From: Phycisphaeraceae bacterium
Lineage (GTDB): Bacteria > Planctomycetota > Phycisphaerae > Phycisphaerales > Phycisphaeraceae
Assembly (NCBI GenBank): GCA_040902585.1
Contig: JBBDXA010000231.1
Location: forward strand, 903-64,902
Length of the DNA: 64,000 nucleotides
Direction of reading: 5' to 3'
The position numbers were made by a program, and so were the translations under genes. The notes beneath the pieces are model-generated. The model was not told where the DNA came from. It worked only from the letters and a program-made list of their open reading frames with translations, and ran no database searches. Shown here in pieces: positions 1 through 64,000 of this stretch; within the stretch, counting starts at the first letter, position 1, and the number at the start of each line of letters is the position of its first letter.

Positions 1-1564
1 CGGCGATAAGGTCGGCGCGAAGCAAAATGGCAACCAATCGCTCAACCAATCTATGGCACTCCCCATCCTCCAGCTGAACAAGCGATTCAACAAAGCTATT
101 GATCCACTCCGTTGAAATGGAAGTCTGTTCTCCACGGGCAAGCTCCATCCCCAATAGACTTACTGTTCCCCGTAGTTTTTCATAAGTACCTTTTAGTTGC
201 TGCTGCAATCGCTTTGCCTTGTCGTAGTCGCCCGCAGCACACCAGCCTTCCAGCATTGCGAGGAGTAATGTATCCCCGCTTCCGAGCATTATGTAGGTGG
301 TTTCTGCGTCGTTCAAGCGACCAGCGCTACATTGCAGGTGGAAAACACGCACCAACGCCATATACCGATCTGCAGCGCCCAACTGCTCAATCTCGCGATA
401 GATCAGGCCGGTGGTCTCGTCTAATCCGCTGTGATCGCCAATCTTTGCTTGGTGCGGAGCAATCCGCTCCAGCGCCGTGAGTCGAGGTGTATCATCCGAG
501 TAGAACCGAGATGCGGCTCTGGATCGCGGCAGACCCTTAGCCGTCGCGATGGCCGTTGCCATTGTCTTCCTGCATGCTGCATCGTCGCCCATCTGAGACT
601 GTATGACGGCGATCGCTCCCAAGCCATCGGCCACATCTTCCCCCGACTGTCGTCCTCTGATCGCGGTGAATGCTCGATCCAATGTTTGAGCGCAACCAGC
701 TCGGTCACCATGTTTGAGCTGAGCCGCCGCAACTTCAAGGAACACTTCGCCAGTGCGATCCGAGAACACCTTCGTTGCCAGCTCCGACAACTGCTTGAGG
801 GCCGACGTCGCGCCACTCGCGTTCTGGTTGTCCCGAAGCGCTGTAGCCAATTGAAGTAGACCCGCTGCGGTACTATCACTGCTCGTTCCAGTGATTTCTC
901 TGAACACCTTCACTCCATCATCCAAATCTCCACGAACTACAAGCGCAACGGCCATTTCCAGGTGCCCGCGCTGCCGATGAACCTGGTTGGACAGTCGGTC
1001 GATATCTCGCCTTGCTCCCGCATCATCTCCACTTCTGACACGAGCGCCGATTAAAGCAATACGAAAGTTGGTGCCTTCAATTCCATGGCTCGCATCAAAC
1101 TCGTCTGCTTCTGAAACAAGATCGGCATCGGCGTATGCAACGGCAACCCGAGCATAAAGGTCCTTCTTGAAAGGAGTATCTTCGAGCTGATCCACCGCAG
1201 CAGCAGCACGTCGCAACATTTCTGATGACGAGTGACCACCCGAGGATGTCACGATTGCCATCACGATGGCGAGGAGGACCAATGACGCCAACGCCAACGC
1301 CGCGATCCATAACACGCGCTTGCTTTGCGTGAGTTGTACAGACATGCCACCTACCGACTGAGCTTCGATCTCAACTTCGTGGACTGGCGAGACGATGGCC
1401 TCGGTAGGGAGTCCGAGTTGCTCGGTCTCTGACGCGACTACAGGGAGAGGGGGAGGCCCGATGACCAGCGGGCATCCACAACTCGGACACGACGCCCGCC
1501 GGCCAAGGTGCTCGGGGCTAGCCTTGAAACGCCGACCACAGGAACATGTCACGACAATCGACAT
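1..1564 (-). CDS. Zn-ribbon / single-pass membrane / helical-repeat (TPR-like) protein; C-terminus lies beyond the window edge
   Basis: Absent from the ORF track because it runs off the left edge. My translation from ATG at 1564 (GGAGG 6 nt upstream) gives MSIVVTCSCGRRFKASPEHLGRRASCPSCGCPLVI (CxC..CxxC). A hydrophobic helix VLWIAALALASLVLLAIVMAIV follows, then about 400 aa of Ala/Leu/Asp-rich helical repeats with no stop down to position 1. Confidence 0.75.
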   Translation of the reverse strand, partial: MSIVVTCSCGRRFKASPEHLGRRASCPSCGCPLVIGPPPLPVVASETEQLGLPTEAIVSPVHEVEIEAQSVGGMSVQLTQSKRVLWIAALALASLVLLAIVMAIVTSSGGHSSSEMLRRAAAAVDQLEDTPFKKDLYARVAVAYADADLVSEADEFDASHGIEGTNFRIALIGARVRSGDDAGARRDIDRLSNQVHRQRGHLEMAVALVVRGDLDDGVKVFREITGTSSDSTAAGLLQLATALRDNQNASGATSALKQLSELATKVFSDRTGEVFLEVAAAQLKHGDRAGCAQTLDRAFTAIRGRQSGEDVADGLGAIAVIQSQMGDDAACRKTMATAIATAKGLPRSRAASRFYSDDTPRLTALERIAPHQAKIGDHSGLDETTGLIYREIEQLGAADRYMALVRVFHLQCSAGRLNDAETTYIMLGSGDTLLLAMLEGWCAAGDYDKAKRLQQQLKGTYEKLRGTVSLLGMELARGEQTSISTEWINSFVESLVQLEDGECHRLVERLVAILLRADLIA

Positions 1565-1611
1565 GAGATGCCTCCACGGACATGACGATGCGGGGATTTG
1601 CTTCAATCGTA

Positions 1612-1634
1612 AGTTGATATCAACTCGATATCAA
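1612..1634. promoter_or_regulatory. Candidate operator: perfect 14-bp palindrome AGTTGATATCAACT plus an adjacent GATATCAA half-site
   Basis: Read directly from the sequence. It lies in the 98-nt divergent gap between the XRE gene (ATG 1663) and the Zn-ribbon gene (ATG 1564). Confidence 0.45.
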
Positions 1635-1662
1635 GGCCCCTGTGCCCTGAACATCTGGCCTC

Positions 1663-1962
1663 ATGGCCATCAAATCCATGTTCAGCAGCGCGTACAGGCA
1701 GCTCGTCGGGGCGGTCGTTAATGCGCGCAAAGCGGCCGGACTGACGCAGCGTCAGCTCGCCGACCGACTGCGCCGGCCACAGAATTTCGTCGGCCGCGTC
1801 GAGACCGAGCAGCGGCGGTTGGATTTCATTGAGTTGCTGGCCTGGCTGAAGGCGTGCGATGTGGATGCCGAGGAGGCGGTTTTAGCCCTGGCTAAGAGGG
1901 TTGGCAGCAGCCTGACGACGAACAAAGGGCGAGGCAGAACCCGGTCAAAGAAAGGTTGCTGA
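1663..1962 (+). CDS. XRE-family helix-turn-helix transcriptional regulator
   Basis: 99 aa. AGLTQRQLADRLRRPQNFVGRVETEQRRLDFIEL is a typical HTH_3 pattern. Confidence 0.85.
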   Translation: MAIKSMFSSAYRQLVGAVVNARKAAGLTQRQLADRLRRPQNFVGRVETEQRRLDFIELLAWLKACDVDAEEAVLALAKRVGSSLTTNKGRGRTRSKKGC

Positions 1963-1969
1963 CGTTCTT

Positions 1970-1992
1970 GGTTCGGCCAGCAGCCCCGAACC
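1970..1992. terminator. Hairpin GGTTCGG-N9-CCGAACC downstream of the XRE gene (no clear U-tract)
   Basis: 7-bp perfect inverted repeat read from the sequence, 8 nt after the XRE stop. Confidence 0.3.
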
Positions 1993-2222
1993 CATGGAAG
2001 CAAGCGCCGTGACATCGGCTCAGCCCCCAAGCATCTGCCGCAACTCCGCCATCCGCACCGCAAGCGTCTTGGCCTCACGCTGCTCCAATGGAACAAGAAC
2101 AAACTCGCGTTGAACCGCGGCTTCCCTAACGCGAAACTATCGGACGAGAGCCGGAAGTCGTTCATCGCTGACGCGGCTAAAGTTATGACCGATCAGCCTT
2201 AGGCGCATGACGGCGACACACC

Positions 2223-2720
2223 TCAATCCCTCTTGCGACGGGGGTCATCGTTCGGATTGACATACTCGATCGACCACGGGCCGATACCGTGGAACTGCAC
2301 GACCGTCTCGCCTTTCACCCACACAAAATGCTTCATGCCGGCAGGCCAGTGGCCGTAGGTGCCCGCCGGCATTGCCGTACCCGCCTTCTCGTCGAACTTG
2401 TCGCCCATGCCGATGTTGAACGTCCCAGAGATCACCGTGACGCGCTCAACCTTCGGATGCGTGTGCGGCGGGATGCGATAGCCATCGGGGACCTTCACGC
2501 GGAAGACGAAGGGGCCGTCCTTGCTTGGATCACCCTCCAGGACCGCGTACTTCGCACCTTTCGGGAGCGAGGGCGGACCTTCCTGCCATTTCAACTCCGA
2601 CGGCAAGTAAAGCGACGCGGACATCTCCTTGTCATCGTGAGGCGCGTTGGTCAGCGCAACACCGGCGAACGCGGCCAGGATGGCGGCAGCGGAAACAGCA
2701 ATGAAGGTCCTAGATCGCAT
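2223..2720 (-). CDS. Secreted cupin-domain protein
   Basis: ORF 2223..2834 trimmed to MRSRTFIAVSAAAILAAFAGVALT (signal-peptide-like). Cupin His motif PPHTHPKVERVTVISG..GHWPAGMKH. Confidence 0.8.
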   Translation of the reverse strand: MRSRTFIAVSAAAILAAFAGVALTNAPHDDKEMSASLYLPSELKWQEGPPSLPKGAKYAVLEGDPSKDGPFVFRVKVPDGYRIPPHTHPKVERVTVISGTFNIGMGDKFDEKAGTAMPAGTYGHWPAGMKHFVWVKGETVVQFHGIGPWSIEYVNPNDDPRRKRD

Positions 2721-2825
2721 GATCTTCCTTTCAGAGAATTGGACCGCGACAATGATCGCGGCGGCAGAGAAACTCTCACCATATCTACTCTGCTGGCTGG
2801 CGTGGTATTCCTCGATTTCACACCA

Positions 2826-2854
2826 TTGACACAAAATCGACCATCGACTACGGT
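2826..2854 (+). promoter_or_regulatory. Candidate sigma70-like promoter for the PadR gene (TTGACA-17 nt-TACGGT)
   Basis: TTGACA at 2826-2831, a 17-nt spacer, TACGGT at 2849-2854, ATG at 2863. This would give a very short leader. The -10 element is weak. Confidence 0.3.
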
Positions 2855-2862
2855 AACCGAGT

Positions 2863-3219
2863 ATGACAATCGATCAAAAGCTTGTGGCCCGTGAGATTCT
2901 GCTGAGCTTCTGGAAGGTTCACATTCTGCACCATGCGGCCGAGGGCGCGGTCGTGGGGCAGTGGATGCTCCAGGAACTGCGGCGGCACGGCTACGAGGTC
3001 AGCCCCGGAACGCTCTATCCGCTTTTGCAGCGGATGGAACGCAACGGCTGGTTGCGCAGCAAAGTTGCAGGTAAAGGATCGCGCGCTCGGCGTGACTATT
3101 TCCTCACCCCAGCAGGCCGGAAGGTGCTCGCCTTGGTCCGCTCACAGCTTGATGAACTGATTCATGAAGTGACTCCGCGCCCCAGGAACAAGAAGCGTCA
3201 ACGGTCTCCCAGTAGGTAA
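2863..3219 (+). CDS. PadR-family transcriptional regulator
   Basis: 118 aa. GYEVSPGTLYPLLQRMERNGWL is the characteristic PadR winged-helix signature. Confidence 0.9.
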   Translation: MTIDQKLVAREILLSFWKVHILHHAAEGAVVGQWMLQELRRHGYEVSPGTLYPLLQRMERNGWLRSKVAGKGSRARRDYFLTPAGRKVLALVRSQLDELIHEVTPRPRNKKRQRSPSR

Positions 3220-3273
3220 TGGAAGTGGACAAACGGAGCCCGTCATTCACGAACGTCACGAAGGGAACCTCAA

Positions 3274-3837
3274 ATGGCACTGAAGCACTGGTCTGTCCTT
3301 TCATTTGCACTATTTGTGTTGCTGATTGTTCTGGGGCAAAGCGGTGTCTTGACACCGTCACACGCGGCGGACTCGAGTGACAGCAAATCTGCCGAAGTCG
3401 CGTCGCTCAAGGCCGAGGTCGAAAGGCTCAAGGGCATGGTGCCTGATCAGGCTCATGCGATGGCGGATGTCGGGTACCACTACTCCAACCTGTGGTTCGC
3501 CGGCCAGAATGAGAACTGGCCGCTCGCGCAGTTCATGATGAACGAAGTGAAATCGCATCTGCGCTGGGCGGTCCGCATCATTCCCAAGCGCAAAACCAAC
3601 GCCGGACTGGAGGTCGATCTGACTGGCATACTCGGCGGCCTCGAAACGAGCACGCTCAAGGATCTGGAGCAGACGATCAAGGACAAGAGCAAGGCGAAGT
3701 TCACCGAAGCCTACAAGATGCAACTCACCGCCTGCATGTCATGTCATCAGGCAACCAGCAAGGAGTTCATCCGGTTGCAGGTGCCGGAGAGGCCGGAGGC
3801 AAGCATCCTTGATTTCCGACCGGAGAGCGCCAAGTGA
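3274..3837 (+). CDS. Secreted helical protein with a C-terminal CxxCH motif (possible class II-like c-type cytochrome)
   Basis: N-terminal signal-like helix WSVLSFALFVLLIVLG. Single heme-attachment-type motif ACMSCHQA about 30 aa from the C-terminus. Otherwise helical and charged. Confidence 0.6.
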   Translation: MALKHWSVLSFALFVLLIVLGQSGVLTPSHAADSSDSKSAEVASLKAEVERLKGMVPDQAHAMADVGYHYSNLWFAGQNENWPLAQFMMNEVKSHLRWAVRIIPKRKTNAGLEVDLTGILGGLETSTLKDLEQTIKDKSKAKFTEAYKMQLTACMSCHQATSKEFIRLQVPERPEASILDFRPESAK

Positions 3838-3916
3838 GACTCATCACAACTCGGTAAACCAGATTGTCAAAAAAGCGATTGCCCTCCTCATATTTCTGCA
3901 AACGAAAGTGATCAAC

Positions 3917-5326
3917 ATGAGTCTATCTCGTCGTCATCTGTTGTTGAACTCATCCGCCGTGGCTATGGGCTTCGCTGGCCTGCGCGCATTGTCCGGCAGC
4001 GATGTCGCCTTGGCAGCTGCGGATTCGCCCAAGGCTTCAGTCACCGGCAAGGCGGCTGAGCGATTGTTTGATCTTCCCGATGGATTCTCGTGCCATGTTC
4101 TCTCGCGATTCGGCGAGACCATGAGCGATGGCCTGCGCACACCCGGCTCGGCGGACGGCATGGCGGCTTTCGCCGGTCCCGATGGCAAAGTCATCCTCGT
4201 GCGAAATCACGAATTGACTGCGGACCAGAGAAAATCAGGCCCCTTCGGCGATGACAACAGGCTCTTGAACAAGCTCAAACGCGCGAAACTCTACGATCCG
4301 GGCATGAAGGATGAATACGCTGGTCTGGGCGGCACGACAACAATCATCTACGACCCGCGCACGAAGAAGACAGAGCGCGAGTTCCTTTCGCTCGCCGGTA
4401 CCTGTCGCAACTGCGCTGGCGGACCCACGCCCTGGAACACGTGGATCACCTGCGAGGAGACCGTGCAGCTCGCGGATGAAAACTACGCGCGGGACCACGG
4501 ATTCAACTTCGAGGTGCCCGCGCTGGCGGATGGGCCATGCGATCCTGTGCCGCTCAAGGCGATGGGCCGGTTCAATCATGAAGCGGTCGCCGTCGATCCC
4601 AGGTCCGGCATCGTGTATCAGACCGAAGACCGCGAGAACAGCCTCATCTATCGTTTCCTTCCTACGAAGCGCGGCAAGCTGGCCGAGGGCGGCCGGCTCC
4701 AGGCGCTGCGTGTGCGCGGGCAAAAGTCATTTGACACGCGCAACTGGTGGCGCGCCACAGTGACGCCGGGGCAGAAAATGGATGTGGAATGGGTGGACAT
4801 GGAAGATGTCGAGTCGCGTGATGATGAGATGCGGCTCTGGGGTTTCTACGGGCAGGGCTGCGCCCGCTTCGCCCGCGGCGAAGGCATGTGGCACGGCAAG
4901 GACGGCATCTACTTCGCCTGCACCAGCGGCGGCTCCAAACGGCGCGGACAGATCTGGCGCTACACACCCAGCCTGCGCGAAGGCGAGCGCGGCGAGGACG
5001 ATGCGCCGGGCATACTGGAGCTGTTCGTTGAGCCCGATGATCACAACGTCTGTGAGAACTGCGACAACCTCACCGTCGCGCCCTGGGGCGACCTCTTCGT
5101 CTGCGAGGACCACGCGGGCCGGGGGAGTACGCCCGAGCAATACATCCTGCGCATCACGCCAGCGGGAAAGATCTCGCGATTTGCCCGCAACGCGTTGAAC
5201 CGCACGGAACTCGCCGGTGTCACCTTCTCCCCCGATGGCTCGACGCTGTTCGTGAACATCTTCAGCCCCGGCGTGACCGTGGCGATCACGGGGCCTTGGC
5301 AGAACCGCGAGGCTGCGCTGTCGTGA
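3917..5326 (+). CDS. phoX: PhoX/DUF839-family secreted phosphatase-like protein with a twin-arginine signal
   Basis: ORF 3809..5326 trimmed to MSLSRRHLLLNSSAVAMGFAG (Tat-like SRRHLL). Contains GTCRNCAGGPTPWNTWITCEE, typical of PhoX/DUF839. Confidence 0.82.
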   Translation: MSLSRRHLLLNSSAVAMGFAGLRALSGSDVALAAADSPKASVTGKAAERLFDLPDGFSCHVLSRFGETMSDGLRTPGSADGMAAFAGPDGKVILVRNHELTADQRKSGPFGDDNRLLNKLKRAKLYDPGMKDEYAGLGGTTTIIYDPRTKKTEREFLSLAGTCRNCAGGPTPWNTWITCEETVQLADENYARDHGFNFEVPALADGPCDPVPLKAMGRFNHEAVAVDPRSGIVYQTEDRENSLIYRFLPTKRGKLAEGGRLQALRVRGQKSFDTRNWWRATVTPGQKMDVEWVDMEDVESRDDEMRLWGFYGQGCARFARGEGMWHGKDGIYFACTSGGSKRRGQIWRYTPSLREGERGEDDAPGILELFVEPDDHNVCENCDNLTVAPWGDLFVCEDHAGRGSTPEQYILRITPAGKISRFARNALNRTELAGVTFSPDGSTLFVNIFSPGVTVAITGPWQNREAALS

Positions 5327-5352
5327 AGCACGGCTGCGCGACGAGCAAATAG

Positions 5353-6693
5353 GTGCGCATGACAGAATTACCTGACAGCAATGCCCCGCCCGTCGCGCTG
5401 CGGCGCGAGCTTGGCGTGTTCGGCGCGATGATGATGGGCCTGGGCTCGATCGTGGGCACGGGTGTGTTCGTGAGCATCGGTGTGGCAGCCGGTGTCGCGG
5501 GACCGGCGGTGGTGCTGGCGATTGTGATCGCCGCGCTGGTGGCGATGTGCAACGCATTCAGCAGCGCCCAACTGGCCGCCAGGCACGCCGTCAGTGGCGG
5601 CACCTACGAGTACGGTTATATCTACCTTCACCCCGCGCTGGGCTTCACCGCCGGCTGGATGTTCCTGTGCGCCAAGAGTGCTTCTGCCGCCACCGCCGCT
5701 CTGGGTTTCGCTGGCTACCTGCTTCACACCATCAACGGCGGTGACCAGCGCTGGCTGGTGCCCCTGGCACTGGTGACCTGCGTGTTGCTGTCGCTGATTG
5801 TCCTGAGCGGCATCCGGCGATCCAACCTGACCAACATCATCATCGTCTCCATCACGCTCACCACCTTGGCTGTATTCGTGCTGGCCGGACTACCGTTGCT
5901 GCTGCGCAACGGCACCGCCCGGCTCACGCCGTTCTTCGCGCCCGGTGATGCCGCAGGTGCTGGCGGCATTCAGGGCCTGCTTTACGCCACAGCGTTGATG
6001 TTCGTCGCTTACACGGGCTACGGCCGAATCGCCACACTTGGCGAAGAGGTGCGCGATCCTCACCGAACCATTCCCAAAGCAATCGTGCTGACCTTGGTCG
6101 TGTCCGCCGCGCTCTATATCGCCGTCGGTGTGGTGGCGATTGCAGCGGTCGGCGCGGGACCGCTGAGTGAGGCCACGGAAAACAGGGCCGCGCCGCTGGA
6201 GATCGTGTCGCGCCAGTTCGACATGCCAGGCGTCCACTGGCTGGTGGCGATCGGAGCGATGACCGCGATGCTCGGCGTGCTGCTGAATCTGATCCTGGGC
6301 CTGTCACGCGTGGTGCTGGCGATGGGCCGGCGCAACGACCTGCCCGCCGCCACCGCAAAGCTGAACGCCAGCAACACCACGCCTTACGTCGCCGTCATTG
6401 TCGTCGGCGTGATCGTCACCGGCCTGGCCGCCATCGGCAGCGTCAAAACCACCTGGGCCTTCAGCGCGTTCACCGTGCTCATTTACTACGCCATCACGAA
6501 TCTCGCCGCGCTGCGGCTCAAGAAGGTAGACCGCCTCTACTCGCCGATCTTCGCTTGGTGCGGACTCCTGGCGCGCCTGTTCCTGGCCTTCTGGGTCGAT
6601 TGGCAAATCTGGCTGACGGGCCTGGGCCTGATCGCGCTGGGGCTGCTGTGGCACCTCATTCGCCACCGACGCATGGGCGGCGTGAGGGAGTGA
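5353..6693 (+). CDS. APC-superfamily amino acid permease
   Basis: 446 aa, about 12 hydrophobic segments. GVFGAMMMGLGSIVGTGVFVS N-terminal signature. Confidence 0.9.
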   Translation: MRMTELPDSNAPPVALRRELGVFGAMMMGLGSIVGTGVFVSIGVAAGVAGPAVVLAIVIAALVAMCNAFSSAQLAARHAVSGGTYEYGYIYLHPALGFTAGWMFLCAKSASAATAALGFAGYLLHTINGGDQRWLVPLALVTCVLLSLIVLSGIRRSNLTNIIIVSITLTTLAVFVLAGLPLLLRNGTARLTPFFAPGDAAGAGGIQGLLYATALMFVAYTGYGRIATLGEEVRDPHRTIPKAIVLTLVVSAALYIAVGVVAIAAVGAGPLSEATENRAAPLEIVSRQFDMPGVHWLVAIGAMTAMLGVLLNLILGLSRVVLAMGRRNDLPAATAKLNASNTTPYVAVIVVGVIVTGLAAIGSVKTTWAFSAFTVLIYYAITNLAALRLKKVDRLYSPIFAWCGLLARLFLAFWVDWQIWLTGLGLIALGLLWHLIRHRRMGGVRE

Positions 6694-6746
6694 TGAAATA
6701 AGCCATAGGTCGAACTGACCTGGGCGGCTGATCAAACCCGACGCGA

Positions 6747-8198
6747 TCAATGAGAATCCGACTGTGCGGTGAGGACCGGATCCTTCAATCGTTTCATTTG
6801 CTCTTCGATCCGCTGGCTCAGGTCGGCGATGACCTGCTTTACCTTTGCATCGTCCGAAGATATGAGATTCTTCCGCTCGTCGGAATCGTTCGCGAGATCG
6901 TAAAGTTCATCCCGTCCCGGATTGAGCAGGTCGCGCACGAGCTTCCATTTCGGTGTGCGGTACATTCGCATGTGGGTCCGCGTCTGGTGCTTCGTCGAGT
7001 ACTCGCCGTAAAGGTCATTGTCCCACGGTATCGACTTGCCTTTCAAGAGCGGCGTGAAATCGCGGCCACGAACGCCCAGCTCCCTAGGGACTTCGACGCC
7101 CGCCATCGCGCACACGCTCGGAAAGACGTCAAGAAAGGTGATCGTCTGATCGACGACCTGCCCCGCCCTGGTAACACCCGGCCAGCGGATGGCGGCGGGC
7201 ACGCGTATCGACATGTCAAACATATTCGGCCGCTGTACTGCCGGCACGTTCTTCGTTCCTTCCGGCAGCGCGTCCTTCTTGAGAATCCAGTGCCCGTTGC
7301 CCTTGTGCCAGATACCGTTGTGACCCATGTTGTAGCCGTGATCGCTGGTGAAGATCACGATGGTGTTTTCCGCCAGCTTCTGGTCTTCGAGGAATTTCAT
7401 CAGGCGGCCGACGTTCCGGTCCACGCCGTGTACTGAGGCCAGGTATTCGCGCGTCACGCGCTTGACTCGCTCAGTGTCGAGCCCTGGGTAGTCGGGATGC
7501 GGCGGCACGGGATCCAGCTTCTCGAACGGTGCCCAGTCCTCCGGGGCGACTGGCAACCAGGCGGCGTGCGGCGCGCGGTAGTGCAGGCTCAATAGGAACG
7601 GCTTGTCCTGCGGCCGGTTCCGGATGAATTCGATCGCATGATCAGTAAGGATGTCGGTCGTCAACCCGCTCAGCTTGGTCTGCTTGCCGTCCTTCTCAAG
7701 CGTCGGATCCTTGGGCGACCAGCCTCCGCCGCGGTGCCCCATGAAGTAGTTGAATCCGGTCGCCGTCGGGTGGTGGGCATCCGTCAGGCCCAAATGCCAC
7801 TTGCCGATCAGGCCGGTGTGATAGCCGGCTCGCTGGAGCAGCTCGTACCACGTGACGGTTGAAGGATCGAGCCCGTGCTTCGGTTCGACATTCGGATTAA
7901 GCCAATCATGGATCCCCAATTCACTTCCGTACTTGCTGGTTGCCAGCGACGCGCGGGAGGGGCTGCACACGGGCGTCGGTGTGAAGCAGTTCTTCAGGAC
8001 CGCGCTCTGGGTAAAGAGCCGATCGAGGTTCGGCGTTATCGCATGCGTATGGCCTTCCCATCGCCCCAGCGCCCAAGGCCCCTGGTCATCCGTCATGATG
8101 AACAGCACATGGGGACGGTCGGCACGCACGACCGCTGGCAAGGATAGACCAATGAGCCATGCAGTTATCATCAACAGCAAGCTGAGAGAGCGGGGCAT
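6747..8198 (-). CDS. Formylglycine-dependent sulfatase (arylsulfatase family), secreted
   Basis: Signal peptide, FIMTDDQG, and the CSPSRASLATSKYG (C-x-P-x-R) motif. Confidence 0.92.
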   Translation of the reverse strand: MPRSLSLLLMITAWLIGLSLPAVVRADRPHVLFIMTDDQGPWALGRWEGHTHAITPNLDRLFTQSAVLKNCFTPTPVCSPSRASLATSKYGSELGIHDWLNPNVEPKHGLDPSTVTWYELLQRAGYHTGLIGKWHLGLTDAHHPTATGFNYFMGHRGGGWSPKDPTLEKDGKQTKLSGLTTDILTDHAIEFIRNRPQDKPFLLSLHYRAPHAAWLPVAPEDWAPFEKLDPVPPHPDYPGLDTERVKRVTREYLASVHGVDRNVGRLMKFLEDQKLAENTIVIFTSDHGYNMGHNGIWHKGNGHWILKKDALPEGTKNVPAVQRPNMFDMSIRVPAAIRWPGVTRAGQVVDQTITFLDVFPSVCAMAGVEVPRELGVRGRDFTPLLKGKSIPWDNDLYGEYSTKHQTRTHMRMYRTPKWKLVRDLLNPGRDELYDLANDSDERKNLISSDDAKVKQVIADLSQRIEEQMKRLKDPVLTAQSDSH

Positions 8199-8308
8199 GA
8201 GTTGACCTCCTTGATTTCGCAGCCATCATCATACAGGCCGGTATGGTCCGCTGATACACTGATGGCCCGTTTGCTCACTGGGCTCAATGGTGGGCGGAGA
8301 ATTCTCAA

Positions 8309-9813
8309 ATGCAAAGCACAATAAAAATAGTTCGCATCGTGCTGACGGCGAGCGTGACCCTTTTCGCACCGGTGGCTGCCGGCGACACATGGATCGTCGA
8401 TACGCAGGACGAATGGTCCGCTGCGGCCGCGGAGATGGAAGGCATCGAGATCAGTGACGGCGTGATATCGCCCACCGGCAACAGCGCCACCTTCGCCAGC
8501 AAGGTGAAGCGTTTGAATGCAAAGCGCAAGATCGCTTCGCTCATGCTTGAACAGTCGCCGATCTGGCAGAACTGGGAGCCGATCGACAACCTCGGACCGG
8601 CGAACATGGAGGACGCGCCTGTGTTCCTCTCCATCAGGCCGGGCAACTACTGGGCGTTTGGACGCTACGGCAAGGGCGGCAAGGGCGGCAGGAACGCTCC
8701 GCCCTTCAAGGCGCAGCCCGCGAAGCTGAAGGGCTTCGACATCCCGCTGCTGACCACGCCCTGGCCCAACCAGTTCGACGCACCCGGTGACTCGAAAAGA
8801 ATCTGGGCGGCTACAACGCCTGGCAGAGCCGCGACATGGTCAACTGGGTGCATCACGGCCCCGTCACCGAGGCCTTCTCCCGCTGGGTGACCTCGGCTGA
8901 GCACAAGGATGGCAAGGTCTACATCTATTACGACTACCCCAACGACCAGGACCCGCACGTTTACATCGACGAAGATCTGACCGACGGCAAGCCCGGCAAG
9001 AACATGGGCCTGGCGGTGCGTGATCCATCGCACGGCTCCGACGCCGGCTTCATTCGCGACAAGGAGGGACGGTTCCACGTGATCATCGAGGACTGGAGCC
9101 CGATCAACGCCAGCCAGCGGTCGTGGGATTCACCGCTGGCGGGCCACGCGGTCAGCGACGATGGCGTGAAGGATTGGAAGTTCCTCGCTCCCGCTGTGGA
9201 CAATCGAACCAAGGACACCGGCAAGATCGCTACGTACAAGCACCCGCACTGGCTCCAGCATCCGGACTGGAAGACGAACATTGGCGAGTACCAAGTGCAC
9301 GAGCCTGAACAGGAAGCCTACGGCGACTGGGCCGCGATCTGTGTCGGCACGCAGTATTACCTCTTCGGCGACTACGATCCGGCCGGCGGCGGACACATGA
9401 GTGTCGGATGGTTCACCAGCTCCGACATCAACAAGCCTTTCAAATGGTGCGACAAGATCGGCAACGGCCACCCGGATCCTGACATCGGCTTCGCCGAAGG
9501 GCGCTTCTACCTGTTCACGCAGCAGGCAACGGACTACGTGAGCACCGGCCCGTGGGTCGAGAAGGTCGAGGTTCGCGTCGGCGTCGATACGGATGGCGAC
9601 GGCAAGCTCGACAAGTGGACCGACTGGGCGGAAGTGAAAGAGGCCTACCAGCACCACAAGACGCTCGCCAAGCACGTGGACAGGTCGCCGGCGAAGGTCG
9701 AAATGTTGGATCTGCCTGCCGGTCATGCCGTCGGATTCGAGCTGCGCCTCACCGACACGACAAAGAACAAATCGAAACCAATGATTGATCGCGTCACCAT
9801 CACCCTGGAATAG
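8309..9813 (+). pseudogene. Secreted five-bladed beta-propeller glycoside-hydrolase-like gene (GH43/GH117-like) split by a frameshift near 8790-8800
   Basis: ORF 8309..8890 reads sensibly up to TTPWPNQFDAPGD, then becomes low-complexity. The second frame is open from 8791 and reads LEKNLGGYNAWQSRDMVNWVHHGP before its first ATG (8836). The SRDMVNW blade motif straddles that ATG. An A4 run lies at 8795-8798. Confidence 0.6.
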
Positions 9814-9836
9814 ATTGCCACGAACATTCGATCTCT

Positions 9837-10100
9837 TTGTGTCTCGCTACTTCTGTTCATCGCCGTAGCTCCCTCCGACGTGCGCGACGATCGCGGCTGC
9901 GTCAGTATCTGTCGTTCGGCGCGGGCAGGCCCGTCGGTCACTGGGGCGGGCGGTTCATCTGGCAGCTCGCCGACGCTGAGCAGTTGAGGGTGTGTTGGAG
10001 GGTCACGCCCAATGCGGTGCCTCGTGAGGTGGAACAGAAGTTGATTCAATCATTCGTAGCGGCTTTTGGAAGACGACCGTTCGCGAATCTGACTGACTAG
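9837..10100 (+). pseudogene. Possible C-terminal remnant of a GIY-YIG-like nuclease-family gene
   Basis: TTG-start ORF. The tail [36 protein letters not shown] resembles the distal half of GIY-YIG domains. The N-terminal GIY part is missing. Weak call. Confidence 0.25.
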
Positions 10101-10339
10101 CCAGGGGGCACAATGCACACGGAGACTTGCCCGGCGTGGTCTACAACAACACGATCACCACACTGCGTCTCACATAGCGCCTGCCCGTTGTAAATGTGCT
10201 CGACCGCCGCGAACCGATTCGCGTAGGCTTGGCGTCCGTTGCGGTGTACGTGGAGCCATCCACCTTCATCGCGGGCGAGGTCGACGCTGATCGAGGTGAA
10301 GCGGGCCAACGTGGTGTTTGTAGGGCTGGAGCATCACAC

Positions 10340-10425
10340 CAAATACCAGTATTTGAATTCAAAACATTTTTGCAGCGGAGACGCCGGCTTGTGGTCGTGC
10401 AAATCTGCAAATTTGCACATTTGCA
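10340..10425. repeat. AT-rich cluster of palindromes
   Basis: Read from the sequence: CAAATAC-CA-GTATTTG, TTTGAATTCAAA, and a 28-bp near-palindrome TGCAAATCTGCAAATTTGCACATTTGCA with a perfect TGCAAATTTGCA core at 10406-10417. The cluster lies just outside the island terminator. Confidence 0.7.
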
Positions 10426-10471
10426 GAATCATCAGCGCCCATCGGTCACCGGCGGCTCGTTGATCCGGGCG

Positions 10472-10506
10472 AAAAAAACTGCCCCACGGGATCAGCCGCA
10501 GGGCAG
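10472..10506 (-). terminator. Intrinsic terminator closing the RT cassette
   Basis: Minus-strand RNA CUGCCCUGCGG-CUGAUC-CCGUGGGGCAG forms an 11-bp stem (including 2 G-U pairs) followed by UUUUUUU. It begins about 55 nt after the ATPase stop. Confidence 0.7.
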
Positions 10507-10559
10507 TCAATGAAACTCGTTCGACGCAGGGCTGCAATACCGCGTTGTCTTCTTCCGAC

Positions 10560-11540
10560 TCAAGCCGCCTGACGCTTCGCCTTCAACTCGCGCATCCGGC
10601 GATAAAGCGAATCGGACGACTTGCCTGTGAGACTTGACCACTGCCTTTCCCGCTCGGCCCTCTGCTTGCGATCGGGGAACCGATCCAGAAGGTCCGAGAC
10701 GAATTTCAGCTCGTGGTCTTTCGTATCCTGACGTGTGACTGCCAACACGGGCTCGTCGTTGACATGTTCGTCCAGCATGGAGAGCACACGGTCCTCCCAT
10801 GTCTGGCAGGTCCGGTGATGCCGGCTGAACCTGAACGATGCCAAAGCCCTGTCCAATGTGCGAAGGTCGAACCTCTTCCCGGATTCTGCGACCAGGTCGA
10901 GAACCTTGAAGCATTCGCGGGCGGTCAGCCCGTCCTTGCCTCGAAGGCATCTCGCGCGGGTCATGGCGAGAATCTCGCCGTCAGAGGGGTCGTAATGAAA
11001 TGGGAACAGACGGCTGGAAACGGCCTTCGCAATCTCATCATTGTCCCGCATTCTTCGATTTGAAATCACGATGATGCTGCCGGTGAACAGAAACTCCTCT
11101 CGGCCGTCCCTGGCTGTGGTGTAGGTCACGAGCCGGGGTTTGCCAAGATCGCCGCCACATGCTGCCAGAAGAACCTGACGCGCCTCAGGCTTGACGAGAA
11201 ACGTATGCACATCGTCAAGCAGGAAGACGCTGCTCGGGTTCGCCTTGAGCGCGTCGAAAAGTCCACGGGGAGTCATCTGCGAATTGCAGAGCACCCATTT
11301 TATTTTCAACTGCTTGAGGATACCGGTGACCGTATGGGTCTTCCCGGTTCCCGGCCTGCCGTGGATGAACAGCCCGTTGGAAAATCCCAAGGCGGCACTC
11401 TTCACGTGGTCGCACAGGAGTCCCAGCTTCTGGCCCAAGGTCATGAGGTAGTCGCGATCATCGACCGACAGCAGACGGTGTTTCAAATCCTTTGCGGTAA
11501 TGCTTAAAACGGTACAAACGAAACGAAAAAGTTGACTCAC
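10560..11540 (-). CDS. AAA+ ATPase (Orc1/Cdc6- or IstB/DnaC-like core) with a basic C-terminal tail
   Basis: GTG start with AAAGGA upstream. Walker A GRPGTGKTH, Walker B VFLLDDVH, sensor-1-like IIVISN, SSRL Arg. C-terminal GKSSDSLYRRMRELKAKR. Confidence 0.85.
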   Translation of the reverse strand: MSQLFRFVCTVLSITAKDLKHRLLSVDDRDYLMTLGQKLGLLCDHVKSAALGFSNGLFIHGRPGTGKTHTVTGILKQLKIKWVLCNSQMTPRGLFDALKANPSSVFLLDDVHTFLVKPEARQVLLAACGGDLGKPRLVTYTTARDGREEFLFTGSIIVISNRRMRDNDEIAKAVSSRLFPFHYDPSDGEILAMTRARCLRGKDGLTARECFKVLDLVAESGKRFDLRTLDRALASFRFSRHHRTCQTWEDRVLSMLDEHVNDEPVLAVTRQDTKDHELKFVSDLLDRFPDRKQRAERERQWSSLTGKSSDSLYRRMRELKAKRQAA

Positions 11541-11785
11541 AAACTATCCTTTCTGGCCGGAGTGAACCCCGGTCGGATAAGGGCCGACTTTGACAGTCGG
11601 CATTCACGCACCTGTAGTGCGAATCCAAATGGCCGATGGAGCCGTTGCATGAGTGCAGCGGGCCATCGCCAAAGGATGGGTAGCAACGCGGTATTGACTT
11701 GCCAAAGAACATCGAACTGAGTCACCAATATGGTGGCAATGAATCGCGGCGGTGTCAACAGAAACTTGAGCGTCGGAGATGAGGA
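11541..11785 (-). ncRNA. Hairpin-rich 245-nt spacer upstream of the ATPase gene (candidate structured leader or ncRNA)
   Basis: On minus-strand RNA: GCCGACU-GUCAA-AGUCGGC (7 bp), a GGCGAUGG...CCAUCGGCC nested helix, and CACCA-UAU-UGGUG. A TTGACA box lies at 11753-11758 (minus). No convincing ORF. Confidence 0.3.
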
Positions 11786-12103
11786 TCAAACCGCAATCAG
11801 CCTCCGCAGTTCCGCCAACTGGTTCATCATCGAACAAGCACCAGCCATCTCGCGTCGCAGTTGACGCACAGATGGACCAGGCACCTTCTGGCGCTTCAGT
11901 CCGTTGAGCGCCACCTTTGCCTTGCCGGCGGCAGTGCGCGGCCCGGTGCTTCGCGTCCACGGCCGGTGCTTCAGCGCCGTCTCGCGCAGTTTCTGGCGGC
12001 CTTCAGGCGTGACCTTGTTACGCCTGGGCTGCGGCTTCGTAGCGGCGGGAGCGCCGCGCGGGCTGATCAAGTTGGAGGCGGTCATAGTCATCCAAGTGGG
12101 CAC
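11786..12103 (-). CDS. Small basic protein with a duplicated motif
   Basis: 105 aa. The duplicated motif is TPEGRQKLRETALKH and TAAGKAKVALNGLKR. By recollection (not searched) it matches the widespread small-protein motif (T/S)GPRTxEGKAxSxxNAxKHG. The start is uncertain (M1/M5/M7). Confidence 0.55.
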   Translation of the reverse strand: MPTWMTMTASNLISPRGAPAATKPQPRRNKVTPEGRQKLRETALKHRPWTRSTGPRTAAGKAKVALNGLKRQKVPGPSVRQLRREMAGACSMMNQLAELRRLIAV

Positions 12104-12665
12104 CTTTGTTTACTGAAGTTTGTTTGGTGTCGGCCGAGTGCATCGAGACCCTCCCCTCGCCGTCAGCGTCGTCGTTGCCCTCACGGGAGTAGGCCACGTC
12201 CTGCTTCGCTGCGATGTTCTGCTGACCGACGTGGGTGACCTGGTGGATGATCGTCGTTTTGCGGGGCTCATCGCTGTTTCGATACTTCTTCAACGCCAGC
12301 GCCAGACGCCGGACTTCGCTGATCAGACGACAGGCGGTGCTGCCGTACGCCTGGGCGGCCAGCGCATTGACGGCTCGGGTGGTTTGCTCCAAGAGCTGGC
12401 CGATGATCAGGTCGGCCTGCGCGATCTGGCGAACGATCACTTCTTCGATGGGATCGTCGATGCCGCCGGCACGGTGAGCGAAGTCCTCCATGTATGCACC
12501 GATGGTGGTGGGGCTGACATGCTTTTCCAACTTGACCGCGCCGGCGACGATGCTTGGGATGACCGCCTTTCGCATCGTTGCGACGCGACGGTCCCAGAGA
12601 GGATCTTCCTGGTCGGCGTTACTGGCCGGGGCGATTGTTGCGGGTGTGTTGTTGTGTTCGGGCAT
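12018..12665 (-). CDS. Hypothetical helical protein (215 aa)
   Basis: AAGGAAG SD about 10 nt upstream of ATG 12665. Coding-like composition. The 3' end overlaps the next ORF by about 70-86 nt. Confidence 0.6.
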   Translation of the reverse strand: MPEHNNTPATIAPASNADQEDPLWDRRVATMRKAVIPSIVAGAVKLEKHVSPTTIGAYMEDFAHRAGGIDDPIEEVIVRQIAQADLIIGQLLEQTTRAVNALAAQAYGSTACRLISEVRRLALALKKYRNSDEPRKTTIIHQVTHVGQQNIAAKQDVAYSREGNDDADGEGRVSMHSADTKQTSVNKGAHLDDYDRLQLDQPARRSRRYEAAAQA

Positions 12666-12742
12666 CCATGCTTCCTTTCTGATTTGGCTTCATTCAACGA
12701 AGTCCTTTTCTATGAAACGATAGGACGACTACTTCCCGCGCA

Positions 12743-14098
12743 TCAGCGGGCGTCGGCGGTCGCGGCATTGAGTATCAGACGATGGTCGAGCTTCTCGGCC
12801 TCGCTCTTGCGAAGACGACGCCAGCGGCCGTATGCGGCGAACCAGGCGTTCATCAGCGTCTCCCGCGATGGAAGCTCATCGAAGCCGGCCGCCGCCGCCG
12901 TGGTGTACACACGATCGAGCACGGCTTCGCGAGTTTCATCGCGGTAGCAGGGGCCGAGATATTCCAGCCAGCCGCGCACCGCGGCATCGGCGGCAACCGG
13001 CGGACAAGGCTTCTCGTGCGCTTCGATGAAGCCGTCCTCCAAACTGCACCAGGCCCGCTCGGCGATCGTGAACCTCAGTTGCCTGCCTTGACACTGGAGG
13101 TGGTAACCGAGGTAAATCACCTCCTGCCCTTCGGCCACGCGGCAGATATTTGATTCCGCATTTCCCTTGAGTTTCAAACCCGCCGATGTGACGAGCTGAC
13201 TCAGCGTGTCGTAGGCCATGTGGGCCTGGTCAACTGATTCGCAAGGCACCAGCAGATCGTCGAGATAGCTGAAAAGGGGTAACTGAGAGAGCCGATGCTG
13301 CCACGGCCGAGTGATGTGGTGGTCGCGGAAGATATGGGCCAGCAGCGGCGACAAGGAACTGCCCTGACGGACGCCGCGTTTCTTGCCGGTGTGTGAAATC
13401 AGGTTCACAAACTCGACGACGTTCCCGGCGTCGGGCAGCCACGAACTCAGCGCCCGCATCAGACGGCTGTGAATGATCTGGTCGTAGAACGCTTTGATGT
13501 CCTCGACAATCCACACCCAGTGCCTCCTGCGCTTCGCCAGCGCCAGTACCGTCGCCAGCGCGTGCTGAGCACCGCGGCCAGGCCGGGCAAACGAAAACGG
13601 AGCCAGCATCGGATCGAGCACCGGCTGGATGATGAGCCTCACATCACCTGCGACAATCCGATCGGGGACCGTCTGAATCGTCAACGTCCGGGTTTCGATG
13701 CTGCCGGGACGCTTGGGGATCGGGCACAGGCGGGAAGGGCCGGGACGATAGGTTTTATCACGCACCGCTTTCGCCAGAGCGCGGGACATTGACCAACCCT
13801 CCTCAAGGGTCAGGTCAGAGGGACGCAGTCCATCGACACCGGCAGCGTTGCCACCGTCTGACAGAATGTGATCCAGTGAACATCGCATCATCCGGGCGTC
13901 AGCGATGCGGCGTTTGAGGAAGGGGCCGACACTCGGAAGCTGTCCTATCCGTGCTCCGAGAACATGCAGACGATGGACGGTCAGCAGCCGGCGATATCGG
14001 CCGTCATTCTGCAGCGCGGGATCGCTCTTGCCCTCAAGAAGCCGATTCAGTTGGAAATTGTGACATTCAGTCTCGGCGTACACGTTGTTTCCTCGCAT
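12743..14098 (-). CDS. Reverse transcriptase, group-II-intron-like (no En/D domain)
   Basis: Motifs in order: AAGVDGL; CPIPKRPGSIETRTLTIQTVPDRIV; SFARPGRGAQHAL; EDIKAFYDQIIHSRL; GVRQGSSLSPLLAHIF; FSYLDDLLV (YxDD); GLKLKGNAESNI; VIYLGYHL; thumb-like VRGWLEYLGPCY. Confidence 0.92.
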   Translation of the reverse strand: MRGNNVYAETECHNFQLNRLLEGKSDPALQNDGRYRRLLTVHRLHVLGARIGQLPSVGPFLKRRIADARMMRCSLDHILSDGGNAAGVDGLRPSDLTLEEGWSMSRALAKAVRDKTYRPGPSRLCPIPKRPGSIETRTLTIQTVPDRIVAGDVRLIIQPVLDPMLAPFSFARPGRGAQHALATVLALAKRRRHWVWIVEDIKAFYDQIIHSRLMRALSSWLPDAGNVVEFVNLISHTGKKRGVRQGSSLSPLLAHIFRDHHITRPWQHRLSQLPLFSYLDDLLVPCESVDQAHMAYDTLSQLVTSAGLKLKGNAESNICRVAEGQEVIYLGYHLQCQGRQLRFTIAERAWCSLEDGFIEAHEKPCPPVAADAAVRGWLEYLGPCYRDETREAVLDRVYTTAAAAGFDELPSRETLMNAWFAAYGRWRRLRKSEAEKLDHRLILNAATADAR

Positions 14099-14313
14099 CT
14101 TGGAAAGTGCCGAGCCGGAGATTATTCCGGCCCGGCTAAAGCTGGCCTTTCGCCAGAAATCGCAATGCTGGTCGGCGGAGCCGCCAGCGAACTACTCAGT
14201 CATTCCCTTATTCGTTTCGCATGAGGGGTATGTGTAGTCCGTTGACGTCTGATCCATACCGGCTCCTTATGGGGAGGGAGAGGACATGGACCCAGGCCTT
14301 ACGGCCGACCGTC
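14099..14313 (-). ncRNA. Hairpin-rich 215-nt leader immediately upstream of the RT (candidate RT-associated ncRNA)
   Basis: On minus-strand RNA: GGCC-GUAA-GGCC, GCUGGCGG-CUC-CGCCGACCAGC, CUGGC-GAAAG-GCCAG, and GCCGGGCCGGA-AUAAUC-UCCGGCUCGGC ending about 15 nt before the RT ATG. No ORF. Confidence 0.35.
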
Positions 14314-15795
14314 TCAGGTATATGTCACGTACCTCCTTTCTTTCGCTGTCTCAGGAAGGACAGACAAGGCATTCCCCTTCTGTTTCTTCTTCCTGTTCTT
14401 CCTTTGACCCGTTTGATGCGGGTCCTTATGCCGGGGTTGAATCCGGTTTCGGGAAGAAGAGGTGACCGGGATGCCGCCTATAAGGATGACAGCCCGTGAT
14501 GTACTGATCCTGTTTCCGGCGGCGGTTGCGCCCAACCGGTCATAAGGCCCGAAGGGCCGATGACCGTCATGGGCGGTCCCGCCGGTGGCGTCGATCAGGA
14601 CATCGGTGTTGACGCCTTGCCCGGCCACATAGCCGAGCGTTGTGATCTGGTGGAAATAAACGGTCCTGCCGGGGTTCTCTTCGCCGGGTTCGCTGCTGAC
14701 AAGATCTTCATGCCGGCTGCGCAACATCCAGTCAGGCAGACGCTGAAGAAGCTGGCGGCCGTGCTCGACGTTCTCGACCAGGACGGTGACTCCGGCGTCG
14801 TTGAGGGTGTATTTGTCCTGATCAAGCAGAAGGCCGGACCTTCTCAGCGTCGCGATGTCGCCGGACGCTGCCGCGATAGCGACCGAGGCGACGATGTCAT
14901 TGCGGTTGTCGTTGAGCCAGATGCCATCGCGTTTCTTTTCGCAGGCGTTGCCGGCGATCACACTGGGCTTGGTGCGGGGTTCCAGGCGATAGACAGGTGT
15001 TGGGGGTTCGGGATGGGCATGGACCTCGGGGTAGATCACAGGACCGGCCAAGCCTTCAATGATGAGGCCGCGGCGATGAGCAGGGCCGGCGGAGTTGTTA
15101 TGGATCGCATAGACACGAGTCGGCCCTTTGGTGGCCTGACAGATTTGAGTGATGGCGTGCCTGCCGGTGAACTCATGGGCGTTGACGAGGATGATGATCT
15201 CTGCGCCGTCAGGGTTGTAAGACTTGATGGCGGGTAGTGTGCCTACGACGACGCGAGCGGGCCTGTCAGCCTTGCCGGCGCGGAGGCCGATGTATTCATT
15301 CGCGTGATCCGGAAGCGCCCGCCACAAACCGCGTGCGTCATGAGTACGCATGGTGAGGATGAGCACGGCCGCGTTGGAGAACGTCCTGGCGATGTCGGCG
15401 ATCGTCTCGGCGGTCTGGAGACGGGGGACAATGATCTGTCCGCCGGGGTTGGCTTTGATGGCGTGAAAGAGATCGGGATCGACATCCGTGTGGAACGGAT
15501 CGGCGTCGCCGCGAAGGTGATACGGCCACTGCCGCTGGTCGTTGATGGTGACGTTGAAGCCAAGCTCATTGAGGACGGCGGCGGCGCGGGGGACGAGGCC
15601 GGGGCGGATGATGATCCGGTTGTCAATTCTCTTCTCGAAAAGAGAATCTTGCGTGAAGACTTCGCGCACGCCGTACTTGCCGCCGGGCTCAAACTCGCGA
15701 ACAGGAATCGTCAGCGACGACAACAGCGCGGAGTCGGCCGGGACGACGACGGCACCACTGTGATTGATCGTGATGGATGCTTTCTGTTTCTTCAT
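14314..15795 (-). CDS. Hypothetical 493-aa protein, alternating alpha/beta pattern (faintly SF2-helicase-like), no Walker A motif
   Basis: Long clean ORF with no GxxxxGK(S/T). VLVENVEHGRQLLQRLP and TTLGYVAGQGVNTDVLIDATGG resemble a helicase C-lobe only loosely. A paralog fragment lies at 53790-53970. Confidence 0.75.
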   Translation of the reverse strand: MKKQKASITINHSGAVVVPADSALLSSLTIPVREFEPGGKYGVREVFTQDSLFEKRIDNRIIIRPGLVPRAAAVLNELGFNVTINDQRQWPYHLRGDADPFHTDVDPDLFHAIKANPGGQIIVPRLQTAETIADIARTFSNAAVLILTMRTHDARGLWRALPDHANEYIGLRAGKADRPARVVVGTLPAIKSYNPDGAEIIILVNAHEFTGRHAITQICQATKGPTRVYAIHNNSAGPAHRRGLIIEGLAGPVIYPEVHAHPEPPTPVYRLEPRTKPSVIAGNACEKKRDGIWLNDNRNDIVASVAIAAASGDIATLRRSGLLLDQDKYTLNDAGVTVLVENVEHGRQLLQRLPDWMLRSRHEDLVSSEPGEENPGRTVYFHQITTLGYVAGQGVNTDVLIDATGGTAHDGHRPFGPYDRLGATAAGNRISTSRAVILIGGIPVTSSSRNRIQPRHKDPHQTGQRKNRKKKQKGNALSVLPETAKERRYVTYT

Positions 15796-15845
15796 AACGG
15801 CAATCGTGGTGAGCGTTCCTGTGCAAAGTCATTTGCCGCCTTGGG

Positions 15846-16772
15846 CTACGCTTTCCCTCCCGGCTGACGAGAAATCCGCCGGGGTTTACGCTTGCCGACC
15901 TCCGCGCTTTCAGTCTCCTGTTCCTGCTTCGGGCCGCGAAGATTCAGGACCTTCCGAGCGCGTTCAAGGTTCTTAGCGAGGCGATTCTTGACCATGGCGA
16001 TGCCGGATTCCATCGTCTCAACCGACTTGAGTGACTCCGCCATCTTGGAGACCATCGCGTCAGTGAACCGGTCGGGCTCGGCTTCATCGAGTTCATCGAA
16101 CACGGCTTTGACCCAGATCTCGACTTTGTTGCTGACGGAATTGGCGACGCGGGTCATGTCCTCGATGCCGGCGGCGGGAGACGACGGCGTCTTCGGCTTG
16201 CGACCGTTTCGGTGGGCCTTGGGGGCGGGAACGAATTTCTCGGAAATGCGGGCGGCCAGGTCGCGGACGGAGAGCGACTCCTTGAAGATGGCTTCGATGA
16301 GTTTGTTGCGATCACGTTTGCTCCGGACAACAGCCAGCTCAAGAAGATGCCCTCGTGTGATGCGCTCGCCGTTGGCCATCTCGCGATGACCAAGGGCTTT
16401 CATGTCCTCGCGCTTGAAGGTGACGGCGATGGTGCGCAGGGCATACAGACGGCTTTCCGAAACGCCGAGGTATTCGGCCAACTTCTTGACGGCGTTGCTC
16501 CCGTAGGCCACCTCTTCCTCAAGCACCTGAAGAACCAGTTTGCCCTGTTCCCATGTCACCGCAAGCATCGAGACGCTGCCCAGGCCTTCTAGATGGGTAA
16601 GTTTCTTGGCGACCTCTTTAAGGGGCTGGTCCATCTCGTTGAAGGCAGCCTCCCGCGCCGCGAGCACGTTGACGGCGTGCGAGGCGATTTTGTCGTTAAC
16701 AACACTGCCATCGACGACGGCTGCTTCATCGGTGCGAGTTTCAAGTTTGAGTGCGGGCATTGCGGACTCCAT
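15846..16772 (-). CDS. Hypothetical HTH-containing protein (308 aa), ParB/KorB-like HTH region only
   Basis: YGSNAVKKLAEYLGVSESRLYALRTIA and ITRGHLLELAVVRSKRDRNKLIEAIFKESLSVRDLAARI look like HTH segments. No GERRxR ParB box. Basic C-terminal tail. Confidence 0.7.
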   Translation of the reverse strand: MESAMPALKLETRTDEAAVVDGSVVNDKIASHAVNVLAAREAAFNEMDQPLKEVAKKLTHLEGLGSVSMLAVTWEQGKLVLQVLEEEVAYGSNAVKKLAEYLGVSESRLYALRTIAVTFKREDMKALGHREMANGERITRGHLLELAVVRSKRDRNKLIEAIFKESLSVRDLAARISEKFVPAPKAHRNGRKPKTPSSPAAGIEDMTRVANSVSNKVEIWVKAVFDELDEAEPDRFTDAMVSKMAESLKSVETMESGIAMVKNRLAKNLERARKVLNLRGPKQEQETESAEVGKRKPRRISRQPGGKA

Positions 16773-16863
16773 GAAAGGGTGGTCGGTTGTTCAAAAGTCT
16801 TTGGGGAAAGAGAATTTGCGGAGGCAGCTAAAAGCGGACTCCGACTTCCAATGAGATTCGGAT

Positions 16864-17103
16864 TTACTCTGTGCGAACAGGTTGGTGTTTGGCAGGGGCA
16901 ATTGATTCGCGGGCAGAAAGCCACGCGTTGATTTCATCCACCTTGAAGCGAATCGCGGGCCTGGGGCCATCGCTCAAGACCACCGGCTGGATTTCCGATG
17001 CACGCAACCACCGTCGCACCGAACTTGGATCGGCATCCAGCTGCTGCGCCAGCGTTTTCAGTGCGACGAACTGACGTGCGGCTTGTGTTTCGGATTCGTT
17101 CAT
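16864..17103 (-). CDS. AlpA/excisionase-family HTH DNA-binding protein
   Basis: 79 aa. LKTLAQQLDADPSSVRRWLRASEIQPVVL..IRFKVDEINAWL is the typical MerR-like excisionase HTH. Confidence 0.8.
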   Translation of the reverse strand: MNESETQAARQFVALKTLAQQLDADPSSVRRWLRASEIQPVVLSDGPRPAIRFKVDEINAWLSARESIAPAKHQPVRTE

Positions 17104-17223
17104 TGTGAGTGTCTCCGTGAATCAAGCAGTCAGCCTCGAATGCTGACTCTGCTGCAAATACCGATTGTCCAATTCGATCGAGCCGTAGATACAGCGCCAA
17201 TGCAGCGCATATAAAAAACTTGC

Positions 17224-17574
17224 CTAATTCATCCTTTGCGGACGCCGCGACTGCGGAATTCGGTAGCCGACTCTTCGCTTTCCTTCGAGTCCGTAGGGTT
17301 TGAGCTGAGGGAGAATGTGCGTCGTCAACGTGCTCTGTTCGATATAAATGTCTCGTTCGCGAAGTGCTTCAATAATCTGCTTGCCGGTCAGTCCCCGATG
17401 TGCCGGCACGCTGAGAAGTAGCTCATAAACGGTGGCGGCCCTTTGACTGAGCATGGGGAGATCCGCGGCGACACCGGGAGATTGTTCTCTGCCCTCTGCG
17501 GTCGGCTCAGCGGCCAAGTCGCTCTCCACTTTCGTCTCGGTTGTTGATCGTGACTCAGAATTGCGCTGGGGCAT
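17224..17574 (-). CDS. Winged-helix DNA-binding protein (116 aa)
   Basis: ORF 17224..17799 trimmed to MPQRNSE, 1 nt after the upstream stop. VYELLLSVPAHRGLTGKQIIEALRERDIYIEQSTLTTHILPQLKPYGL. Confidence 0.65.
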   Translation of the reverse strand: MPQRNSESRSTTETKVESDLAAEPTAEGREQSPGVAADLPMLSQRAATVYELLLSVPAHRGLTGKQIIEALRERDIYIEQSTLTTHILPQLKPYGLEGKRRVGYRIPQSRRPQRMN

Positions 17575-17575
17575 G

Positions 17576-17911
17576 TTATATGCCCTCCTTCGCAACACGC
17601 GCACTCGCCGCAGCAATCGCGCCATCACGCTGCGAGGCAGTGCGGGAGCGGGGAGCCTCCATCGCAGTCGTCGACGCCCCCTCGGCGAAATGTTCCTGAT
17701 CTGCCGAGGCGACCGCTTCAAAAAAATGAAAGTGGTCGTCTTCTGTGGTAAGCAGCTTGCCTCCGACGCGATACAGCTTGAGGTGAACGCGGCGACCACC
17801 GCGAGTCTTCAGACCCTTGCGGCCCCAGCGCCACAAAGCATTTGGACTTGGACACGGCGCAGGACACAACCGTGCCGCGCATGAAAGTTTGATGAGTTTT
17901 GTAGGGGTCAC
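17576..17911 (-). CDS. DUF1580-like HTH protein
   Basis: LIKLSCAARLCPAPCPSPNALWRWGRKGLKTRGGRRVHLKLYRVGGKLLTTEDDHFHFFE matches my recollection of the planctomycete DUF1580 pattern (xSxxTxWRW..G..L......GG...T). Proposed GTG start at 17911; start uncertain. Confidence 0.55.
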   Translation of the reverse strand: MTPTKLIKLSCAARLCPAPCPSPNALWRWGRKGLKTRGGRRVHLKLYRVGGKLLTTEDDHFHFFEAVASADQEHFAEGASTTAMEAPRSRTASQRDGAIAAASARVAKEGI

Positions 17912-18651
17912 TGAACTGCTCAGTGAGCCGCGCGAGATGGCAACATCAATAAAAAAACCCGGCACATCACTCGCGCAGCCGAACCGTAAGGCGTCAGTTC
18001 CACGGGGTTCGGCTCGCGGGATGTCCGGCCGCGAACAAGGCTTGAACTGATCTACTGCTGTAAGGATAGCGAAGGGACCAAGACAGTTCAACAGGTTTCA
18101 GCTTTTTCAATCACACCTTTTGGTTGTGATTCTCTCAAACCATCAACCGACCCTGCGAATGGCTTCGATGGCTTTGGCAATATTGGGTTCGGTGTAAACC
18201 TGAGTGGGCTTCAACGAACAACAGTAGGCTGACCGTCATCGCGGGCGTGCTAGACAACACCACCGCCGCCCGAATCGCTTGGCCATGATCAGCGGCCTTC
18301 CCGAAAGATCCTAGCCTGATTTCTTGAGATGGGAACTGACACGATTACACCGGAACGACCTGCAATGCAGCCATGTTGCTTGACCCGAATGTTGACCCTT
18401 ATTCGGGCAGTTTTCAGGCCAAAATCATCAATAATTCGGGTCAGCCGAATTCTCCGAAGTCACGCTCATTCCATTGCGCCGCCAACGGTTAAAGACATAC
18501 GATGAACTGACGCAGTCGCCCCGGTCGAGACCCTTTTTTCATTTGCAGGCCGTGCAAACGTTCATATCATCATATTTTTAAGCTAGTTGCGCGCCCAGTT
18601 GACAGGGAGGGGTATAAGCGGGTCTTTCGTTCAGCCCTTAAACACAGGGCT

Positions 18652-19683
18652 TTACGTATTGATGCGCAAAGGCATGCGATCTGGTTTGGGGAGCGCGATG
18701 AGGCGGTCTTCCGCTTCCTCCACGTTAATCACCCCCTGCGCGCAAGCGCGTAGGATTTGCTGAGCCGATTCCTGCTCCAGGACCTGATCGATCCGCCGCG
18801 CGATCCTGGCGCGCAGGCGACGAGCCAGGGCCTGCGCAGCGTCTTCGTGCCGTCCGTGTTCGGGTCTCTGCCGCGCGGCGAGCGTTTCGAGCGTGTGCCA
18901 CAGGCGATCGATGCCTTCGCCGCCGCGGGCGCTGAGCTGGAGAAACTCGGGGCCGGCGGTGCCGTCATGGGAGGGCGCATTCAGCGCGATGGCGGCGCGG
19001 ATGGTCGCGGCGGTGCGCGGGGTGCCGGGCAGGTCGGCCTTGTTAAGCACGATCATGTCGGCCCACTCGGCGATGCCGGCTTTGTCCCACTGCACGTCAT
19101 CGCCGGTCTCCGGCGATGACACGAGTACAAGCAGCCGGCACAGGCTGCGTGCGGCTATCTGGTCCTGGCCCGTGCCGATCGATTCCAGGAGGATCACGTC
19201 GAAGCCGAAGCGATCGAGAAGTTCGATCACATCGGCCGCCGCGCCGGCCACGCCGCCGCTGCTGTCGTCACCCGGGCGCGTGGAGATGCTGCGGATGAAG
19301 GGCGGGTCCGCGGCGCTGTTGGAGTCATCCGTCTGCATGCGCACGCGGTCGCCCAGCAGCGCCCCGCCGGTGCGCGCGCTGGAAGGATCGCACGCCAGCA
19401 CCGCGATGCGCTTGCCTATGTCGAGCACGTGGCGCAAGAGCGCGCCGATGAGCGTGCTCTTGCCCGCGCCGGCCGCGCCGGTGATGCCGATCGTGAGGGC
19501 GGGCGAGGTTGCCGGCGGAAGCTGCGCGAAGATCGCCGCCGCGTCCTGGCCTTCATCGATGCGGCTGATGAGGCGCGCCAAGGCGCGACGGTCGCGCCGC
19601 TGGAATGCCCGCGCGAGTGCGTCAGGTGCGCCGCGGGCGTCCATCGCCTCGGAGGCGTCAAGTTGAGCCGGTGTGTTCCTCAT
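18652..19683 (-). CDS. meaB: Methylmalonyl-CoA mutase-associated G3E GTPase (MeaB/ArgK)
   Basis: GITGAAGAGKSTL P-loop, LLESIGTGQ, VLNKAD. Overlaps the upstream B12-domain gene by 26 nt. Confidence 0.9.
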   Translation of the reverse strand: MRNTPAQLDASEAMDARGAPDALARAFQRRDRRALARLISRIDEGQDAAAIFAQLPPATSPALTIGITGAAGAGKSTLIGALLRHVLDIGKRIAVLACDPSSARTGGALLGDRVRMQTDDSNSAADPPFIRSISTRPGDDSSGGVAGAAADVIELLDRFGFDVILLESIGTGQDQIAARSLCRLLVLVSSPETGDDVQWDKAGIAEWADMIVLNKADLPGTPRTAATIRAAIALNAPSHDGTAGPEFLQLSARGGEGIDRLWHTLETLAARQRPEHGRHEDAAQALARRLRARIARRIDQVLEQESAQQILRACAQGVINVEEAEDRLIALPKPDRMPLRINT

Positions 19684-20089
19684 GACTGGCTCGGGTTTGC
19701 GCCAAGTCCGTGACGCGCTGAATGATTTCCTGCGCCGGTGTGCCGGGGCCGAAGACTGCCGCGACGCCCATGCGGTTCAGCTGGGGCACATCATCGTCCG
19801 GTATGCTCCCGCCGAGGATCAAGGGGATATCGTCGCAGCCCTCGGCCTTCATCGCCTCCAGCAACTTGGGCAGCAACGTCATGTGCGCGCCCGAAAGCAG
19901 GCTGACGCCGATGACGTCGGCATCCTCCTCCAGCGCGATGCGGGCGACGCCGCCGGGCGTGGGCCACAGGCCCGTGTAGATCACCTCCATGCCCGCGTCG
20001 CGCAGAATGCGGGCCACCACGCGGATGCCGCGGTCATGCCCATCCAACCCGAGCTTGGCCAGCACAACACGGATGCGATACTGTCTCAT
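19658..20089 (-). CDS. Acyl-CoA mutase cobalamin-binding small subunit
   Basis: Trimmed to MRQYRIRVV (AAGGAG SD upstream). LGLDGHDRG contains the DxHxxG B12 motif. Confidence 0.88.
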   Translation of the reverse strand: MRQYRIRVVLAKLGLDGHDRGIRVVARILRDAGMEVIYTGLWPTPGGVARIALEEDADVIGVSLLSGAHMTLLPKLLEAMKAEGCDDIPLILGGSIPDDDVPQLNRMGVAAVFGPGTPAQEIIQRVTDLAQTRASHEEHTGST

Positions 20090-20136
20090 GGGATCACTCC
20101 TTTCGCTTTCGTGGTGTCTCATACACCACGCAATGG

Positions 20137-21774
20137 TCACCAACCGCTACGGGCCCGGAAAGCGCCGAACACCTCGCGCATCGCGCCCATTGCCTCGCCG
20201 ACCGTCACGCGCCGGTGGGCCGCCTCCAGCAGGATCGGCATCAGGTTGTTGCCCGCGCGGGCGGCCTCGCCGATCGCGTCCAGCGATTGTTTCACCTGTT
20301 TCGCGTCGCGCCGGGCGCGCAACCGTTCGAGCCGGGCGACCTGCTGCGACTCCACGTGCGGCTCCACGCGGTGCAGTTCGATCGGCGGCTCATGTTCCTC
20401 TACGAACGCGTTGACGCCGACCACGAGCCGCTCGCCTCCATCCACCTCGCGCTGGTATCGGGCCGAAGCCTCGGCGATCCGCGCGCGGAAGTAGCCCGCC
20501 TCGATCGCGGGCTCCATGCCGCCGACCTCGCCGATCTCGCGGAAGATCGCCTCCGCTTCCGCTTCCAGCTCGTTCGTCAGCGACTCCACGAGATAGCTGC
20601 CGCCCAGCGGGTCGGCCGAGCGCGCCACGCCTGTCTCGTGCGCCAGCACCTGCTGCGTGCGCAGCGCCAGCGTCGCGGCGTGTTCGCTCGGCAGCGCGAG
20701 CGTCTCGTCCATGCTGTTGGTGTGCAGCGACTGGCAACCGCCCAGCACCGCCGCCATTGCCTGGTACGCCACACGGATCAGGTTCACCTGTGGCTGCTGG
20801 GCCTGCAACGAACAACCGGCGGTCTGCGCGTGGAACCGCAACTTGCAGGAGCGATCGTCCTTGGTGCCGTAGCGATCCCGCATGTGCCTGGCCCAGATGC
20901 GCCGGGCCGCGCGATACTTGGCGATTTCCTCGAAGAACTCATTGTGCGCGTTGAAGAAGAACGACAGGCGCGGCGCGAAGGCATCGACCTCAAGCCCGCG
21001 CTTGAGCGTCTCCTGGACATAATGAAATCCGTCCGCCAGCGTGTACGCCAACTCCTGCCCCGCGGTCGAGCCAGCCTCGCGGATGTGGTAACCGGAGATC
21101 GACACCGGGTTCCACTGCGGCACATAACGGGCGCAGTACTCGATCACGTCGACCACGAGCCCGACCGATGGCACCGGCGGGAAGACGAACTCGTTTTGAG
21201 CGTGAAACTCCTTGAGGATGTCGTTCTGGATCGTGCCGCGAAGATCTTCGAAGGCGACACCCTGTTCCTGCGCCACGGCCAGGTAATACGCCATGAGGAT
21301 CGCGGCCGGCGCATTGATCGTCATCGACGTCGATACGTTTGCCAGGTCGATGCCTTCGAAGAGGTCGAGCATGTCGTCGAGCGAGTCGATTGCGACGCCG
21401 AGCCGACCGACCTCGCCGGCGCTACGGGGGTCGTCGGAATCCAGGCCCATGAGCGTGGGCATGTCGAAGGCGACGGAAAGACCAGTCTGGCCTTTGTGAA
21501 GGAGGAAGTGAAACCGCTGGTTGGTCTGTCCCGCCGAGCCGAAGCCGGCAAACTGGCGCATGGTCCAGAACCGGCCGCGATACATCGATTCGTGAACGCC
21601 GCGGGTAAATGGGAATGTGCCGGGCGCGCCAACCTGACGGTCCGCGTCAAGTCCGTTCAGGTGTGCCGCCGTATAGGCCGTTGCCAGCCGCCGGCCGCTG
21701 ATGGTGGTGTCGCCCGCGCCGGTGGGTGCCGGCTTTCGGTTCGCATCCGTCGGGATGGTTCCGTGAGAGGTCAT
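20137..21774 (-). CDS. Methylmalonyl-CoA mutase family catalytic (large) subunit
   Basis: FPFTRGVHESMYRGRFWTMRQFAGFG and GLSVAFDMPTLMGLDSD are typical mutase barrel motifs. Substrate specificity is not assignable. Confidence 0.92.
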   Translation of the reverse strand: MTSHGTIPTDANRKPAPTGAGDTTISGRRLATAYTAAHLNGLDADRQVGAPGTFPFTRGVHESMYRGRFWTMRQFAGFGSAGQTNQRFHFLLHKGQTGLSVAFDMPTLMGLDSDDPRSAGEVGRLGVAIDSLDDMLDLFEGIDLANVSTSMTINAPAAILMAYYLAVAQEQGVAFEDLRGTIQNDILKEFHAQNEFVFPPVPSVGLVVDVIEYCARYVPQWNPVSISGYHIREAGSTAGQELAYTLADGFHYVQETLKRGLEVDAFAPRLSFFFNAHNEFFEEIAKYRAARRIWARHMRDRYGTKDDRSCKLRFHAQTAGCSLQAQQPQVNLIRVAYQAMAAVLGGCQSLHTNSMDETLALPSEHAATLALRTQQVLAHETGVARSADPLGGSYLVESLTNELEAEAEAIFREIGEVGGMEPAIEAGYFRARIAEASARYQREVDGGERLVVGVNAFVEEHEPPIELHRVEPHVESQQVARLERLRARRDAKQVKQSLDAIGEAARAGNNLMPILLEAAHRRVTVGEAMGAMREVFGAFRARSGW

Positions 21775-21793
21775 GCTCGTTCTCTCTGTGTCG

Positions 21794-22981
21794 TCAGTCG
21801 TTGTCCTCCCGCTGGACGATCATGGCCACGGCATTACCGCCGCCCAGGCAAAGCGTCGCGAGTCCGCGCCTTGCATCGCGTTGCCGCATCGCATGAAGCA
21901 GCGTAACGAGAACCCGCGCTCCGCTGGCGCCGATCGGATGTCCCAGCGCGATCGCGCCGCCGTGGACATTGACCTTCTCGTGCGGCAGCTCCAGTCCCCG
22001 CAGGCACGCCAGCATTTGTGATGCGAACGCTTCGTTGATTTCGAAGAGATCGATCTCCTGTAGGTTGAGTCGCGCCTTTTCGAGCACACGGCGCACCGCG
22101 TCGATGGGGGCAAAGAACAAATCGCTCGGCTCGACGCCGGCGGTCGCGGACGCGACGATCCGCGCCAGCGGCTTTCGATCCAGCTTGCGAGCATACGCGG
22201 CCGAGGTGACGACCAGCGCCGCCGCGCCGTCGCTGAGCAGCGACGCATTGCCCGCTGTCACCGTGCCGTCACTCTGAAACACCGGCTTGAGCGTGGCGAG
22301 TTTTGCTTCCGTCGTGTCCCGCCGCGGGCCTTCATCGGTCGTAACCAACTCCCCGTTCCCGCTGACTGAGACAGGCACCACTTCGTCGGCGAACGCGCCG
22401 GAGTCGATCGCGGCGGCGGCGCGCCTTTGACTTTCGGCGGCATAGGCGTCCTGCTCCGGGCGAGTTACCTCGGCCTTTCGCGCCGTGTACTCGGCATGAA
22501 CCCCCATATGGCAGTCTCCAAAAGCACAGACGAGGCCGTCGTGAAGCATCGCGTCCACGACCTGCTGGTCCCCCAGTTTCCACCCCTGGCGCACACCCCT
22601 GAGCAGGTGCGGCGCGCGAGACATGCTCTCCATGCCGCCCGCGACAACGACGGTTGCTTCGCCCGCCCGCACGGCCTGCGCGGCCAGCATCACCGCTTCA
22701 AGCCCCGAGCCGCAGACTTTGTTGACCGTCAACGCCGAAACAGTTGGCGGCAGTCCGGCCGCCAGCGCCGCTTGCCGCGCGGGTGCCTGGCCGACGCCCG
22801 CCTGAAGCACGTTGCCCATGATGACATCATCCACCGCGCCCGCGTCAACGCCGGCGCGACGAAGCGCGGCACCGATCACATCCGCGCCGAGTTGCGGGGC
22901 TGTTTGCGATGACAAACTCCCCAATAATTTTCCAATGGGTGTGCGACAGGCCGACAGGATGACGGCTGCTTCCTTAGGCAC
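21794..22981 (-). CDS. Acetyl-CoA C-acetyltransferase (thiolase II)
   Basis: GTG start. [16 protein letters not shown] (active-site Cys), [10 protein letters not shown]. Confidence 0.92.
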
Positions 22982-23002
22982 TTTTCATCCGCCTTTCCAA
23001 TA

Positions 23003-23041
23003 ATTCTAGGCGTCATCTCCGAGAGTTCTCGGCCCTAGAAT
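23003..23041. promoter_or_regulatory. 8-bp perfect inverted repeat ATTCTAGG-N23-CCTAGAAT in the divergent thiolase/MBL promoter gap
   Basis: Read from the sequence. It occupies most of the 72-nt gap. Confidence 0.3.
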
Positions 23042-23053
23042 GACCTGCGAGGC

Positions 23054-23935
23054 ATGCAAGCCCATGTGCGATGGAGTGACGATATGCCCATCATGCTCGG
23101 CGATATTAAACTCCAGGTGATCAGCGGGGGGCGCTTCAGGCTTGACGGCGGCGCGATGTTCGGGCTCGTGCCCAAGCCGCTGTGGGAACGCAAGGTCGCG
23201 CCGGACGCACGCAACCGCATCCCGCTGGACACCAACTGCCTGCTGGCGCGGGTCGGTGGTCGCACCGTCCTGATTGACTCGGGTTTCGGCACGAAGCTCA
23301 CCGACAAGCAGAGCGAGATATACGATGTGAATGAGCGCGATGCGCTCGCCTCTCACCTTGCCGGCGCGGGTGTGACACCCGGCAACATCGACTTGGTGGT
23401 GCTGACGCATTTGCATTTCGACCATGCCGGCGGCTGCACGCGACGGAACGACGCCGGTGAACTGACGGTCACGTTTCCCCATGCAAGGCACGTCGTACAG
23501 GCTCGCGAGTGGCAAGACGCCGCCGGCGACGCGCCTGAACTTCGTGGCACCTACGAGAAGGAACATTTCGTGCCGTTGCACGACGCGGGACTGCTCGACA
23601 CGATCGAAGGCGACAGGGAACTGTTGCCCGGTCTTAGCGTTCGGCTGACCAACGGCCACACGGGCGGGCACCAGGCCATCATCCTGGGCCACGGCGACCG
23701 ACGGGCGATCTACCTAGGCGACCTGTGTCCGACCACGGCACACCTGCGGACGTTCTGGTCGATGGGCTACGACCAGTTCCCGCTCGCGCAACGGCGCAGC
23801 AAGCTCGCAGTGCTGGGCGAGGCGGCTGACAAGGGCTGGCTCGTCATCTTTGATCACGATCCGAAGGTGAGAGCCGCGTACCTGCGACGTGACTCGCGCG
23901 AAGAATTCGTGGTGAGGGAATTCGTCACGCTGTGA
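23054..23935 (+). CDS. MBL-fold metallo-hydrolase
   Basis: THLHFDHAGG motif. An alternative start is at 23084 (MPIMLG). Confidence 0.8.
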   Translation: MQAHVRWSDDMPIMLGDIKLQVISGGRFRLDGGAMFGLVPKPLWERKVAPDARNRIPLDTNCLLARVGGRTVLIDSGFGTKLTDKQSEIYDVNERDALASHLAGAGVTPGNIDLVVLTHLHFDHAGGCTRRNDAGELTVTFPHARHVVQAREWQDAAGDAPELRGTYEKEHFVPLHDAGLLDTIEGDRELLPGLSVRLTNGHTGGHQAIILGHGDRRAIYLGDLCPTTAHLRTFWSMGYDQFPLAQRRSKLAVLGEAADKGWLVIFDHDPKVRAAYLRRDSREEFVVREFVTL

Positions 23936-24040
23936 TGGGTGATGCAGGCCCGATGGCTCGACATGCCAAGCCCGATGGCGAGTCCGCGAGCCATCAGGTA
24001 TCGAACGCCCACGGCCGCCGGATACCCCGACGCGAACCGT

Positions 24041-25492
24041 TCATCTCGTTACGAAGGCGTCCACAAAGGCCTCCACCGGCATGCGATCAAGCGCGGCATG
24101 ATCCTCAAACAGATCGAGGAGCCGCGAGCACCGCTCGTCATCGAACCGCGTCGCGATGCTCGCGCGGAATTTCTCCTTCAGCAGCGGCTTCGCCTCCTCC
24201 CTTCGCCGGCGATGACCGATCGGATACTCCACCTCCACTCGCGGCGATGTGCTGCCGTCCTTGAACACGACCTGCACCGCGTTGGCAATCGAACGCTTCC
24301 CCGGATCGAGGTAATCGCGCGAGTAGCGCGGTTCCTCCTTGACGATCAATTTCGCGCGCAGGGCGTCGATGCGCGGGTCGGCGGCTGCGGCGTCTTCGTA
24401 ATGCCCCGCCGTGAGCGTGCCGTGAATCAACGCGATTGCCGTCATGTACTGAAGACAATGATCGCGGTCGGCCGGGTTGTGCAGCGGTCCGGTCTTGCTG
24501 ATGATCCGCACCGCCGACTCCTGCGTGTCGACGAATACGGTCTCGATCGCGTCGAGCCGATCGCGCACCAGTGGGTGAAGTACGAGCGCTGCTTCGACGG
24601 CGGTCTGGGCGTGAAACTCGGCGGGAGACGCGACTTTGAACAGGATGTTCTCCATCACGTAGCTGCCCAGCGGCACATCGATCACGACCGGACGGCCCCG
24701 CATCAACACGTCACAGAAGCCCCAGCGCGGGGCCGACAGTGCCGAGGGATAACCCATCTCGCCCGCGAGCGTGACCAGCGCCAAGCGCACGCCCCGACTG
24801 GTCGCGTCGCCGGCGGCCCAGCTCTTGCGCGGTCCGGCGTTGGGCGCGTGGCGATAGGTCCGCAGCGCGCCGCCGTCGAGCCATGCCTGTGACAAGGCAT
24901 CGATCACCTGTCGTTTCGATCCGCCCAGGAGGCGCGTGACCACCGCGGTCGTCGCGATGCGCACGAGGATGACGTGATCGAGCCCGACGCGGTTGAAGGC
25001 GTTCTCCAATGCCAGGATGCCTTGGATCTCGTACCCCTTGATCATGGCGGTGAGCACGTCGCGCATCGAAAGCGATTCGACTCCCATCGCCGCGCCGCGC
25101 CGGCTCAGGTAGTCGGCCGTCATCAGGATGCCGCCGAGGTTATCCGATGGGTGGCCCCACTCAGCGGCGAGCCAGGTGTCGTTGTAATCAAGCCAGCGGA
25201 TCATCGCGCCGAGGTTGAACGCGGCTTGCACAGGATCGAGCTCGAACGACGTGCCCGGCACGCGCGCTCCGCCCGTCATCGTTGCGCCTTGGACAACCGG
25301 ACCCAGCAGCTTCGTGCATGCGGGATAGTTGAGCGCGAGCATGGCGCAGCCGAGGCTGTCCATCAGGCAGACGCGGGCCGCGGCAAACGCTTCCTCGCTT
25401 TCGATCCCGCCATCGACGACATAGTCGGCGATGTTCACGAGCAGGCGGTCCGGCGGCGGACGATCGGCCGAGGGTGTGTGCGACATGGTCAC
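24041..25492 (-). CDS. prpD: 2-methylcitrate dehydratase (MmgE/PrpD family)
   Basis: 483 aa, PrpD-like N-terminus [20 protein letters not shown]. Overlaps the prpC stop (ATGA-type coupling). Confidence 0.9.
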
Positions 25493-26625
25493 GCTCCGCG
25501 CTGGTCGATCGGGACAAACGGCCGGGGCTTGGGGCCGAAATAGTCCGCGACCGGCCGGATCAGCCGGTTGTCGCCGCGCTGCTCGAGGATGTGCGCCGCC
25601 CAGCCAGCGGTCCGCGCGATGACAAACAGCGGTGTGAACAGCGACGTGGGCACACCCAGCAGGTGATACGCCGACGCGCTGTAGAAATCGAGATTCGGAA
25701 AGAGGCTCTTCTCGCGCTTCATCACGGCGTCGATCCGCTGCGAGACATCGTACAGCTTCATATCACCCGCCTCCTCCGACAGCCGGCGCGACCATTCCTG
25801 AACGATGTCGCTGCGCGGATCGCGCGTGCGATAGACGCGGTGGCCGAAGCCCATGATCTTCTCCTTGCGCTGCAAGGCTTCGAGGATGCCGCGTTCGGCG
25901 GCGTCGGGCGTGTCGAAACGCTGAATGAGCTGCATCGCCTTCTCATTCGCTCCGCCGTGCAGCGGGCCGCGCAGCGTGCCGATCGCGCTGGTGATCGCGG
26001 AGTAGAAATCCGAGAGCGTCGAAGTCGTCACGCGGGCGGCGAACGTCGAGGCGTTGAACTCGTGCTCGGCGTAAAGAATGAGCGACGCATCCATCGCCCG
26101 TTGGTGCCGCGCCGAGGGCGGCCTGTCATGCAGCAGGTGCAGAAAATGACCGGCGATCGTGGCGTCATCCGACTCAACTTCAATCTCCTTGCCCTCGCGA
26201 TGGTGACCCCACCAGTACAGCAGCATCGAGGGAAATACCGCCAGGAGGCGCTCAGCGATTTGCATCGCATCGCGCCCGTCGCCTTCCGGCTCAATGCAGC
26301 CCAGCGCAGAGCAGCCGGTGCGAAGGACATCCATCGGGTGGGTATCGGCGGGCATCGCCAGGAGCACGGCCTTGAGCCGCGCGGGCAGGCCGCGCATCGA
26401 GCGAAGCCGGGCGCGCAGCCCGTCGAGCTCGGCCTGCGTCGGGAGTTCGCCGCGCAGCAGCAGGTGTGCGACCTCCTCGAACGTGGCATGCGCGGCCAGA
26501 TCCTCGATCGAGTAACCGCGATAGGTCAGCCCGGTGCCTTCCTTTCCGACGCAACTCAGCGCGGTCTGCCCCGCGCTGACGCCGGCGAGACCGCGCGTGT
26601 CGGTCTTGTCAGCCTTGTCAGTCAT
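25489..26625 (-). CDS. prpC: 2-methylcitrate synthase / citrate synthase family
   Basis: [13 protein letters not shown] and [13 protein letters not shown] motifs. Confidence 0.9.
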
Positions 26626-27521
26626 GGCGCGCCTCCCTGTGTTGTGGGACTCGGCGGCGCGGTCGGTGCGCCCGGCCCGTGCGGGTCGTAGCCGAGCGTG
26701 CGATAGAGCTCCTGGCGCGACTGCATCCGTTCGAGCAGGCTCGCCTGCGTCCCTTCGCTGCGAAGCGTGTGATACACGTCCATCGCCGCCGCGCTCATCG
26801 CGCGGAACGCCGTAAGCGGATAGAGCGCGATCGCCGCGCCCGCGTCGCGCAGCGCCTCCAGCGTGAACAGCGGCGTGCGGCCGAACTCCGTGAGGTTCAC
26901 CAGCACCGGCACGGCCACGGCCTCGGTGAATCGCCTCACCTCGTCCAGCGAACCCAGCGCCTCGGCAAAGATCATGTCCGCACCGGCCTCGACGTAGCGC
27001 TGTGCCCGCGCGACGGCCGCATCGATCCCTTCGACCGACACCGCGTCAGTCCGCGCCATGACGATGAATGACGCATCACGCTTCGCGCTCTGGGCCGCGT
27101 GAACTCGCTCGCCCATCATCTTCACCGAGACGAGTTCCTTGCCCGCCAGGTGCCCGCAGCGCTTGGCGTGATCGACCTGATCCTCGATCTGAAGCCCCGC
27201 CGCGCCCGCTTCCTCCAAGGCTTCAACACATGTCGCCGCGTCGCCGAAGCCCGTATCCGCGTCGACCAGCAGCGGCAGCCCGCTCGCACCGGCGACGCGC
27301 CGCGCGTCCTCGCACACGTCCGCCAGCGTCGTGACGCCCGTGTCAGGCTTACCGAATGAAGCATTCGCGACGCCCGCGCCCGAGAGATAGACCGCGCGGA
27401 AACCCGCCTGGGCGGCGAGCATCGCGCTGTAGGCGTTGATCGCGCCTGCGAGCTGGAGCGGGCGTTCGACCGCCAGCGCCTGCCGCAATCGAAGACCGGG
27501 AGATGTTCCGTGATTCGCCAT
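26622..27521 (-). CDS. prpB: Methylisocitrate lyase
   Basis: Trimmed to [17 protein letters not shown] and KRCGHLAGK (ICL/PEP-mutase family). Confidence 0.88.
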
Positions 27522-27584
27522 GAGAGCACCGCTAGGATTGTAGGAGGGCCGCCGCTTCGACGGCACTCTTGCGGAGGACGCGCC

Positions 27585-28358
27585 ATGCAGATCGCGGGCA
27601 ACGCATTTCTTGTGACGGGCGGTGCTTCAGGTCTGGGAGAGGCGACGGCCAGCCGCCTGGCGAAGGCGGGCGGTCGCGTCGTGATCGCCGATGTCAACGA
27701 AGAGGCCGGTCGGCGTCTGGCCTTACATCTGGGCGACACCGCTCGCTTTGCCAAGGCCGACGTCACGCGGGAAGACGACCTGAAGCTCGCCATCACCGCG
27801 GCCGCATCGTTCGCGCCGTCGCGCGGCCTGCGCGGGATCATCTGCTGCGCGGGCATCGCCCCGGCCGCGAAGGTCTTCGGCAAGAAGGGCCCGCATCCCG
27901 CGCAACTTTTCCGACAGGCGATCGAGATCAATCTCGTCGGCACGTTTCACGCCATGACCTTGGCCGCCGCGGCGATGGCGGAGAATGAACCTGATGATGA
28001 CGGCGAGCGCGGCGTGATCATCAACACGGCATCGGTCGCCGCCTTTGAAGGCCAGATCGGACAGATCGCATACGCTGCGAGCAAGGGCGGCGTCGCGGCG
28101 ATGACTCTTCCGGCGGCGCGCGACCTGGCACCCCTGGGCATTCGCGTCGTCGCGATCGCGCCGGGCGTGTTTGATACACCGATGGTCGAAGGCATGCCCG
28201 AGAAAGTGCGCCAGGGGCTCGAAGCGCAGTGCGTGTTTCCACCGCGTCTGGGGCGGGCGGAGGAATATGCGTCGCTGGTGGAGGAGATCATCAGGAACCG
28301 TATGCTCAATGGCGCGGTGCTGCGTCTGGATGGCGCGGTGCGCCTGGCGGCGCGATAG
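27585..28358 (+). CDS. SDR-family 3-hydroxyacyl-CoA dehydrogenase (type-2 / 3-hydroxy-2-methylbutyryl-CoA dehydrogenase-like)
   Basis: Trimmed to [25 protein letters not shown] catalytic motif. Confidence 0.88.
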
Positions 28359-28359
28359 C

Positions 28360-30132
28360 TCAAGCATCGAGCGCTGCCGACGCGGCGGCCAGCAGTGCGT
28401 CATCGTCATTATCGCGCAGCGCGGCCAAGTGCCCGCGCACGCGCCGCGCCGAGGAACGCAGGAAGTGCTCGGCCGTGGCGTGCTCCCGAGGCGGCGGCTG
28501 GCCGTTGCCGGCAGTCTCCGTGAACGCGCCGTCCCACCGGCTCAGGGCGCAGGCCGAGGCGTACAGTTCCATCGCCGCCTCCGCGATACGTTCCTGCACG
28601 AGTTGGCGTTCGAAGATCGACTCGCCGTGGCGAATGAGCATGCGGCGCACGGAGGCTTCGAATCGCTTGATGAGCGTCGCCAGCTCCTTCGCATAGGGCC
28701 GCAGCTCGCCGTGGCGGACAGGCACGTCCGGCGTGTGAAACATGCCGCCGAGCCGCTCCATGCCGAAACGCCACACGGTGCCCGCGCCGCGCAGCGGATG
28801 ATGTAGCGCTTCCCACACGTCACGCAGATGCTCGCCCGGCCCGCGCATGCCCACCAGCGCGACGAACGAGCGCAGCACGTCGTTGGCGCCCTCGCCGATC
28901 TGGTTGATCCGCGCGTCGCGCAGCATGCGCTCCAGCGGCCGGTCGGTGAAGTACGCCGGGCCGCCGTGAATCTGGAACGCGTCGTTCACGATCGTCCAAA
29001 GCGCCTCGGTGGTGAACACCTTCAGCATCGCCGTCTCGAGCATGTAATCCTCGAGGCCGCGATCGATGAGCGAAGCGGTGACGGTGGTCATCGCCTCCAT
29101 CGCGTCGATGTGGGCCGCCATGTTCGCGATCTTCTTTTGCACCAGCTCGAACTCCGCCAGCGGGCGCTGAAACTGCCGGCGTGACTTCGCATGATCGACG
29201 GTCATGCGCAGGCACGCCTTGGCCGCGCCCGTGCAGCAGGCGCCGAATGTCGTGCGGCCGAAGTCGAGTACCGTCAGCGCGACCTTCAGCCCCTTGCCCA
29301 TCGGGCCCAGCACGTTCCCGCGCGGCACGCGCATGTCGTGAAACGCGAGGCGCGATGTGGCCGTGCCGCGGATGCCCAGCTTCTCCATGCGCGCCTCGAC
29401 GACTTCAAATCCGGGCATGTCGGGCGTGACGAGAAACGCGGTGACGCTGGTTTCGCCTTCGCCCTTCTCTGGCGCGGGCGTGCGGGCCATGACGGTCAGC
29501 ACCTGGGCGATGCAGCCGTTGGTGATGTAGCGCTTTTCGCCGTTGAAGATGAAGTGGGAACCATCGGGACTGAGCGTGGCGGTGGTCTGCACGTTGGAGG
29601 CATCAGAGCCGGCCTCGGGCTCGGTCAGGGCGAAGGCCGCGAGGCTCTCGCCCGTCGCGAGCGTCGGCAGCCAGCGCTCTTTCTGCTCCTCGGTGCCGAA
29701 CAGCAGTAGGGCGCGCATGCCGATCGAATGATGGGCGTTGACGAAGACGCTCGTGGATGCGCACGCGCCTCCGATCGCTTCCATCACCCGGCAGTACGCC
29801 TGCTGCGAAAACCCGCGTCCGCCGAAGGCTTCGGGCACGGTCATGCCCAGCACGCCGAGCCGGCCGAGCTCGTCGATCGTCGCGCGAGGAATCTCGGCAA
29901 GCCGGTCGATGACTGCCGGGTCGAGCGATTGCTCTATGAAGTGCCGCACCTGGGCTAGGGCCGCATCGACGCGCACCTGTTCCTCCACGCCGAGGCGCGG
30001 ATAAGGCATCACCCACTCATGCACGAACCTGCCGAAGAACAGGGCCTTGGCGAACCCCAGTTTCTGCGGCCCGGAGAAGAGCAGTTCCTCAGCCTGCTTC
30101 ATCTGTTTCTGTTGGACGGCAATGGCAACCAT
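28360..30132 (-). CDS. Long acyl-CoA dehydrogenase with an extra C-terminal domain (VLCAD/ACAD9-like architecture)
   Basis: Start set at MVAIAVQQ (GGAGGG 9 nt upstream). ACAD middle and C-terminal motifs, plus an extension of about 180 aa. Confidence 0.88.
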   Translation of the reverse strand: MVAIAVQQKQMKQAEELLFSGPQKLGFAKALFFGRFVHEWVMPYPRLGVEEQVRVDAALAQVRHFIEQSLDPAVIDRLAEIPRATIDELGRLGVLGMTVPEAFGGRGFSQQAYCRVMEAIGGACASTSVFVNAHHSIGMRALLLFGTEEQKERWLPTLATGESLAAFALTEPEAGSDASNVQTTATLSPDGSHFIFNGEKRYITNGCIAQVLTVMARTPAPEKGEGETSVTAFLVTPDMPGFEVVEARMEKLGIRGTATSRLAFHDMRVPRGNVLGPMGKGLKVALTVLDFGRTTFGACCTGAAKACLRMTVDHAKSRRQFQRPLAEFELVQKKIANMAAHIDAMEAMTTVTASLIDRGLEDYMLETAMLKVFTTEALWTIVNDAFQIHGGPAYFTDRPLERMLRDARINQIGEGANDVLRSFVALVGMRGPGEHLRDVWEALHHPLRGAGTVWRFGMERLGGMFHTPDVPVRHGELRPYAKELATLIKRFEASVRRMLIRHGESIFERQLVQERIAEAAMELYASACALSRWDGAFTETAGNGQPPPREHATAEHFLRSSARRVRGHLAALRDNDDDALLAAASAALDA

Positions 30133-30200
30133 GCTTAGGCCCTCCGATTGACTATAGGCGCCAGGGGAGACTGGCAAATCACCTTTGAATCGCTCCTGGG

Positions 30201-30977
30201 TTATGGATGCCACACGGGCTCACGCTTCTGGGCAAACGCGGCCATGCCCTCCTTCGCTTCGTCGGATCGCCGCGCCGCCATGTGATGCTCCAAGGCGCGC
30301 TGGAGGTCGTCGTTCAGGTCGCGCGGCCCCAACTCTTCAATGAGTTGCCGGGTGCGCGCGATGGCCTGGGGAGCCCCCTTGAGCACCTGGCGGGCAAGTT
30401 CGAGCGCGGCGGTCAACTGCGTGTCGACGGGGACGACCTGGTTGATCAGACCGATGCGGGCGGCCTCATCGGCCATGATCGATTCACCGGTCAGGAGAAG
30501 TTGCCGTGCCATGCGATCGCCCACCTGTCGCAGGAGAAAATGGAGCACGAGCCCTGCGACGAGGCCGCGCCGGACTTCCGGATAGCCGATGCGCGTGTCC
30601 TGCGCCGCGACAACGAGATCGCAGGCGGACATCAGCCCCGCGCCGCCGGCCATCACCGCGCCGTGGATCGCCGCGATCGTGACCAGCCGCGACTGGTGAA
30701 TTGTTTTGAGCACCCGCGCGACCCGCTGCGCGCCCTTCTCCGCCAGCTCCAGGTCGCGGGCCGCCTCCTTCAGGTCAAGCCCCGCGCAAAAGGAAAGACC
30801 AGCGCCGGCGAGAATCAGCACGCGCGCGGATGCGTCCTTCTCGATCGTCTGCACCGCCCGGCACAGTTCCTCCATGAGCGCGATGCTCAGGGCATTGCGC
30901 TGCTCGGGACGATTGAGCGTCAGGCGGACAACCCCCGGCTCGACTGCCTTCACCTGAACCAGACTCGTCGCGGTCAT
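30201..30977 (-). CDS. Enoyl-CoA hydratase/isomerase (crotonase) family
   Basis: LNRPEQRNALS and ILAGAGLSFCAGLDLKE. The start overlaps the upstream stop (ATGA). Confidence 0.88.
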   Translation of the reverse strand: MTATSLVQVKAVEPGVVRLTLNRPEQRNALSIALMEELCRAVQTIEKDASARVLILAGAGLSFCAGLDLKEAARDLELAEKGAQRVARVLKTIHQSRLVTIAAIHGAVMAGGAGLMSACDLVVAAQDTRIGYPEVRRGLVAGLVLHFLLRQVGDRMARQLLLTGESIMADEAARIGLINQVVPVDTQLTAALELARQVLKGAPQAIARTRQLIEELGPRDLNDDLQRALEHHMAARRSDEAKEGMAAFAQKREPVWHP

Positions 30978-31345
30978 AATGCGGCTCCTGTGGGCTGGTG
31001 GACGGAACGCCCGACGCAAGCGAGCAGCTCGTCGGGTACGTCGATCATCATCTCGAGCAGGGCCTGCCCCAGCGCCTTGCCCTGGGCATCGGTCCGCAGC
31101 GACAGGCTGGCGCCTCCGGCGAGCACGCCGACGAGCACGAAATTCAGCGCCAGGAGATTGGGAAGCTCGTAGCGATCGACGCGGTTCACGGGCAGCGGCG
31201 CGAAGAACATCTGCACCGCCTCAGCCGTCAGCCGGTCGCGCAGCAGGTCGTATGCGACGGCGTTGCGCGCGATCACGCCGACGTTGGCACTGGCACCCTT
31301 GTCGCCGCTACGGGCATGAGCAAGCTGGTACAGAGGGATGATCAT
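30974..31345 (-). CDS. AtuA-associated small protein (AtuA-like ferredoxin-fold C-terminal module as a separate ORF)
   Basis: MIIPLYQLAHARSGDKGASANVGVIARN. ATGA overlaps on both sides. Confidence 0.7.
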   Translation of the reverse strand: MIIPLYQLAHARSGDKGASANVGVIARNAVAYDLLRDRLTAEAVQMFFAPLPVNRVDRYELPNLLALNFVLVGVLAGGASLSLRTDAQGKALGQALLEMMIDVPDELLACVGRSVHQPTGAAL

Positions 31346-32781
31346 CGCGCGACCTCCCGCATGGCACCGGCAGGACGCACTTCGAGCAGTTCGACGATCG
31401 GCTTCACGCGCGCGCGATCGATCAGGCAGGGCCAATACCCGTAGACCTCATGCACGCGCGGCCGGCCTTCGGCGTAGCCGGTCACACCCTGCGGGCCGCA
31501 GGTGACCAGCGGCATGAGCTCGCGCGCGAATTGCTCGACCACTTCGCGCCGCTCGTCCGCGCCACTGAGCCGAAGGACGATCTCGCTGAAGCCGTCCGCA
31601 TCGTTCTCTCGCCGCAGCGACTCCAGCGGCACCGCCCCACCGGAGCCCAGGCACTCAACCAGCCATCGCCGCGGTTGGGCACCGGCGTCGCGCAGACGCG
31701 TCTCGACCACCTCGGCGCATCGCATCGCCTTCGCCAGAGCGTCACGTCCAACGATCGTGAGCGTGCCTGCCGCGCTGTACCCGGCGCGGTACGTCGCGCT
31801 CACCTTCAGCTTCGGCGGCGCTGCCCGGCCCTTCGCGCCGCTGACGCGCACGCGATCGTGGCCTTCGTCATGCACCTCCAACGAAAGGAACGACGCGGTC
31901 ACATCGGGGCTCAGGTACGCATCGGGATCGCCGATCTCGTAGAGCAGTTGCTCCTTCACAATTGATTCGGTCACCCGGCCGCCGGTGGTGCGCGGCTTCG
32001 TGATCACGCACGAGCCGTCGCCGGCCACTTCCGCGATCGGGTAGCCGATGTGGGCCAGATCGGGGACATCGAGCCAGCCGGTGCTGATACCGCCGGTGAC
32101 CTGCGTGCCGCATTCGATGAGATGACCGGCAACGGTTGCACCGGCGATCCGATCGTTTTGATGCAACTGCCAGCGGTGGTGCCAGATGCAGGGTGCGACG
32201 GTCAGGCTCGGATCAGCGACGCGACCGGTGATGATGATGTCCACCCCCTGCCGCAAGGATTCGATGATCGGCGCGGCGCCGAGGTAGACGTTGGCGGTGA
32301 CGAGGCGGTCGCGCACGGTCGCGAGCGGGTCGCCTGATTCCAGATGCTTCAACGCGTCATCGTCTTCGTCACCACTGTCGCGCAGCAGGGGCAACACGTC
32401 ATCGCCGCTGACGATGCCGATGCGCATGCCTTCGCACGCGGGGCCTCCGTGCTCCAGCAGCACGCGGGCGCAAGCCTGGGCACAGGCGCGCGGCGCGAGG
32501 CCGCCGGCGTTGGTGATGACGCGCAAGGGCGCATCGGGCTGCTCGCGCCGTCGCTGCACGAGCAGCGGCGCAAGCAGTGCCATCGCCTCGATAAAGTCCG
32601 CAGGAAAGCCGGCCTGTGCATCGCGAGCCCGCTGCCGCGCAAGGATCGACATCGATACCTCGGCCAGATAATCCATGGTGATCACATCCAGCCGCGGCTC
32701 CTGCGCCGCCAGCTCCGCGGCGGCCGCGATGCGGTCGCCCCAGAATGCCGCCGCGTTGCCGATGCGAATCACATGCTGCAT
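31342..32781 (-). CDS. Acyclic terpene utilisation AtuA-family (DUF1446) protein
   Basis: The track ORF 31342..33330 is over-extended. The real start is MQHVIRIGNAAAFWGDR at 32781, 20 nt after the upstream stop. Confidence 0.8.
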   Translation of the reverse strand: MQHVIRIGNAAAFWGDRIAAAAELAAQEPRLDVITMDYLAEVSMSILARQRARDAQAGFPADFIEAMALLAPLLVQRRREQPDAPLRVITNAGGLAPRACAQACARVLLEHGGPACEGMRIGIVSGDDVLPLLRDSGDEDDDALKHLESGDPLATVRDRLVTANVYLGAAPIIESLRQGVDIIITGRVADPSLTVAPCIWHHRWQLHQNDRIAGATVAGHLIECGTQVTGGISTGWLDVPDLAHIGYPIAEVAGDGSCVITKPRTTGGRVTESIVKEQLLYEIGDPDAYLSPDVTASFLSLEVHDEGHDRVRVSGAKGRAAPPKLKVSATYRAGYSAAGTLTIVGRDALAKAMRCAEVVETRLRDAGAQPRRWLVECLGSGGAVPLESLRRENDADGFSEIVLRLSGADERREVVEQFARELMPLVTCGPQGVTGYAEGRPRVHEVYGYWPCLIDRARVKPIVELLEVRPAGAMREVAR

Positions 32782-32801
32782 GAACTCACCTCGCCTTTCG
32801 G

Positions 32802-34445
32802 TCACACCTGAAGCACGCCCGCGCGGAACCCTCCCGGCGGCGGCGGCCGCTTCACCCAGCCCAGCGCTCGCACGAGCACCTGCCGCGTCGTGTGCGGGGC
32901 GATGATGGCGTCCACCCAGCCGCGGGCCGCGCCGTAGCGGATGTCCGTCTGACGCGCGTAGTCGCGCTCGATCTCCTCGCGCAGGCGGGCGCGGTCTTCG
33001 TCGCTGAGTTGTCCGTCGCCGGCCCGCTTGGCTTGCCGCTCGCGCAATGAAAGCAGCGTTCCCGCGGCCTGCGTGCCGCCCATCACGGCGTACCGGGCAC
33101 CAGGCCAGGCGAGCACCAGATGCGGATCGAACGCCTTGCCGCACAGGGCGTAGTTGCCCGCGCCGAACGACCCGCCGACGATCACCGTCAGCTTGGGCAC
33201 GTTCGCGTTGCTCACCGCGCTGACCAGCTTCGCGCCGCTGCGGATGATGCCCGACTGCTCGGCGCGCTTGCCCACCATGAAACCCACGACATCCTGGAAG
33301 AACACCAGCGGCACGCCGTTCTGGCTGCAATCCATGACGAAGCGCGCGGCCTTGTCGGCGCTGTCGGCGTAGATCACGCCGCCCAACTGCACGCCCTCGG
33401 TGGGCGACTTCACCGGCTCGTGCTGATTCGCAATGACGCCCACCGCGTGCCCGCCGATCGTCGCGTAACCGGTCAAGAGCGATCGCCCGTGTTCAGCCTT
33501 GTATTCGTTGAACGAAGCGCGGTCGATGATGCAGTCGAGCAGATCGTGGGCGTCATAGGCATGCCGGCCGTCGGGGCTGATCATGTCGTACACGTCGTGC
33601 GAGTCGCGCTCGATGTTGATCTCGGACGCCGCCTCCGGCGGGCGCGACAATCGTCCCGCCTTGAAGGAATCGGGCAGCAGCGCAATCAGCGAGCGCAGCC
33701 GATCGAGGCAGGCTTCATCATCCGGCTCGCGGAAGTCGACGGTGCCGCTCACCTGCGCATGCATCGCCGCGCCGCCGAGCGATTCCTCGTCGACCTCCTG
33801 CCCGATCGCCGCCTTCACGAGCGACGGCCCCGCCAGGTAGAGCGCGCTGCCCTCGGTCATGAGCACCTTGTCGCACAGCACGGGCAGGTACGCCCCGCCG
33901 GCGACGCAGTTGCCCATGATCGCGGCGTACTGCGGCACGCCCGCGGCCGAGAGCACCGCGTTGTTGCGGAAGATGCGGCCGAAGTCATCCTCATCCGGAA
34001 AGATCTCGTCCTGCATCGGCAGGAACACGCCGGACGAGTCGACCAGGTAGATGAGAGGAAGATTGCAGCGATGCGCGACACGCTGGGCGCGCAGCACTTT
34101 CTTACACGTCTGCGGAAAGAACGCGCCGGCCTTCACGGTGGCGTCGTTGGCGATGATCATGCAAGGCCGACCGTGGATGTCACCGATGCCGGTCACGACG
34201 CCCGCGGCGGGCACCTGTCCCCACGCATCGTACATGCCCCACGCGGCCCAGAGGTTCACCTCGAAGAAACCGTCCGCGTCATCGAGCAGGCGCGCAATGC
34301 GCTGGCGCGCCGTCAGCCGGCCGAGCTTCTTCTGCCGTGCCTGACCCGCTTCGCCGCCGCCTTCACGCAACGCCGCCTCTTGGGCGATCAGGTCATCCGT
34401 CAGCGTGCGCAGCGCAGCGGGCTGAACAATCGTCTTTGTGGACAT
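32802..34445 (-). CDS. Acyl-CoA carboxylase carboxyltransferase (beta) subunit (MccB/AtuC/PccB-like)
   Basis: 547 aa. IANDATVKAGAFFP, GNCVAGGAYLP, GGSFGAGNYA. Confidence 0.92.
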   Translation of the reverse strand: MSTKTIVQPAALRTLTDDLIAQEAALREGGGEAGQARQKKLGRLTARQRIARLLDDADGFFEVNLWAAWGMYDAWGQVPAAGVVTGIGDIHGRPCMIIANDATVKAGAFFPQTCKKVLRAQRVAHRCNLPLIYLVDSSGVFLPMQDEIFPDEDDFGRIFRNNAVLSAAGVPQYAAIMGNCVAGGAYLPVLCDKVLMTEGSALYLAGPSLVKAAIGQEVDEESLGGAAMHAQVSGTVDFREPDDEACLDRLRSLIALLPDSFKAGRLSRPPEAASEINIERDSHDVYDMISPDGRHAYDAHDLLDCIIDRASFNEYKAEHGRSLLTGYATIGGHAVGVIANQHEPVKSPTEGVQLGGVIYADSADKAARFVMDCSQNGVPLVFFQDVVGFMVGKRAEQSGIIRSGAKLVSAVSNANVPKLTVIVGGSFGAGNYALCGKAFDPHLVLAWPGARYAVMGGTQAAGTLLSLRERQAKRAGDGQLSDEDRARLREEIERDYARQTDIRYGAARGWVDAIIAPHTTRQVLVRALGWVKRPPPPGGFRAGVLQV

Positions 34446-34508
34446 GGTGCCACTCCTGACGACACGTCGTCTGCCCTATCGTAGGAGTGATGATCGCCGC
34501 TGGCAGCG

Positions 34509-34706
34509 TCAAGACCGCATGATGCGGTGCGCCAAGGTCTCGTCGCGGTGCTTGCGCAGGTACGGAATGAACGGCGTACCGCCGGTGCCCACGTCGGTCG
34601 GATTGCTTTCGCCGGTCGATGCCTGATTCGCAACGTAGGCCTGGGCATAGTCCAGGTGGGTCGTGCGAAATCGGGCGAATTCCTCGATGCTGGAAAGGCT
34701 GCTCAC
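34509..34706 (-). CDS. Small hypothetical protein (65 aa) within the Atu-like operon
   Basis: GTG start overlapping the upstream stop. G/C-rich third codon positions. No recognisable family. Confidence 0.35.
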   Translation of the reverse strand: MSSLSSIEEFARFRTTHLDYAQAYVANQASTGESNPTDVGTGGTPFIPYLRKHRDETLAHRIMRS

Positions 34707-36589
34707 TCAGCCGAGGCGTACTGCGCCCTGAGCTTGCGGCGAATGACCTTGTTCGAGGCGGTGCGCGGCAGGCTGTCGACGAGAACCACGTCATGCACGC
34801 GGAACAGCGGGTTCAGCTCCTGTGCGATGCGGGCCTGCATCGCGGTCTTCAGCGCGGTGGTGTCGCCCGCCGCATCACTTGAAGGCACCACGAAAAGAAT
34901 CAGCCGATCCGGCCCGCCGCCCACCGGCGGTACGGCCACCGCCGCGACTTCGATCGCCCCCGTCACGGTCACCGCCACGCGTTCGATCTCAGCCGAACTC
35001 ACCTTGATACCGCCCAGGTTCATCGTGTCATCACTGCGGCCCAGCGCCTGATAAGACCCATCGACGTGGCGGCGCAACTGATCGCCATGTCGTCGCAGCG
35101 CACGACCCATCGCGTCGCCCGGGACGCCGGCGTAGTAGATTTCGTGATGATCGGCGTTGAGCAACTCGCGCGACAGACCGATCGAAGGGCCGACGAGAAA
35201 CACTTCGCCTTCGTCCGACTCGTGCCCGTCTTCGTCGAGCAGGACGAGGTCGAGCCCGATGGCGGGCGTCGTGAACGTGGAAGGCGCGTTGGGTTGAACC
35301 ATCGTCGAACTGATGTACCCGCCGCCGACCTCGGTGCCGCCGCAGTATTCGATGATGGGCTTGCCGCCGGCAAATTGCATGAGCCAGCGCATGTCGTCGG
35401 GGTTCGAGCACTCGCCGGTCGAGCTGAAGCGGGTGATGCGCGACCAGTCGAGTCCCTTGAGGCAGCAAGAGCTGCGCCAGGTTTTCACGAGCGTGGGCAC
35501 AACACCGAGCATCGTGACGCCGGCGTCCTGCACGAAGGCGCCGAATGCCCTCGTCGCGGGCGAGCCGCTGAAGAGCGCCATCGACGCCCCGCTGATCAGG
35601 CTCGCGAAGATAAGCCACGGGCCCATCATCCAGCCGAGATTCGTAGGCCAGGCGAGCACATCACCCGGGTGTACGTCATGATGCACGTGTGCATCCGTCG
35701 CACACTTGATCGGCGTCAGGTGCGTCCAGGGAATCGCCTTGGGCTCGCCGGTCGTGCCGGAGGAGAAAAGGATGTTGGCGTGATCATTCGCCGCGCGGGC
35801 CACGGATTCGAACGCATCGTTCTCGCTAAGGAACGCCTGCCAGTCAAGATCGCCATGGCGCAGGCGCACCGTCGGATGCTCGGACCTCACAACGATCACG
35901 CCCGGCGCGCCGGCGGCGCACACCTTCTCATAGAGCGGCAGCCGCTTGCCGCCGCGGATGAGCTGCTCCTGCGTGATGACCAGCTTCGCCTTGCCGATGC
36001 GAAGGCGCGTCGCGATCTCGGCGGGGGCAAAGCTGTCGGCGACGGAGACGACCACGCCACCGGCGCGGATCACGCCGAGATATGCCGCGACGGCTTCGAT
36101 CGTCATCGGCATGTCGATCGCGACGGCGTCGCCGGACTTCAGGCCCAGCGCGACCAGGCCGTTGGCGACCCTGTTCGTGAATCGCGCCAGTTGCTCGAAC
36201 GTGAGCGAGCTTTCGAAGCCCGTTTCGTCGCAGGAAAGAATCGCCGGGGCATCAGGTCGTGCGTTAAAGCAGCTATCGACGATGTTCAATACTGCATCAG
36301 GCAGCCAGCGCGGCTCATCATCGCCTTCTTCGTATGCGAACATCACGCCCGGCGCTGAAATGAAGCGAATGTTCAGCCGCTGAAGCATCAGCTTCCAGAA
36401 CGCCTTACGGTTCGCGGCGCTCCAGCGGTGCAGCTCGCGAAAATCGGCCAGTTTCAGGTGTGACAGGAGCGATGCGATGTGGGTCGCGGCGACCTGTTCG
36501 GCCGTCGGAATCCACCTAGGCGAAGATCCGCGCGAGGCATTTCGCACCGCTTCATGAGCGCCGGCGACTTGTCCGACTTGGTGATCCAT
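34703..36589 (-). CDS. AMP-dependent acyl-CoA synthetase (acetyl/acetoacetyl-CoA synthetase-like)
   Basis: LFSSGTTGEPK AMP-binding motif. 628 aa. Confidence 0.88.
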   Translation of the reverse strand: MDHQVGQVAGAHEAVRNASRGSSPRWIPTAEQVAATHIASLLSHLKLADFRELHRWSAANRKAFWKLMLQRLNIRFISAPGVMFAYEEGDDEPRWLPDAVLNIVDSCFNARPDAPAILSCDETGFESSLTFEQLARFTNRVANGLVALGLKSGDAVAIDMPMTIEAVAAYLGVIRAGGVVVSVADSFAPAEIATRLRIGKAKLVITQEQLIRGGKRLPLYEKVCAAGAPGVIVVRSEHPTVRLRHGDLDWQAFLSENDAFESVARAANDHANILFSSGTTGEPKAIPWTHLTPIKCATDAHVHHDVHPGDVLAWPTNLGWMMGPWLIFASLISGASMALFSGSPATRAFGAFVQDAGVTMLGVVPTLVKTWRSSCCLKGLDWSRITRFSSTGECSNPDDMRWLMQFAGGKPIIEYCGGTEVGGGYISSTMVQPNAPSTFTTPAIGLDLVLLDEDGHESDEGEVFLVGPSIGLSRELLNADHHEIYYAGVPGDAMGRALRRHGDQLRRHVDGSYQALGRSDDTMNLGGIKVSSAEIERVAVTVTGAIEVAAVAVPPVGGGPDRLILFVVPSSDAAGDTTALKTAMQARIAQELNPLFRVHDVVLVDSLPRTASNKVIRRKLRAQYASAE

Positions 36590-36681
36590 CTACCATTTAC
36601 TATAGGATTCATCCATGTGCCGCGCGTGCCGGCGATCGTGTCAGCCGGCCTCGCCGCGCACTTGAACGCAGGAGGCGTCCC

Positions 36682-37800
36682 ATGACTCGTTCCCCTGCCG
36701 CCCCTACTGCTCACACGCCGCGCGCCGATTCGGAGTCGAATCCGCTGGGGCTTCGCGGATTCGATCACATCGAGTTCATTGTCGATGACGCCGCAAAGTG
36801 GGCGGACTACTACGTCCGCTGCTTCGGTATGCGAAAGCGTGCGTATGGCGAACCGGAATCAGGCGTGCAGGGGCGCAAGGCGTTTGTCGTGGGCGAAGGG
36901 CGGATCAACTTCCTGCTGGCCGAGCCGGCGGGCAAGGGTGAACATGCCGACGCCTTGCGTGAGCATCTGGAGCGGCATGGCAACGGCGTGAAGGACGTGG
37001 CGTTTCGGGTGGGCGATGCGCGCCTGGCCGTTAAACGGGCGCAGGAACGCGGCGCGACGCTTGTGCGCGGCATCGACGAGACCGAGGACTTCATCGCCGG
37101 CACCATCGCCGCCTACGGCGACGTCGTGCATACCTTCATCCAGCGCAAGAGCGACCGCTTCGCGCCCGGCTACCACAACATCGCCGGCGGCATCGAGGAC
37201 ACAGACATCCAGCTCATGATGATCGACCACGTCGTCGCCAACGTCGAGCACATGGAGACGTGGGTCGAGTTCTACCATCGCGTCTTCGGATTTGATCAGA
37301 CGGCGCACTTCGACATCGATACCGGCCGCAGCGCCCTGATGAGCAAGGTCATGGGCGATGAGGACGGCTACATCAAGCTGCCGATCAACGAGCCTTCCAG
37401 CCGGAACTCGCAAATCCAGATCTTTCTCGACGACCACGGCGGCCCGGGCGTGCAGCACATCGCGCTGCACTCGAGCAACATCATCACGACGATTGAAGAG
37501 ATGCGCCGGCAAGGCGTGGAGTTTTTGCAGGTGCCCGATACGTACTACGAAGCGCTGCCGGGGCGTGTGGGGGAGATCCGCGAGGATATGGAGCGGGTGA
37601 AGGAACTGGGCATCCTCGTGGATCGCGATCGGCCGGATGGCTACCTGCTCCAGCTCTTCACGCAGCCCATCTTTCCGCGGCCGACGTTCTTCCACGAGAT
37701 CATCCAGCGCCGCGGCAACTCCGAAGGCTTCGGCGAAGGCAACTTCCGCGCCCTGTTCGAGGCGATCGAGCGCGAACAGTCGAAGCGCGGTCTGTTGTAA
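36682..37800 (+). CDS. hppD: 4-hydroxyphenylpyruvate dioxygenase
   Basis: AGGAGG SD. FDHIEFIV, GVQHIALHS, FFEIIQRRG-type HFHEIIQRRG. Confidence 0.92.
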   Translation: MTRSPAAPTAHTPRADSESNPLGLRGFDHIEFIVDDAAKWADYYVRCFGMRKRAYGEPESGVQGRKAFVVGEGRINFLLAEPAGKGEHADALREHLERHGNGVKDVAFRVGDARLAVKRAQERGATLVRGIDETEDFIAGTIAAYGDVVHTFIQRKSDRFAPGYHNIAGGIEDTDIQLMMIDHVVANVEHMETWVEFYHRVFGFDQTAHFDIDTGRSALMSKVMGDEDGYIKLPINEPSSRNSQIQIFLDDHGGPGVQHIALHSSNIITTIEEMRRQGVEFLQVPDTYYEALPGRVGEIREDMERVKELGILVDRDRPDGYLLQLFTQPIFPRPTFFHEIIQRRGNSEGFGEGNFRALFEAIEREQSKRGLL

Positions 37801-37802
37801 GA

Positions 37803-38588
37803 TTGATGAGCGATTTCACCATGCGTACACCCATTCGATTCCTTCACGACATGCAGCCCGCTTCGCATGAGGGTGCGCAAGGTTGCCCGCCCATCCGCTC
37901 CTTCCGCGATTTCTACACATTTGAAGAGCACGTGAAAACCGCCCGTGCGCAGCGCGGACTCGACATGCCGCCGGCGTGGTACGAGATTCCCGTGTTCTAT
38001 TTTTCCAACGCGGCCTCGCTCATCGGAAACGATGCACCTGTGTATGCGCCGGCCGGATCGGCGATGCTCGACTACGAACTCGAACTGGGCCTTGTCATCG
38101 GCACGGCGGGACGTGACATCTCCGAGATCGATGCCTGGGAACACGTCGCGGGCTTCACAATCGTCAACGACCTGAGCGCCCGCGACCTTCAGCGGCAGGA
38201 GATGAGCGTCGGCCTCGGCCCCGCCAAGGGGAAGGACTTCGCCACCGCCGTGGGGCCGGAGCTGGTATCGCTCGACGAGCTGCGCGATGTCATTGACGGG
38301 ACAGGGTGCCTAACATTAAGCATGGCCGCGCGGGTGAACGGCCAAGTTCTGTCCCGCGGCAACGCGCGGGACATGCACCACCCTTGGCCCAGGCTGATCG
38401 CCCATGCCTCGCGCGACGCCACCCTGCTGCCCGGCGACCTCCTGGGCAGCGGCACCGTCGGCACCGGCTGCATTCTCGAACTGGGGCCGGACAATACCGG
38501 CGGCTGGCTCAAGCCCGGCGATGTCGTCGAGCTGGAGATCGAACGGCTCGGCGTGCTGCGGACACCGATCGTCGCGCGGCCCGTTTAA
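37803..38588 (+). CDS. Fumarylacetoacetate hydrolase (FAH) family protein, short single-domain type
   Basis: LDYELELGLVIG and TIVNDLSARD motifs. Confidence 0.85.
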   Translation: MMSDFTMRTPIRFLHDMQPASHEGAQGCPPIRSFRDFYTFEEHVKTARAQRGLDMPPAWYEIPVFYFSNAASLIGNDAPVYAPAGSAMLDYELELGLVIGTAGRDISEIDAWEHVAGFTIVNDLSARDLQRQEMSVGLGPAKGKDFATAVGPELVSLDELRDVIDGTGCLTLSMAARVNGQVLSRGNARDMHHPWPRLIAHASRDATLLPGDLLGSGTVGTGCILELGPDNTGGWLKPGDVVELEIERLGVLRTPIVARPV

Positions 38589-38630
38589 CTCCCCTCCCTT
38601 CTAGGGAGGAGAGTAAGAAAGGGCGCAACA

Positions 38631-39806
38631 ATGCCTCACTATCACGCCTTGGGACAACTCCCGCCCAAACGTCACACGCGCCTGTCGCGCGAGCCTTCGC
38701 ACAGTTTCCTCGGCGAAGGCATCGCTTACGAGCACGTGATGACAACCGCGGGCTTCAACCTTGCCTACTCGATCCTGTATCACCTGCGTCCGCCGACGCG
38801 GGTCGTGCGCAGCGAGCGCGTGAACCGCTCGGCCCTGGAGCCGGTCGCGGGGCAACCGCTTCAGCATCATCATCTCAAGACGGACACGATGCCGCGCGGC
38901 GGCGATCCGATCACCGGTCGCGTGCCGCTGCTTTTCAATGAAGACGTCGTGTGCCACCGCTGCCGTCCCGCCGAGGCGCAGCAGACGCTCTACCGCAACG
39001 GCGCGGCTGACGAAGTCATCTTTGTCCACCAGGGCTCGGGCGTGCTTGAGAGCCTGTACGGCCGGCTTCCATATCGCGAGCTGGATTACATCGTCGTGCC
39101 GCGCAGCGTGACGTATCGGCTTCTGCCCGATGACGCGGCGAAGGAAGATCACCTGATCATCGAGTCGTTCAGCGATGTGCGGTTGCCGCCGCGCTATCTC
39201 AATGCGGACGGCCAGATTCAACTCGGCGCGCCGTACTATCACCGCGACTTTCATCCGCCGCGCGAGCTGATCACAATCGACCGCGAGGAAAAGACGGAGA
39301 TTCGCGTGAAGGACCGCGAGCGGGTCACGCGCGTGGTGATGGCGCATCATCCTTTCGATGTGATCGGCTGGGACGGCTGCCTGTTTCCGTACACGTTCAA
39401 CGCGATGGACTTCGAGCCGCTGACGGGCACCGTGCACCTGCCGCCGCCGTTCCAGCAGACGTTCGAGTGCCGCGGCTTCGTGATCTGCACCTTCGCGCCG
39501 CGGCATCTGGACAACCATCCGCAGGCGATCAAGGTGCCGTATGTACACAGCAACGTCGAGGCGGACGAGGTGCTGTTCTATTCGCGCGGCAACTTCGGCT
39601 CGCGGCGCGGCGTCGAGAGCGCTTCCATCACGCTGCACCCCGGCGGCATTCCACACGGTCCGCACCCCGGCACGATCGCCGCATCCATGCAGGCGCGGCA
39701 CACGAATGAGCTGGCCGTGATGTTCGACACGGAGAAGCCACTGCACGTGACGAAACACGCGATGGAGTTGAACGATCCTCAGTACCCGCTGAGTTGGATG
39801 GAGTGA
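38631..39806 (+). CDS. hmgA: Homogentisate 1,2-dioxygenase
   Basis: 391 aa. ITLHPGGIPHGPHPG and MFDT motifs. Confidence 0.9.
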   Translation: MPHYHALGQLPPKRHTRLSREPSHSFLGEGIAYEHVMTTAGFNLAYSILYHLRPPTRVVRSERVNRSALEPVAGQPLQHHHLKTDTMPRGGDPITGRVPLLFNEDVVCHRCRPAEAQQTLYRNGAADEVIFVHQGSGVLESLYGRLPYRELDYIVVPRSVTYRLLPDDAAKEDHLIIESFSDVRLPPRYLNADGQIQLGAPYYHRDFHPPRELITIDREEKTEIRVKDRERVTRVVMAHHPFDVIGWDGCLFPYTFNAMDFEPLTGTVHLPPPFQQTFECRGFVICTFAPRHLDNHPQAIKVPYVHSNVEADEVLFYSRGNFGSRRGVESASITLHPGGIPHGPHPGTIAASMQARHTNELAVMFDTEKPLHVTKHAMELNDPQYPLSWME

Positions 39807-40438
39807 CGCTGATGATTCTCGACCCGCAGACGATTCCGATCCAGGAGATGTACCGGCACATGGTCGCGTGCATCACGCCTCGGCCGATCGCGTGGGTCTC
39901 GACGTGCGACGCCGAAGGCCGGCTGAACCTGGCGCCGTTCAGCTATTTCAACGGCGTGGGCGCGAATCCGCCGGCGATCATGTTCTCACCCGTCAACCGG
40001 CGCGACGGCTCGCGCAAGGACACGGTGCTGAACATCGAAGCGACCAAGCAGTTCGTGGTCAACGTCGTTTCATTCGCGCTGGCCGACCAGATGAACCAGT
40101 CGTCGGCGGACTACGACCGTGGCGTGAGCGAGTTCGAGATGTGCGGCCTGACGCCCGAGCCTTCACAGCAGGTGAAGCCGCCGCGCGTGAAGGAAGCGGC
40201 CGTGAGCATGGAGTGTGAGTTGCACCAGATCGTGCCGGTCGGTGATGGCCCGCTGTCGGCGAACGTGATCATCGGGCGGGTCGTGCTCATGCACGTGGCC
40301 GAGTCCGTGCTCGACGCGGCGGGCCGCATCGATCCCGATCGGCTCGACACGATCGGCCGCATGGGCGGCGCGCTGTACAGCCGGACGCGCGCCCGGTTCG
40401 AGATGCCGCGTCCGAGCGTGCCGGCGATCGGTTCATGA
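39794..40438 (+). CDS. Flavin reductase-like (DIM6/NTAB) family protein
   Basis: PRPIAWVSTCDAEGRLNLAPFSYFN. An alternative start is at 39812. Confidence 0.85.
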   Translation: MDGVTLMILDPQTIPIQEMYRHMVACITPRPIAWVSTCDAEGRLNLAPFSYFNGVGANPPAIMFSPVNRRDGSRKDTVLNIEATKQFVVNVVSFALADQMNQSSADYDRGVSEFEMCGLTPEPSQQVKPPRVKEAAVSMECELHQIVPVGDGPLSANVIIGRVVLMHVAESVLDAAGRIDPDRLDTIGRMGGALYSRTRARFEMPRPSVPAIGS

Positions 40439-40450
40439 GGGAAGTGCATC

Positions 40451-41389
40451 ATGCTGAAAGCAACGACACAATCCGGCCTGACGACAACACAGGCGCCGTT
40501 CATCGAAGCCGCGCGCGGCCGCGGCGACATGTTCATCACGCAGCCGTACGAACTCTACAACGAGGAGAACCACGCCACCTGGCGCAACCTGTACGAACGC
40601 ATCCAGCCGCGCTGGGAGCAGTACGCCAACAGGACGTTTCTCAAAGGCGTCGGGAACCTCATGCTCGACCCGCGGCGCGTGCCGCGCCTGGATGACATCA
40701 ACCGCTTCCTCTCACCGCTCACCGGCTTCAAGGCCAAGGCGGTCAGCGGCTACATTCCCGCGTATCTCTTCTTCGACTGCCTGCGCCGCCGCGAGTTTCC
40801 GACCACGATTACCATCCGCGACGGGCGCGAGCTCGATTACCTGCCCGAGCCGGACATCTTTCACGACATCGCTGGGCACGTGCCCATGCACACGCACAGG
40901 CGCTTCGCCGACGTGCTCGTGCGCTTCGGCGAGCTGGCGCTGGCGGCGGCGCGCAGAGCCCAGGCGATCCGCGACGAGCACGAGCGCGTCCTGTGCGTCG
41001 AATCCGTCATCAAGGCGATGGCGCGATTCTTCTGGTTCACGATCGAGTTCGGCCTGATGAACGAAGGCGGCCAGCGCCGCGTCTACGGCAGCGGCCTGCT
41101 CAGCTCCTACGGCGAACTGGAGCACGCCGTCATGTCGCCGAAGGTCCAGCGCTACCCCATCCAGCTCGAATGGGTGATCAACCAGTCGTTCGAGATCGAC
41201 CATTACCAGCCGCTGCTATTTGTCGTGGACTCGTTCGATCACCTGTTCGATCTTGTGCATGAACTGGAAGACTGGATGCGCCAAGGCCGGCTCGACCACG
41301 TCGCACCTGGCGAGCCGCAGATCAATGAAGCGGACTTGAAGTCATTTCTGGAGGCGGAACTGGAAGGGATGGAGACGCGCAACGACTGA
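40451..41389 (+). CDS. phhA: Phenylalanine 4-monooxygenase (aromatic amino acid hydroxylase)
   Basis: PEPDIFHDIAGHVPMH iron-binding motif. FWFTIEFGL. Confidence 0.9.
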   Translation: MLKATTQSGLTTTQAPFIEAARGRGDMFITQPYELYNEENHATWRNLYERIQPRWEQYANRTFLKGVGNLMLDPRRVPRLDDINRFLSPLTGFKAKAVSGYIPAYLFFDCLRRREFPTTITIRDGRELDYLPEPDIFHDIAGHVPMHTHRRFADVLVRFGELALAAARRAQAIRDEHERVLCVESVIKAMARFFWFTIEFGLMNEGGQRRVYGSGLLSSYGELEHAVMSPKVQRYPIQLEWVINQSFEIDHYQPLLFVVDSFDHLFDLVHELEDWMRQGRLDHVAPGEPQINEADLKSFLEAELEGMETRND

Positions 41390-41570
41390 TCGATCGCTCC
41401 AAAAAGAATGCTATTGCATATCGGCCCGCCTTTCTCGCCGAGTTCGCGCTGTGCCGCAAGAACGCGTTCGACAATGACCGCACTTTTTCGGCCTGTTTGA
41501 CTGCAATTTTCCGTCCCCCGCCCGGCAGCATCCATAGCATTGGATGGTGCCTCCGGTAAGGAGATGTCCC

Positions 41571-42662
41571 ATGTTGCAAGTCAAGAACATCCCGATTCCC
41601 GGCTACGAGAAGGTCATCACGGGGATTGACGACTCCGCCGGCCTTCATGCAACGATTGCGATTCACTCGACGCTGCGCGGCCCTGCCTTGGGCGGCATTC
41701 GAATGTTTCCTTATGGAAGCCCCGACGCGGCGTTGCACGACGCGCTGCGCCTTTCGAAGGCGATGTCGCGCAAGGCCGCGATCAACGAGCTCGATGTCGG
41801 CGGCGGCAAGGCCGTGATCATGGGCGACCCGCGGAAGGACAAGACGCGCGCCTTGCTGAGGGCGATGGGCCGACTCATCGAAACGGCAAAGGGCAATTAC
41901 ATCGGCGCGGAGGACGCGGGCATCAGCACGGGCGACATGGATGTGATCGCCAAGTCGACTTCGCACGTCACCGGACTTTCGCCCGAGCGCGGCGGCAGCG
42001 GCGATCCTTCGCAGACCACGGCGCAGGGCGTCATGCTCGGCATGCGCGCGGCCCTGCGCCACAAGCTTCATCGCGATGCGCTGCCCGGCGTTCGCGTCGC
42101 CATCCAGGGTCTCGGCAAGGTCGGTTGGCGGCTCGCCGAACTCCTGGCCCGCGCCGGCGCGTCGCTGGTCGTCAGCGACCTGGACGAGCGAAAATGCAGA
42201 GACGCGGCCGATCGCTGGGGCGCACGCATCGTTCCACCGCAGGAGATCCACGCGGCCGACGCGGACGTCTTAGCACCCTGCGCCATGGGCGGCGCGCTGA
42301 ATGCCGAGTCGATCCCGCAGATCCGCGCTGCGATCGTGGCGGGCTCGGCGAACAACCAGTTTGACGATGAAACGGCAGGCCCCGCATCGCTGCACGCGCG
42401 CGACATCCTGCACGCTCCGGACTATGTCATCAATGCCGGCGGCCTTATCCGCGTCTACGTGCGCGAGATTCTCAAGAACCACAACCTCGGCCCCTGGCTG
42501 CGGCGCATCGATCAGACGCTGGGCATCATCTTCGAGCGCAGCGACATGACCGGCGATCCGCCCATGCGCATCGCCGATGAGTTGGCCAGGCAACGCCTGG
42601 TTCCGCCGGCCGAGACGGCAACAATTCACCACGATGAACCCTGCCTGGGCGGTGCCAGATGA
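41571..42662 (+). CDS. Leu/Phe/Val dehydrogenase (Glu/Leu/Phe/Val dehydrogenase family)
   Basis: AAGGAG SD. Start at MLQVKNI. GPALGGIRMFPY and VGGGKAVI (catalytic Lys). Confidence 0.88.
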   Translation: MLQVKNIPIPGYEKVITGIDDSAGLHATIAIHSTLRGPALGGIRMFPYGSPDAALHDALRLSKAMSRKAAINELDVGGGKAVIMGDPRKDKTRALLRAMGRLIETAKGNYIGAEDAGISTGDMDVIAKSTSHVTGLSPERGGSGDPSQTTAQGVMLGMRAALRHKLHRDALPGVRVAIQGLGKVGWRLAELLARAGASLVVSDLDERKCRDAADRWGARIVPPQEIHAADADVLAPCAMGGALNAESIPQIRAAIVAGSANNQFDDETAGPASLHARDILHAPDYVINAGGLIRVYVREILKNHNLGPWLRRIDQTLGIIFERSDMTGDPPMRIADELARQRLVPPAETATIHHDEPCLGGAR

Positions 42663-43735
42663 TTCGACCTCTGACCCATGATGACCGCGGCACGATCGGC
42701 AGCGGCGACGATTCGCTGTCCGTCGAACGCTGTCTGGAGATCCATCGCCTGATGGTCCGCGCCCGCGCGATGGAGTTGCGGATGATCAAAATGAGCAAGT
42801 CCGGCGAGGGCTATTTCTGGATCGGCGGCCCGGGCGAAGAGGCGTTCAACGTCTGCCTGGGCCTTCAGGTCAACCTCGGGGAAGGACCGGATTATGACTA
42901 TCTGCACCTGCATTACCGCAATAGCGCAACGATGCTGGCTATGGGCATGCCGATGATCGACGGCATTCGGCAGATGGCGATGACGCGCACCGACCCGAAC
43001 TCGATGGGCCGCAACTTCGTCGGGCACTATGCGCGGCGGGAATGGAACGTCGTGCCGGTCACGTCGGTCGTTGAGGTTCAGTACGCCATCGCACCAGGCA
43101 CGGCGCTGGTGCAAAAGCGGCATGGCGGCGATGGCATTACGATCGTCGTCGGCGGCGACGCGGGCACGGCCGAGGGCGACTTCGCTTCCTGCATGATCTG
43201 GAGCAGCCGGCCCGGCGAGGAGTTGCCCGTGCTGATGGTTGTCACCAACAACGCTTACGGCATCTCCACACCCTATGAATCGCAGCATGCCGAGCGTCAC
43301 ATCGCCGACCGCGGCAAGCCGCTGGGCATCGTGGCCGACACGATCGACGGCAACGATCCGATCGTCGCGTGGCACGGCATCGCGAAGGCGATGGAGCATT
43401 GCCGGCGCGAGCGGCAGCCCTACCTGCTGGAGGCGATGGTCTCGCGGCTGCACGGACATTCCTCATCGAGCGGCGCGAACCGGGTCGAAGATGAAGTCGA
43501 CTGCATCGAGCGTTTCGAGCGCGTGCTGCTGAAAGCCGGCGCGATCGACGAGGCTGACCTCAAGAACGTGCATGATAAAGCGCGTGCTGAAGTGGAGAAC
43601 GCGATCGCCGAGGCGATGAAGGAAGAGCAGCCGACCGCGGCGGACGTGCCGCGATTCACCTATGCGCCCAGCGAAGTAGACGCGGTCTACCCGCACGACT
43701 ACACCGGCCTGCCCGCGTGCGAGGAGCAGCCGTGA
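42659..43735 (+). CDS. bkdA1: Branched-chain 2-oxoacid dehydrogenase E1 alpha subunit
   Basis: TPP-binding GGDAGTAEGDF...NN motif. Coupled to the ldh-like gene by a 4-nt overlap. Confidence 0.9.
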   Translation: MIRPLTHDDRGTIGSGDDSLSVERCLEIHRLMVRARAMELRMIKMSKSGEGYFWIGGPGEEAFNVCLGLQVNLGEGPDYDYLHLHYRNSATMLAMGMPMIDGIRQMAMTRTDPNSMGRNFVGHYARREWNVVPVTSVVEVQYAIAPGTALVQKRHGGDGITIVVGGDAGTAEGDFASCMIWSSRPGEELPVLMVVTNNAYGISTPYESQHAERHIADRGKPLGIVADTIDGNDPIVAWHGIAKAMEHCRRERQPYLLEAMVSRLHGHSSSSGANRVEDEVDCIERFERVLLKAGAIDEADLKNVHDKARAEVENAIAEAMKEEQPTAADVPRFTYAPSEVDAVYPHDYTGLPACEEQP

Positions 43736-43812
43736 ACCGTGAGCCGTGAGCTTCAAGCCGCAAGCCGGTCACCCCCTTTGGCCCAAGGCTCGAAGCTCAC
43801 CGCTCAAAGCTC
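43736..43812. repeat. Intergenic hairpin built from heptad-periodic arms, exactly filling the bkdA1-bkdA2 gap
   Basis: Left arm CGTGAAC CGTGAGC CGTGAGC TTCAAGC CGCAAGC. Right arm GGCTCGA AGCTCAC CGCTCAA AGCTCAT. GAGCCGTGAGCTTCAAGCC pairs with GGCTCGAAGCTCACCGCTC at 17 of 19 positions. Confidence 0.7.
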
Positions 43813-44898
43813 ATGGCTACACTCGTTCAAGCAATTCGCATGGCCCTGCACTACGGCGAGGAGCACCTCGGCGTGACGGATATCTTCGGCGAAGATGTCG
43901 GCCCGCCGCTGGGAGGCGTCTTCACCGCCACGCAGGGGCTTCGCACGGCTTGGAACTCACCGCTGGATGAGCGCGGCATTGTGGGCACGGCCATGGGCAT
44001 CGCCTACGCCGGCGGCCGACCCGTGTGCGAGCTTCAGTTCTGCGACTACGGATTCAACACGTTCGACCTGCTGAAGATCGCCGGCAATCAGCGCTGGGCC
44101 AGCCGCGGCAACTTCGACATGCCCATCGTGCTCATGGCGCCCAATGGCTCGGGCATCCGCGGCAGCCTGTACCACTCGCATTCGTTTGACAGTTGGGTCA
44201 GCCGGCTCGCCGGTTGGAAGATCGTCATCCCCTCGACGCCGGTGGACGCCTATGGGCTGATGCTCTCGGCCATCGCCGATCCGAACCCGGTGATGGTCCT
44301 CATCCCCAAGGCGCTGATGCGCGTACGCGGCGAAGAGTTGATTCGCGGCGAGCCGGAGGACGAGAACGAGCTGAAGGCAATGATCGACGCCCCAGTCCCC
44401 CGGAACCCCCGGAACCCCCGCAACGGCGACCGCAGCCGCTGGCAGCCGCGCTGGCCGCCAGTGGAAGACACATTCATCCCGATCGGGCGAGCGCGGCTCT
44501 TCGCCGAAGGCGACAGCGGCACGGTGATCAGTTGGGGCCGAACGCTGCCCCTGTGCCGACAGGCGGCGCGCGAGTTGAGCGAGAAAGAAGGACTCGCGTT
44601 CGACGTGATCGACCTGCGCTCGATCTTTCCCTATGACTGGGCCGCGATCAGCCGCAGCGTGATGAAGACCGGGCGCGTGCTCATCGTGAACGAAGATACG
44701 GAGGTAACGAACTTCGGCGAGCACCTGCTGCGGCGGATTATCGACGTTCACTATTACGATCTGCTCGCCAGGCCGCTGGTGCTCATGGGGCAACACCTGC
44801 CGGGCATCGGGCTCAACCAGGTGTACGAGCGCAACACGGTGCCGCAGCAGCACCACATCAAGGCGGCGATGAAGCGGATCGCGACGGAACCGGCGTGA
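43813..44898 (+). CDS. bkdA2: Branched-chain 2-oxoacid dehydrogenase E1 beta subunit (with a PRNPRNPRN insertion)
   Basis: Typical transketolase-like Pyr and C-terminal domains. 9-nt x3 tandem repeat at 44398-44424. Confidence 0.9.
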   Translation: MATLVQAIRMALHYGEEHLGVTDIFGEDVGPPLGGVFTATQGLRTAWNSPLDERGIVGTAMGIAYAGGRPVCELQFCDYGFNTFDLLKIAGNQRWASRGNFDMPIVLMAPNGSGIRGSLYHSHSFDSWVSRLAGWKIVIPSTPVDAYGLMLSAIADPNPVMVLIPKALMRVRGEELIRGEPEDENELKAMIDAPVPRNPRNPRNGDRSRWQPRWPPVEDTFIPIGRARLFAEGDSGTVISWGRTLPLCRQAARELSEKEGLAFDVIDLRSIFPYDWAAISRSVMKTGRVLIVNEDTEVTNFGEHLLRRIIDVHYYDLLARPLVLMGQHLPGIGLNQVYERNTVPQQHHIKAAMKRIATEPA

Positions 44899-44937
44899 GA
44901 ACGTGGCGTGAACGGGCAGATATGAAGTGCGAGGTCC

Positions 44938-46257
44938 GTGATGGAATTCAAAGTTCCCGAACTCGGCGAAGGCGTTTACGAAGCGGAACTCATCGAGTGG
45001 CGCGTGAAGGTTGGCGACCGCGTAAGTCACGGCGACGTGCTGGCGGAGGTGATGACCGACAAGGCGAACATGGAGTTGCCTTCGCCGTTTGAAGGCGAGA
45101 TCACCGGGCTCAGCGCCCAAGCGGGTGACATGATCAAGGTCGGGCAACAGGTGCTCAGCTACGACGCGGTGACGCAGGCCGCGCAGGCAAAGGAAGAGGA
45201 TGAACCGGCGGGGCGTGAAGTTGAGGGCGCTCAAAGAGAGGAGGAGCAGGCAGGCGAAGAGCCGGTGCCGCTCCACGAGGCGACGGTTCAGCGGACCACG
45301 TCGGAGATAACGCCTTCGAAGAGGAAGTCGATGCCGCCGTCCCGCGCAAGAACCAAAGCCTCGCCCGCCGTGCGTCACATGGCCCACGAGCTGGGCATCG
45401 ATCTGGCGCGGGTGGAAGGAACGGGGCCCGCGGGGCGCGTGCTGATCAAGGATCTCGCCGGGAAGCACGACGGAATCGCGCATGACACTGAAAGGTCACG
45501 CGACAGACCCGCCGCCACCCTCGCTGCCTCGCTCGATCTGGGCAGCCCCGGCACGCGCATGACGCTGCGCGGCGTGCGCCGGCGCATCGCCGAGCGCATG
45601 ATCGAAGCGGTCCGAACGATCCCTCACTACAGCTACATGGATGAGTGCGACCTCACCGAGCTGGTCCGCCTGCGCGACGAACTGAGCCGCACCGATGAAT
45701 CGGGGCACCCGCGCCTGACCTACCTGCCCTTCTTCGTCAAGGCCGCCGCGCACGCCCTGCGTCAGGTGCCGCTGGTCAACGCGACGTTCGACGACGATGC
45801 CGGCGAAGTCACGCTGCACGACCGATACGACATCGGTATCGCCACCGCCACGCCGCAGGGGCTCATCGTGCCCGTCGTGCGCGATGCGGATCGCAAGGAT
45901 GTGTTCACGCTCGCGCGGGACATCGAGCGGATGACCGCCGCCGCCCGCGCCGGCCGCGCCAAGCTCGCCGACCTTCAGCGCGGAACCTTCACGATCACCT
46001 CCATCGGCTCGATCGGAGGACTCATGGCGACGCCGATCATCCATCGCCCGCAGGTCGCGATCATGGCGATCGGCCGCATCCAGCGAAGGCCGGTGTACGA
46101 CGACGCCGGCAACCTGCGGCCGGCGGACCTCGTCCATCTTTCATTCTCATTCGACCATCGCATTGTGGACGGCGCGATCGGCGCGGTCTTCGCCAACGCC
46201 CTCATTGATCAGCTTCGTCATCCCGCGATGCTGCTGCTGACGCCTCAGGCGGATTGA
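44938..46257 (+). CDS. bkdB: Dihydrolipoamide acyltransferase E2
   Basis: Lipoyl motif EVMTDKANMEL, E3-binding domain PAVRHMAHELGIDL, catalytic DHRIVDGA. Confidence 0.9.
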   Translation: MMEFKVPELGEGVYEAELIEWRVKVGDRVSHGDVLAEVMTDKANMELPSPFEGEITGLSAQAGDMIKVGQQVLSYDAVTQAAQAKEEDEPAGREVEGAQREEEQAGEEPVPLHEATVQRTTSEITPSKRKSMPPSRARTKASPAVRHMAHELGIDLARVEGTGPAGRVLIKDLAGKHDGIAHDTERSRDRPAATLAASLDLGSPGTRMTLRGVRRRIAERMIEAVRTIPHYSYMDECDLTELVRLRDELSRTDESGHPRLTYLPFFVKAAAHALRQVPLVNATFDDDAGEVTLHDRYDIGIATATPQGLIVPVVRDADRKDVFTLARDIERMTAAARAGRAKLADLQRGTFTITSIGSIGGLMATPIIHRPQVAIMAIGRIQRRPVYDDAGNLRPADLVHLSFSFDHRIVDGAIGAVFANALIDQLRHPAMLLLTPQAD

Positions 46258-48071
46258 TCCGCCTCCGCGTCATCCAGCATCTCGTCGGCGACGGCGATCG
46301 TCTCCTCGTCGAGATTGCGGTAGAGCGAACGGCGGCGGCGGGCGATGCGCTCCGCGGCGTGATGGCAGAACGCCTTGCCGACCAGCACCTCGCGCTTCAG
46401 CCACGGCGACAGCTCGCCCGTGCCCCCGGTGCCCGCCGCGTCCAGCAGCGCCTGGAGCCGGCTGATGATCGCAGCCGTTGCGTAGAGATCGACGACGGTC
46501 CACGTGATCCGCTGCTGAAGGAGCTGCAAGTCAAGAATACCCATCTTGTGCTTGGCCAGCAGCCGGCTCACGTCGCGCGCCAGCAGCTTGGTCATCCGCG
46601 TGAGCGTGCGCCCTTCGCCGATCAGGGCCCCGTGCAGGCCCAGCAGCGCGTTGTCATGGCCGTGGCCCACGAGCACGTCGCGCCACTCGTGCCTCAGGAA
46701 CGCCGTCAGGCGCCCGAAATTGCGGACCGGATGCCGCATCGCCTTGAGCGTCTGCTCCAGCTCTTCGCCCACGCCCTTCATGCCGGTCAGCGCGATGAAG
46801 GAAGTCATCACCTCGGTCGTGCCTTCGACGATGCGGTTGATCCGCGCGTCGCGCAGGCCGCGCTCGAGTCCGTGCTCGCGCATGTAGCCTTCGCCGCCCA
46901 TGATCTGCACCGCGTCGTCGAGTACGCGCCACGATGCCTCGGAGCAGAACAGCTTGCAGATCGCCGTCTCGAGCATGAGGTCCTCATCGTGACGGTCAAC
47001 GAGCCCGGCCGAGAGATAGGTCATCGCATCCATCGCATGAACGAGCTCGGCCATGCGGGCGATCTTCTTCTTCACCAGGTGAAATGCCCCGATCGGCCGG
47101 TCGAACTGCCGGCGCGTGCGGGCATGCTCGATCGCCCGCTGCATCGCGACGCGGGCACCGCCCAGGCAGCCGGCGCTGAGCGTGCAGCGGCCGTAGTTCA
47201 GCACCGTCAGCGCCACACGCAGGCCCCGGCCCAGCTCGCCCAGCACGTGATCCCGCGGCACGCGCATGTCCGTGAAGCGCAGCGTCGCCTGCCACGTGCC
47301 GCGGATGCCGCACTTGCTCCGGTTGTTGCTCACGACCTCGAACCCAGGCATGTCCGGCGTGACGATGAACGCCGTCACCTTGCTCTTGACGCTGCCGTTG
47401 TCCTGCACCGGCGTGCGCGCCATCACCGTCATCAAGCCAGCCAGCGCGCCGTTGGTGGCGTACTTCTTCTGGCCGTTGATGATCCAGTGCGAACCGTCGT
47501 CACTCAGGCGGGCCTGGGTCTGCACGTTCGCGGCGTCGGACCCGACCTCCGGCTCGCTGAGGCAGAATGCCGCGAGCGTCTTCCCGCTCGCCAGGTCGGG
47601 CAACCATTTTCTTTTCTGTTCCTCACTGCCGCTGAGCACCACCGCTTTGAGACCGATGGACTGATGCGCCCCGACAAAGACCGCCGTGGATGCACATGTC
47701 TTCGCGATGGCTTCGAGCACCCGGCAATAGGCCGTGTGGCTATACCCGCCGCCGCCGTACGCGCGCGGCACCGTCATGCCCAGCACACCGAGGGTGCCCA
47801 TGCCTTCGATCACCTCCTGCGGCAACCGCTCCGTCGCGTCGATCTCGTCAGGATCCACGTGATCGCGCATAAACGCTTCGACCTTCTCGACCAGCTCGCG
47901 CGTGCGGGCCGCGTCTTCCTCGCTCGGCTTCGGATAGGGGATCACCTTCTCCCACGGGATCTGCCCGAAGAAGAGCGACCGCACGAAGCCGCGCTCTTTC
48001 CCATCGGTCTCCAACAGATCGCGGGCCTTCTCGAGCTGTTCCTGGTCTTGTTTGCGGAGGGTAACCATCAC
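46245..48071 (-). CDS. Long acyl-CoA dehydrogenase with a C-terminal extension (paralog of 28360..30132)
   Basis: 608 aa. Same architecture and many shared motifs, e.g. FGQIPWEKVIPYP versus FGRFVHEWVMPYP. Confidence 0.9.
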   Translation of the reverse strand: MMVTLRKQDQEQLEKARDLLETDGKERGFVRSLFFGQIPWEKVIPYPKPSEEDAARTRELVEKVEAFMRDHVDPDEIDATERLPQEVIEGMGTLGVLGMTVPRAYGGGGYSHTAYCRVLEAIAKTCASTAVFVGAHQSIGLKAVVLSGSEEQKRKWLPDLASGKTLAAFCLSEPEVGSDAANVQTQARLSDDGSHWIINGQKKYATNGALAGLMTVMARTPVQDNGSVKSKVTAFIVTPDMPGFEVVSNNRSKCGIRGTWQATLRFTDMRVPRDHVLGELGRGLRVALTVLNYGRCTLSAGCLGGARVAMQRAIEHARTRRQFDRPIGAFHLVKKKIARMAELVHAMDAMTYLSAGLVDRHDEDLMLETAICKLFCSEASWRVLDDAVQIMGGEGYMREHGLERGLRDARINRIVEGTTEVMTSFIALTGMKGVGEELEQTLKAMRHPVRNFGRLTAFLRHEWRDVLVGHGHDNALLGLHGALIGEGRTLTRMTKLLARDVSRLLAKHKMGILDLQLLQQRITWTVVDLYATAAIISRLQALLDAAGTGGTGELSPWLKREVLVGKAFCHHAAERIARRRRSLYRNLDEETIAVADEMLDDAEADQSA

Positions 48072-48088
48072 TGTTCTCCTGTTGGAAT

Positions 48089-50272
48089 TCAGGCGTGTTG
48101 CTTCCGCGACGCGCCGGCGGATGAAGACTGCGCATCGGATGCGCCATCCGCGGCGAGTGACTGCATCGGCTGTCCTGCCTCGGCGGCGCGGCGCAAGGCG
48201 TCGGTCGGGGTGAAGCGCGGATCGACCTGCGCGGCAAGCTCATCGAGTTGACGCACGATTTCGCTGAGGCCAACAGTCTCGGCGTGATGCACGAGCCCGC
48301 CGCGGAACGGTGCCAGGCCCAGCCCCAGCACCGTCGCCAGGTCGATCGTCTCGGTCGAGTTCGTGATGCCTTCGGTCAGCACGCGCGAGGCTTCGTTGAT
48401 CATGGGCAGCACGAGCCGGCGCGGGATCGCCTCCTCGCTCACGTCGCTGTCGCCCTTGCCTTCGCGAAGGAGCGCGAGCAGCTTCGTGTTAACGCGCGGC
48501 TTGCTGCCCTTCCGTCGCCCGTAGCAATAGAACCCCGCGCCCGACTTCTTGCCGAGCATCTTCTTCTCGACGGCCTTCGTCAGGCCCGGCGGCGCGGTGA
48601 TCGGGCGGTCGATGCGATCCACGGCCGATGTGAAGATCGCCGCGGCGATGTCGAGGCCGACTTCGTCGAGCAGCTCGAACGGACCCATCGGCGCGCCCCA
48701 CTTTTTCATTGCCTCGTCCACGCGCTGGATCGGCGCGCCGCCGGCCGCCAGCGTCATCGCCTCGGCCAGGTACGGGAACAGCACGCGGTTGACGAGGAAG
48801 CCCGGCCCGTCGCGCACGAGCACGGGCGTCTTGCCGAGCCGCTGCGCCAGGTCCGCGGCCGTCGCCAGCGCGTGGTCGTCGCTCTGCGGTGTGCGGATCA
48901 CTTCGACCAGCGGCATCTTCCGCACGGGGTTGAAAAAGTGCAGGCCGACGACCCGGCCCGGCCGCGCGGTGCCGTTGGCCAGGGCCGTGACGCTGAGCGA
49001 GCTCGTGTTCGTCGCCAGCACCGTGTCGTTTCGCGTCAGGCGATCGAGCTTCGCAAAAACGTCACGCTTCACTTCCATGTTCTCCGCCACCGCTTCGATG
49101 ACGATGTCGGCCAGCTTCAGGCCCGTCCAGTCCGTGGCCGGCGCGAGCAGGCGCATCGCGTGCGCCATCTGAAGCGGGCTGATGCGCTTGGCGCGCAGGT
49201 CATCCTTGAGCATCGCGTCGATGCGCTGCAACGCGGCGGAGGCGGCCTCGTCGTTCACCTCGATCAGGCGCACGGGGATCCCAGCGCGAATAAGCGCGTG
49301 GGCGATGCCCGCGCCCATCGTGCCGCCGCCGATGACCGCCGCGTGATGCACCGGCGAAGAATCGGCAGCCAGCGCCTGCTTCAGGACGCGCTTGGCGTTC
49401 TGCTTCACAAAGAAAATCCGCATGAGATTGCGACAGGCATCGGTCTGCGCCAGCGCGACGAGGCTGTCGCGCTCGGCGCGCAGGCCGGCATCGAAGCCTT
49501 CGTCAAAGCCGGTGCGAACGGTATCGATCAGCTTGTCGGCGGCCGGGTAGTTGCCGTGGGTCTTCTCAAGGGTTTGACGCTGCGCGGCCCGCAGCACCCA
49601 TCGGCGCAGCAGGCTGGTCTTGAGGATGATGCGTTCCATTCGCGGCAGCCGATGCAACGGCGGCGTGGTGCGGAGCAGGCGTTTGGCCGCGGCGAGCAGC
49701 GCCTCGGGCCGCACGACTTCATCGATCACGCCCAGTTTCAGCGCCCTGCGCGGTGCCAGCGCCTTGCCCGCCAGGAGCAGTGGCAGCGCGGGGCGCAGGC
49801 CGATGAGCCTTGGCAGGCGCGTGGTGCCGCCCCACGCGGGGAGGATGCCGAGCTTGATCTCCGGCAGCCCGATCTGGATTGCGCCTTCGTCGGCCGCGAC
49901 GCGATATCGGCACGCCAGCGCCAGCTCCAGCCCGCCGCCGAGGCACGTGCCGTTGATCGCCGCGACCGTCGGCATCGGCAGCTTCGCGATACGGTCGAAG
50001 AGCTTCTGCCCGCGCTGGAGAAATGCTTCGGTCTGCTCGCCATCCATTTCCTTCAGGGCGAAGAGATCGGCCCCCGTGATGAACACGCCGGGCTTGGCGG
50101 AGGCGAAGATAATCCCCGCAGGTCGGGGCGCGAGCGCTTCCCATCCGATCACGAGAGCCTCGAGTTCGTCCAGCGTCGTCGGCGAGATCGTGTTCACCGA
50201 CTTGCCGCGTTGATCGAAGAAGACGGTCACCAGGCGGTCGTCGCATTCGTGAATCCGGAGCGTTGATTGCAT
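48089..50272 (-). CDS. fadJ: Fatty-acid oxidation multifunctional protein (enoyl-CoA hydratase + 3-hydroxyacyl-CoA dehydrogenase), FadJ/FadB-like
   Basis: N-terminal crotonase domain. AVIGGGTMGAGIA NAD-binding fold. 727 aa. Confidence 0.9.
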   Translation of the reverse strand: MQSTLRIHECDDRLVTVFFDQRGKSVNTISPTTLDELEALVIGWEALAPRPAGIIFASAKPGVFITGADLFALKEMDGEQTEAFLQRGQKLFDRIAKLPMPTVAAINGTCLGGGLELALACRYRVAADEGAIQIGLPEIKLGILPAWGGTTRLPRLIGLRPALPLLLAGKALAPRRALKLGVIDEVVRPEALLAAAKRLLRTTPPLHRLPRMERIILKTSLLRRWVLRAAQRQTLEKTHGNYPAADKLIDTVRTGFDEGFDAGLRAERDSLVALAQTDACRNLMRIFFVKQNAKRVLKQALAADSSPVHHAAVIGGGTMGAGIAHALIRAGIPVRLIEVNDEAASAALQRIDAMLKDDLRAKRISPLQMAHAMRLLAPATDWTGLKLADIVIEAVAENMEVKRDVFAKLDRLTRNDTVLATNTSSLSVTALANGTARPGRVVGLHFFNPVRKMPLVEVIRTPQSDDHALATAADLAQRLGKTPVLVRDGPGFLVNRVLFPYLAEAMTLAAGGAPIQRVDEAMKKWGAPMGPFELLDEVGLDIAAAIFTSAVDRIDRPITAPPGLTKAVEKKMLGKKSGAGFYCYGRRKGSKPRVNTKLLALLREGKGDSDVSEEAIPRRLVLPMINEASRVLTEGITNSTETIDLATVLGLGLAPFRGGLVHHAETVGLSEIVRQLDELAAQVDPRFTPTDALRRAAEAGQPMQSLAADGASDAQSSSAGASRKQHA

Positions 50273-50355
50273 GCTTGGGCTCCTTTACGCAAACGCATCG
50301 AATCGCTTCGTGCCATACTTCTCAAAGCACAAGCACGGCACGAGGGGCAACAGGG

Positions 50356-51660
50356 TCACGGCCGTTGCAGCAGCATGGCCGCGCCCTGTCCGCCTCCGAC
50401 GCACAGCGCGGCGATGCCGTACTCCACGTCCCGCCGCGCCATCTCGTGCAGCAGGTTGAGCACGAGGCGCGCCCCGCTGGCACCGACGGGGTGTCCCAGC
50501 GCGATCGCGCCGCCGTTGACGTTCAGCTTCGCCGGATCAAGCTCGCCCACCGCGCTGCCGCGGCCGAGCCGGCTGCGGGCAAAGTCATCGCTCGCCAGCG
50601 CCTTGAGGCACGCCAGCACCTGAGCGGCGAACGCTTCGTTGATCTCGAACAGCCCGATCTGATCCAGCCGCATGCCGGTCTTCTGAAGAAGCTGATCGAT
50701 TGCATAGACCGGCCCCAGTCCCATGCGCGCCGGGTCGAGCGCTGCCGTCGCATAGCCGCGCACGTAGCCGAGCACGTTCATGCCCTCGGCCCGCGCGAGC
50801 TGGCTTTCCATCACGAGCAGCACCGCCGCCCCGTCAGTCACCTGGCACGCATTGCCGACAGTGACGGTGCCGTCGCGGCGATCGAAGTACGGTTTAAGCT
50901 TCGCCAGCGCTTCGTGCGACTGATCCGGGCGCGGACCGATGTCGCGTGGAACGGGAACATACTTCGGCGGAACGAACGCGGTCGTGACCTGCGTATCAAG
51001 CCTGCCTTCTTCCATCGCGTTACTGGCTTTGCGGTGCGAGTGCAGGGCGTAATCATCCTGCTGGCGGCGCGAGATGTCGAATTCGCTGGCGAGAATCTCG
51101 GCGGTCTTACCCATGATCAGGCCGCAGGTCGGATCGGTCAGGCCCATCTGGAGCGCGGGCATGGGGCGGAAGTGCCGCGGCCGCAGCTTCGCCGCAGCCA
51201 GGACTTTTCGCATCAAGGATTTGGCCCGCGCGAGCCGGCCCATCGCGCCCAGCGCCTCCTGCGGAAACAGGAGCGGGATCGTGCTCATCGACTCGGCACC
51301 GCCGGCGAGCAGGGCCCGCGCCTGTGCTGACTCGATGCGCGAGGCCGCGTACGCCACAGCTTCCATGCCCGACGCGCAGTTGCGCTGCACGGTGATCGCC
51401 GGCACTTGTTTCGGCACGCCGGCGTACAGGGCGGCGACGCGCGCGGGATTCGTCGCGTCGGCCGGCATCACCACGTTGCCGAGCACGACCTCGTCCAGCC
51501 GGCTCGCCGGCCACGACTGCTGGTACAGCGTCTCGCGCATCGCCAGCGCCGCCAGATCGCACACATGCACGTCCTTCAGCGCGTCGCCGGCCTTTACGAA
51601 CGGCGTGCGCAGTCCGCCGGTGATCGCCACCTTCCCGTTCTTGGTCGCCCATGCCACCAT
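50356..51660 (-). CDS. fadA: Acetyl-CoA C-acyltransferase (3-ketoacyl-CoA thiolase), FadA/FadI-like
   Basis: VQRNCASGM active-site Cys. CVGGGQGAAM. Confidence 0.9.
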   Translation of the reverse strand: MVAWATKNGKVAITGGLRTPFVKAGDALKDVHVCDLAALAMRETLYQQSWPASRLDEVVLGNVVMPADATNPARVAALYAGVPKQVPAITVQRNCASGMEAVAYAASRIESAQARALLAGGAESMSTIPLLFPQEALGAMGRLARAKSLMRKVLAAAKLRPRHFRPMPALQMGLTDPTCGLIMGKTAEILASEFDISRRQQDDYALHSHRKASNAMEEGRLDTQVTTAFVPPKYVPVPRDIGPRPDQSHEALAKLKPYFDRRDGTVTVGNACQVTDGAAVLLVMESQLARAEGMNVLGYVRGYATAALDPARMGLGPVYAIDQLLQKTGMRLDQIGLFEINEAFAAQVLACLKALASDDFARSRLGRGSAVGELDPAKLNVNGGAIALGHPVGASGARLVLNLLHEMARRDVEYGIAALCVGGGQGAAMLLQRP

Positions 51661-51688
51661 GATGAGCTCCTTTCAGCGCGGTGATGCG

Positions 51689-53542
51689 TCAGGTGCCGGG
51701 GTCATCTTTCACGTCTGTCTCGTCCGCCTTTTCCGCCTTACCCGCCTCGTGGGCCTGCTCCTGCTCCCGCGGCGTTTGCAAGCGATAGCGCTGGAGCTTG
51801 CCCAGGGCCGTGCGCGGCAGCTCGCCGGCGATCTCGAACACGGACGGCACTTCGTACGCCGCCAGGTGCTGTCGGCAATAGGCTTTCAGCTCGGCGTCCG
51901 TTGTGCCGTTGGGTTTGCTGCCCGGCTTGGGCAGTACGATTGCAACCACGGATTCGGTGTACACCGGATCGGGTCGGCCGACGACGGCGACATCGGCGAC
52001 CATGGGATGCTGCCGGAGCAACGCTTCGACCTTGGCCGGCCAGACCTTCATGCCGCCGTGATTGATCATGTCCTTGAGGCGGTCGACGATGTGAAAGAAG
52101 CCGTGGTCATCGACATGCGCGACATCCCCGGTGCGCAGCCACTTCGTGCCCTGCTCATCGGTGACCAGCGCGCGGTTCGCTTCGTCCACATCGCCGAAGT
52201 AACCGCTGAAGACCTGGGGACCTGCGATCCACAACTCGCCGGCTTCACCCGACGGCGCATCCTTCTGCGGGTCATTCAGGTCGGCGATGCGCGCGCGTGT
52301 GTCGGGAAGCGGCAGACCGATCGAACCTTCGCGGGGAGCGGCAACCGGATTCAGGTGCGTCCCGGGTGAGGCCTCGGTCAGGCCGTAGCCTTCGACGATT
52401 CGGCTGTTGACCAGGCGTTCGTAACGCTGCGCCGTCACAGGCGCGAGCGGCGCGGCACCGCTGGTGACGCAGGCCTGACGCAATGATTCAATCGCTGATG
52501 GATTCGGATGCCGTTCCAGTTCGTCGCATAACGCTTCGAACACGGCGGGCACCAGCGGAATGATGGCGGGGCGGAATCGCGTGATGAGATCCAGCAGCGT
52601 CGCCAATTCAAAACGCGTCATCGGGAGCGTCATGGTCGCCGTGAGGACCGGCGCGATGACGCCCGTCATGAGGCCGTAAACATGAAACATCGGCAGCATC
52701 GACAGCGTCGCGCCCTGTCCCTGCTGGAGGCCGACCCAGGCGGCAAGCTGCGTGGCATTGGTGAGCAGGTTGCGGTGCGAGAGCTGGGCGATCTTGAGCC
52801 GGCCGCTCGTTCCGCCAGTGGGCTGAAGCACGGCGACATCATCCGGCTCGGCGCGGCAGGGCAAGACCTCGGGTGCGCCATGGAGCAGTTCGTCCCAGGT
52901 GAATGGACAATTCGGCGTCGCCAGTTGCTGCCGGATTTGCCATCGCTTGAACCAGTAGCCCATGCGTCGCAGCACCGGCTGGTATTCCTGTAGCGAAACC
53001 CAGAGCCAGCGACGTGAATCGCCGGGGGCGTTCGCCGCGTCGATCCTTGCGGCAAGCAGATCAAGGGCAACGACCAGTCGCGGCCGCGTCATGCCGATCA
53101 GCCGATTCAAATCATCGGCACCCAGCACCGGCCCGGCATTGACGGCAACCGCCCCGATCGTTTGCACCGCCAGAAACGTAATGACAAACTCCGGACAGTT
53201 GGGCAGCAGCAGCGCCACGCGATCCCCTTGCCGCACGCCCATGCGGCTCAGGCCGCCGGCCACGCGATGAACCTGATCGACAAGCTCGTCGTAGGTCCAC
53301 GCCGCGTCCGCATAGGCCATCGCCGGCGCATCGCCGAAGCGCTCGGCGCTCTGGTCCAGAATCCTTCCGAGCGTGGTCGATGGGTAGTGAAGTGAAATGG
53401 GCAGGCGGAGCCGTCTGTAGATCGCTTGATGATCGTGCCGTTCTCCGGCGTCCGGCAATTCAGCGTCGATGCTCTTGGGCGAATGCCCGTCGTCCAGCGA
53501 ACGACGTCGCCAAGGATTCATATTGTTCAGGGCGAGTCTCAT
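51689..53542 (-). CDS. fadD: Long-chain fatty-acid--CoA ligase with an acidic C-terminal tail
   Basis: PTGGTSGRLK AMP-binding motif, GYGLTE, TGDV. Tail EQEQAHEAGKAEKADETDVKDDPGT. Confidence 0.88.
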   Translation of the reverse strand: MRLALNNMNPWRRRSLDDGHSPKSIDAELPDAGERHDHQAIYRRLRLPISLHYPSTTLGRILDQSAERFGDAPAMAYADAAWTYDELVDQVHRVAGGLSRMGVRQGDRVALLLPNCPEFVITFLAVQTIGAVAVNAGPVLGADDLNRLIGMTRPRLVVALDLLAARIDAANAPGDSRRWLWVSLQEYQPVLRRMGYWFKRWQIRQQLATPNCPFTWDELLHGAPEVLPCRAEPDDVAVLQPTGGTSGRLKIAQLSHRNLLTNATQLAAWVGLQQGQGATLSMLPMFHVYGLMTGVIAPVLTATMTLPMTRFELATLLDLITRFRPAIIPLVPAVFEALCDELERHPNPSAIESLRQACVTSGAAPLAPVTAQRYERLVNSRIVEGYGLTEASPGTHLNPVAAPREGSIGLPLPDTRARIADLNDPQKDAPSGEAGELWIAGPQVFSGYFGDVDEANRALVTDEQGTKWLRTGDVAHVDDHGFFHIVDRLKDMINHGGMKVWPAKVEALLRQHPMVADVAVVGRPDPVYTESVVAIVLPKPGSKPNGTTDAELKAYCRQHLAAYEVPSVFEIAGELPRTALGKLQRYRLQTPREQEQAHEAGKAEKADETDVKDDPGT

Positions 53543-53789
53543 GTCAAAACCATTCGACCCCGCTCCCGACAGGCGTTGAACACGCGGCGAACTTCGCCGG
53601 CCTATGTGAAAGTCACTGCCGAACTCCGATCCGGTGTTTTCAACTGAATGATTCTATGCCCCGCGACATGCCCGGGATTAAATGCGCTGCAATTTCCCGC
53701 CTAACCAACGATCAAAGCCGACAGGCACAGCGATGCAATCCTGCTATCCGATCGGAATTTGTCGCTCATGCCATGCTGGACTGTTTCAT

Positions 53790-53970
53790 TCGTGCCGCTG
53801 CGAGGCCGACTCAACTGCGGGCCCTTCCCGGCCATGGCGACGGAGGCGACCCGGTCGTTGCGTCCGTCATTCATCCAGATGCCATCGCGTTTGCGCTCGT
53901 AGGCGGTGCCGGGGTTGTCCACGCACGAAGCAGATGACCGTCTTTGAAATTCGTACACAACCCCCGGCTT
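53790..53970 (-). pseudogene. Decayed fragment paralogous to the island 493-aa gene (14314..15795)
   Basis: VVYEFQRRSSASCVDNPGTAYERKRDGIWMNDGRNDRVASVAMAG aligns with PVYRLEPRTKPSVIAGNACEKKRDGIWLNDNRNDIVASVAIAA. Nucleotide identity is also visible (CCAGATGCCATCGCGTTT in both). No intact ORF context. Confidence 0.6.
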
Positions 53971-53989
53971 CCGCCGGGCGCTATTCCGC

Positions 53990-55900
53990 TCACGGATTCT
54001 GAATCGTATCCAGCGCCAGCTTCGCCGCGGCCGCAAGCTTCGCGTCGTTACCGCGCGAGGCCTGGAGCAGTGCAGCCCTCGCCTGCGGGCCCATCAGGCC
54101 TAAGGTGTGGACCGTCGCGTCGCGCACCTGTTTGTCTTCATCCTGCAAAGACAACAACAGCACATGCGACGCGGGTGATGCGTCTTCGCCGATCTGGCCC
54201 ATGATGTCGATCACGTGCAGCCGGGTTTTGGTGTCCGCATCGCCCAGCGACTTGGCCAGTCCGGTGATCGCTTCGCGGCCGAGCTTCACCAGCGCCAGCC
54301 GCGCGGCGAGCGCGACCTGTTCATCCTCATCCTTGAGCGCCTTGATCAGCGGATACACAGCCGACGGTGCCTGCGAACCGATGCGGGCGATGGCATTGGC
54401 GGCCCCGGCGCGGGTGCGGAAATCCTCATCGGAAAGAGCGCGGATCAGAGCGGGGATCGCCGTCTCATTGCCCGGCGCGATGCGCGAGAGGGCGAACGAA
54501 GCGGCATCGCGAGCTTCGGCGGATTCATCTTTCAAGGCGTTGATGAGCGGCGTGATCGAGAGCCGCGCGGGCGGACCGATGCGCGCCAGACCCGAGGCGG
54601 CTGCGGAACGAACGCGGGCGTCCTTGTCCTGTAGCAGACGATTCAATGGCGCGACGCAGTCGATCAGATCGAGCATGCCCAGACCCTCCGCAGCGGCGCG
54701 GCGAACGGTCCACTCCTCATGCTTCGCCGCCTCCGCCAGCGGCTCCAGGGCATCGCGGCCGATCTTCGCCATCGCCTGCACCGCATCGGCGCGGACCTTC
54801 GGATCATCCGTCCTCAGCGCTTCGCCCAGCGCGGGAAGTGCCTTGCTGCTGTGCGTGTTGCCCAGGGCCGCGACCGCCGCTTCGCGCACGAAGGGGTCTT
54901 GATCCTTCAGCGCGTTGTGGAGAATGGGAATGGTTTCCTCGCGCTCCATCGCGCCCAGCGCGGTGATGGCCGATTGCCGCAAGCCCGCTTCCTTGTCGCC
55001 GGCCGCGCCCGCCAGGGCGTCGATCGCGTCCTTGCCGATGCGCGCCATCGCGGTGACCGCCTGTTCGCGCACGCGTTCATCCTCGTCGTTAAGCACGCGC
55101 ACGAGTTGTTCGGCGGTCTTGATCGTGCCGATCACGTTCAGCGCATAGGCCGCGGCCCAGCGCTTCTGCCAGTCTTCATGCTTCAGCAACTGGCCCAGCG
55201 CGGGGATCGCCGGCTCACCGGTTTCCGCCAGCGCGAGGATCGCCGAGTCGCGTACGCCGCGGTCTTCATCTTCCATCGCCGTGATCAGGATCGGCACGGC
55301 CTCGACATGCTTGATCTTGCCGAGCACCTGAGCCGCCAGCACGCGCACAGCCAGGTCTTTGTCCTTGACCGCGGGCTTGAGGTGTTCGATGGCGGGTTGG
55401 CCGAGCTTGACGAGCAGTTGGGCTGCGACATCGCGCACGCGCAGGCTTTCATCGCGCAGGGCCAGGACCATCGGCTGCGGCGCGGGAGAACCGGTCACCT
55501 GACCGAGGGCGAGGATCGCGCTGACGCGCACTTCCGTGTCTTTGTCGTCGAGCAGCGTTTTGAGCGCGGGTTCGGCATCGCGGGCGGCGGTGCCGATGTT
55601 GCCCAGCGTCTGCGCCACGCCGGCGCGCACGGCAGGAAACTCATCATTGAGCGCCTCAGTCAGCGCGGGCACAGCCTCGGCGGCGTCGGTGCCCAGGGCG
55701 TACAGAGCGCCGGCTGCCCGCATGCGGAAGTCCGGATCGCGGTCCTTCAGCAGGTTCGCCCAGTGGGCAGCCGTCTCGCCGCGGAAGGTGACTTGTGATT
55801 TGGCCTGACCTTCGCCGGTCTGCCCTTTGCCGCAGCCGGGCACCAGCGCCAGGGCGGCGACAACGATCAACATAAGCATTCTGAAAGACCACGAAGTCAT
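53990..55900 (-). CDS. HEAT / PBS-lyase-repeat lipoprotein
   Basis: Lipobox LVPGCG, then an array of roughly 30-aa repeats of the form D.D..VR..A..ALG.IG..A.PAL...L.D. Confidence 0.88.
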   Translation of the reverse strand: MTSWSFRMLMLIVVAALALVPGCGKGQTGEGQAKSQVTFRGETAAHWANLLKDRDPDFRMRAAGALYALGTDAAEAVPALTEALNDEFPAVRAGVAQTLGNIGTAARDAEPALKTLLDDKDTEVRVSAILALGQVTGSPAPQPMVLALRDESLRVRDVAAQLLVKLGQPAIEHLKPAVKDKDLAVRVLAAQVLGKIKHVEAVPILITAMEDEDRGVRDSAILALAETGEPAIPALGQLLKHEDWQKRWAAAYALNVIGTIKTAEQLVRVLNDEDERVREQAVTAMARIGKDAIDALAGAAGDKEAGLRQSAITALGAMEREETIPILHNALKDQDPFVREAAVAALGNTHSSKALPALGEALRTDDPKVRADAVQAMAKIGRDALEPLAEAAKHEEWTVRRAAAEGLGMLDLIDCVAPLNRLLQDKDARVRSAAASGLARIGPPARLSITPLINALKDESAEARDAASFALSRIAPGNETAIPALIRALSDEDFRTRAGAANAIARIGSQAPSAVYPLIKALKDEDEQVALAARLALVKLGREAITGLAKSLGDADTKTRLHVIDIMGQIGEDASPASHVLLLSLQDEDKQVRDATVHTLGLMGPQARAALLQASRGNDAKLAAAAKLALDTIQNP

Positions 55901-56106
55901 GTGCGACCTCCCTGATTGACGCGGCTGACGGAAGCGGCGATCCGATAACGGCGAATGCCGTGCGATACCGGATCGCGAGTTCGATACGACCGCGCCCCAT
56001 CGCGCGAGCGCGGCAACCCGCCCTTTTCATCGGCTACAACGGCACGCATCTCAATGAATACGGACTAATCGGATACGGATTGGCTCGCGGCTGGGTTCGG
56101 ACCCGG

Positions 56107-56209
56107 AGCACCATCCCGACAGGGTGGTGCTATCAGCGAACGATTGTTCGAGGGTGCCCACTCGCAACAGGAATCCGTCAGCTCACAGCACCACCCTGTC
56201 GGGATGGTG
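56107..56209. repeat. Dispersed about-104-nt element, copy A (self-hairpin termini in inverted orientation)
   Basis: AGCACCATCCCGACAGGGTGGTGCT (56107-56131), a core with CGAGGGTGCCCACTCG, then AGCACCACCCTGTCGGGATGGTG (56187-56209). Near-identical to copy B. It supplies the last 9 codons and the stop of the YihY gene. Confidence 0.85.
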
Positions 56210-57764
56210 AATCCGCGGGAGTACTCTCGGAAGAGTTTACCTCGCTATCGGACTCTGCCTTCACCGCCGGCTCCGCCAGCAGTCCCGCCAGCGTCTGGCC
56301 GTTGACGGCGTCGCGCTGCACCTGCGTCATGCGTCGGAGGAACTGCCAGCCCGCCTGTTGCCGAGCCGGCCCGCTGCCTTCGCGGATGGATTCGGAAATC
56401 GCCAGCAGGCGGGCCAGATCGATCTGCTCCGGCGGCCGCGCGAGTGAATAACACGCGGCGTGGTCATCACCCTGCACCACGCGATGAATCAGTTCCGCCT
56501 TCTCGAGCTTCAGGCAGAGCGACACGACGAGACGATCCGGCAGGTTCAACCGATCCGCCAATTTGTAGCTGTCGAGCGCTTTGCCTTCGCCAAAGGCGTG
56601 ACCGATCTGCGTCATGATGGGGATGATCCACTGCGGGTCGCCATCCAGATGCTGTTGTTGTTGCGGCACAGGCAAAGCGTATTTGAACTGCCTGCCGCCC
56701 ATCGCCTGGAGGGTGTAGGTCAGTTCGAGACCGAAGAGGACGATCCACCAGGTGATATAAATCCAGAAGAGAAACAGGGGCAGCAGGCCGAGCACGCCGT
56801 AGAGTTTGGCGTAAGGCAGGAACTTGCTGACGTAGAGCGAGAAGCCGAACTTACCTGTCTCCCAGAGCACCGCCGCGGCGAACGAGCCCGCCAGCGCGGT
56901 GCCGACGTTGACCGTGGTATTGGGCATAAGCTTGTAGAGAAGGAAAAGCAACAACCAGCTCGCCGCCAGCGCGAAAAGGCTGCTGGACCAGCCGACGATC
57001 GCGCTGAGGACGGGGATACCCTCCGCTGCGCTGACTAATTGTCCGGCGACGGACAGACTGGCCCAGACCAGCACGGGACCAAGCGTGATGACGGCCCAGT
57101 AGATGGGAATGCGCCGCAGCCAGGGCCGCCCCTGCGGGCTGTTGAACACGCGATTGAAACTGAGCTCGATGGTGACCGCCAGTTCGATCGCCGCCCAGAG
57201 GAAGAGTACGAAACCGACAGCCCCGACGCTCTTGAAGTCGATGCGCGACACCGATTCGGTGACCTTCGTCAGCATGGTGTCGGCACCGATCATCTTCTGG
57301 GCATCGAGCTCCGCCTGCTTGGCTTTGTCGATCGGGCCTTCGCCGGGCCCTGGCGGCGGCGCGGGCGGGTCGTCCAGCAGTGTGCCGGTATCCGGATTCT
57401 TCGCCTTTTCCTTCGCCGCGTCCTGAGCATCGATGATGATTTGGGCGTCGGTCGGCAGCCGGACCGTGTCTATCCCCATCATCCGATACGCCAGCGGCTG
57501 AAGCTCCTTGCGCACCTGATCCAGTCCGCCGAAAGCCTGGAACACGAGCAACACCATCACCAGGAGAGGCACCAGACTGAATATCGTTCGATAGGTCAGG
57601 GCCGCCGCCATCTCACCGGCGCGGTCGTGACGCAAGGCCCGCGAGCAGTGCAGCACCAGATCAATGCAGTAGCGCAGAAACCGCTGGGCCCGATTGAGCT
57701 CGCCCACCGGACTGTTCACCACCCGGCGAAGAAACTGCGTGATGTGATTCAAAAGCTTACGCAT
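56178..57764 (-). CDS. YihY/BrkB-family membrane protein with an internal low-complexity insert and a C-terminal winged-helix-like domain
   Basis: AAALTYRTIFSLVPLLV signature and multiple TM segments. C-terminal LADRLNLPDRLVVSLCLKLEKAELIHRV. At 528 aa it is longer than the roughly 300 aa I recall as typical for this family. Confidence 0.85.
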   Translation of the reverse strand: MRKLLNHITQFLRRVVNSPVGELNRAQRFLRYCIDLVLHCSRALRHDRAGEMAAALTYRTIFSLVPLLVMVLLVFQAFGGLDQVRKELQPLAYRMMGIDTVRLPTDAQIIIDAQDAAKEKAKNPDTGTLLDDPPAPPPGPGEGPIDKAKQAELDAQKMIGADTMLTKVTESVSRIDFKSVGAVGFVLFLWAAIELAVTIELSFNRVFNSPQGRPWLRRIPIYWAVITLGPVLVWASLSVAGQLVSAAEGIPVLSAIVGWSSSLFALAASWLLLFLLYKLMPNTTVNVGTALAGSFAAAVLWETGKFGFSLYVSKFLPYAKLYGVLGLLPLFLFWIYITWWIVLFGLELTYTLQAMGGRQFKYALPVPQQQQHLDGDPQWIIPIMTQIGHAFGEGKALDSYKLADRLNLPDRLVVSLCLKLEKAELIHRVVQGDDHAACYSLARPPEQIDLARLLAISESIREGSGPARQQAGWQFLRRMTQVQRDAVNGQTLAGLLAEPAVKAESDSEVNSSESTPADSPSRQGGAVS

Positions 57765-57816
57765 GGTCTACCATCTTATCGGTGATCGAAGCGAAGCGAT
57801 CAGCGGGAGAGCGATC

Positions 57817-57934
57817 AGCTATGAGCTATGAGCTATGAGCTTTCAGCTTGATTCCGCCGTCGTTTGGTTATCTGACTTTGTGATTCAGTTTTCTGGCTGA
57901 TAGCTGATAGCTGATAGCTCATAGCTGATAGCTT
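57817..57934. repeat. Two heptanucleotide tandem arrays forming an imperfect hairpin
   Basis: Read from the sequence: (AGCTATG)x3.5 at 57817-57841 and (AGCTGAT/AGCTCAT)x5.5 at 57896-57934. The right array abuts the yidD stop codon (57936). Confidence 0.85.
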
Positions 57935-57935
57935 C

Positions 57936-58145
57936 TCACGCCGGATCGATTCCGCTGCCGCCCCAGGGATGGCAGCGGCAGATGCGCTTGATGCCGCGCC
58001 AGCCGCCGCGGAGCGCGCCGTGCTTGTGGATGGCGTCGATCATGTACTGGCTGCACGAAGGGTGAAACCGGCAGTGCCCGCCCATCAGCCTGCCGAGCGT
58101 GACGCGGTAGCAATGCACGAAGAAGATGAAGAGCTTTGAGAGCAT
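57936..58145 (-). CDS. yidD: Membrane protein insertion efficiency factor YidD
   Basis: Trimmed to MLSKLFIFF. CRFHPSCSQYMIDAIHKHG..RICRCHPWG signature. Confidence 0.88.
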   Translation of the reverse strand: MLSKLFIFFVHCYRVTLGRLMGGHCRFHPSCSQYMIDAIHKHGALRGGWRGIKRICRCHPWGGSGIDPA

Positions 58146-58157
58146 GGGCGTGGGAAA

Positions 58158-58371
58158 GCAGAAAATCAGAAAATCAGAAAAGCACAAACAGGAACGGATC
58201 AATCAAGCCCGATGGCGAGTCTTCGAGCCGTCGGGGTATCGGGGCAACAGGGCACGACAACCTTCAGAATACCCCAACGGCTCGAAGACTCGCCATTGGG
58301 CTTGGAATCTTACGTCTCATGACCCGATTCATTTTCTGCTTTTCTGCTTTCCTGCTTTTTTGCTTTTCTGC
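58158..58371. repeat. About-214-nt nested palindrome between rnpA and yidD
   Basis: Inner 35-bp stem (58205-58239 pairs with 58269-58303; 33 Watson-Crick pairs, 1 G-U and 1 C-A) with a 29-nt loop. Outer arms are GCAGAAAATCAGAAAATCAGAAAAGCA (58158-58184) and TTTTCTGCTTTTCTGCTTTCCTGCTTTTTTGCTTTTCTGC (58332-58371). Confidence 0.85.
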
Positions 58372-58744
58372 CCCACTCCAGATGCAGCGAACGGATCGCC
58401 GAGAACAGCAACCGCTGATACTCCGCCAGTTGCAGCGGTTCGTGCGGGCGAACGATGCAGACCACGTCATAACCCAGCGGCCAGTCGTGCTGGGCGATGC
58501 GGAAGGCTTCGCGCAGGAGACGCTTGATGCGGTTGCGGCGCACGGCATTGCCGCAGCGCCGCCCGATGCTGATGCCAAAGCGCAGGTGCGGCAGATCGTT
58601 GGGGATCGCCATCGCCGTGAGCGGACCGGCGTTCTTGCGCACCTTGGCGTCGAAGATGCGCGCAAAGGCGTTGCGCCCGGACAGGCGCAGGCGCGGGCTG
58701 TAGGCGTAATCCTTTGCGGGCGGGTTGGTGGATTCGTCTGACAT
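58310..58744 (-). CDS. rnpA: Ribonuclease P protein component; C-terminal about 20 aa encoded by the palindrome's outer arm
   Basis: RLRLSGRNAFARIFD..RFGISIGRRCGNAVRRNRIKRLLREAFR signature. Start set at MSDESTN (58744) because the longer start lies inside repeat copy B. Tail GRKAKKQESRKAENESGHET comes from repeat DNA. Confidence 0.85.
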   Translation of the reverse strand: MSDESTNPPAKDYAYSPRLRLSGRNAFARIFDAKVRKNAGPLTAMAIPNDLPHLRFGISIGRRCGNAVRRNRIKRLLREAFRIAQHDWPLGYDVVCIVRPHEPLQLAEYQRLLFSAIRSLHLEWGRKAKKQESRKAENESGHET

Positions 58745-58751
58745 GATCGGG

Positions 58752-58855
58752 AGCACCATCCCGACAGGGTGGTGCTATTGACGAACGATAATCGAGGGTG
58801 CCCACTCGCAACTGAAGTCCGTAAGCCAACAGCACCACCCTGTCGGGATGGTGCT
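58752..58855. repeat. Dispersed about-104-nt element, copy B
   Basis: AGCACCATCCCGACAGGGTGGTGCT (58752-58776), core, then AGCACCACCCTGTCGGGATGGTGCT (58831-58855). Same orientation as copy A. It sits between the oxidoreductase stop (58871) and the rnpA start. Confidence 0.85.
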
Positions 58856-58870
58856 GCCTGCGCGGCGACC

Positions 58871-61800
58871 TTACACCCTTGACTTCGGCTTCATCTGATC
58901 CGGATTGGTCACCTTCACCACGGGCAGGTGCAGCAGCGCCGGCTCCGGCGCGGGCGGTTCCAGTTCCTCGGCAATGATGTGAGCCGCGGGCGGTTCGAAG
59001 AGAATCGGGTCCTGTTTCAGGAGCGACTCGGCTCGCTGCCGCGCTGATTCCATCTTGGGATAGCGCACCTCGCGGAAGCCGGTGACCGGCTCGACCACGC
59101 CGAGGATCGCCACCCACTGCTCGTAAGCGCGCGGGCCCTTGTCCGTCGTCCAGTCCAGGCGCGAAACCAGGCCCTCGTACCAGTCGCGGAACTCGCGCTC
59201 CTTCTTGTGCCAGCCCGGCATCACTTTGCGCAGCCAGCGCATTCGGCTGAGCATGCGAAGCTGCCAGTCCCGGCTCTTCCAGTTGAAGCGGAACGTGTGA
59301 CCGAACAGCACGAACTCCGGCTTGTTGTGATGCTTGTACTGAATCTTGTCGCCATTGGCCGGGTTGACGTTGAACCGGCGGCGATCGGAACGGTACTTCT
59401 CCGGACTCGTGTAGAGCGCGGCACAGTAAATTTCATCCTTGATGAGCATCGCCTTGGCGAGGTTCCACACCACGGCCCGCGTCAGGCGGTAGCCGCGGGC
59501 GGTGTCGTCCGCGTGGAACACTTTCACGACCTGGTTGGCGTAGCGCTCGGCGTAATCGAGCCCGCCCCAGACGAAACAGTCATACGCACGGATCACGAAA
59601 TCGCGCATGAGAGGATCGGGTATGCGAAGCCCACGCACCTGGCGCAGGACGCGCTTGATGAGCACGCGGAACTGCTTGGCGACGCGCTTGCCTTTGCGCC
59701 CGCCGCCGTGCATCGCACGCATGGTGTTCACCTTGCGGCGAAACGCCTTGACCGAGGTTTCGTATTCGTGACGGGCCTCGACGATGAACAGGTCCGGGCG
59801 CACCGCGATCTTGCGGCCGATGTTGAACGCGCGAATGTTGCGATCCACATCCGAACGGATCACGCTGCGGATCGACCTGTCGATCACCTCCAGCGTCAAA
59901 GGCAGGAAGCCCTTCTGGAAGGCGATGCCCAGCATCATGATGTTGGCGTAGAGCTTCGAGTCCAGCACCCGTTCACACAGGTCGCCCACATTAAAATTGA
60001 AGCATTGACCTTCGCGCGTGTAGGTGCGGATCGAGCTTTCCAGATCGCCCGTGCGGAAATCATCCTTGCCCATCAGGGCGAGAATGGTGGGCGTCTTGGC
60101 GGTGTTGATCACGGCTGCGGTGCGCTGCGGCGAAGCCACGCGGTAAGGATGCGAAGGATCGAGCGAACGCGCCGCTTCGAGCAGGTCGATGCCCAAGAGC
60201 AGGTCGGCTTTGCCGTAGGGAATGATGGGCGTGGTGAAATGCGATTGCGGATTCAATGATTGCGGATTGCGGATCGCGGATTGCGGATTGCCTGACTCCT
60301 GACCCCTGACGCCTGACTCCTGTCCCCTGACTCCTGTCTCCTGATTCCGCGTGTACACCAACTGGCTGAACACGCCGCCGTTGCGGATCGCCAGGCCTTT
60401 CTTATCGAGGAACTGCACCTCGTAGCCCATCTCGTGGCCAGCGGTGACGAGGATCGAAGTCGCCACGCCGATGCCCATGCCGCCCACGCCGGAGAGGTAG
60501 CATCGCCACGTGTCCTGATCCGCATGGATCGGCCTGGGCGGCTCAGGCAGGTCCGACAGATTCACATGTTCATCCGCCATGCGCGGGGCCTGTTTGCGGA
60601 AGATGGTGACTTCCTCAAAGCTCGGGCAGGCGTTGATGCGCTGACACGCGCCGTCGTTGACGCACCAGGAAAGATCGGTCTGAATCTTCGGGCCGTAGTC
60701 GGTATCGGCGATCTTCAGACCGGGACACCCTGTCTGGTTGGTGCATTCCAGGCAGAACTCGCAGACCTCCGTCGAGACGTTCATGAACGTCTTGCGCGGA
60801 AGGTAGCCGTTCTCGCGATAGGTCTTGCGTTCCTCGCTTCTGGCGCGGCGATGAAACGTGATGCCGCATTCTTTGTCCGCGATGACAATCTTCACGCCGT
60901 CGGAAAGAATCGTCTTCTCTAATAGTTTGCGGTAACGGTCGCGATCCGCCGGGTTGATGCGGACGATCGTGACATCCTTCGAGAGAGCCTTGGGGATCAT
61001 CGCCGTGACGATGCGCTCGATGTCCTGCGCGAACATCGGCTGGCCCATCAGGTCAATATCCACACCCGCGTGGCCCTGGTGGCCGGTCATCGCGGTGGTC
61101 TTGTTTTCGAGGATGATGAAGGTGATGTCCTGTCCGCTGCTGATCGCGTGACTGATGGCGATCTGCCCGGAGTGGAAGAAGGTGCCGTCGCCCATGAACA
61201 CGAGCTGCTTGTTGTCGATGAAGGGATCAACGCCGCTGCCTGTGCCGCCGCCGAGCCCCATGCCCGAATAGTTATGCATCAGCGGCTTGTTGGGCTCGAA
61301 CATCAGCATCGTGTAGCAGCCCGTGTCGCCGTGGGAGACGAGATCGACAGGCTTGCGCTTGTGCTTGCTCAGCATGTACTGCGGATCGAGCATGTCCTTG
61401 CGCAGCTCGAGCAGCACGTTGGACGAATCGCGATGCGGACAGCCGGGGCAGAACGCAGGCGTGCGTGAAGGCACGTGCATGCGATAAGTAGCCGTTTCTT
61501 CGATGCGCGAGAGTTCCGCCGTGAGCCGGCCGTTGGTCAGTTCGTACGGTAGGCCCGAGTGTTTCTGAAGCAGCGGTACGAGCCGTTCGATGAGCAGCGA
61601 AGGATTCAGCCCGCGCGTCGAAGGAATGCCCGCCAGCGGTTTGGGGAAGCTCTTGCCGAACAGGTCCACCTTCAGCTCGCCCGCTTGAATGAGCGGACTC
61701 AAGATTTCCAGCACCTGACGCTCGACGAAGCCGCGACGTTCTTCGATGACCACGACCTGTTCACATTGCCGGGCGAAGTCCGTGACGATCGCCTCATCCA

Positions 61801-62704
61801 CCGGGTACACCATGCCCATCTTCAAAATCGGCACCTGCCCGGTCAAGCCCATTTCGTTCAAGGCATGCGCCAAGTAGGCATACGCGCTGCCTGCCGCGAT
61901 GAACCCCATCGGCACCACTTCATCCTTCGCCGGCCGATGCAGAATGCGGTTGATCCCCAGCTTGCGGGCTTCCACCTTCAGCGCCGCGAAGCGACGGTCA
62001 AACTCCATCTCCCTTCGCCACGTGCGCGGCGGAAGGAGGACCGTCCTCTCCAGTTCAGGCTCGATGTCCTTCTCGTAGCTGAGCGTCTTCTTCTGATTGG
62101 CGTTGAAGGCGGGATAGTGATTCGCGTAACACTCGACCGTGCCGCCGCCATCCGCGAGATTGGTCGTGATCAGGAAGCCGATGTATATCTGCCCCGCGCG
62201 ACCGAGCTTGAACCCGAGGTTGACCCAGTCCTTCACCTCCTGCGGGCTGGAAGGCTCGATCGTCGGCATGCGCACATGCTCAGCGAGATAGCGCGAGTCA
62301 GCAGGTACCTGCGTCGAGTCGGACCAGGGATCATCACCGCAGATGATCAGCCCGCCCGCATCGTCCTTCGTCCCGGCGAGCACGCCCAAAGCGAGCGCAT
62401 CGGAAGCGACATGCAGACCGACGGATTTGAAAGCCGTGATCGCCCGGCAGCCGGCCATCTGGGCCCCGTTGACCATGGCCACGGACAGGGCTTCGTTGTT
62501 GGCCATTTTGGCGACCATGCCGTGCTGAGTCAGCAGCGGCGCGAGGTCGCCCAGGACATCGAAGAAGGATGCGATCGGTGAGCCAGGATAGCCGGTGAGC
62601 AGGTGAACCCCGCCCTCGGTTTCCAGCGCGCCTTTCACCAGCAGTTCATTGCCGGTGAAAACTTCCCGTCCCGCGTTCTGGATGAAGCGAGGATCTGTGG
62701 CCAT
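58871..62704 (-). CDS. Fused 2-oxoacid:ferredoxin oxidoreductase (indolepyruvate ferredoxin oxidoreductase family, alpha/beta/gamma in one chain)
   Basis: 1277 aa. GNELLVKGALETEGGVHLLTGYPGSP, TPP motif GDTGCYTM..GMGLGGG, Cys clusters CEFCLECTNQTGCPG and CVNDGACQRINACPS, gamma-like GVGGMGIGVATSIL. Confidence 0.9.
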   Translation of the reverse strand: MATDPRFIQNAGREVFTGNELLVKGALETEGGVHLLTGYPGSPIASFFDVLGDLAPLLTQHGMVAKMANNEALSVAMVNGAQMAGCRAITAFKSVGLHVASDALALGVLAGTKDDAGGLIICGDDPWSDSTQVPADSRYLAEHVRMPTIEPSSPQEVKDWVNLGFKLGRAGQIYIGFLITTNLADGGGTVECYANHYPAFNANQKKTLSYEKDIEPELERTVLLPPRTWRREMEFDRRFAALKVEARKLGINRILHRPAKDEVVPMGFIAAGSAYAYLAHALNEMGLTGQVPILKMGMVYPVDEAIVTDFARQCEQVVVIEERRGFVERQVLEILSPLIQAGELKVDLFGKSFPKPLAGIPSTRGLNPSLLIERLVPLLQKHSGLPYELTNGRLTAELSRIEETATYRMHVPSRTPAFCPGCPHRDSSNVLLELRKDMLDPQYMLSKHKRKPVDLVSHGDTGCYTMLMFEPNKPLMHNYSGMGLGGGTGSGVDPFIDNKQLVFMGDGTFFHSGQIAISHAISSGQDITFIILENKTTAMTGHQGHAGVDIDLMGQPMFAQDIERIVTAMIPKALSKDVTIVRINPADRDRYRKLLEKTILSDGVKIVIADKECGITFHRRARSEERKTYRENGYLPRKTFMNVSTEVCEFCLECTNQTGCPGLKIADTDYGPKIQTDLSWCVNDGACQRINACPSFEEVTIFRKQAPRMADEHVNLSDLPEPPRPIHADQDTWRCYLSGVGGMGIGVATSILVTAGHEMGYEVQFLDKKGLAIRNGGVFSQLVYTRNQETGVRGQESGVRGQESGNPQSAIRNPQSLNPQSHFTTPIIPYGKADLLLGIDLLEAARSLDPSHPYRVASPQRTAAVINTAKTPTILALMGKDDFRTGDLESSIRTYTREGQCFNFNVGDLCERVLDSKLYANIMMLGIAFQKGFLPLTLEVIDRSIRSVIRSDVDRNIRAFNIGRKIAVRPDLFIVEARHEYETSVKAFRRKVNTMRAMHGGGRKGKRVAKQFRVLIKRVLRQVRGLRIPDPLMRDFVIRAYDCFVWGGLDYAERYANQVVKVFHADDTARGYRLTRAVVWNLAKAMLIKDEIYCAALYTSPEKYRSDRRRFNVNPANGDKIQYKHHNKPEFVLFGHTFRFNWKSRDWQLRMLSRMRWLRKVMPGWHKKEREFRDWYEGLVSRLDWTTDKGPRAYEQWVAILGVVEPVTGFREVRYPKMESARQRAESLLKQDPILFEPPAAHIIAEELEPPAPEPALLHLPVVKVTNPDQMKPKSRV
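60243..60347. repeat. Two adjacent heptanucleotide tandem arrays inside the oxidoreductase CDS, 105 nt total, in frame
   Basis: The arrays are (GATTGCG)x7 degenerate at 60243-60291 and (CTGACTC)x8 degenerate at 60292-60347. They encode QETGVRGQESGVRGQESGNPQSAIRNPQSLNPQS on the minus strand. Confidence 0.9.
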
Positions 62705-63413
62705 AGAGCAGCAGCCGAGGCTACGAACACGCCGGCGCGAAGAGGAGACCCTTGACGATTGCGCGTGTCAGCTCGATGTAGCGAGCCGGACCGACACACG
62801 CCTCCGAAGACGGAGCAACAAGCTTTCAAAGACGGACCGGCTCAAGTGCGGGGCCCGGCGGGAGTCTCTCGTACGCGCCAACCTTAAATCCCGACAGGCA
62901 CACCCGCCGGGGTAGGAGGCAATGATAACCGCAAATCCTGGTGAAAGCTAGGAAAACCGCGCGACTAAATTGGCCTGAAACAGGAGAGGATGGAGTGAAT
63001 TGGGGCCGCTTTAAGGCAAAAGACCGATAATGCGGCCCTTCGGGGCATTGCCTGCGGATTCCAGGGTGAGAGGCCGAGCTCAAGGCCACAGGCCCAGTGA
63101 CGCGGAGCAGGATGCCGGCCAAAGGGGTACGCCTCGTCCGTCTCAACAGGCAATCCGTTTCCACTTCGCACCACCACGCCCAGATTACCTATCCCTCATG
63201 ATTCTTCCCAAACGTACGTGCAACACTCTCCATCACTCGTAAACAGGCAAATCGCCGTGTATGACTGGCAAGGAAATGACGCCGAAGTAGGTTTGAAAAC
63301 CAATACCGGCGTCTTGCGTAAGGCGTCGCGTGATGATTGAGCCCGGGGGTCCGTTCGGAGCAAAAGCCGGATGGGGCCGCTCCCGGGGGCGTATCACAAA
63401 CGAGGAGAGAAAC

Positions 63414-64000
63414 GTGACATTCTTCCGATCGATTCTGGCGTTTGCCATCGTGCTTGCGGCGATGACAGTTCCCCTCCAGGCTGTGACCACCGGCCTGACC
63501 GGCGAAGGTGACCCCCACACCAACCTTCAGCCCTCGCTGGCGATCAACTATTTCGTCGATGCCGGCGGCGTGTTTGAGAGCCTCGGCCGGGTCCGTATGA
63601 CCGCAGTCAACTTCGTGCCCGGCCCCTTCCTCGCCGCGGACGGCCAACTGCTGTCGATCGCCGCCAACACCGCGCTCTTCGCCAAGATCGGAACAACCTA
63701 CGGCGGCGACGGCATCACCACCTTCGCCCTGCCTGATCTGCGCGGACGCACACCTGTGCATCCTGATGGTTCGAGCATCTTCCTGGGCACCGTGATCGGA
63801 TCGGAGCAGGTGTTCCTGACAGAGGATCAGATCCCTTCGCACAATCACACGCTCCCGCCTTCGCCGGACATGACGGGCAACACCGGCGGGGGGCAGGCGC
63901 ATCCGAATCGTCAGCCGCAACTGGGGTTGAACTACATGATCGCCACCGCGGGCATTTTCCCCAGTGATCAAGGCGTCATTTCACAGGAGCCGCTGCTCGG
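63414..64000 (+). CDS. Phage tail-collar domain (MdpB-like) secreted protein; C-terminus beyond the window edge
   Basis: Not in the ORF track (runs off the right edge). GTG at 63414 with AGGAGA upstream. My translation gives VTFFRSILAFAIVLAAMTVPLQA..VRMTAVNFVPGPFLAADGQLLSIAANTALFAKIGTTYGGDGITTFALPDLRGRTPVH..HNHTLP..GGGQAHPNRQPQLGLNYMIATAGIFPS. Confidence 0.8.
   Translation, partial: MTFFRSILAFAIVLAAMTVPLQAVTTGLTGEGDPHTNLQPSLAINYFVDAGGVFESLGRVRMTAVNFVPGPFLAADGQLLSIAANTALFAKIGTTYGGDGITTFALPDLRGRTPVHPDGSSIFLGTVIGSEQVFLTEDQIPSHNHTLPPSPDMTGNTGGGQAHPNRQPQLGLNYMIATAGIFPSDQGVISQEPLL

What the first reader, a model, noticed from the sequence alone, without database searches (positions are those of the whole stretch)
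10560..17911. Candidate undescribed RT-based system: 9-gene co-directional cassette around a stand-alone group-II-like reverse transcriptase
All nine minus-strand ORFs run head to tail: DUF1580-like HTH, wHTH (1-nt gap), AlpA-like HTH, a 308-aa HTH protein, a 493-aa protein without Walker A, the RT, 215-aa and 105-aa proteins (overlapping), and an AAA+ ATPase. The clearest intrinsic terminator I could find comes only after the last gene (10472-10506). I saw no integrase, transposase, nuclease, capsid or intron-ribozyme features. The RT has every catalytic motif intact. RT plus NTPase plus small accessory proteins plus structured non-coding leaders is the general grammar of retron, DRT and Abi-type anti-phage systems. 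However, this RT looks group-II-like rather than retron, UG or DGR, and I do not recognise the partners (493-aa, 215-aa, 105-aa) from any described system. The cassette sits between unrelated sugar/sulfate genes and a catabolic supercluster, looks less GC-rich by eye, and has AT-rich palindromic flanks.
Basis: partly seen in the sequence, partly recalled or inferred. Interest (0 to 1): 0.85.

Follow-up and report, generated by a model that had tools for sequence, protein, structure and literature searches.

The report
Reverse transcriptase, RNA and pseudo-helicase island module

Summary
Nine minus-strand ORFs (10560-18091) run head to tail and end at a strong terminator (10477-10508). The RT has intact catalytic motifs. 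The window has no integrase, no intron ribozyme and no tRNA.

Across about 28 independent loci, all assignable ones from Planctomycetota, the conserved unit is not the nine genes. It is the 493-aa protein, a structured RNA element, and the RT. RT directly follows the 493-aa homolog in 20 of 23 informative loci.

The 493-aa protein models as an SF2 (XPB-like) helicase fold, but its family lacks Walker A and DExx motifs.

I found a conserved three-hairpin element next to the RT (window 14095-14191). Its pairing is supported by compensatory changes, and it matches no Rfam family.

A true ParB-family protein usually precedes the pair; the window has an unrelated 308-aa protein there. Tyrosine integrases occur in six relatives, three directly after a tRNA gene. 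Two relatives fuse RNase H to the RT.

The AAA+ ATPase, AlpA-like and wHTH genes are not conserved partners.

Most likely this is an integrase-less island copy carrying an RT, RNA and pseudo-helicase module that makes cDNA. Whether it serves defence or the island's own life cycle is unresolved.

The parts
10477..10508 (-). Intrinsic terminator ending the cassette
   Evidence: 13-bp stem (8 GC pairs), 6-nt loop and T-run.
10560..11540 (-). AAA+ ATPase, 326 aa. Accessory or cargo gene, not a conserved partner of the RT.
   Evidence: AAA/AAA_16 hits and phrog_1250 (unknown function) E 1e-10. No PDB sequence relative. No homolog in any related locus.
11786..12103 (-). p105, small basic protein overlapping the end of p215 in another frame
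   Evidence: No family hit. Homolog in Novipirellula aureliae locus L005 at 6888-7217, E 1e-16, with the same overlap arrangement.
12018..12665 (-). p215, unknown protein
   Evidence: No family hit. Homolog at L005 7141-7761, E 6e-12.
12743..14083 (-). [quoted passage not shown] 446 aa from GTG 14083; the ORF extends to ATG 14098.
   Evidence: RVT_1 2e-17 and TIGR04416 131 bits. Best PDB relatives are group II intron RTs (5hhl 1.7e-18, 6ar1) and Cas6-RT-Cas1. RT0, motif 3 D, motif 4 QG and YLDD are conserved across 15 clade members.
14095..14191 (-). Conserved structured RNA element. H0 hairpin 14167-14188 (outer stem + GGC-UCC-GCC). GAUUUC linker. H1 14142-14156 (CUGGC-GAAAG-GCCAG). H2 14109-14136 (long GC hairpin with a weak U tail).
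   Evidence: H0 covariation on an ungapped 14-locus alignment. The H0 model has one significant hit in the 64-kb window, E 1.7e-5. The full model finds non-seed loci at the expected place. 96% of cells are paired and 16 of 20 pairs have compensatory changes. No Rfam match.
14192..14313 (-). Rest of the p493-RT spacer. Structured, but conserved only with the closest relative, L007.
   Evidence: The whole spacer folds with z -4.06. Block conservation with L007. No shared sequence with more distant loci.
14314..15795 (-). p493: SF2-helicase-like protein lacking ATPase motifs. It is the constant partner of the RT.
   Evidence: 2129 cluster representatives at E<=1e-3. No Pfam hit and no PDB sequence hit. 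The AF2 model (pLDDT 57) matches XPB, UvsW, RadD and DHX36 (Foldseek E 6e-10). A P-loop string occurs in 1 of 151 members.
15846..16772 (-). p308, helical HTH-like protein occupying the position that a ParB-family protein holds in most relatives
   Evidence: Weak hits: DUF1016_N 6e-4, HTH_ParB 0.012, Noc 0.015, PDC-S02 9e-7. Homolog in L014. Not homologous to the ParB-like family by hhalign. AF2 single-sequence model unusable, pLDDT 48.
16864..17103 (-). p79, AlpA/excisionase-type HTH
   Evidence: HTH_17 3.7e-5; phrog_66 'excisionase and transcriptional regulator' 1.6e-7.
17224..17574 (-). Predicted winged-helix protein (116 aa from ATG 17574, inside ORF 17224-17799)
   Evidence: ORF. No family hit. 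No homolog in related loci.
17576..18091 (-).
   Evidence: DUF1580 E 0.081. Homolog at L020 1169-1381, E 1e-10, just upstream of ParB-p493, and that homolog hits DUF1580 at 1.8e-4. DUF1580 genes also occur in L001 and L015.

Best explanation
Window 10.4-18.1 kb is a copy, without integrase, of a Planctomycetota-restricted family of integrative genomic islands. [quoted passage not shown]

Shown here:
- The p493 and RT genes are adjacent across distant lineages.
- The RNA element carries compensatory base changes.
- The RT catalytic residues are intact.
- Relatives carry integrases (three next to a tRNA gene), ParB-family proteins and DUF1580 genes.
- Some members have RNase H fused to the RT, or a HIRAN gene just after it.

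Inferred:
- The element is part of the operon transcript. It lies 5' of the RT in one subgroup and at the RT's 3' end in the other.
- The RT recognises it, in the way group II RTs bind DIVa and retron/DRT RTs bind their ncRNA, and uses it or the adjoining RNA as primer and template to make cDNA.
- p493 acts as an ATP-independent nucleic-acid-binding partner, either a chaperone, a sensor or a scaffold for the RNA-cDNA complex.
- H2 plus its U tail also acts as an internal terminator or attenuator that sets the RT dosage.

The most likely biological role is an island-borne conflict system (anti-phage or anti-MGE) of the retron/DRT type. The genes downstream of the RT are variable: here p215/p105 and an AAA+ ATPase; elsewhere RNase H, HIRAN or a DUF4062-TPR protein. 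They would be interchangeable effector or processing parts, or simply cargo.
For: Core pair. p493 homologs lie directly upstream of the RT on the same strand in the window and in L001, L003, L005, L006, L007, L009, L011-L016/L023, L024-L027, L029, L030/31 and L032. That is 20 of 23 informative loci. Of the three exceptions, two carry transposase insertions next to p493 (a DDE transposase in L008, IS66 in L010) and the third (L017) has HIRAN after p493.

Taxonomy. All 9 genome hits, plus the window (Phycisphaeraceae) and Novipirellula, are Planctomycetota.

RNA element.
- H0 on an ungapped 14-locus alignment: 80% of cells paired, covariation 0.378 against 0.174 shuffled (0/500), 6 of 8 pairs compensatory.
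- The H0 model has a single significant hit in the 64-kb window.
- A model seeded from 4 loci recovers L003, L004, L012, L025 and L016 just upstream of their RT genes.
- H0+H1+H2: 96% paired, 16 of 20 pairs compensatory, covariation 0.599 against 0.198 shuffled (0/500) and <=0.093 when slid.
- G-U pairs occur on the gene strand.
- No Rfam match.

RT. It is active-type and group-II-like. RNase H is fused to it in L012 (124 bits) and L005. HIRAN follows it in L013 and L015.

Island context. Integrases occur in six loci, three directly after tRNA genes. The window has an excisionase-like p79 and low GC3.

Defence neighbours. Lamassu LmuB (540 bits) lies beside the module in L005, and the candidate PDC-S60 beside it in L001. 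A published review reports that 25% of G2L RTs lie near defence genes (PMC8632793).
Against: No experiment has been done and no RNA or cDNA data exist. The RT-RNA interaction, the cDNA product and the defence role are all inferred.

H2 with its U tail could be an ordinary terminator, and terminators also covary. The H1/H2 pair statistics come from a model-fitted alignment.

The module travels with island backbone genes (integrase, DUF1580, ParB), which fits an island housekeeping function as well as it fits cargo.

No effector-like toxin is conserved. p493 and the ParB-like protein have no PADLOC hit. No relative was found in viral contigs, phage records or plasmids.

The p493 model has low confidence (pLDDT 57). 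All related loci were found through p493 or the RT, so the sample cannot show how often such islands lack the module.
Confidence: 0.45

Rival explanations
1. The module serves the island's own life cycle. ParB-family protein, helicase-like p493 and RT together would maintain, replicate or transfer the excised island, for example by RT-primed or RNA-templated DNA synthesis after excision. It would not be a defence system.
For: The module is linked to integrase, DUF1580 regulators, an excisionase-like HTH and a true ParB-family protein. The ParB-like profile matches Spo0J at 5e-18 across the N domain and HTH. The gene order (integrase, regulators, AlpA, then replication-like genes) resembles satellite and island layouts. 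The trio is the most conserved part of the islands, whereas defence cargo is usually the variable part.
Against: p493 has no ATPase motifs, so it cannot unwind DNA. ParB is missing in about half of the loci: the window, L014, L016/L023, L026 and L030. L016/L023 has the pair next to host RtcR/Ro60 genes, with neither ParB nor integrase in view. The window copy keeps all module genes intact although its integrase is gone, which suggests the module is useful to the host on its own.
Confidence: 0.22
2. The RT is a domesticated DNA-repair polymerase like G2L4, working with repair-type partners (XPB/RadD-like p493, HIRAN, a nearby RecQ) in end joining or damage tolerance.
For: It is a G2L-type RT without an intron. 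p493's fold matches repair helicases XPB, UvsW and RadD. HIRAN sits after the RT in L013 and L015, and RecQ lies upstream in L013. G2L4 functions in microhomology-mediated end joining (bioRxiv 10.1101/2022.03.14.484287).
Against: G2L4 acts alone and has no conserved partner or RNA element. Here a sequence-conserved hairpin RNA always accompanies the RT, and RNase H is fused to it in two members. Both point to RNA-templated synthesis. The module lies on mobile islands, not at a core chromosomal locus.
Confidence: 0.1
3. One reading: all nine genes form one operon-encoded RT defence system in which the AAA+ ATPase and the small proteins are obligatory components.
For: The genes are co-directional with short gaps and a single strong terminator after the last gene. 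p215/p105 recur near the module in L005.
Against: The ATPase, p79 and p191 have no homolog in any of about 28 related loci. In L005 p215/p105 are on the opposite strand upstream of the module. Genes downstream of the RT differ from locus to locus. A terminator-like hairpin sits inside the 'operon', just before the RT.
Confidence: 0.1
4. The hairpin element is only regulatory DNA or RNA, such as a terminator/attenuator, an mRNA stabiliser or a protein operator. It would have no role as RT substrate, and the RT would work on other nucleic acids.
For: H2 is followed by a U-rich tail in most loci: L003, L004, L011, L015 and L016. A Shine-Dalgarno-like box and the RT start follow within 25 nt, as expected for a read-through attenuator.
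Against: The H0 loop and inner stem (GGC-UCC-GCC) are invariant between loci whose RTs are only 30-45% identical, while its outer stem covaries. That is more than a terminator needs. The element keeps its place beside the RT even when it moves from the 5' to the 3' side.
Confidence: 0.25

Closest known systems
Free-standing group-II-intron-like RTs (G2L lineage, e.g. Pseudomonas aeruginosa G2L4)
   Same: The RT is closest to group II intron RTs, with an RT0 motif and a thumb/X region, and has no intron ribozyme. It is not retron, UG/Abi or DGR type.
   Different: This clade is tied to a pseudo-helicase partner and a conserved hairpin RNA, sits on integrative islands, is restricted to Planctomycetota, and is sometimes fused to RNase H. 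G2L4 acts alone in DNA repair and has YIDD; this RT has YLDD and its clade has variable [YFVW]xDD. Placement among the published G2L clades could not be tested.
Mobile group II introns
   Same: Same RT lineage. A hairpin just upstream of the RT start recalls DIVa, the RT-binding site that overlaps the start of the intron ORF (this comparison rests on my own knowledge).
   Different: No domain V/VI or any Rfam intron model in the window or in 12 related loci. No endonuclease domain. The RT scores 131 bits against a 300-bit family cut-off.
Retrons and DRT systems (DRT2, DRT9, DRT10/UG17): RT + adjacent structured ncRNA + accessory or effector protein
   Same: A stand-alone RT, a conserved structured RNA immediately beside it, an accessory protein, carriage on mobile islands, and variable downstream genes.
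   Different: Different RT lineage: best UG model 63 bits, retron model 14 bits. Different RNA. The partner is an ATPase-dead SF2-like protein, not SLATT, an ATPase-nuclease or the like (DRT10 description in bioRxiv 10.64898/2026.04.29.721553). No phenotype is known.
tRNA-integrating genomic islands and satellite-like elements (tyrosine integrase, HTH regulators, AlpA-type excisionase)
   Same: Relatives show tRNA followed by integrase, then DUF1580/HTH genes and then the module. The window has an AlpA-like excisionase HTH and lower GC3.
   Different: The window copy has no integrase, no tRNA and no significant flanking repeats. An RT-centred core module is not a known feature of such islands.
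XPB / UvsW / RadD-type SF2 helicases (for p493)
   Same: An N-terminal beta-rich domain followed by two RecA-like alpha/beta domains. Foldseek E 6e-10 to archaeal XPB.
   Different: No Walker A or DExx motif anywhere in the family. No sequence-level match to Pfam or PDB. It has its own conserved motifs (WxNxxRN, VESxEH, LPxW).

Membership tests
Mobile group II intron | Ribozyme RNA (domains I-VI, especially domain V) flanking the RT ORF | tested here: not met
   No Rfam hit at E<=1 in window 8000-20000. No intron family at gathering score in 12 related loci.
Mobile group II intron | RT/maturase reaching the curated family score | tested here: not met
   TIGR04416 scores 131.4 bits against a cut-off of 300. 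Pfam GIIM is not detected, although the alignment covers model positions 4-334 of 353.
G2L (group-II-like free-standing RT) | RT most similar to group II RTs but without intron RNA | tested here: met
   Best HMM and PDB matches are group II RTs. No ribozyme.
G2L (group-II-like free-standing RT) | Branches inside a named G2L clade in a reference RT phylogeny | not testable with these tools
Retron | Retron-type RT | tested here: not met
   NF038233 scores 13.6 bits against a cut-off of 235. PADLOC retron RT_VI E 3.5e-4.
Retron | msr/msd RNA bounded by a1/a2 inverted repeats with a branching G | tested here: inconclusive
   The adjacent RNA is three local hairpins. No long-range inverted repeat brackets the spacer. 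The branching G cannot be assessed.
DRT / UG-Abi RT systems (including DRT10) | RT of a UG/Abi group at family-level score, plus the cognate partner (e.g. SLATT for DRT10) | tested here: not met
   Best UG model is RT_UG17 at 62.7 bits, against 122 bits for the generic group-II-type model. Drt3a scores 23.6 against a cut-off of 200. No SLATT or other DRT partner among the nine proteins.
Diversity-generating retroelement | Template/variable repeat pair and Avd next to the RT | tested here: not met
   No direct repeat longer than 25 nt in 9500-18800. No DGR-type RT hit.
CRISPR-associated RT | Fusion to or adjacency with cas1/cas6 and a CRISPR array | tested here: not met
   The only match to the RT-Cas1 model Cas1_IIIb (PADLOC, 67 bits) covers RT residues 111-334, i.e. 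the RT domain itself. No neighbouring protein hit a Cas model, and there is no repeat array.
tRNA-integrating island with tyrosine recombinase | Integrase next to a tRNA gene, with flanking att repeats | tested here: inconclusive
   In relatives, tRNA followed by integrase is met in L009, L015 and L026, but no attR repeat lies within the fetched flanks. In the window there is no integrase or tRNA and the flank repeats are not significant.
SF2 helicase (p493) | Two RecA-like domains | tested here: met
   Foldseek matches XPB, UvsW, RadD and DHX36 at probability 1.0 and E down to 6e-10, from a low-confidence model (pLDDT 57).
SF2 helicase (p493) | Walker A (GxGKT) and DExx ATPase motifs | tested here: not met
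   No such conserved columns. A P-loop string occurs in 1 of 151 members and a DExD/H-like string in 7 of 151.
ParB family (gene upstream of p493) | ParB N-terminal domain with the GxxRxRA box, plus an HTH | tested here: inconclusive
   Met in relatives: the profile matches Spo0J at 5e-18, ParB and Noc, and DGHQRxRA is conserved. Not met for the window's p308: hhalign probability 0.1%, with only weak HTH_ParB (0.012) and Noc (0.015) hits.

The most novel reading that the evidence does not exclude
The islands might be a prokaryotic retroelement-like class. Their RT would initiate on the conserved H0-H1-H2 structure at the 3' end of the operon transcript, as retroplasmid and non-LTR RTs do on their own RNA 3' ends, and would copy island RNA into cDNA that feeds island propagation or maintenance. 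A tyrosine recombinase, and in some members RNase H, would complete a toolkit that parallels eukaryotic DIRS-type tyrosine-recombinase retrotransposons.
Probability: 0.05. Interest if true: 0.95.

Novelty: new variant of a known kind. Interest (0 to 1): 0.72.

Why it matters
Free-standing group-II-like RTs are the least understood bacterial RTs; only G2L4 has an assigned function.

This work defines a whole clade with three fixed parts: the RT, an ATPase-dead SF2-like partner, and a conserved hairpin RNA. Together they form a testable unit. The partner family has about 2,100 cluster representatives and no annotation.

If the RT makes cDNA from the adjacent RNA, this would be an RT-ncRNA system that arose from the group II lineage independently of retrons and UG/DRT systems. 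Its partner would show what an inactivated helicase can do in such a complex.

It also gives a first handle on integrative islands in Planctomycetota, a phylum whose mobile elements and defence systems are almost unstudied. Three cultured strains that could be tested are Novipirellula aureliae Q31b, Tundrisphaera lichenicola P12 and Singulisphaera acidiphila DSM 18658.

Tried and rejected
- Group II intron: rejected. There is no ribozyme in the window or in relatives.
- Retron, DGR, CRISPR-RT and DRT10 membership: rejected on RT type and missing partners.
- p308 as a divergent ParB: not supported by hhalign. The single-sequence AF2 model is unusable at pLDDT 48, so no fold search was run on it.
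- Integrase relic at 18146-18205: tempting, because it shares a C-terminal 'VY...RVG*' and the stop position with the L015 integrase. It is not significant (tblastn E 0.29, hmmsearch E 2.1).
- Flanking att repeats: the best local match, 10262-10285 against 18232-18255, is no better than chance. The shared words CATTTGCAG..ATCATCA at 10418 and 18540 occur only there, but the pattern was chosen after seeing them.
- attR copies of the tRNA 3' ends in L009, L015 and L026: none within the fetched flanks.
- Phage or plasmid origin: no p493 relative in IMG/VR contigs, GenBank phages or PLSDB plasmids.
- Two searches were wasted. The first genome scan, with the 4-sequence alignment, found nothing. The third word-indexed protein search, with a 119-sequence profile, returned only the same four proteins.
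- Second leader 11541-11785: z -2.3 and no comparators, so left open.
- Conserved sequence upstream of H0 across distant loci: none seen.
- Literature searches for DUF1580 or for ParB + RT modules in Planctomycetes found nothing relevant.

Full report
**1. The observation**

They are:
- AAA+ ATPase, 10560-11540
- p105, 11786-12103, overlapping p215 (12018-12665) by 86 nt
- RT, 12743-14098
- p493, 14314-15795
- p308, 15846-16772
- p79, 16864-17103
- a wHTH ORF, 17224-17799 (116 aa from ATG 17574, 1 nt after the stop of the next gene)
- a DUF1580-like ORF, 17576-18091

A 13-bp-stem terminator with a T-run lies at 10508-10477 on the minus strand.

Family scans gave these results. The RT hits RVT_1 (2e-17) and group II RT/maturase TIGR04416 (131 bits, cut-off 300). 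The ATPase gets generic AAA hits plus phrog_1250. p79 hits HTH_17 and an excisionase PHROG (1.6e-7). p308 gets weak DUF1016_N, HTH_ParB and Noc hits. p171 gets a weak DUF1580 hit (0.081). p493, p215, p105 and the wHTH protein hit nothing.

No Rfam family matches within 8000-20000 at E<=1. The window has no tRNA.

G+C is 0.55-0.62 in the cassette and 0.66-0.69 to its right. GC3 is 0.55-0.76 in the cassette against 0.77-0.84 in flanking genes.

**2. Source and rarity**

The RT and p493 are 100% identical to proteins of a Phycisphaeraceae MAG. The word-indexed search found only five close RT relatives and three p493 relatives. A full HMMER scan with a p493 profile found 2129 cluster representatives at E<=1e-3 and 351 at E<=1e-30.

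None of the ten members tested has a Pfam domain. The family profile has no PDB sequence relative.

**3. What is conserved around the RT**

A genome scan gave 9 loci, all Planctomycetota: Singulisphaera acidiphila, Tundrisphaera lichenicola, Isosphaeraceae, Phycisphaerales, Pirellulales, Planctomycetaceae and Planctomicrobium. A metagenome scan gave 17 more. I compared them all by tblastn, phmmer and ORF clustering.

A p493 homolog lies directly upstream of the RT, on the same strand, in 20 of 23 loci that hold enough sequence. There are three exceptions. L008 is degenerate: p493 is split, a transposase sits beside it, and an RT fragment lies 6 kb away. L010 has an IS66 transposase right after p493. 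In L017, HIRAN follows p493.

A protein of one family precedes p493 in about half of the loci: L001, L005, L009-L013, L015, L017 and L020. It lies on the opposite strand in L003. Its profile matches Spo0J at 5e-18, ParB, Noc and KorB across both the N-terminal domain and the HTH, and it carries a DGHQRxRA box. It is therefore a true ParB-family protein.

The window has p308 in that position instead. p308 has one homolog (L014) and is not related to the ParB group by profile comparison.

p215/p105 recur only in Novipirellula (L005), with the same frame overlap. p171 recurs in L020, next to ParB-p493, and that homolog hits DUF1580. The ATPase, p79 and the wHTH protein recur nowhere.

**4. Island context**

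Tyrosine integrases occur in L001, L009, L014, L015, L026 and L029. In L009, L015 and L026 the integrase directly follows tRNA-Leu, tRNA-Cys and tRNA-Gln respectively.

DUF1580 genes, a Bro-N protein and a DUF927 protein lie between the integrase and the module, or after it.

Two loci have defence genes beside the module. L005 has Lamassu LmuB (540 bits) plus a UvrD helicase. L001 has the candidate PDC-S60.

No relative was found in viral contigs, phage records or plasmids.

The window has no integrase. A 20-codon resemblance to an integrase C-terminus at 18146-18205 is not significant. No significant flanking repeat was found.

I read the window as an island copy that lacks its integrase but whose other genes are all intact.

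**5. The RT**

Its best solved relatives are group II intron RTs (5hhl 1.7e-18, 7uim, 6ar1), then Cas6-RT-Cas1 and LtrA. UG/DRT and retron models score far lower.

Fifteen clade members keep the RT0 motif, the motif 3 aspartate, the motif 4 QG and [YFVW]xDD.

Two members carry a C-terminal RNase H domain: L012 at 124 bits and L005 at 29 bits. In L013 and L015 a HIRAN protein follows the RT.

No intron RNA is found in 12 related loci. Relatives start MYE/MYK 25 nt after the last hairpin, behind an AGGA/GAGG box. The window's equivalent start is GTG 14083.

**6. p493**

The AF2 model built from four sequences has low confidence (pLDDT 57). It shows an N-terminal beta-rich domain followed by two alpha/beta domains.

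Foldseek returns SF2 helicases consistently: archaeal XPB at 6e-10, T4 UvsW, RadD, DHX36 and eIF4A.

The family has no Walker A or DExx columns. Its conserved residues are W293, R298, N299, E341, H345, W356, T386 and G405. A P-loop string occurs in 1 of 151 members.

I conclude that p493 is an SF2-derived protein that binds nucleic acid without hydrolysing ATP. The fold assignment is inferred from a weak model. The motif loss is read directly from the sequences.

**7. A conserved RNA element**

*Spacer.* The 215-nt p493-RT spacer folds better than shuffles (z -4.06). It shares near-identical blocks with L007, whose proteins are only 53% (p493) and 65% (RT) identical.

*Layout.* Across loci the last roughly 95 nt before the RT have the same layout:
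- H0: a hairpin with a variable outer stem, an invariant GGC-UCC-GCC core and a one-base bulge
- a linker with (G)AUUU(U)C
- H1: 5-6 bp
- H2: a long GC-rich hairpin with a U-rich tail

*Window coordinates.* H0 is 14167-14188, H1 is 14142-14156 and H2 is 14109-14136.

*H0 statistics.* On an ungapped 14-locus alignment chosen only by the core word, H0 has 80% of cells paired. Six of eight pairs show compensatory changes. The covariation score is 0.378, against 0.174 for shuffles (0/500) and at most 0.20 when slid. A covariance model of H0 gives one significant hit in the whole 64-kb window (E 1.7e-5; the next best is 0.24).

*Full model.* A model of H0+H1+H2 seeded from four loci recovers five non-seed loci exactly upstream of their RT genes, at E 4e-4 to 0.03. 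On that model-fitted alignment, 96% of cells pair and 16 of 20 pairs have compensatory changes. The covariation score is 0.599, against 0.198 shuffled (0/500) and at most 0.093 when slid.

*Strand.* G-U pairs occur on the gene strand. That fits an RNA, or single-stranded DNA, of that strand.

*Subgroup B.* In a second subgroup (L009, L013, L014, L015, L026 and L005), H0 sits at or just after the end of the RT domain instead. In L013 and L015 it is again followed by an H1-like and an H2-like hairpin, and in L015 also by a U tail.

*Known families.* Nothing in Rfam 15 matches the element.

**8. Mechanism**

The following are shown:
- the gene pair
- the RNA structure
- the intact RT active site
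- the ATPase-dead partner
- the island context
- RNase H or HIRAN in some members

The rest is inferred. The RT binds the element on its own operon transcript and makes cDNA from it or from adjoining RNA. p493 holds or senses the nucleic acid. H2 also attenuates transcription into the RT gene. RNase H or HIRAN, where present, process the hybrid or the DNA 3' end.

I think the likeliest role is a conflict system of the retron/DRT type carried by islands (0.45). An island life-cycle role (0.22) and a G2L4-like repair role (0.10) remain open.

A purely regulatory reading of the hairpins (0.25) is compatible with several of these roles.

**9. Comparison with known systems and novelty**

By RT type this is a G2L-like RT. 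It fails the defining tests for a mobile group II intron, a retron, a DGR, a CRISPR-associated RT and DRT10.

It works like the RT + ncRNA + accessory-protein systems, but with a different RT lineage, a different RNA and a partner not seen in those systems.

Literature searches found no description of DUF1580, of this partner family, or of a ParB-RT module in Planctomycetes.

I rate it a new variant of a known kind. Interest is 0.72. The comparative evidence is strong and it points to cultured strains that can be tested. The function, however, is still only inferred.

Noticed in passing
window 53854-53991 (minus strand), in the gap between ORFs 51689-53542 and 53990-55900: A roughly 35-aa relic, 'AYERKRDGIWMNDGRNDRVASVAMA', reproduces the most conserved p493 motif (hhalign against the family: probability 95%, E 3e-8; tblastn E 3e-6). 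It looks like the remnant of a second, decayed copy of the element about 38 kb from the intact one.
   Followed up: partly
window 18146-18205 (minus strand): The reading frame ends 'VYTEPNIAKAIEAIRRVG*'. It resembles the C-terminus (including the catalytic Tyr position and the stop) of the L015 and L001 integrases, and lies exactly where an integrase would be expected. It is not statistically significant (E 0.29 and 2.1).
   Followed up: yes
window 10418-10441 and 18540-18600: The words CATTTGCAG, ATCATCA and GCGCCCA occur in the same order on both sides of the cassette, with GTGCAAA also nearby on each side. The combined pattern CATTTGCAG..ATCATCA occurs nowhere else in the window. The pattern was chosen after the fact, and local alignment of the two flanks is not significant.
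   Followed up: partly
window 12018-12103; L005 7141-7217: p215 and p105 overlap by 86 nt in different frames. Their homologs in Novipirellula aureliae overlap by 77 nt in the same way. This could be a conserved overlapping gene pair or a programmed frameshift fusion.
   Followed up: no
L012 5719-7590; L005 11556-13496: Two members of the RT clade carry a C-terminal RNase H domain (124 and 29 bits). To my knowledge RT-RNase H fusions are unusual for bacterial group-II-like RTs. In L005 the H0 hairpin lies inside the ORF, between the RT and RNase H domains.
   Followed up: partly
L016 / L023 (Planctomicrobium), L023 6222-13198: Here the p493-RNA-RT unit sits directly after the host RNA-repair regulator RtcR and a Ro60/TROVE gene. 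No ParB or integrase is in view.
   Followed up: no
L005 5688-5816 (minus strand): A SAM-I/IV riboswitch (58.9 bits, above the gathering score) lies upstream of a 203-aa gene, within the variable region next to the module.
   Followed up: no
L005 1-4716: A Lamassu-type LmuB (540 bits) with CTD6/MC2-domain genes and a UvrD helicase lies about 4.3 kb upstream of the ParB-p493-RT module in Novipirellula aureliae.
   Followed up: partly
window 11541-11785 (minus strand): The 245-nt spacer before the ATPase gene is moderately structured (z -2.3). It contains a 'GGCUCCAUCGGCC' stretch that loosely recalls the H0 core, but neither covariance model hits it.
   Followed up: partly

Follow-up and report, generated by a model that had tools for sequence, protein, structure and literature searches.

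A structured intercistronic leader upstream of a reverse transcriptase gene of the group-II-intron-like kind in a planctomycete cassette with a helicase-like partner

Between a gene for a 493-aa protein and a reverse transcriptase (RT) gene of a Phycisphaeraceae bacterium (contig JBBDXA010000231.1) lies a spacer that folds strongly when read as RNA. Does it supply the enzyme with a partner RNA, as a first-pass annotation had supposed, or does it govern expression of the gene that follows? The locus was analysed within a 64,000-nt stretch of DNA (the window), whose positions are used below. The spacer occupies 14099–14313 of the minus strand (215 nt), between the end of the 493-aa ORF (14314) and the ATG-started RT ORF (14098). 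The features of the locus, in the direction of transcription and with the hairpins numbered hp1 to hp4, are as follows.

14314–15795, minus strand: ORF of the upstream partner, P0002, 493 aa
14244–14313, minus strand: leader domain 1, which includes hp1 and a stem formed between a C/U-rich tract and the small ORF's AAGGAG and AUG (MFE and centroid structures)
14295–14306, minus strand: hp1, GGCC/GUAA/GGCC (MFE structure)
14192–14257, minus strand: candidate small ORF of 21 codons (script scan of spacers, with translation)
14189–14240, minus strand: second larger folded domain (MFE and centroid structures)
14167–14188, minus strand: hp2, 9 bp with one bulged A, beginning 3 nt past the small-ORF stop
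14142–14156, minus strand: hp3, 5 bp with a GAAAG loop and UUUC before it (pair probability 0.97)
14109–14136, minus strand: hp4, an 11-bp GC-rich stem with a 6-nt loop (pair probability 0.99)
14084–14108, minus strand: RT translation-initiation region, where a predicted helix joins the tail that follows hp4 (UUUCC) to GGAAA in the Shine-Dalgarno (SD) region
12743–14083, minus strand: reverse transcriptase, 446 codons from a GTG start (451 codons with the ATG at 14098)

Folded as minus-strand RNA, the spacer had an MFE of -88.7 kcal/mol, against a mean of -70.1 (sd 4.6) for its dinucleotide shuffles, i.e. z = -4.06, and 1 of 200 shuffles was equally stable. MFE and centroid structures were concordant. 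The last 100 nt before the RT start gave z = -4.36 while an RT-internal control gave +0.38; a coding control stretch within the upstream 493-aa gene gave z = -3.19. The leader is thus a real, unusually stable RNA-type structure on the RT sense strand, as the first-pass annotation had held in placing a structured leader directly upstream of the RT. All four of the hairpins that it listed, including the 9-bp one with a single bulge, were present in the MFE structure. Two GNRA-type loops had also been described; hp1 does carry a true GNRA tetraloop, but the loop of hp3 is a pentaloop, and a different one in the nearest relative. The description had left out two larger folded domains, at 14244–14313 and 14189–14240.

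The leader was single-copy in its own 5.7-Mb, 265-contig genome, where other matches were just 17–28 nt long with E >= 0.1, and an origin from a repeat or mobile element was thereby ruled out. No RNA-family match to the leader was found in Rfam at E <= 1 over window positions 10000–20000, and at E <= 10 on 14040–14360 (321 nt) there were sub-threshold matches alone (E 0.54 and 6.6), so that a known RNA family was also ruled out. The MFE and centroid structures were made up of hairpins and domains that fold locally; the two ends of the leader are not joined by a helix, and neither a long-range closing helix nor repeats were present.

Where the leader ends depends on where the RT starts. The GTG at 14083 has a GAGG Shine-Dalgarno sequence (14091–14094) 7 nt upstream, although no good SD had been thought visible. 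Five RT homologues (442–496 aa) start with M, four of them with "MY", and this MY aligns to V6-Y7 of the ATG-started ORF. Since the homologues begin with "MY" and a GAGG SD is present, the most likely RT start is GTG 14083, which would make the leader 230 nt long; judged from these alignments, translation probably begins there. The recorded gene call (P0005, 348 aa), which starts later still, is probably too short. The distance from hp4 to the RT start, previously put at about 15 nt before the AUG, is 10 nt to the ATG and 25 nt to the GTG.

The RT carries an RVT_1 domain (2e-17) with an intact YLDD active site. Against TIGR04416 (group II RT/maturase) it scored 131.4 bits, below the cutoff of 300, aligning over positions 4–334 of 353, and its best PDB sequence matches were group II intron RTs. 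Scores against the NCBIfam defence models were far lower (Drt2, 22.7 bits with a cutoff of 390; Drt3a, 23.6 bits with a cutoff of 200). Among PADLOC models it scored 122.2 bits with the generic RT model, 62.7 bits with RT_UG17, 52.2 bits with Drt9 and 17.9 bits (E 3.5e-4) with the retron-type model RT_VI. A mobile group II intron was looked for, and no Intron_gpII or D1–D4 match was found at Rfam E <= 1 over window positions 10000–20000, nor any Rfam intron family at E <= 10 in 14040–14360. By its sequence matches, then, the RT is a free-standing group-II-intron-like enzyme, outside the retron, DRT2 and DRT9-type families.

The upstream partner P0002 had no family match in Pfam, PADLOC or NCBIfam. 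Its AlphaFold model (pLDDT 65.9, moderate, from a 7-sequence alignment) matched the SF2 helicases XPB, UvsW and RadD by Foldseek, with E from 1e-13 to 1e-8. By eye, the Walker-A position had no GKT in all seven aligned homologues, and the C-terminal ~50 residues are K/R-rich and predicted to be disordered. On the strength of this model P0002 is a degenerate SF2-helicase-like protein. No published description of the helicase-like partner was found in a literature search that included section 12 of PMC8632793.

To see how far the two genes travel together, RT relatives were counted at E <= 1e-30. They occurred in 4 of 401 sampled genomes of the phylum and 4 of 401 of the class, the window's own being counted in each, and in 54 of 398 genomes of one planctomycete family. 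A scan of genome contigs gave four RT loci, with 31–37% RT identity, and a scan of metagenomes gave 36, of which one alone (L049) was close, its contig being cut 93 nt upstream of the RT; viral contigs held five distant RT loci. The class and phylum genome samples contained no closer RT relative than L049. In one locus (L085) the RT is truncated by unrelated sequence. A homologue of the 493-aa gene stood upstream of the RT on the same strand in 24 of 35 loci (window included), mostly in Planctomycetota. The cassette sits in a ~10-kb stretch of 55–62% GC, the flanks having 65–69% GC.

In three genomes (L088–L090) partner and RT are fused in one protein of 959–1000 aa, with the RT motif YVDN or YADN. 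Its N-terminal ~500 aa are homologous to P0002 (E 6e-14 to 4e-6) and its C-terminal half to the window RT (E 1e-34 to 4e-33). RTs of the G2L5 group (Simon and Zimmerly 2008) are described, in the portions of the two reports used here, as having a ~500-aa N-terminal extension and as coming from Planctomyces and Blastopirellula (PMC4244168), with an active site changed from DD to DN (PMC2602772). We take the three fusions to be G2L5 members, going by this published description and not by accessions. Because they fit it, the window cassette would be a relative of G2L5 that is split into two genes and keeps its active site intact: the phylum is the same and both window halves are homologous to parts of the fusion, but here the halves are separate genes with a structured spacer of 215–230 nt between them, and the RT motif is YLDD and not the DD-to-DN form.

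Which parts of the leader could act? The small ORF (14192–14257) has AAGGAG 5 nt upstream of its ATG and continues, past a single TAG, in the reading frame of the RT; both its SD and its AUG are predicted from the MFE structure to be sequestered in a stable stem. When its stop region was forced single-stranded, hp3 and hp4 still had pair probabilities of 0.96 and 0.99. Because a ribosome placed in silico at the small-ORF stop leaves both hairpins unmelted, no simple attenuator switch is supported, and a leader-peptide attenuator was rejected. Ahead of the L001 RT a 10-nt string of hp2 is found again, and its order with respect to the terminal hairpin is unchanged; since a match of that length arose in 18 of 300 shuffles, it was treated as suggestive and dropped as evidence. 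The last hairpin, hp4, lies 178 nt past the stop codon of the upstream gene. Its 11-bp stem fits an intrinsic terminator, but only 3 T occur in the 8 bases after the stem, and a terminator scan called nothing in the leader. The helix predicted between the tail after hp4 and the SD region is weak (5 bp); in L049 the corresponding tail is predicted to form an 8-bp helix with the start-codon region.

L049, the contig of P0007, was the only relative with more than 40% RT identity for which upstream DNA (93 nt) was available, and the comparison with it covers hp3 and hp4, the 5′ 125 nt of the leader (small ORF included), hp1, hp2 and the 5′ domains lying outside. The two RTs are identical at 199 of 442 residues (45%), and their aligned codons have 51% nucleotide identity. 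Both hp3 and hp4 were recognisable in L049, in the same order and at the same spacing, with 39 of 51 aligned bases the same (76%); among 425 windows of 51 nt along the RT gene none reached 76%, the highest being 75%. The stem of hp3 was identical while its loop was 7 nt long against 5 in the window. In hp4 all 11 pairs were kept, through two compensatory changes (C-G to U-A and A-U to C-G) and one wobble change, and 3 of the 6 loop bases had changed. A G-U pair of hp4 was conserved, and a covariance model of the window and L049 (R1) scored 95 bits in the sense and 13 bits in the antisense orientation; these two results point to the RT-sense RNA as the relevant form.

In the alignment of the window with L049, 32 of 32 cells were paired, as against 13–45% in slid controls, and 134 of 500 column shuffles did as well. 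When L001, with an RT 37% identical, was added, 45 of 45 cells were paired, 3 of the 11 hp4 pairs were double-changed, and 24 of 500 column shuffles did as well. Covariation as expected of a structured RNA element was accordingly found in hp4 alone and, going by these shuffle counts (134/500 and 24/500), with low statistical power; it comes from two to three sequences because L049 is the sole clearly homologous leader. In 38 other loci model R1 matched nothing upstream of the RT, which ruled out a family-wide RNA. It gave one extra match, in L003 (E 0.029), on the opposite strand and ~4 kb distant from the RT start, and with filters off it matched the L001 hp4 at E 1.4 in sense and 0.29 in antisense. 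Covariation among homologous loci had been named in the first-pass annotation as the check on its proposal: hp3–hp4 was conserved and hp4 showed compensatory changes in L049, in a set of two to three sequences, but no counterpart appeared in the 38 loci. Judged from the comparison with L049, the 3′ module of the leader (hp3 and hp4) is under selection.

If the module is confined to near relatives, what occupies its place elsewhere? The spacer measured 21–37 nt in 9 of 24 cassettes, 25–145 nt in five (the value depending on the start chosen in two of these), 215–257 nt in five, the window among them, 347–374 nt in one and 503–509 nt in four (the G095 clade); in the fused relatives it is absent. 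The last 100 nt before the RT start had z < -2 in 11 of 32 loci, so upstream structure is not universal. A hairpin at least as strong as -25 kcal/mol (46-nt window), ending 18–33 nt before the RT start, was found in the window and in L049, L001, L025, L045 and L046, and each of the six beat six RT-internal controls of its own locus. Those of L001 and L046 fit the terminator consensus of the scan tool, whereas a T-tract is wholly missing in L049. In the G095 clade all four loci have a hairpin followed by 7–8 T within the last 50 nt before the start, which the terminator scan did not call because its loop exceeds the limit of the tool.

Other clades carry elements of a different kind. In L026–L030 (5 of 5 loci) an SD-preceded uORF has an RGPP motif, which is reported, in the part of PMC12992588 that was consulted, to be a strong ribosome-arrest motif. 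In ten loci within L032–L043 a near-invariant block of ~50 nt lies 25–75 nt upstream of the RT start; the Arg-rich end of the preceding ORF runs into this block, in which synonymous positions are invariant too. The long spacer of the G095 clade at first suggested an ncRNA, having a DNA identity of 81.5% against 66.5% for the upstream gene, codon-position mismatches that were near flat (20, 24, 32), z = -3.56 and 16 of 150 alifold pairs double-changed. One frame, however, stays open over 142–165 codons in each of the four genomes, shares an ATGA overlap with the stop of the upstream gene and had the most synonymous changes in 5 of 6 pairs. A conserved ncRNA was set aside there in view of the open frame and the synonymous changes; the frame was read as a probable third gene, and the spacer was excluded from the support for an ncRNA. 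A tblastn comparison of this small ORF with the window leader gave no meaningful match. Every clade carries some conserved element immediately before the RT start, and these elements look regulatory.

The reading that we favour, tentatively and with a confidence somewhat short of even, is that the spacer is a structured leader between two cistrons, acting in cis to throttle RT expression in a cassette of helicase-like protein and RT. Its conserved core would be the hp3–hp4 module, ending 25 nt before the RT start, together with the short tail that may pair with the ribosome-binding region. The leader was read as a cis-acting control region because the tail, by prediction, pairs with the window SD and, in L049, with the start codon; the stability of the leader, the conservation and kept pairing of hp3–hp4, the strong hairpins at like positions in other loci, the regulatory elements of sister clades and the precedent of LtrA (below) also speak for it. 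The module and the tail helix would keep RT output low, or conditional, relative to that of the helicase-like partner. Hairpin hp4 might stop or pause transcription as a U-poor, leaky terminator, or the module might occlude the RT initiation region; as a special case, it might be an operator bound by the RT itself, in the manner of the intron stem-loop DIVa. According to the section of PMC1874635 drawn on here, the protein LtrA binds DIVa, occludes its own SD and so autoregulates its translation. For the window, that the leader alters transcription or translation, or binds a protein, is what we infer from predicted pairing and position. Against the cis-acting reading stand the missing T-tract after hp4 (3 T in 8) and in L049, the two to three sequences behind the covariation, the want of R1 matches upstream of the RT in 38 loci (and a match to L001 at no better than E 1.4 in sense), the lack of support for a simple attenuator switch, and the finding that structure upstream of the RT is not universal.

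That the RNA might work in trans was the proposal of the first-pass annotation, which saw in it the cognate ncRNA or template of the RT by analogy with retrons, DRT2 and DRT9. In such a reading the leader, or a processed part of it ending at hp4, would bind the RT and the helicase-like protein as a scaffold and/or a cDNA template. It is favoured by the place of the RNA, immediately before the RT and in its sense strand, by its high stability and covarying 3′ module, and by the K/R-rich tail of the upstream protein; the split RT retains YLDD while its spacerless, fused relatives have DN, and hp4 or its terminator-like equivalents (L001, L046, the G095 clade) could set an RNA 3′ end. The RTs of DRT10, DRT9 and DRT2 do use upstream structured ncRNAs, as set out in the passages of PMC12632851 concerned. 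The window RT, however, belongs to another family, falling far below the Drt2 and Drt3a cutoffs and scoring highest with the generic RT model, and the leader has no Rfam match, long-range closing helix or repeats. Nor is the architecture common to the RT family, since the spacer is 21–37 nt long in 9 of 24 cassettes, holds an open ORF in 4 of 4 G095 genomes and is absent in the fusions, and other clades bear plainly regulatory elements (the RGPP uORF, the terminator-like hairpins). The analogy is thus unsupported: a partner ncRNA is possible but on the whole unlikely, a template role likewise lacks support, and a functional RNA element of some kind is likely.

A more modest role would be that of a 3′-end element only, in which hp4, alone or together with hp3, ends or stabilises the mRNA of the helicase-like gene, the RT is expressed independently and the rest is filler. 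GC-rich stable hairpins are typical mRNA 3′ stabilisers; L001 and L046 have terminator-consensus hairpins at the equivalent position, and the G095 hairpin is followed by a T-run. But hp4 lies 178 nt past the stop codon and not next to it, the T-tract is missing in the window and in L049, and the conservation of hp3 is left unexplained; moreover, as hp4 and the RT start are 25 nt apart, there is no room for a separate RT promoter. A promoter scan of the leader found no sigma-70-like site, with a consensus that does not cover planctomycete promoters. We consider this role decidedly unlikely. Translation of the small ORF, with the peptide or the act of translating it controlling the RT, has in its favour an AAGGAG that is, by eye, clearer than the SDs of most other starts, the SD-bearing uORF conserved in the L026–L030 clade and the frame shared with the RT through one TAG. 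Against it, the SD and AUG are buried in a stable stem, where AAGGAG may be the mere complement of the C/U tract, an arrest-type motif is absent, a ribosome at the stop leaves hp3 and hp4 unchanged in silico, and the RT frame of L049 closes 12 nt before the start; such control is very improbable. Least probable of all is a leader without function, a GC-rich spacer whose good folding is a matter of chance in an island gained by horizontal transfer. A GC-rich genome favours hairpins, the coding control of the upstream gene is itself stable (z = -3.19), and few sequences could be compared; yet 1 of 200 shuffles is as stable as the leader, hp3–hp4 exceeds all 425 RT windows in conservation, and every stem substitution preserves pairing.

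A cis-acting leader that throttles the RT, the reading preferred here, has a close known parallel in DIVa of the intron Ll.LtrB, where, in the part of PMC1874635 used, a stem-loop adjoins the ribosome-binding site of a group-II-type RT gene. The window differs in having no intron and in an SD that lies 14 nt downstream of hp4 and not within it; position and RT ancestry fit, and binding of the window stem-loop by the RT is putative. The leader also resembles terminators, attenuators and RAPP/RGPP leaders, in that a stable GC-rich hairpin stands just before the downstream cistron and sister clades have terminators or RGPP uORFs, but the window hairpin has no U-tract, no pairing switch is predicted and the small ORF has no arrest motif.

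The likeness to DRT2, DRT9 and DRT10 (class 2 UG RTs) is a structured non-coding stretch of 140–250 nt beside a stand-alone RT, as these systems are described in the consulted part of PMC12632851. In the window, by contrast, the partner is helicase-like and not SLATT or similar, the RT is far under the thresholds of the models, and conservation of the RNA does not extend over the RT family. From retrons the locus differs in an RT that best matches the group II intron type and in the absence of long-range inverted repeats of the a1/a2 type. The G2L4 RT of Pseudomonas aeruginosa, which acts in DNA repair, is likewise, in the available portion of its description, a free-standing group-II-intron-like RT without an intron; by that description it has YIDD and no partner or leader RNA is mentioned, whereas the motif of the window RT is YLDD and its helicase-like neighbour looks obligatory. 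A more far-reaching idea is that the leader is the dedicated RNA subunit (a scaffold, possibly a template) of an uncharacterised planctomycete retro-system with a group-II-like RT of intact active site and a degenerate helicase of the XPB/UvsW type, the split and active counterpart of G2L5, in which hp3 and hp4 would be an RT-binding handle derived from DIVa. This is speculative, and we rate it as unlikely.

Few bacterial RTs are less well understood than the free-standing group-II-intron-like ones, and that of the window is now tied to a conserved helicase-like partner and to the published, unexplained G2L5 fusions. The clade-specific elements before these RT genes (the two-hairpin module, the terminator-like hairpins, the RGPP uORF and the near-invariant block) point to tight control of RT dosage. 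The module at 14109–14156 offers a small, concrete RNA, a candidate cis operator or RT-bound RNA; if it is indeed bound by the RT, it would link the recognition of intron DIVa to the ncRNAs of domesticated RT systems. The leader itself would be a lineage-specific structured leader, and the cassette of RT and pseudo-helicase, with its link to G2L5, is the more unusual finding.

The cassette of the 493-aa gene and the RT gene lay in a ~10-kb stretch of the window (about 8000–18500) with a GC content of 55–62%, versus 65–69% outside, bounded by a sulfatase gene and MeaB/methylmalonyl-CoA mutase genes. The following were located in this stretch, together with unknown ORFs, and no tRNA genes were detected in window 1–30000.

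Window 10560–11540, P-loop ATPase with weak IetA-like matches
Window 15846–16772, weak DUF1016_N / PDC-S02-like gene
Window 14314–15795, minus strand, unannotated helicase-like 493-aa gene with an SF2-helicase-like fold (XPB/UvsW/RadD)

Walker A was not recognisable in the 493-aa protein. In three planctomycete genomes (loci L088, L089 and L090), its homologue formed the N-terminal part of RT fusions of 959–1000 aa with the active-site motif YVDN or YADN, which fit the published G2L5 class of group-II-like RTs, characterized by a ~500-aa N-terminal extension and a change of DD to DN (PMC2602772, PMC4244168). Within the helicase-like gene, towards its 3′ end, an unusually strong fold (z −3.19) was also seen for a 100-nt stretch (14483–14583).

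The contig's recorded RT protein, P0005 (348 aa), covered only 77% of the homologue-supported RT ORF (window 12743–14098), and the RT start codon was probably GTG at 14083. One genome from the taxonomic class of the window carried an RT homologue (L085) missing the first ~190 residues, and the DNA upstream of it (L085, 1–700) was unrelated to the RT N-terminal part.

Four loci of one genus (L017, L018, L022 and L023) carried an additional ORF of 142–165 codons. Its positions and those of the RT in L017 were as follows.

L017, 7286–7765, minus strand, ORF between the helicase-like gene and RT, with equivalents in L018, L022 and L023
L017, 5495–7252, minus strand, RT of 586 aa

This ORF matched no known family, and it overlapped the upstream stop as ATGA. 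Its RNA was highly structured (z −3.6) and its evolution at the protein level was near-neutral. In this genus the RT was extended at its C-terminus by an RNase H-like part (PF00075, E 8.6e-4, below cutoff), which was absent from the window RT.

Ten loci (L032–L043) shared a ~50-nt near-invariant block, 25–75 nt upstream of the RT start.

L037, 1272–1322, ~50-nt block, with equivalents in the other loci

The block contained a 7-bp hairpin and overlapped the upstream ORF at its Arg-rich end; synonymous positions there were also near-invariant, and these sequence features suggest that coding sequence here overlaps an RNA or DNA element.

Throughout one RT clade of five loci (L026–L030), the RT was preceded by a uORF that had an SD before it and carried a conserved RGPP motif; this uORF started at positions 65–108 of the spacer before the RT. 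It ended with TGA one codon past RGPP in two loci and six codons past it in one, and continued into the RT frame in the other two. Since RGPP is reported as a ribosome-arrest motif (PMC12992588), the uORF looks like an arrest-peptide leader outside the Sec/YidC context.
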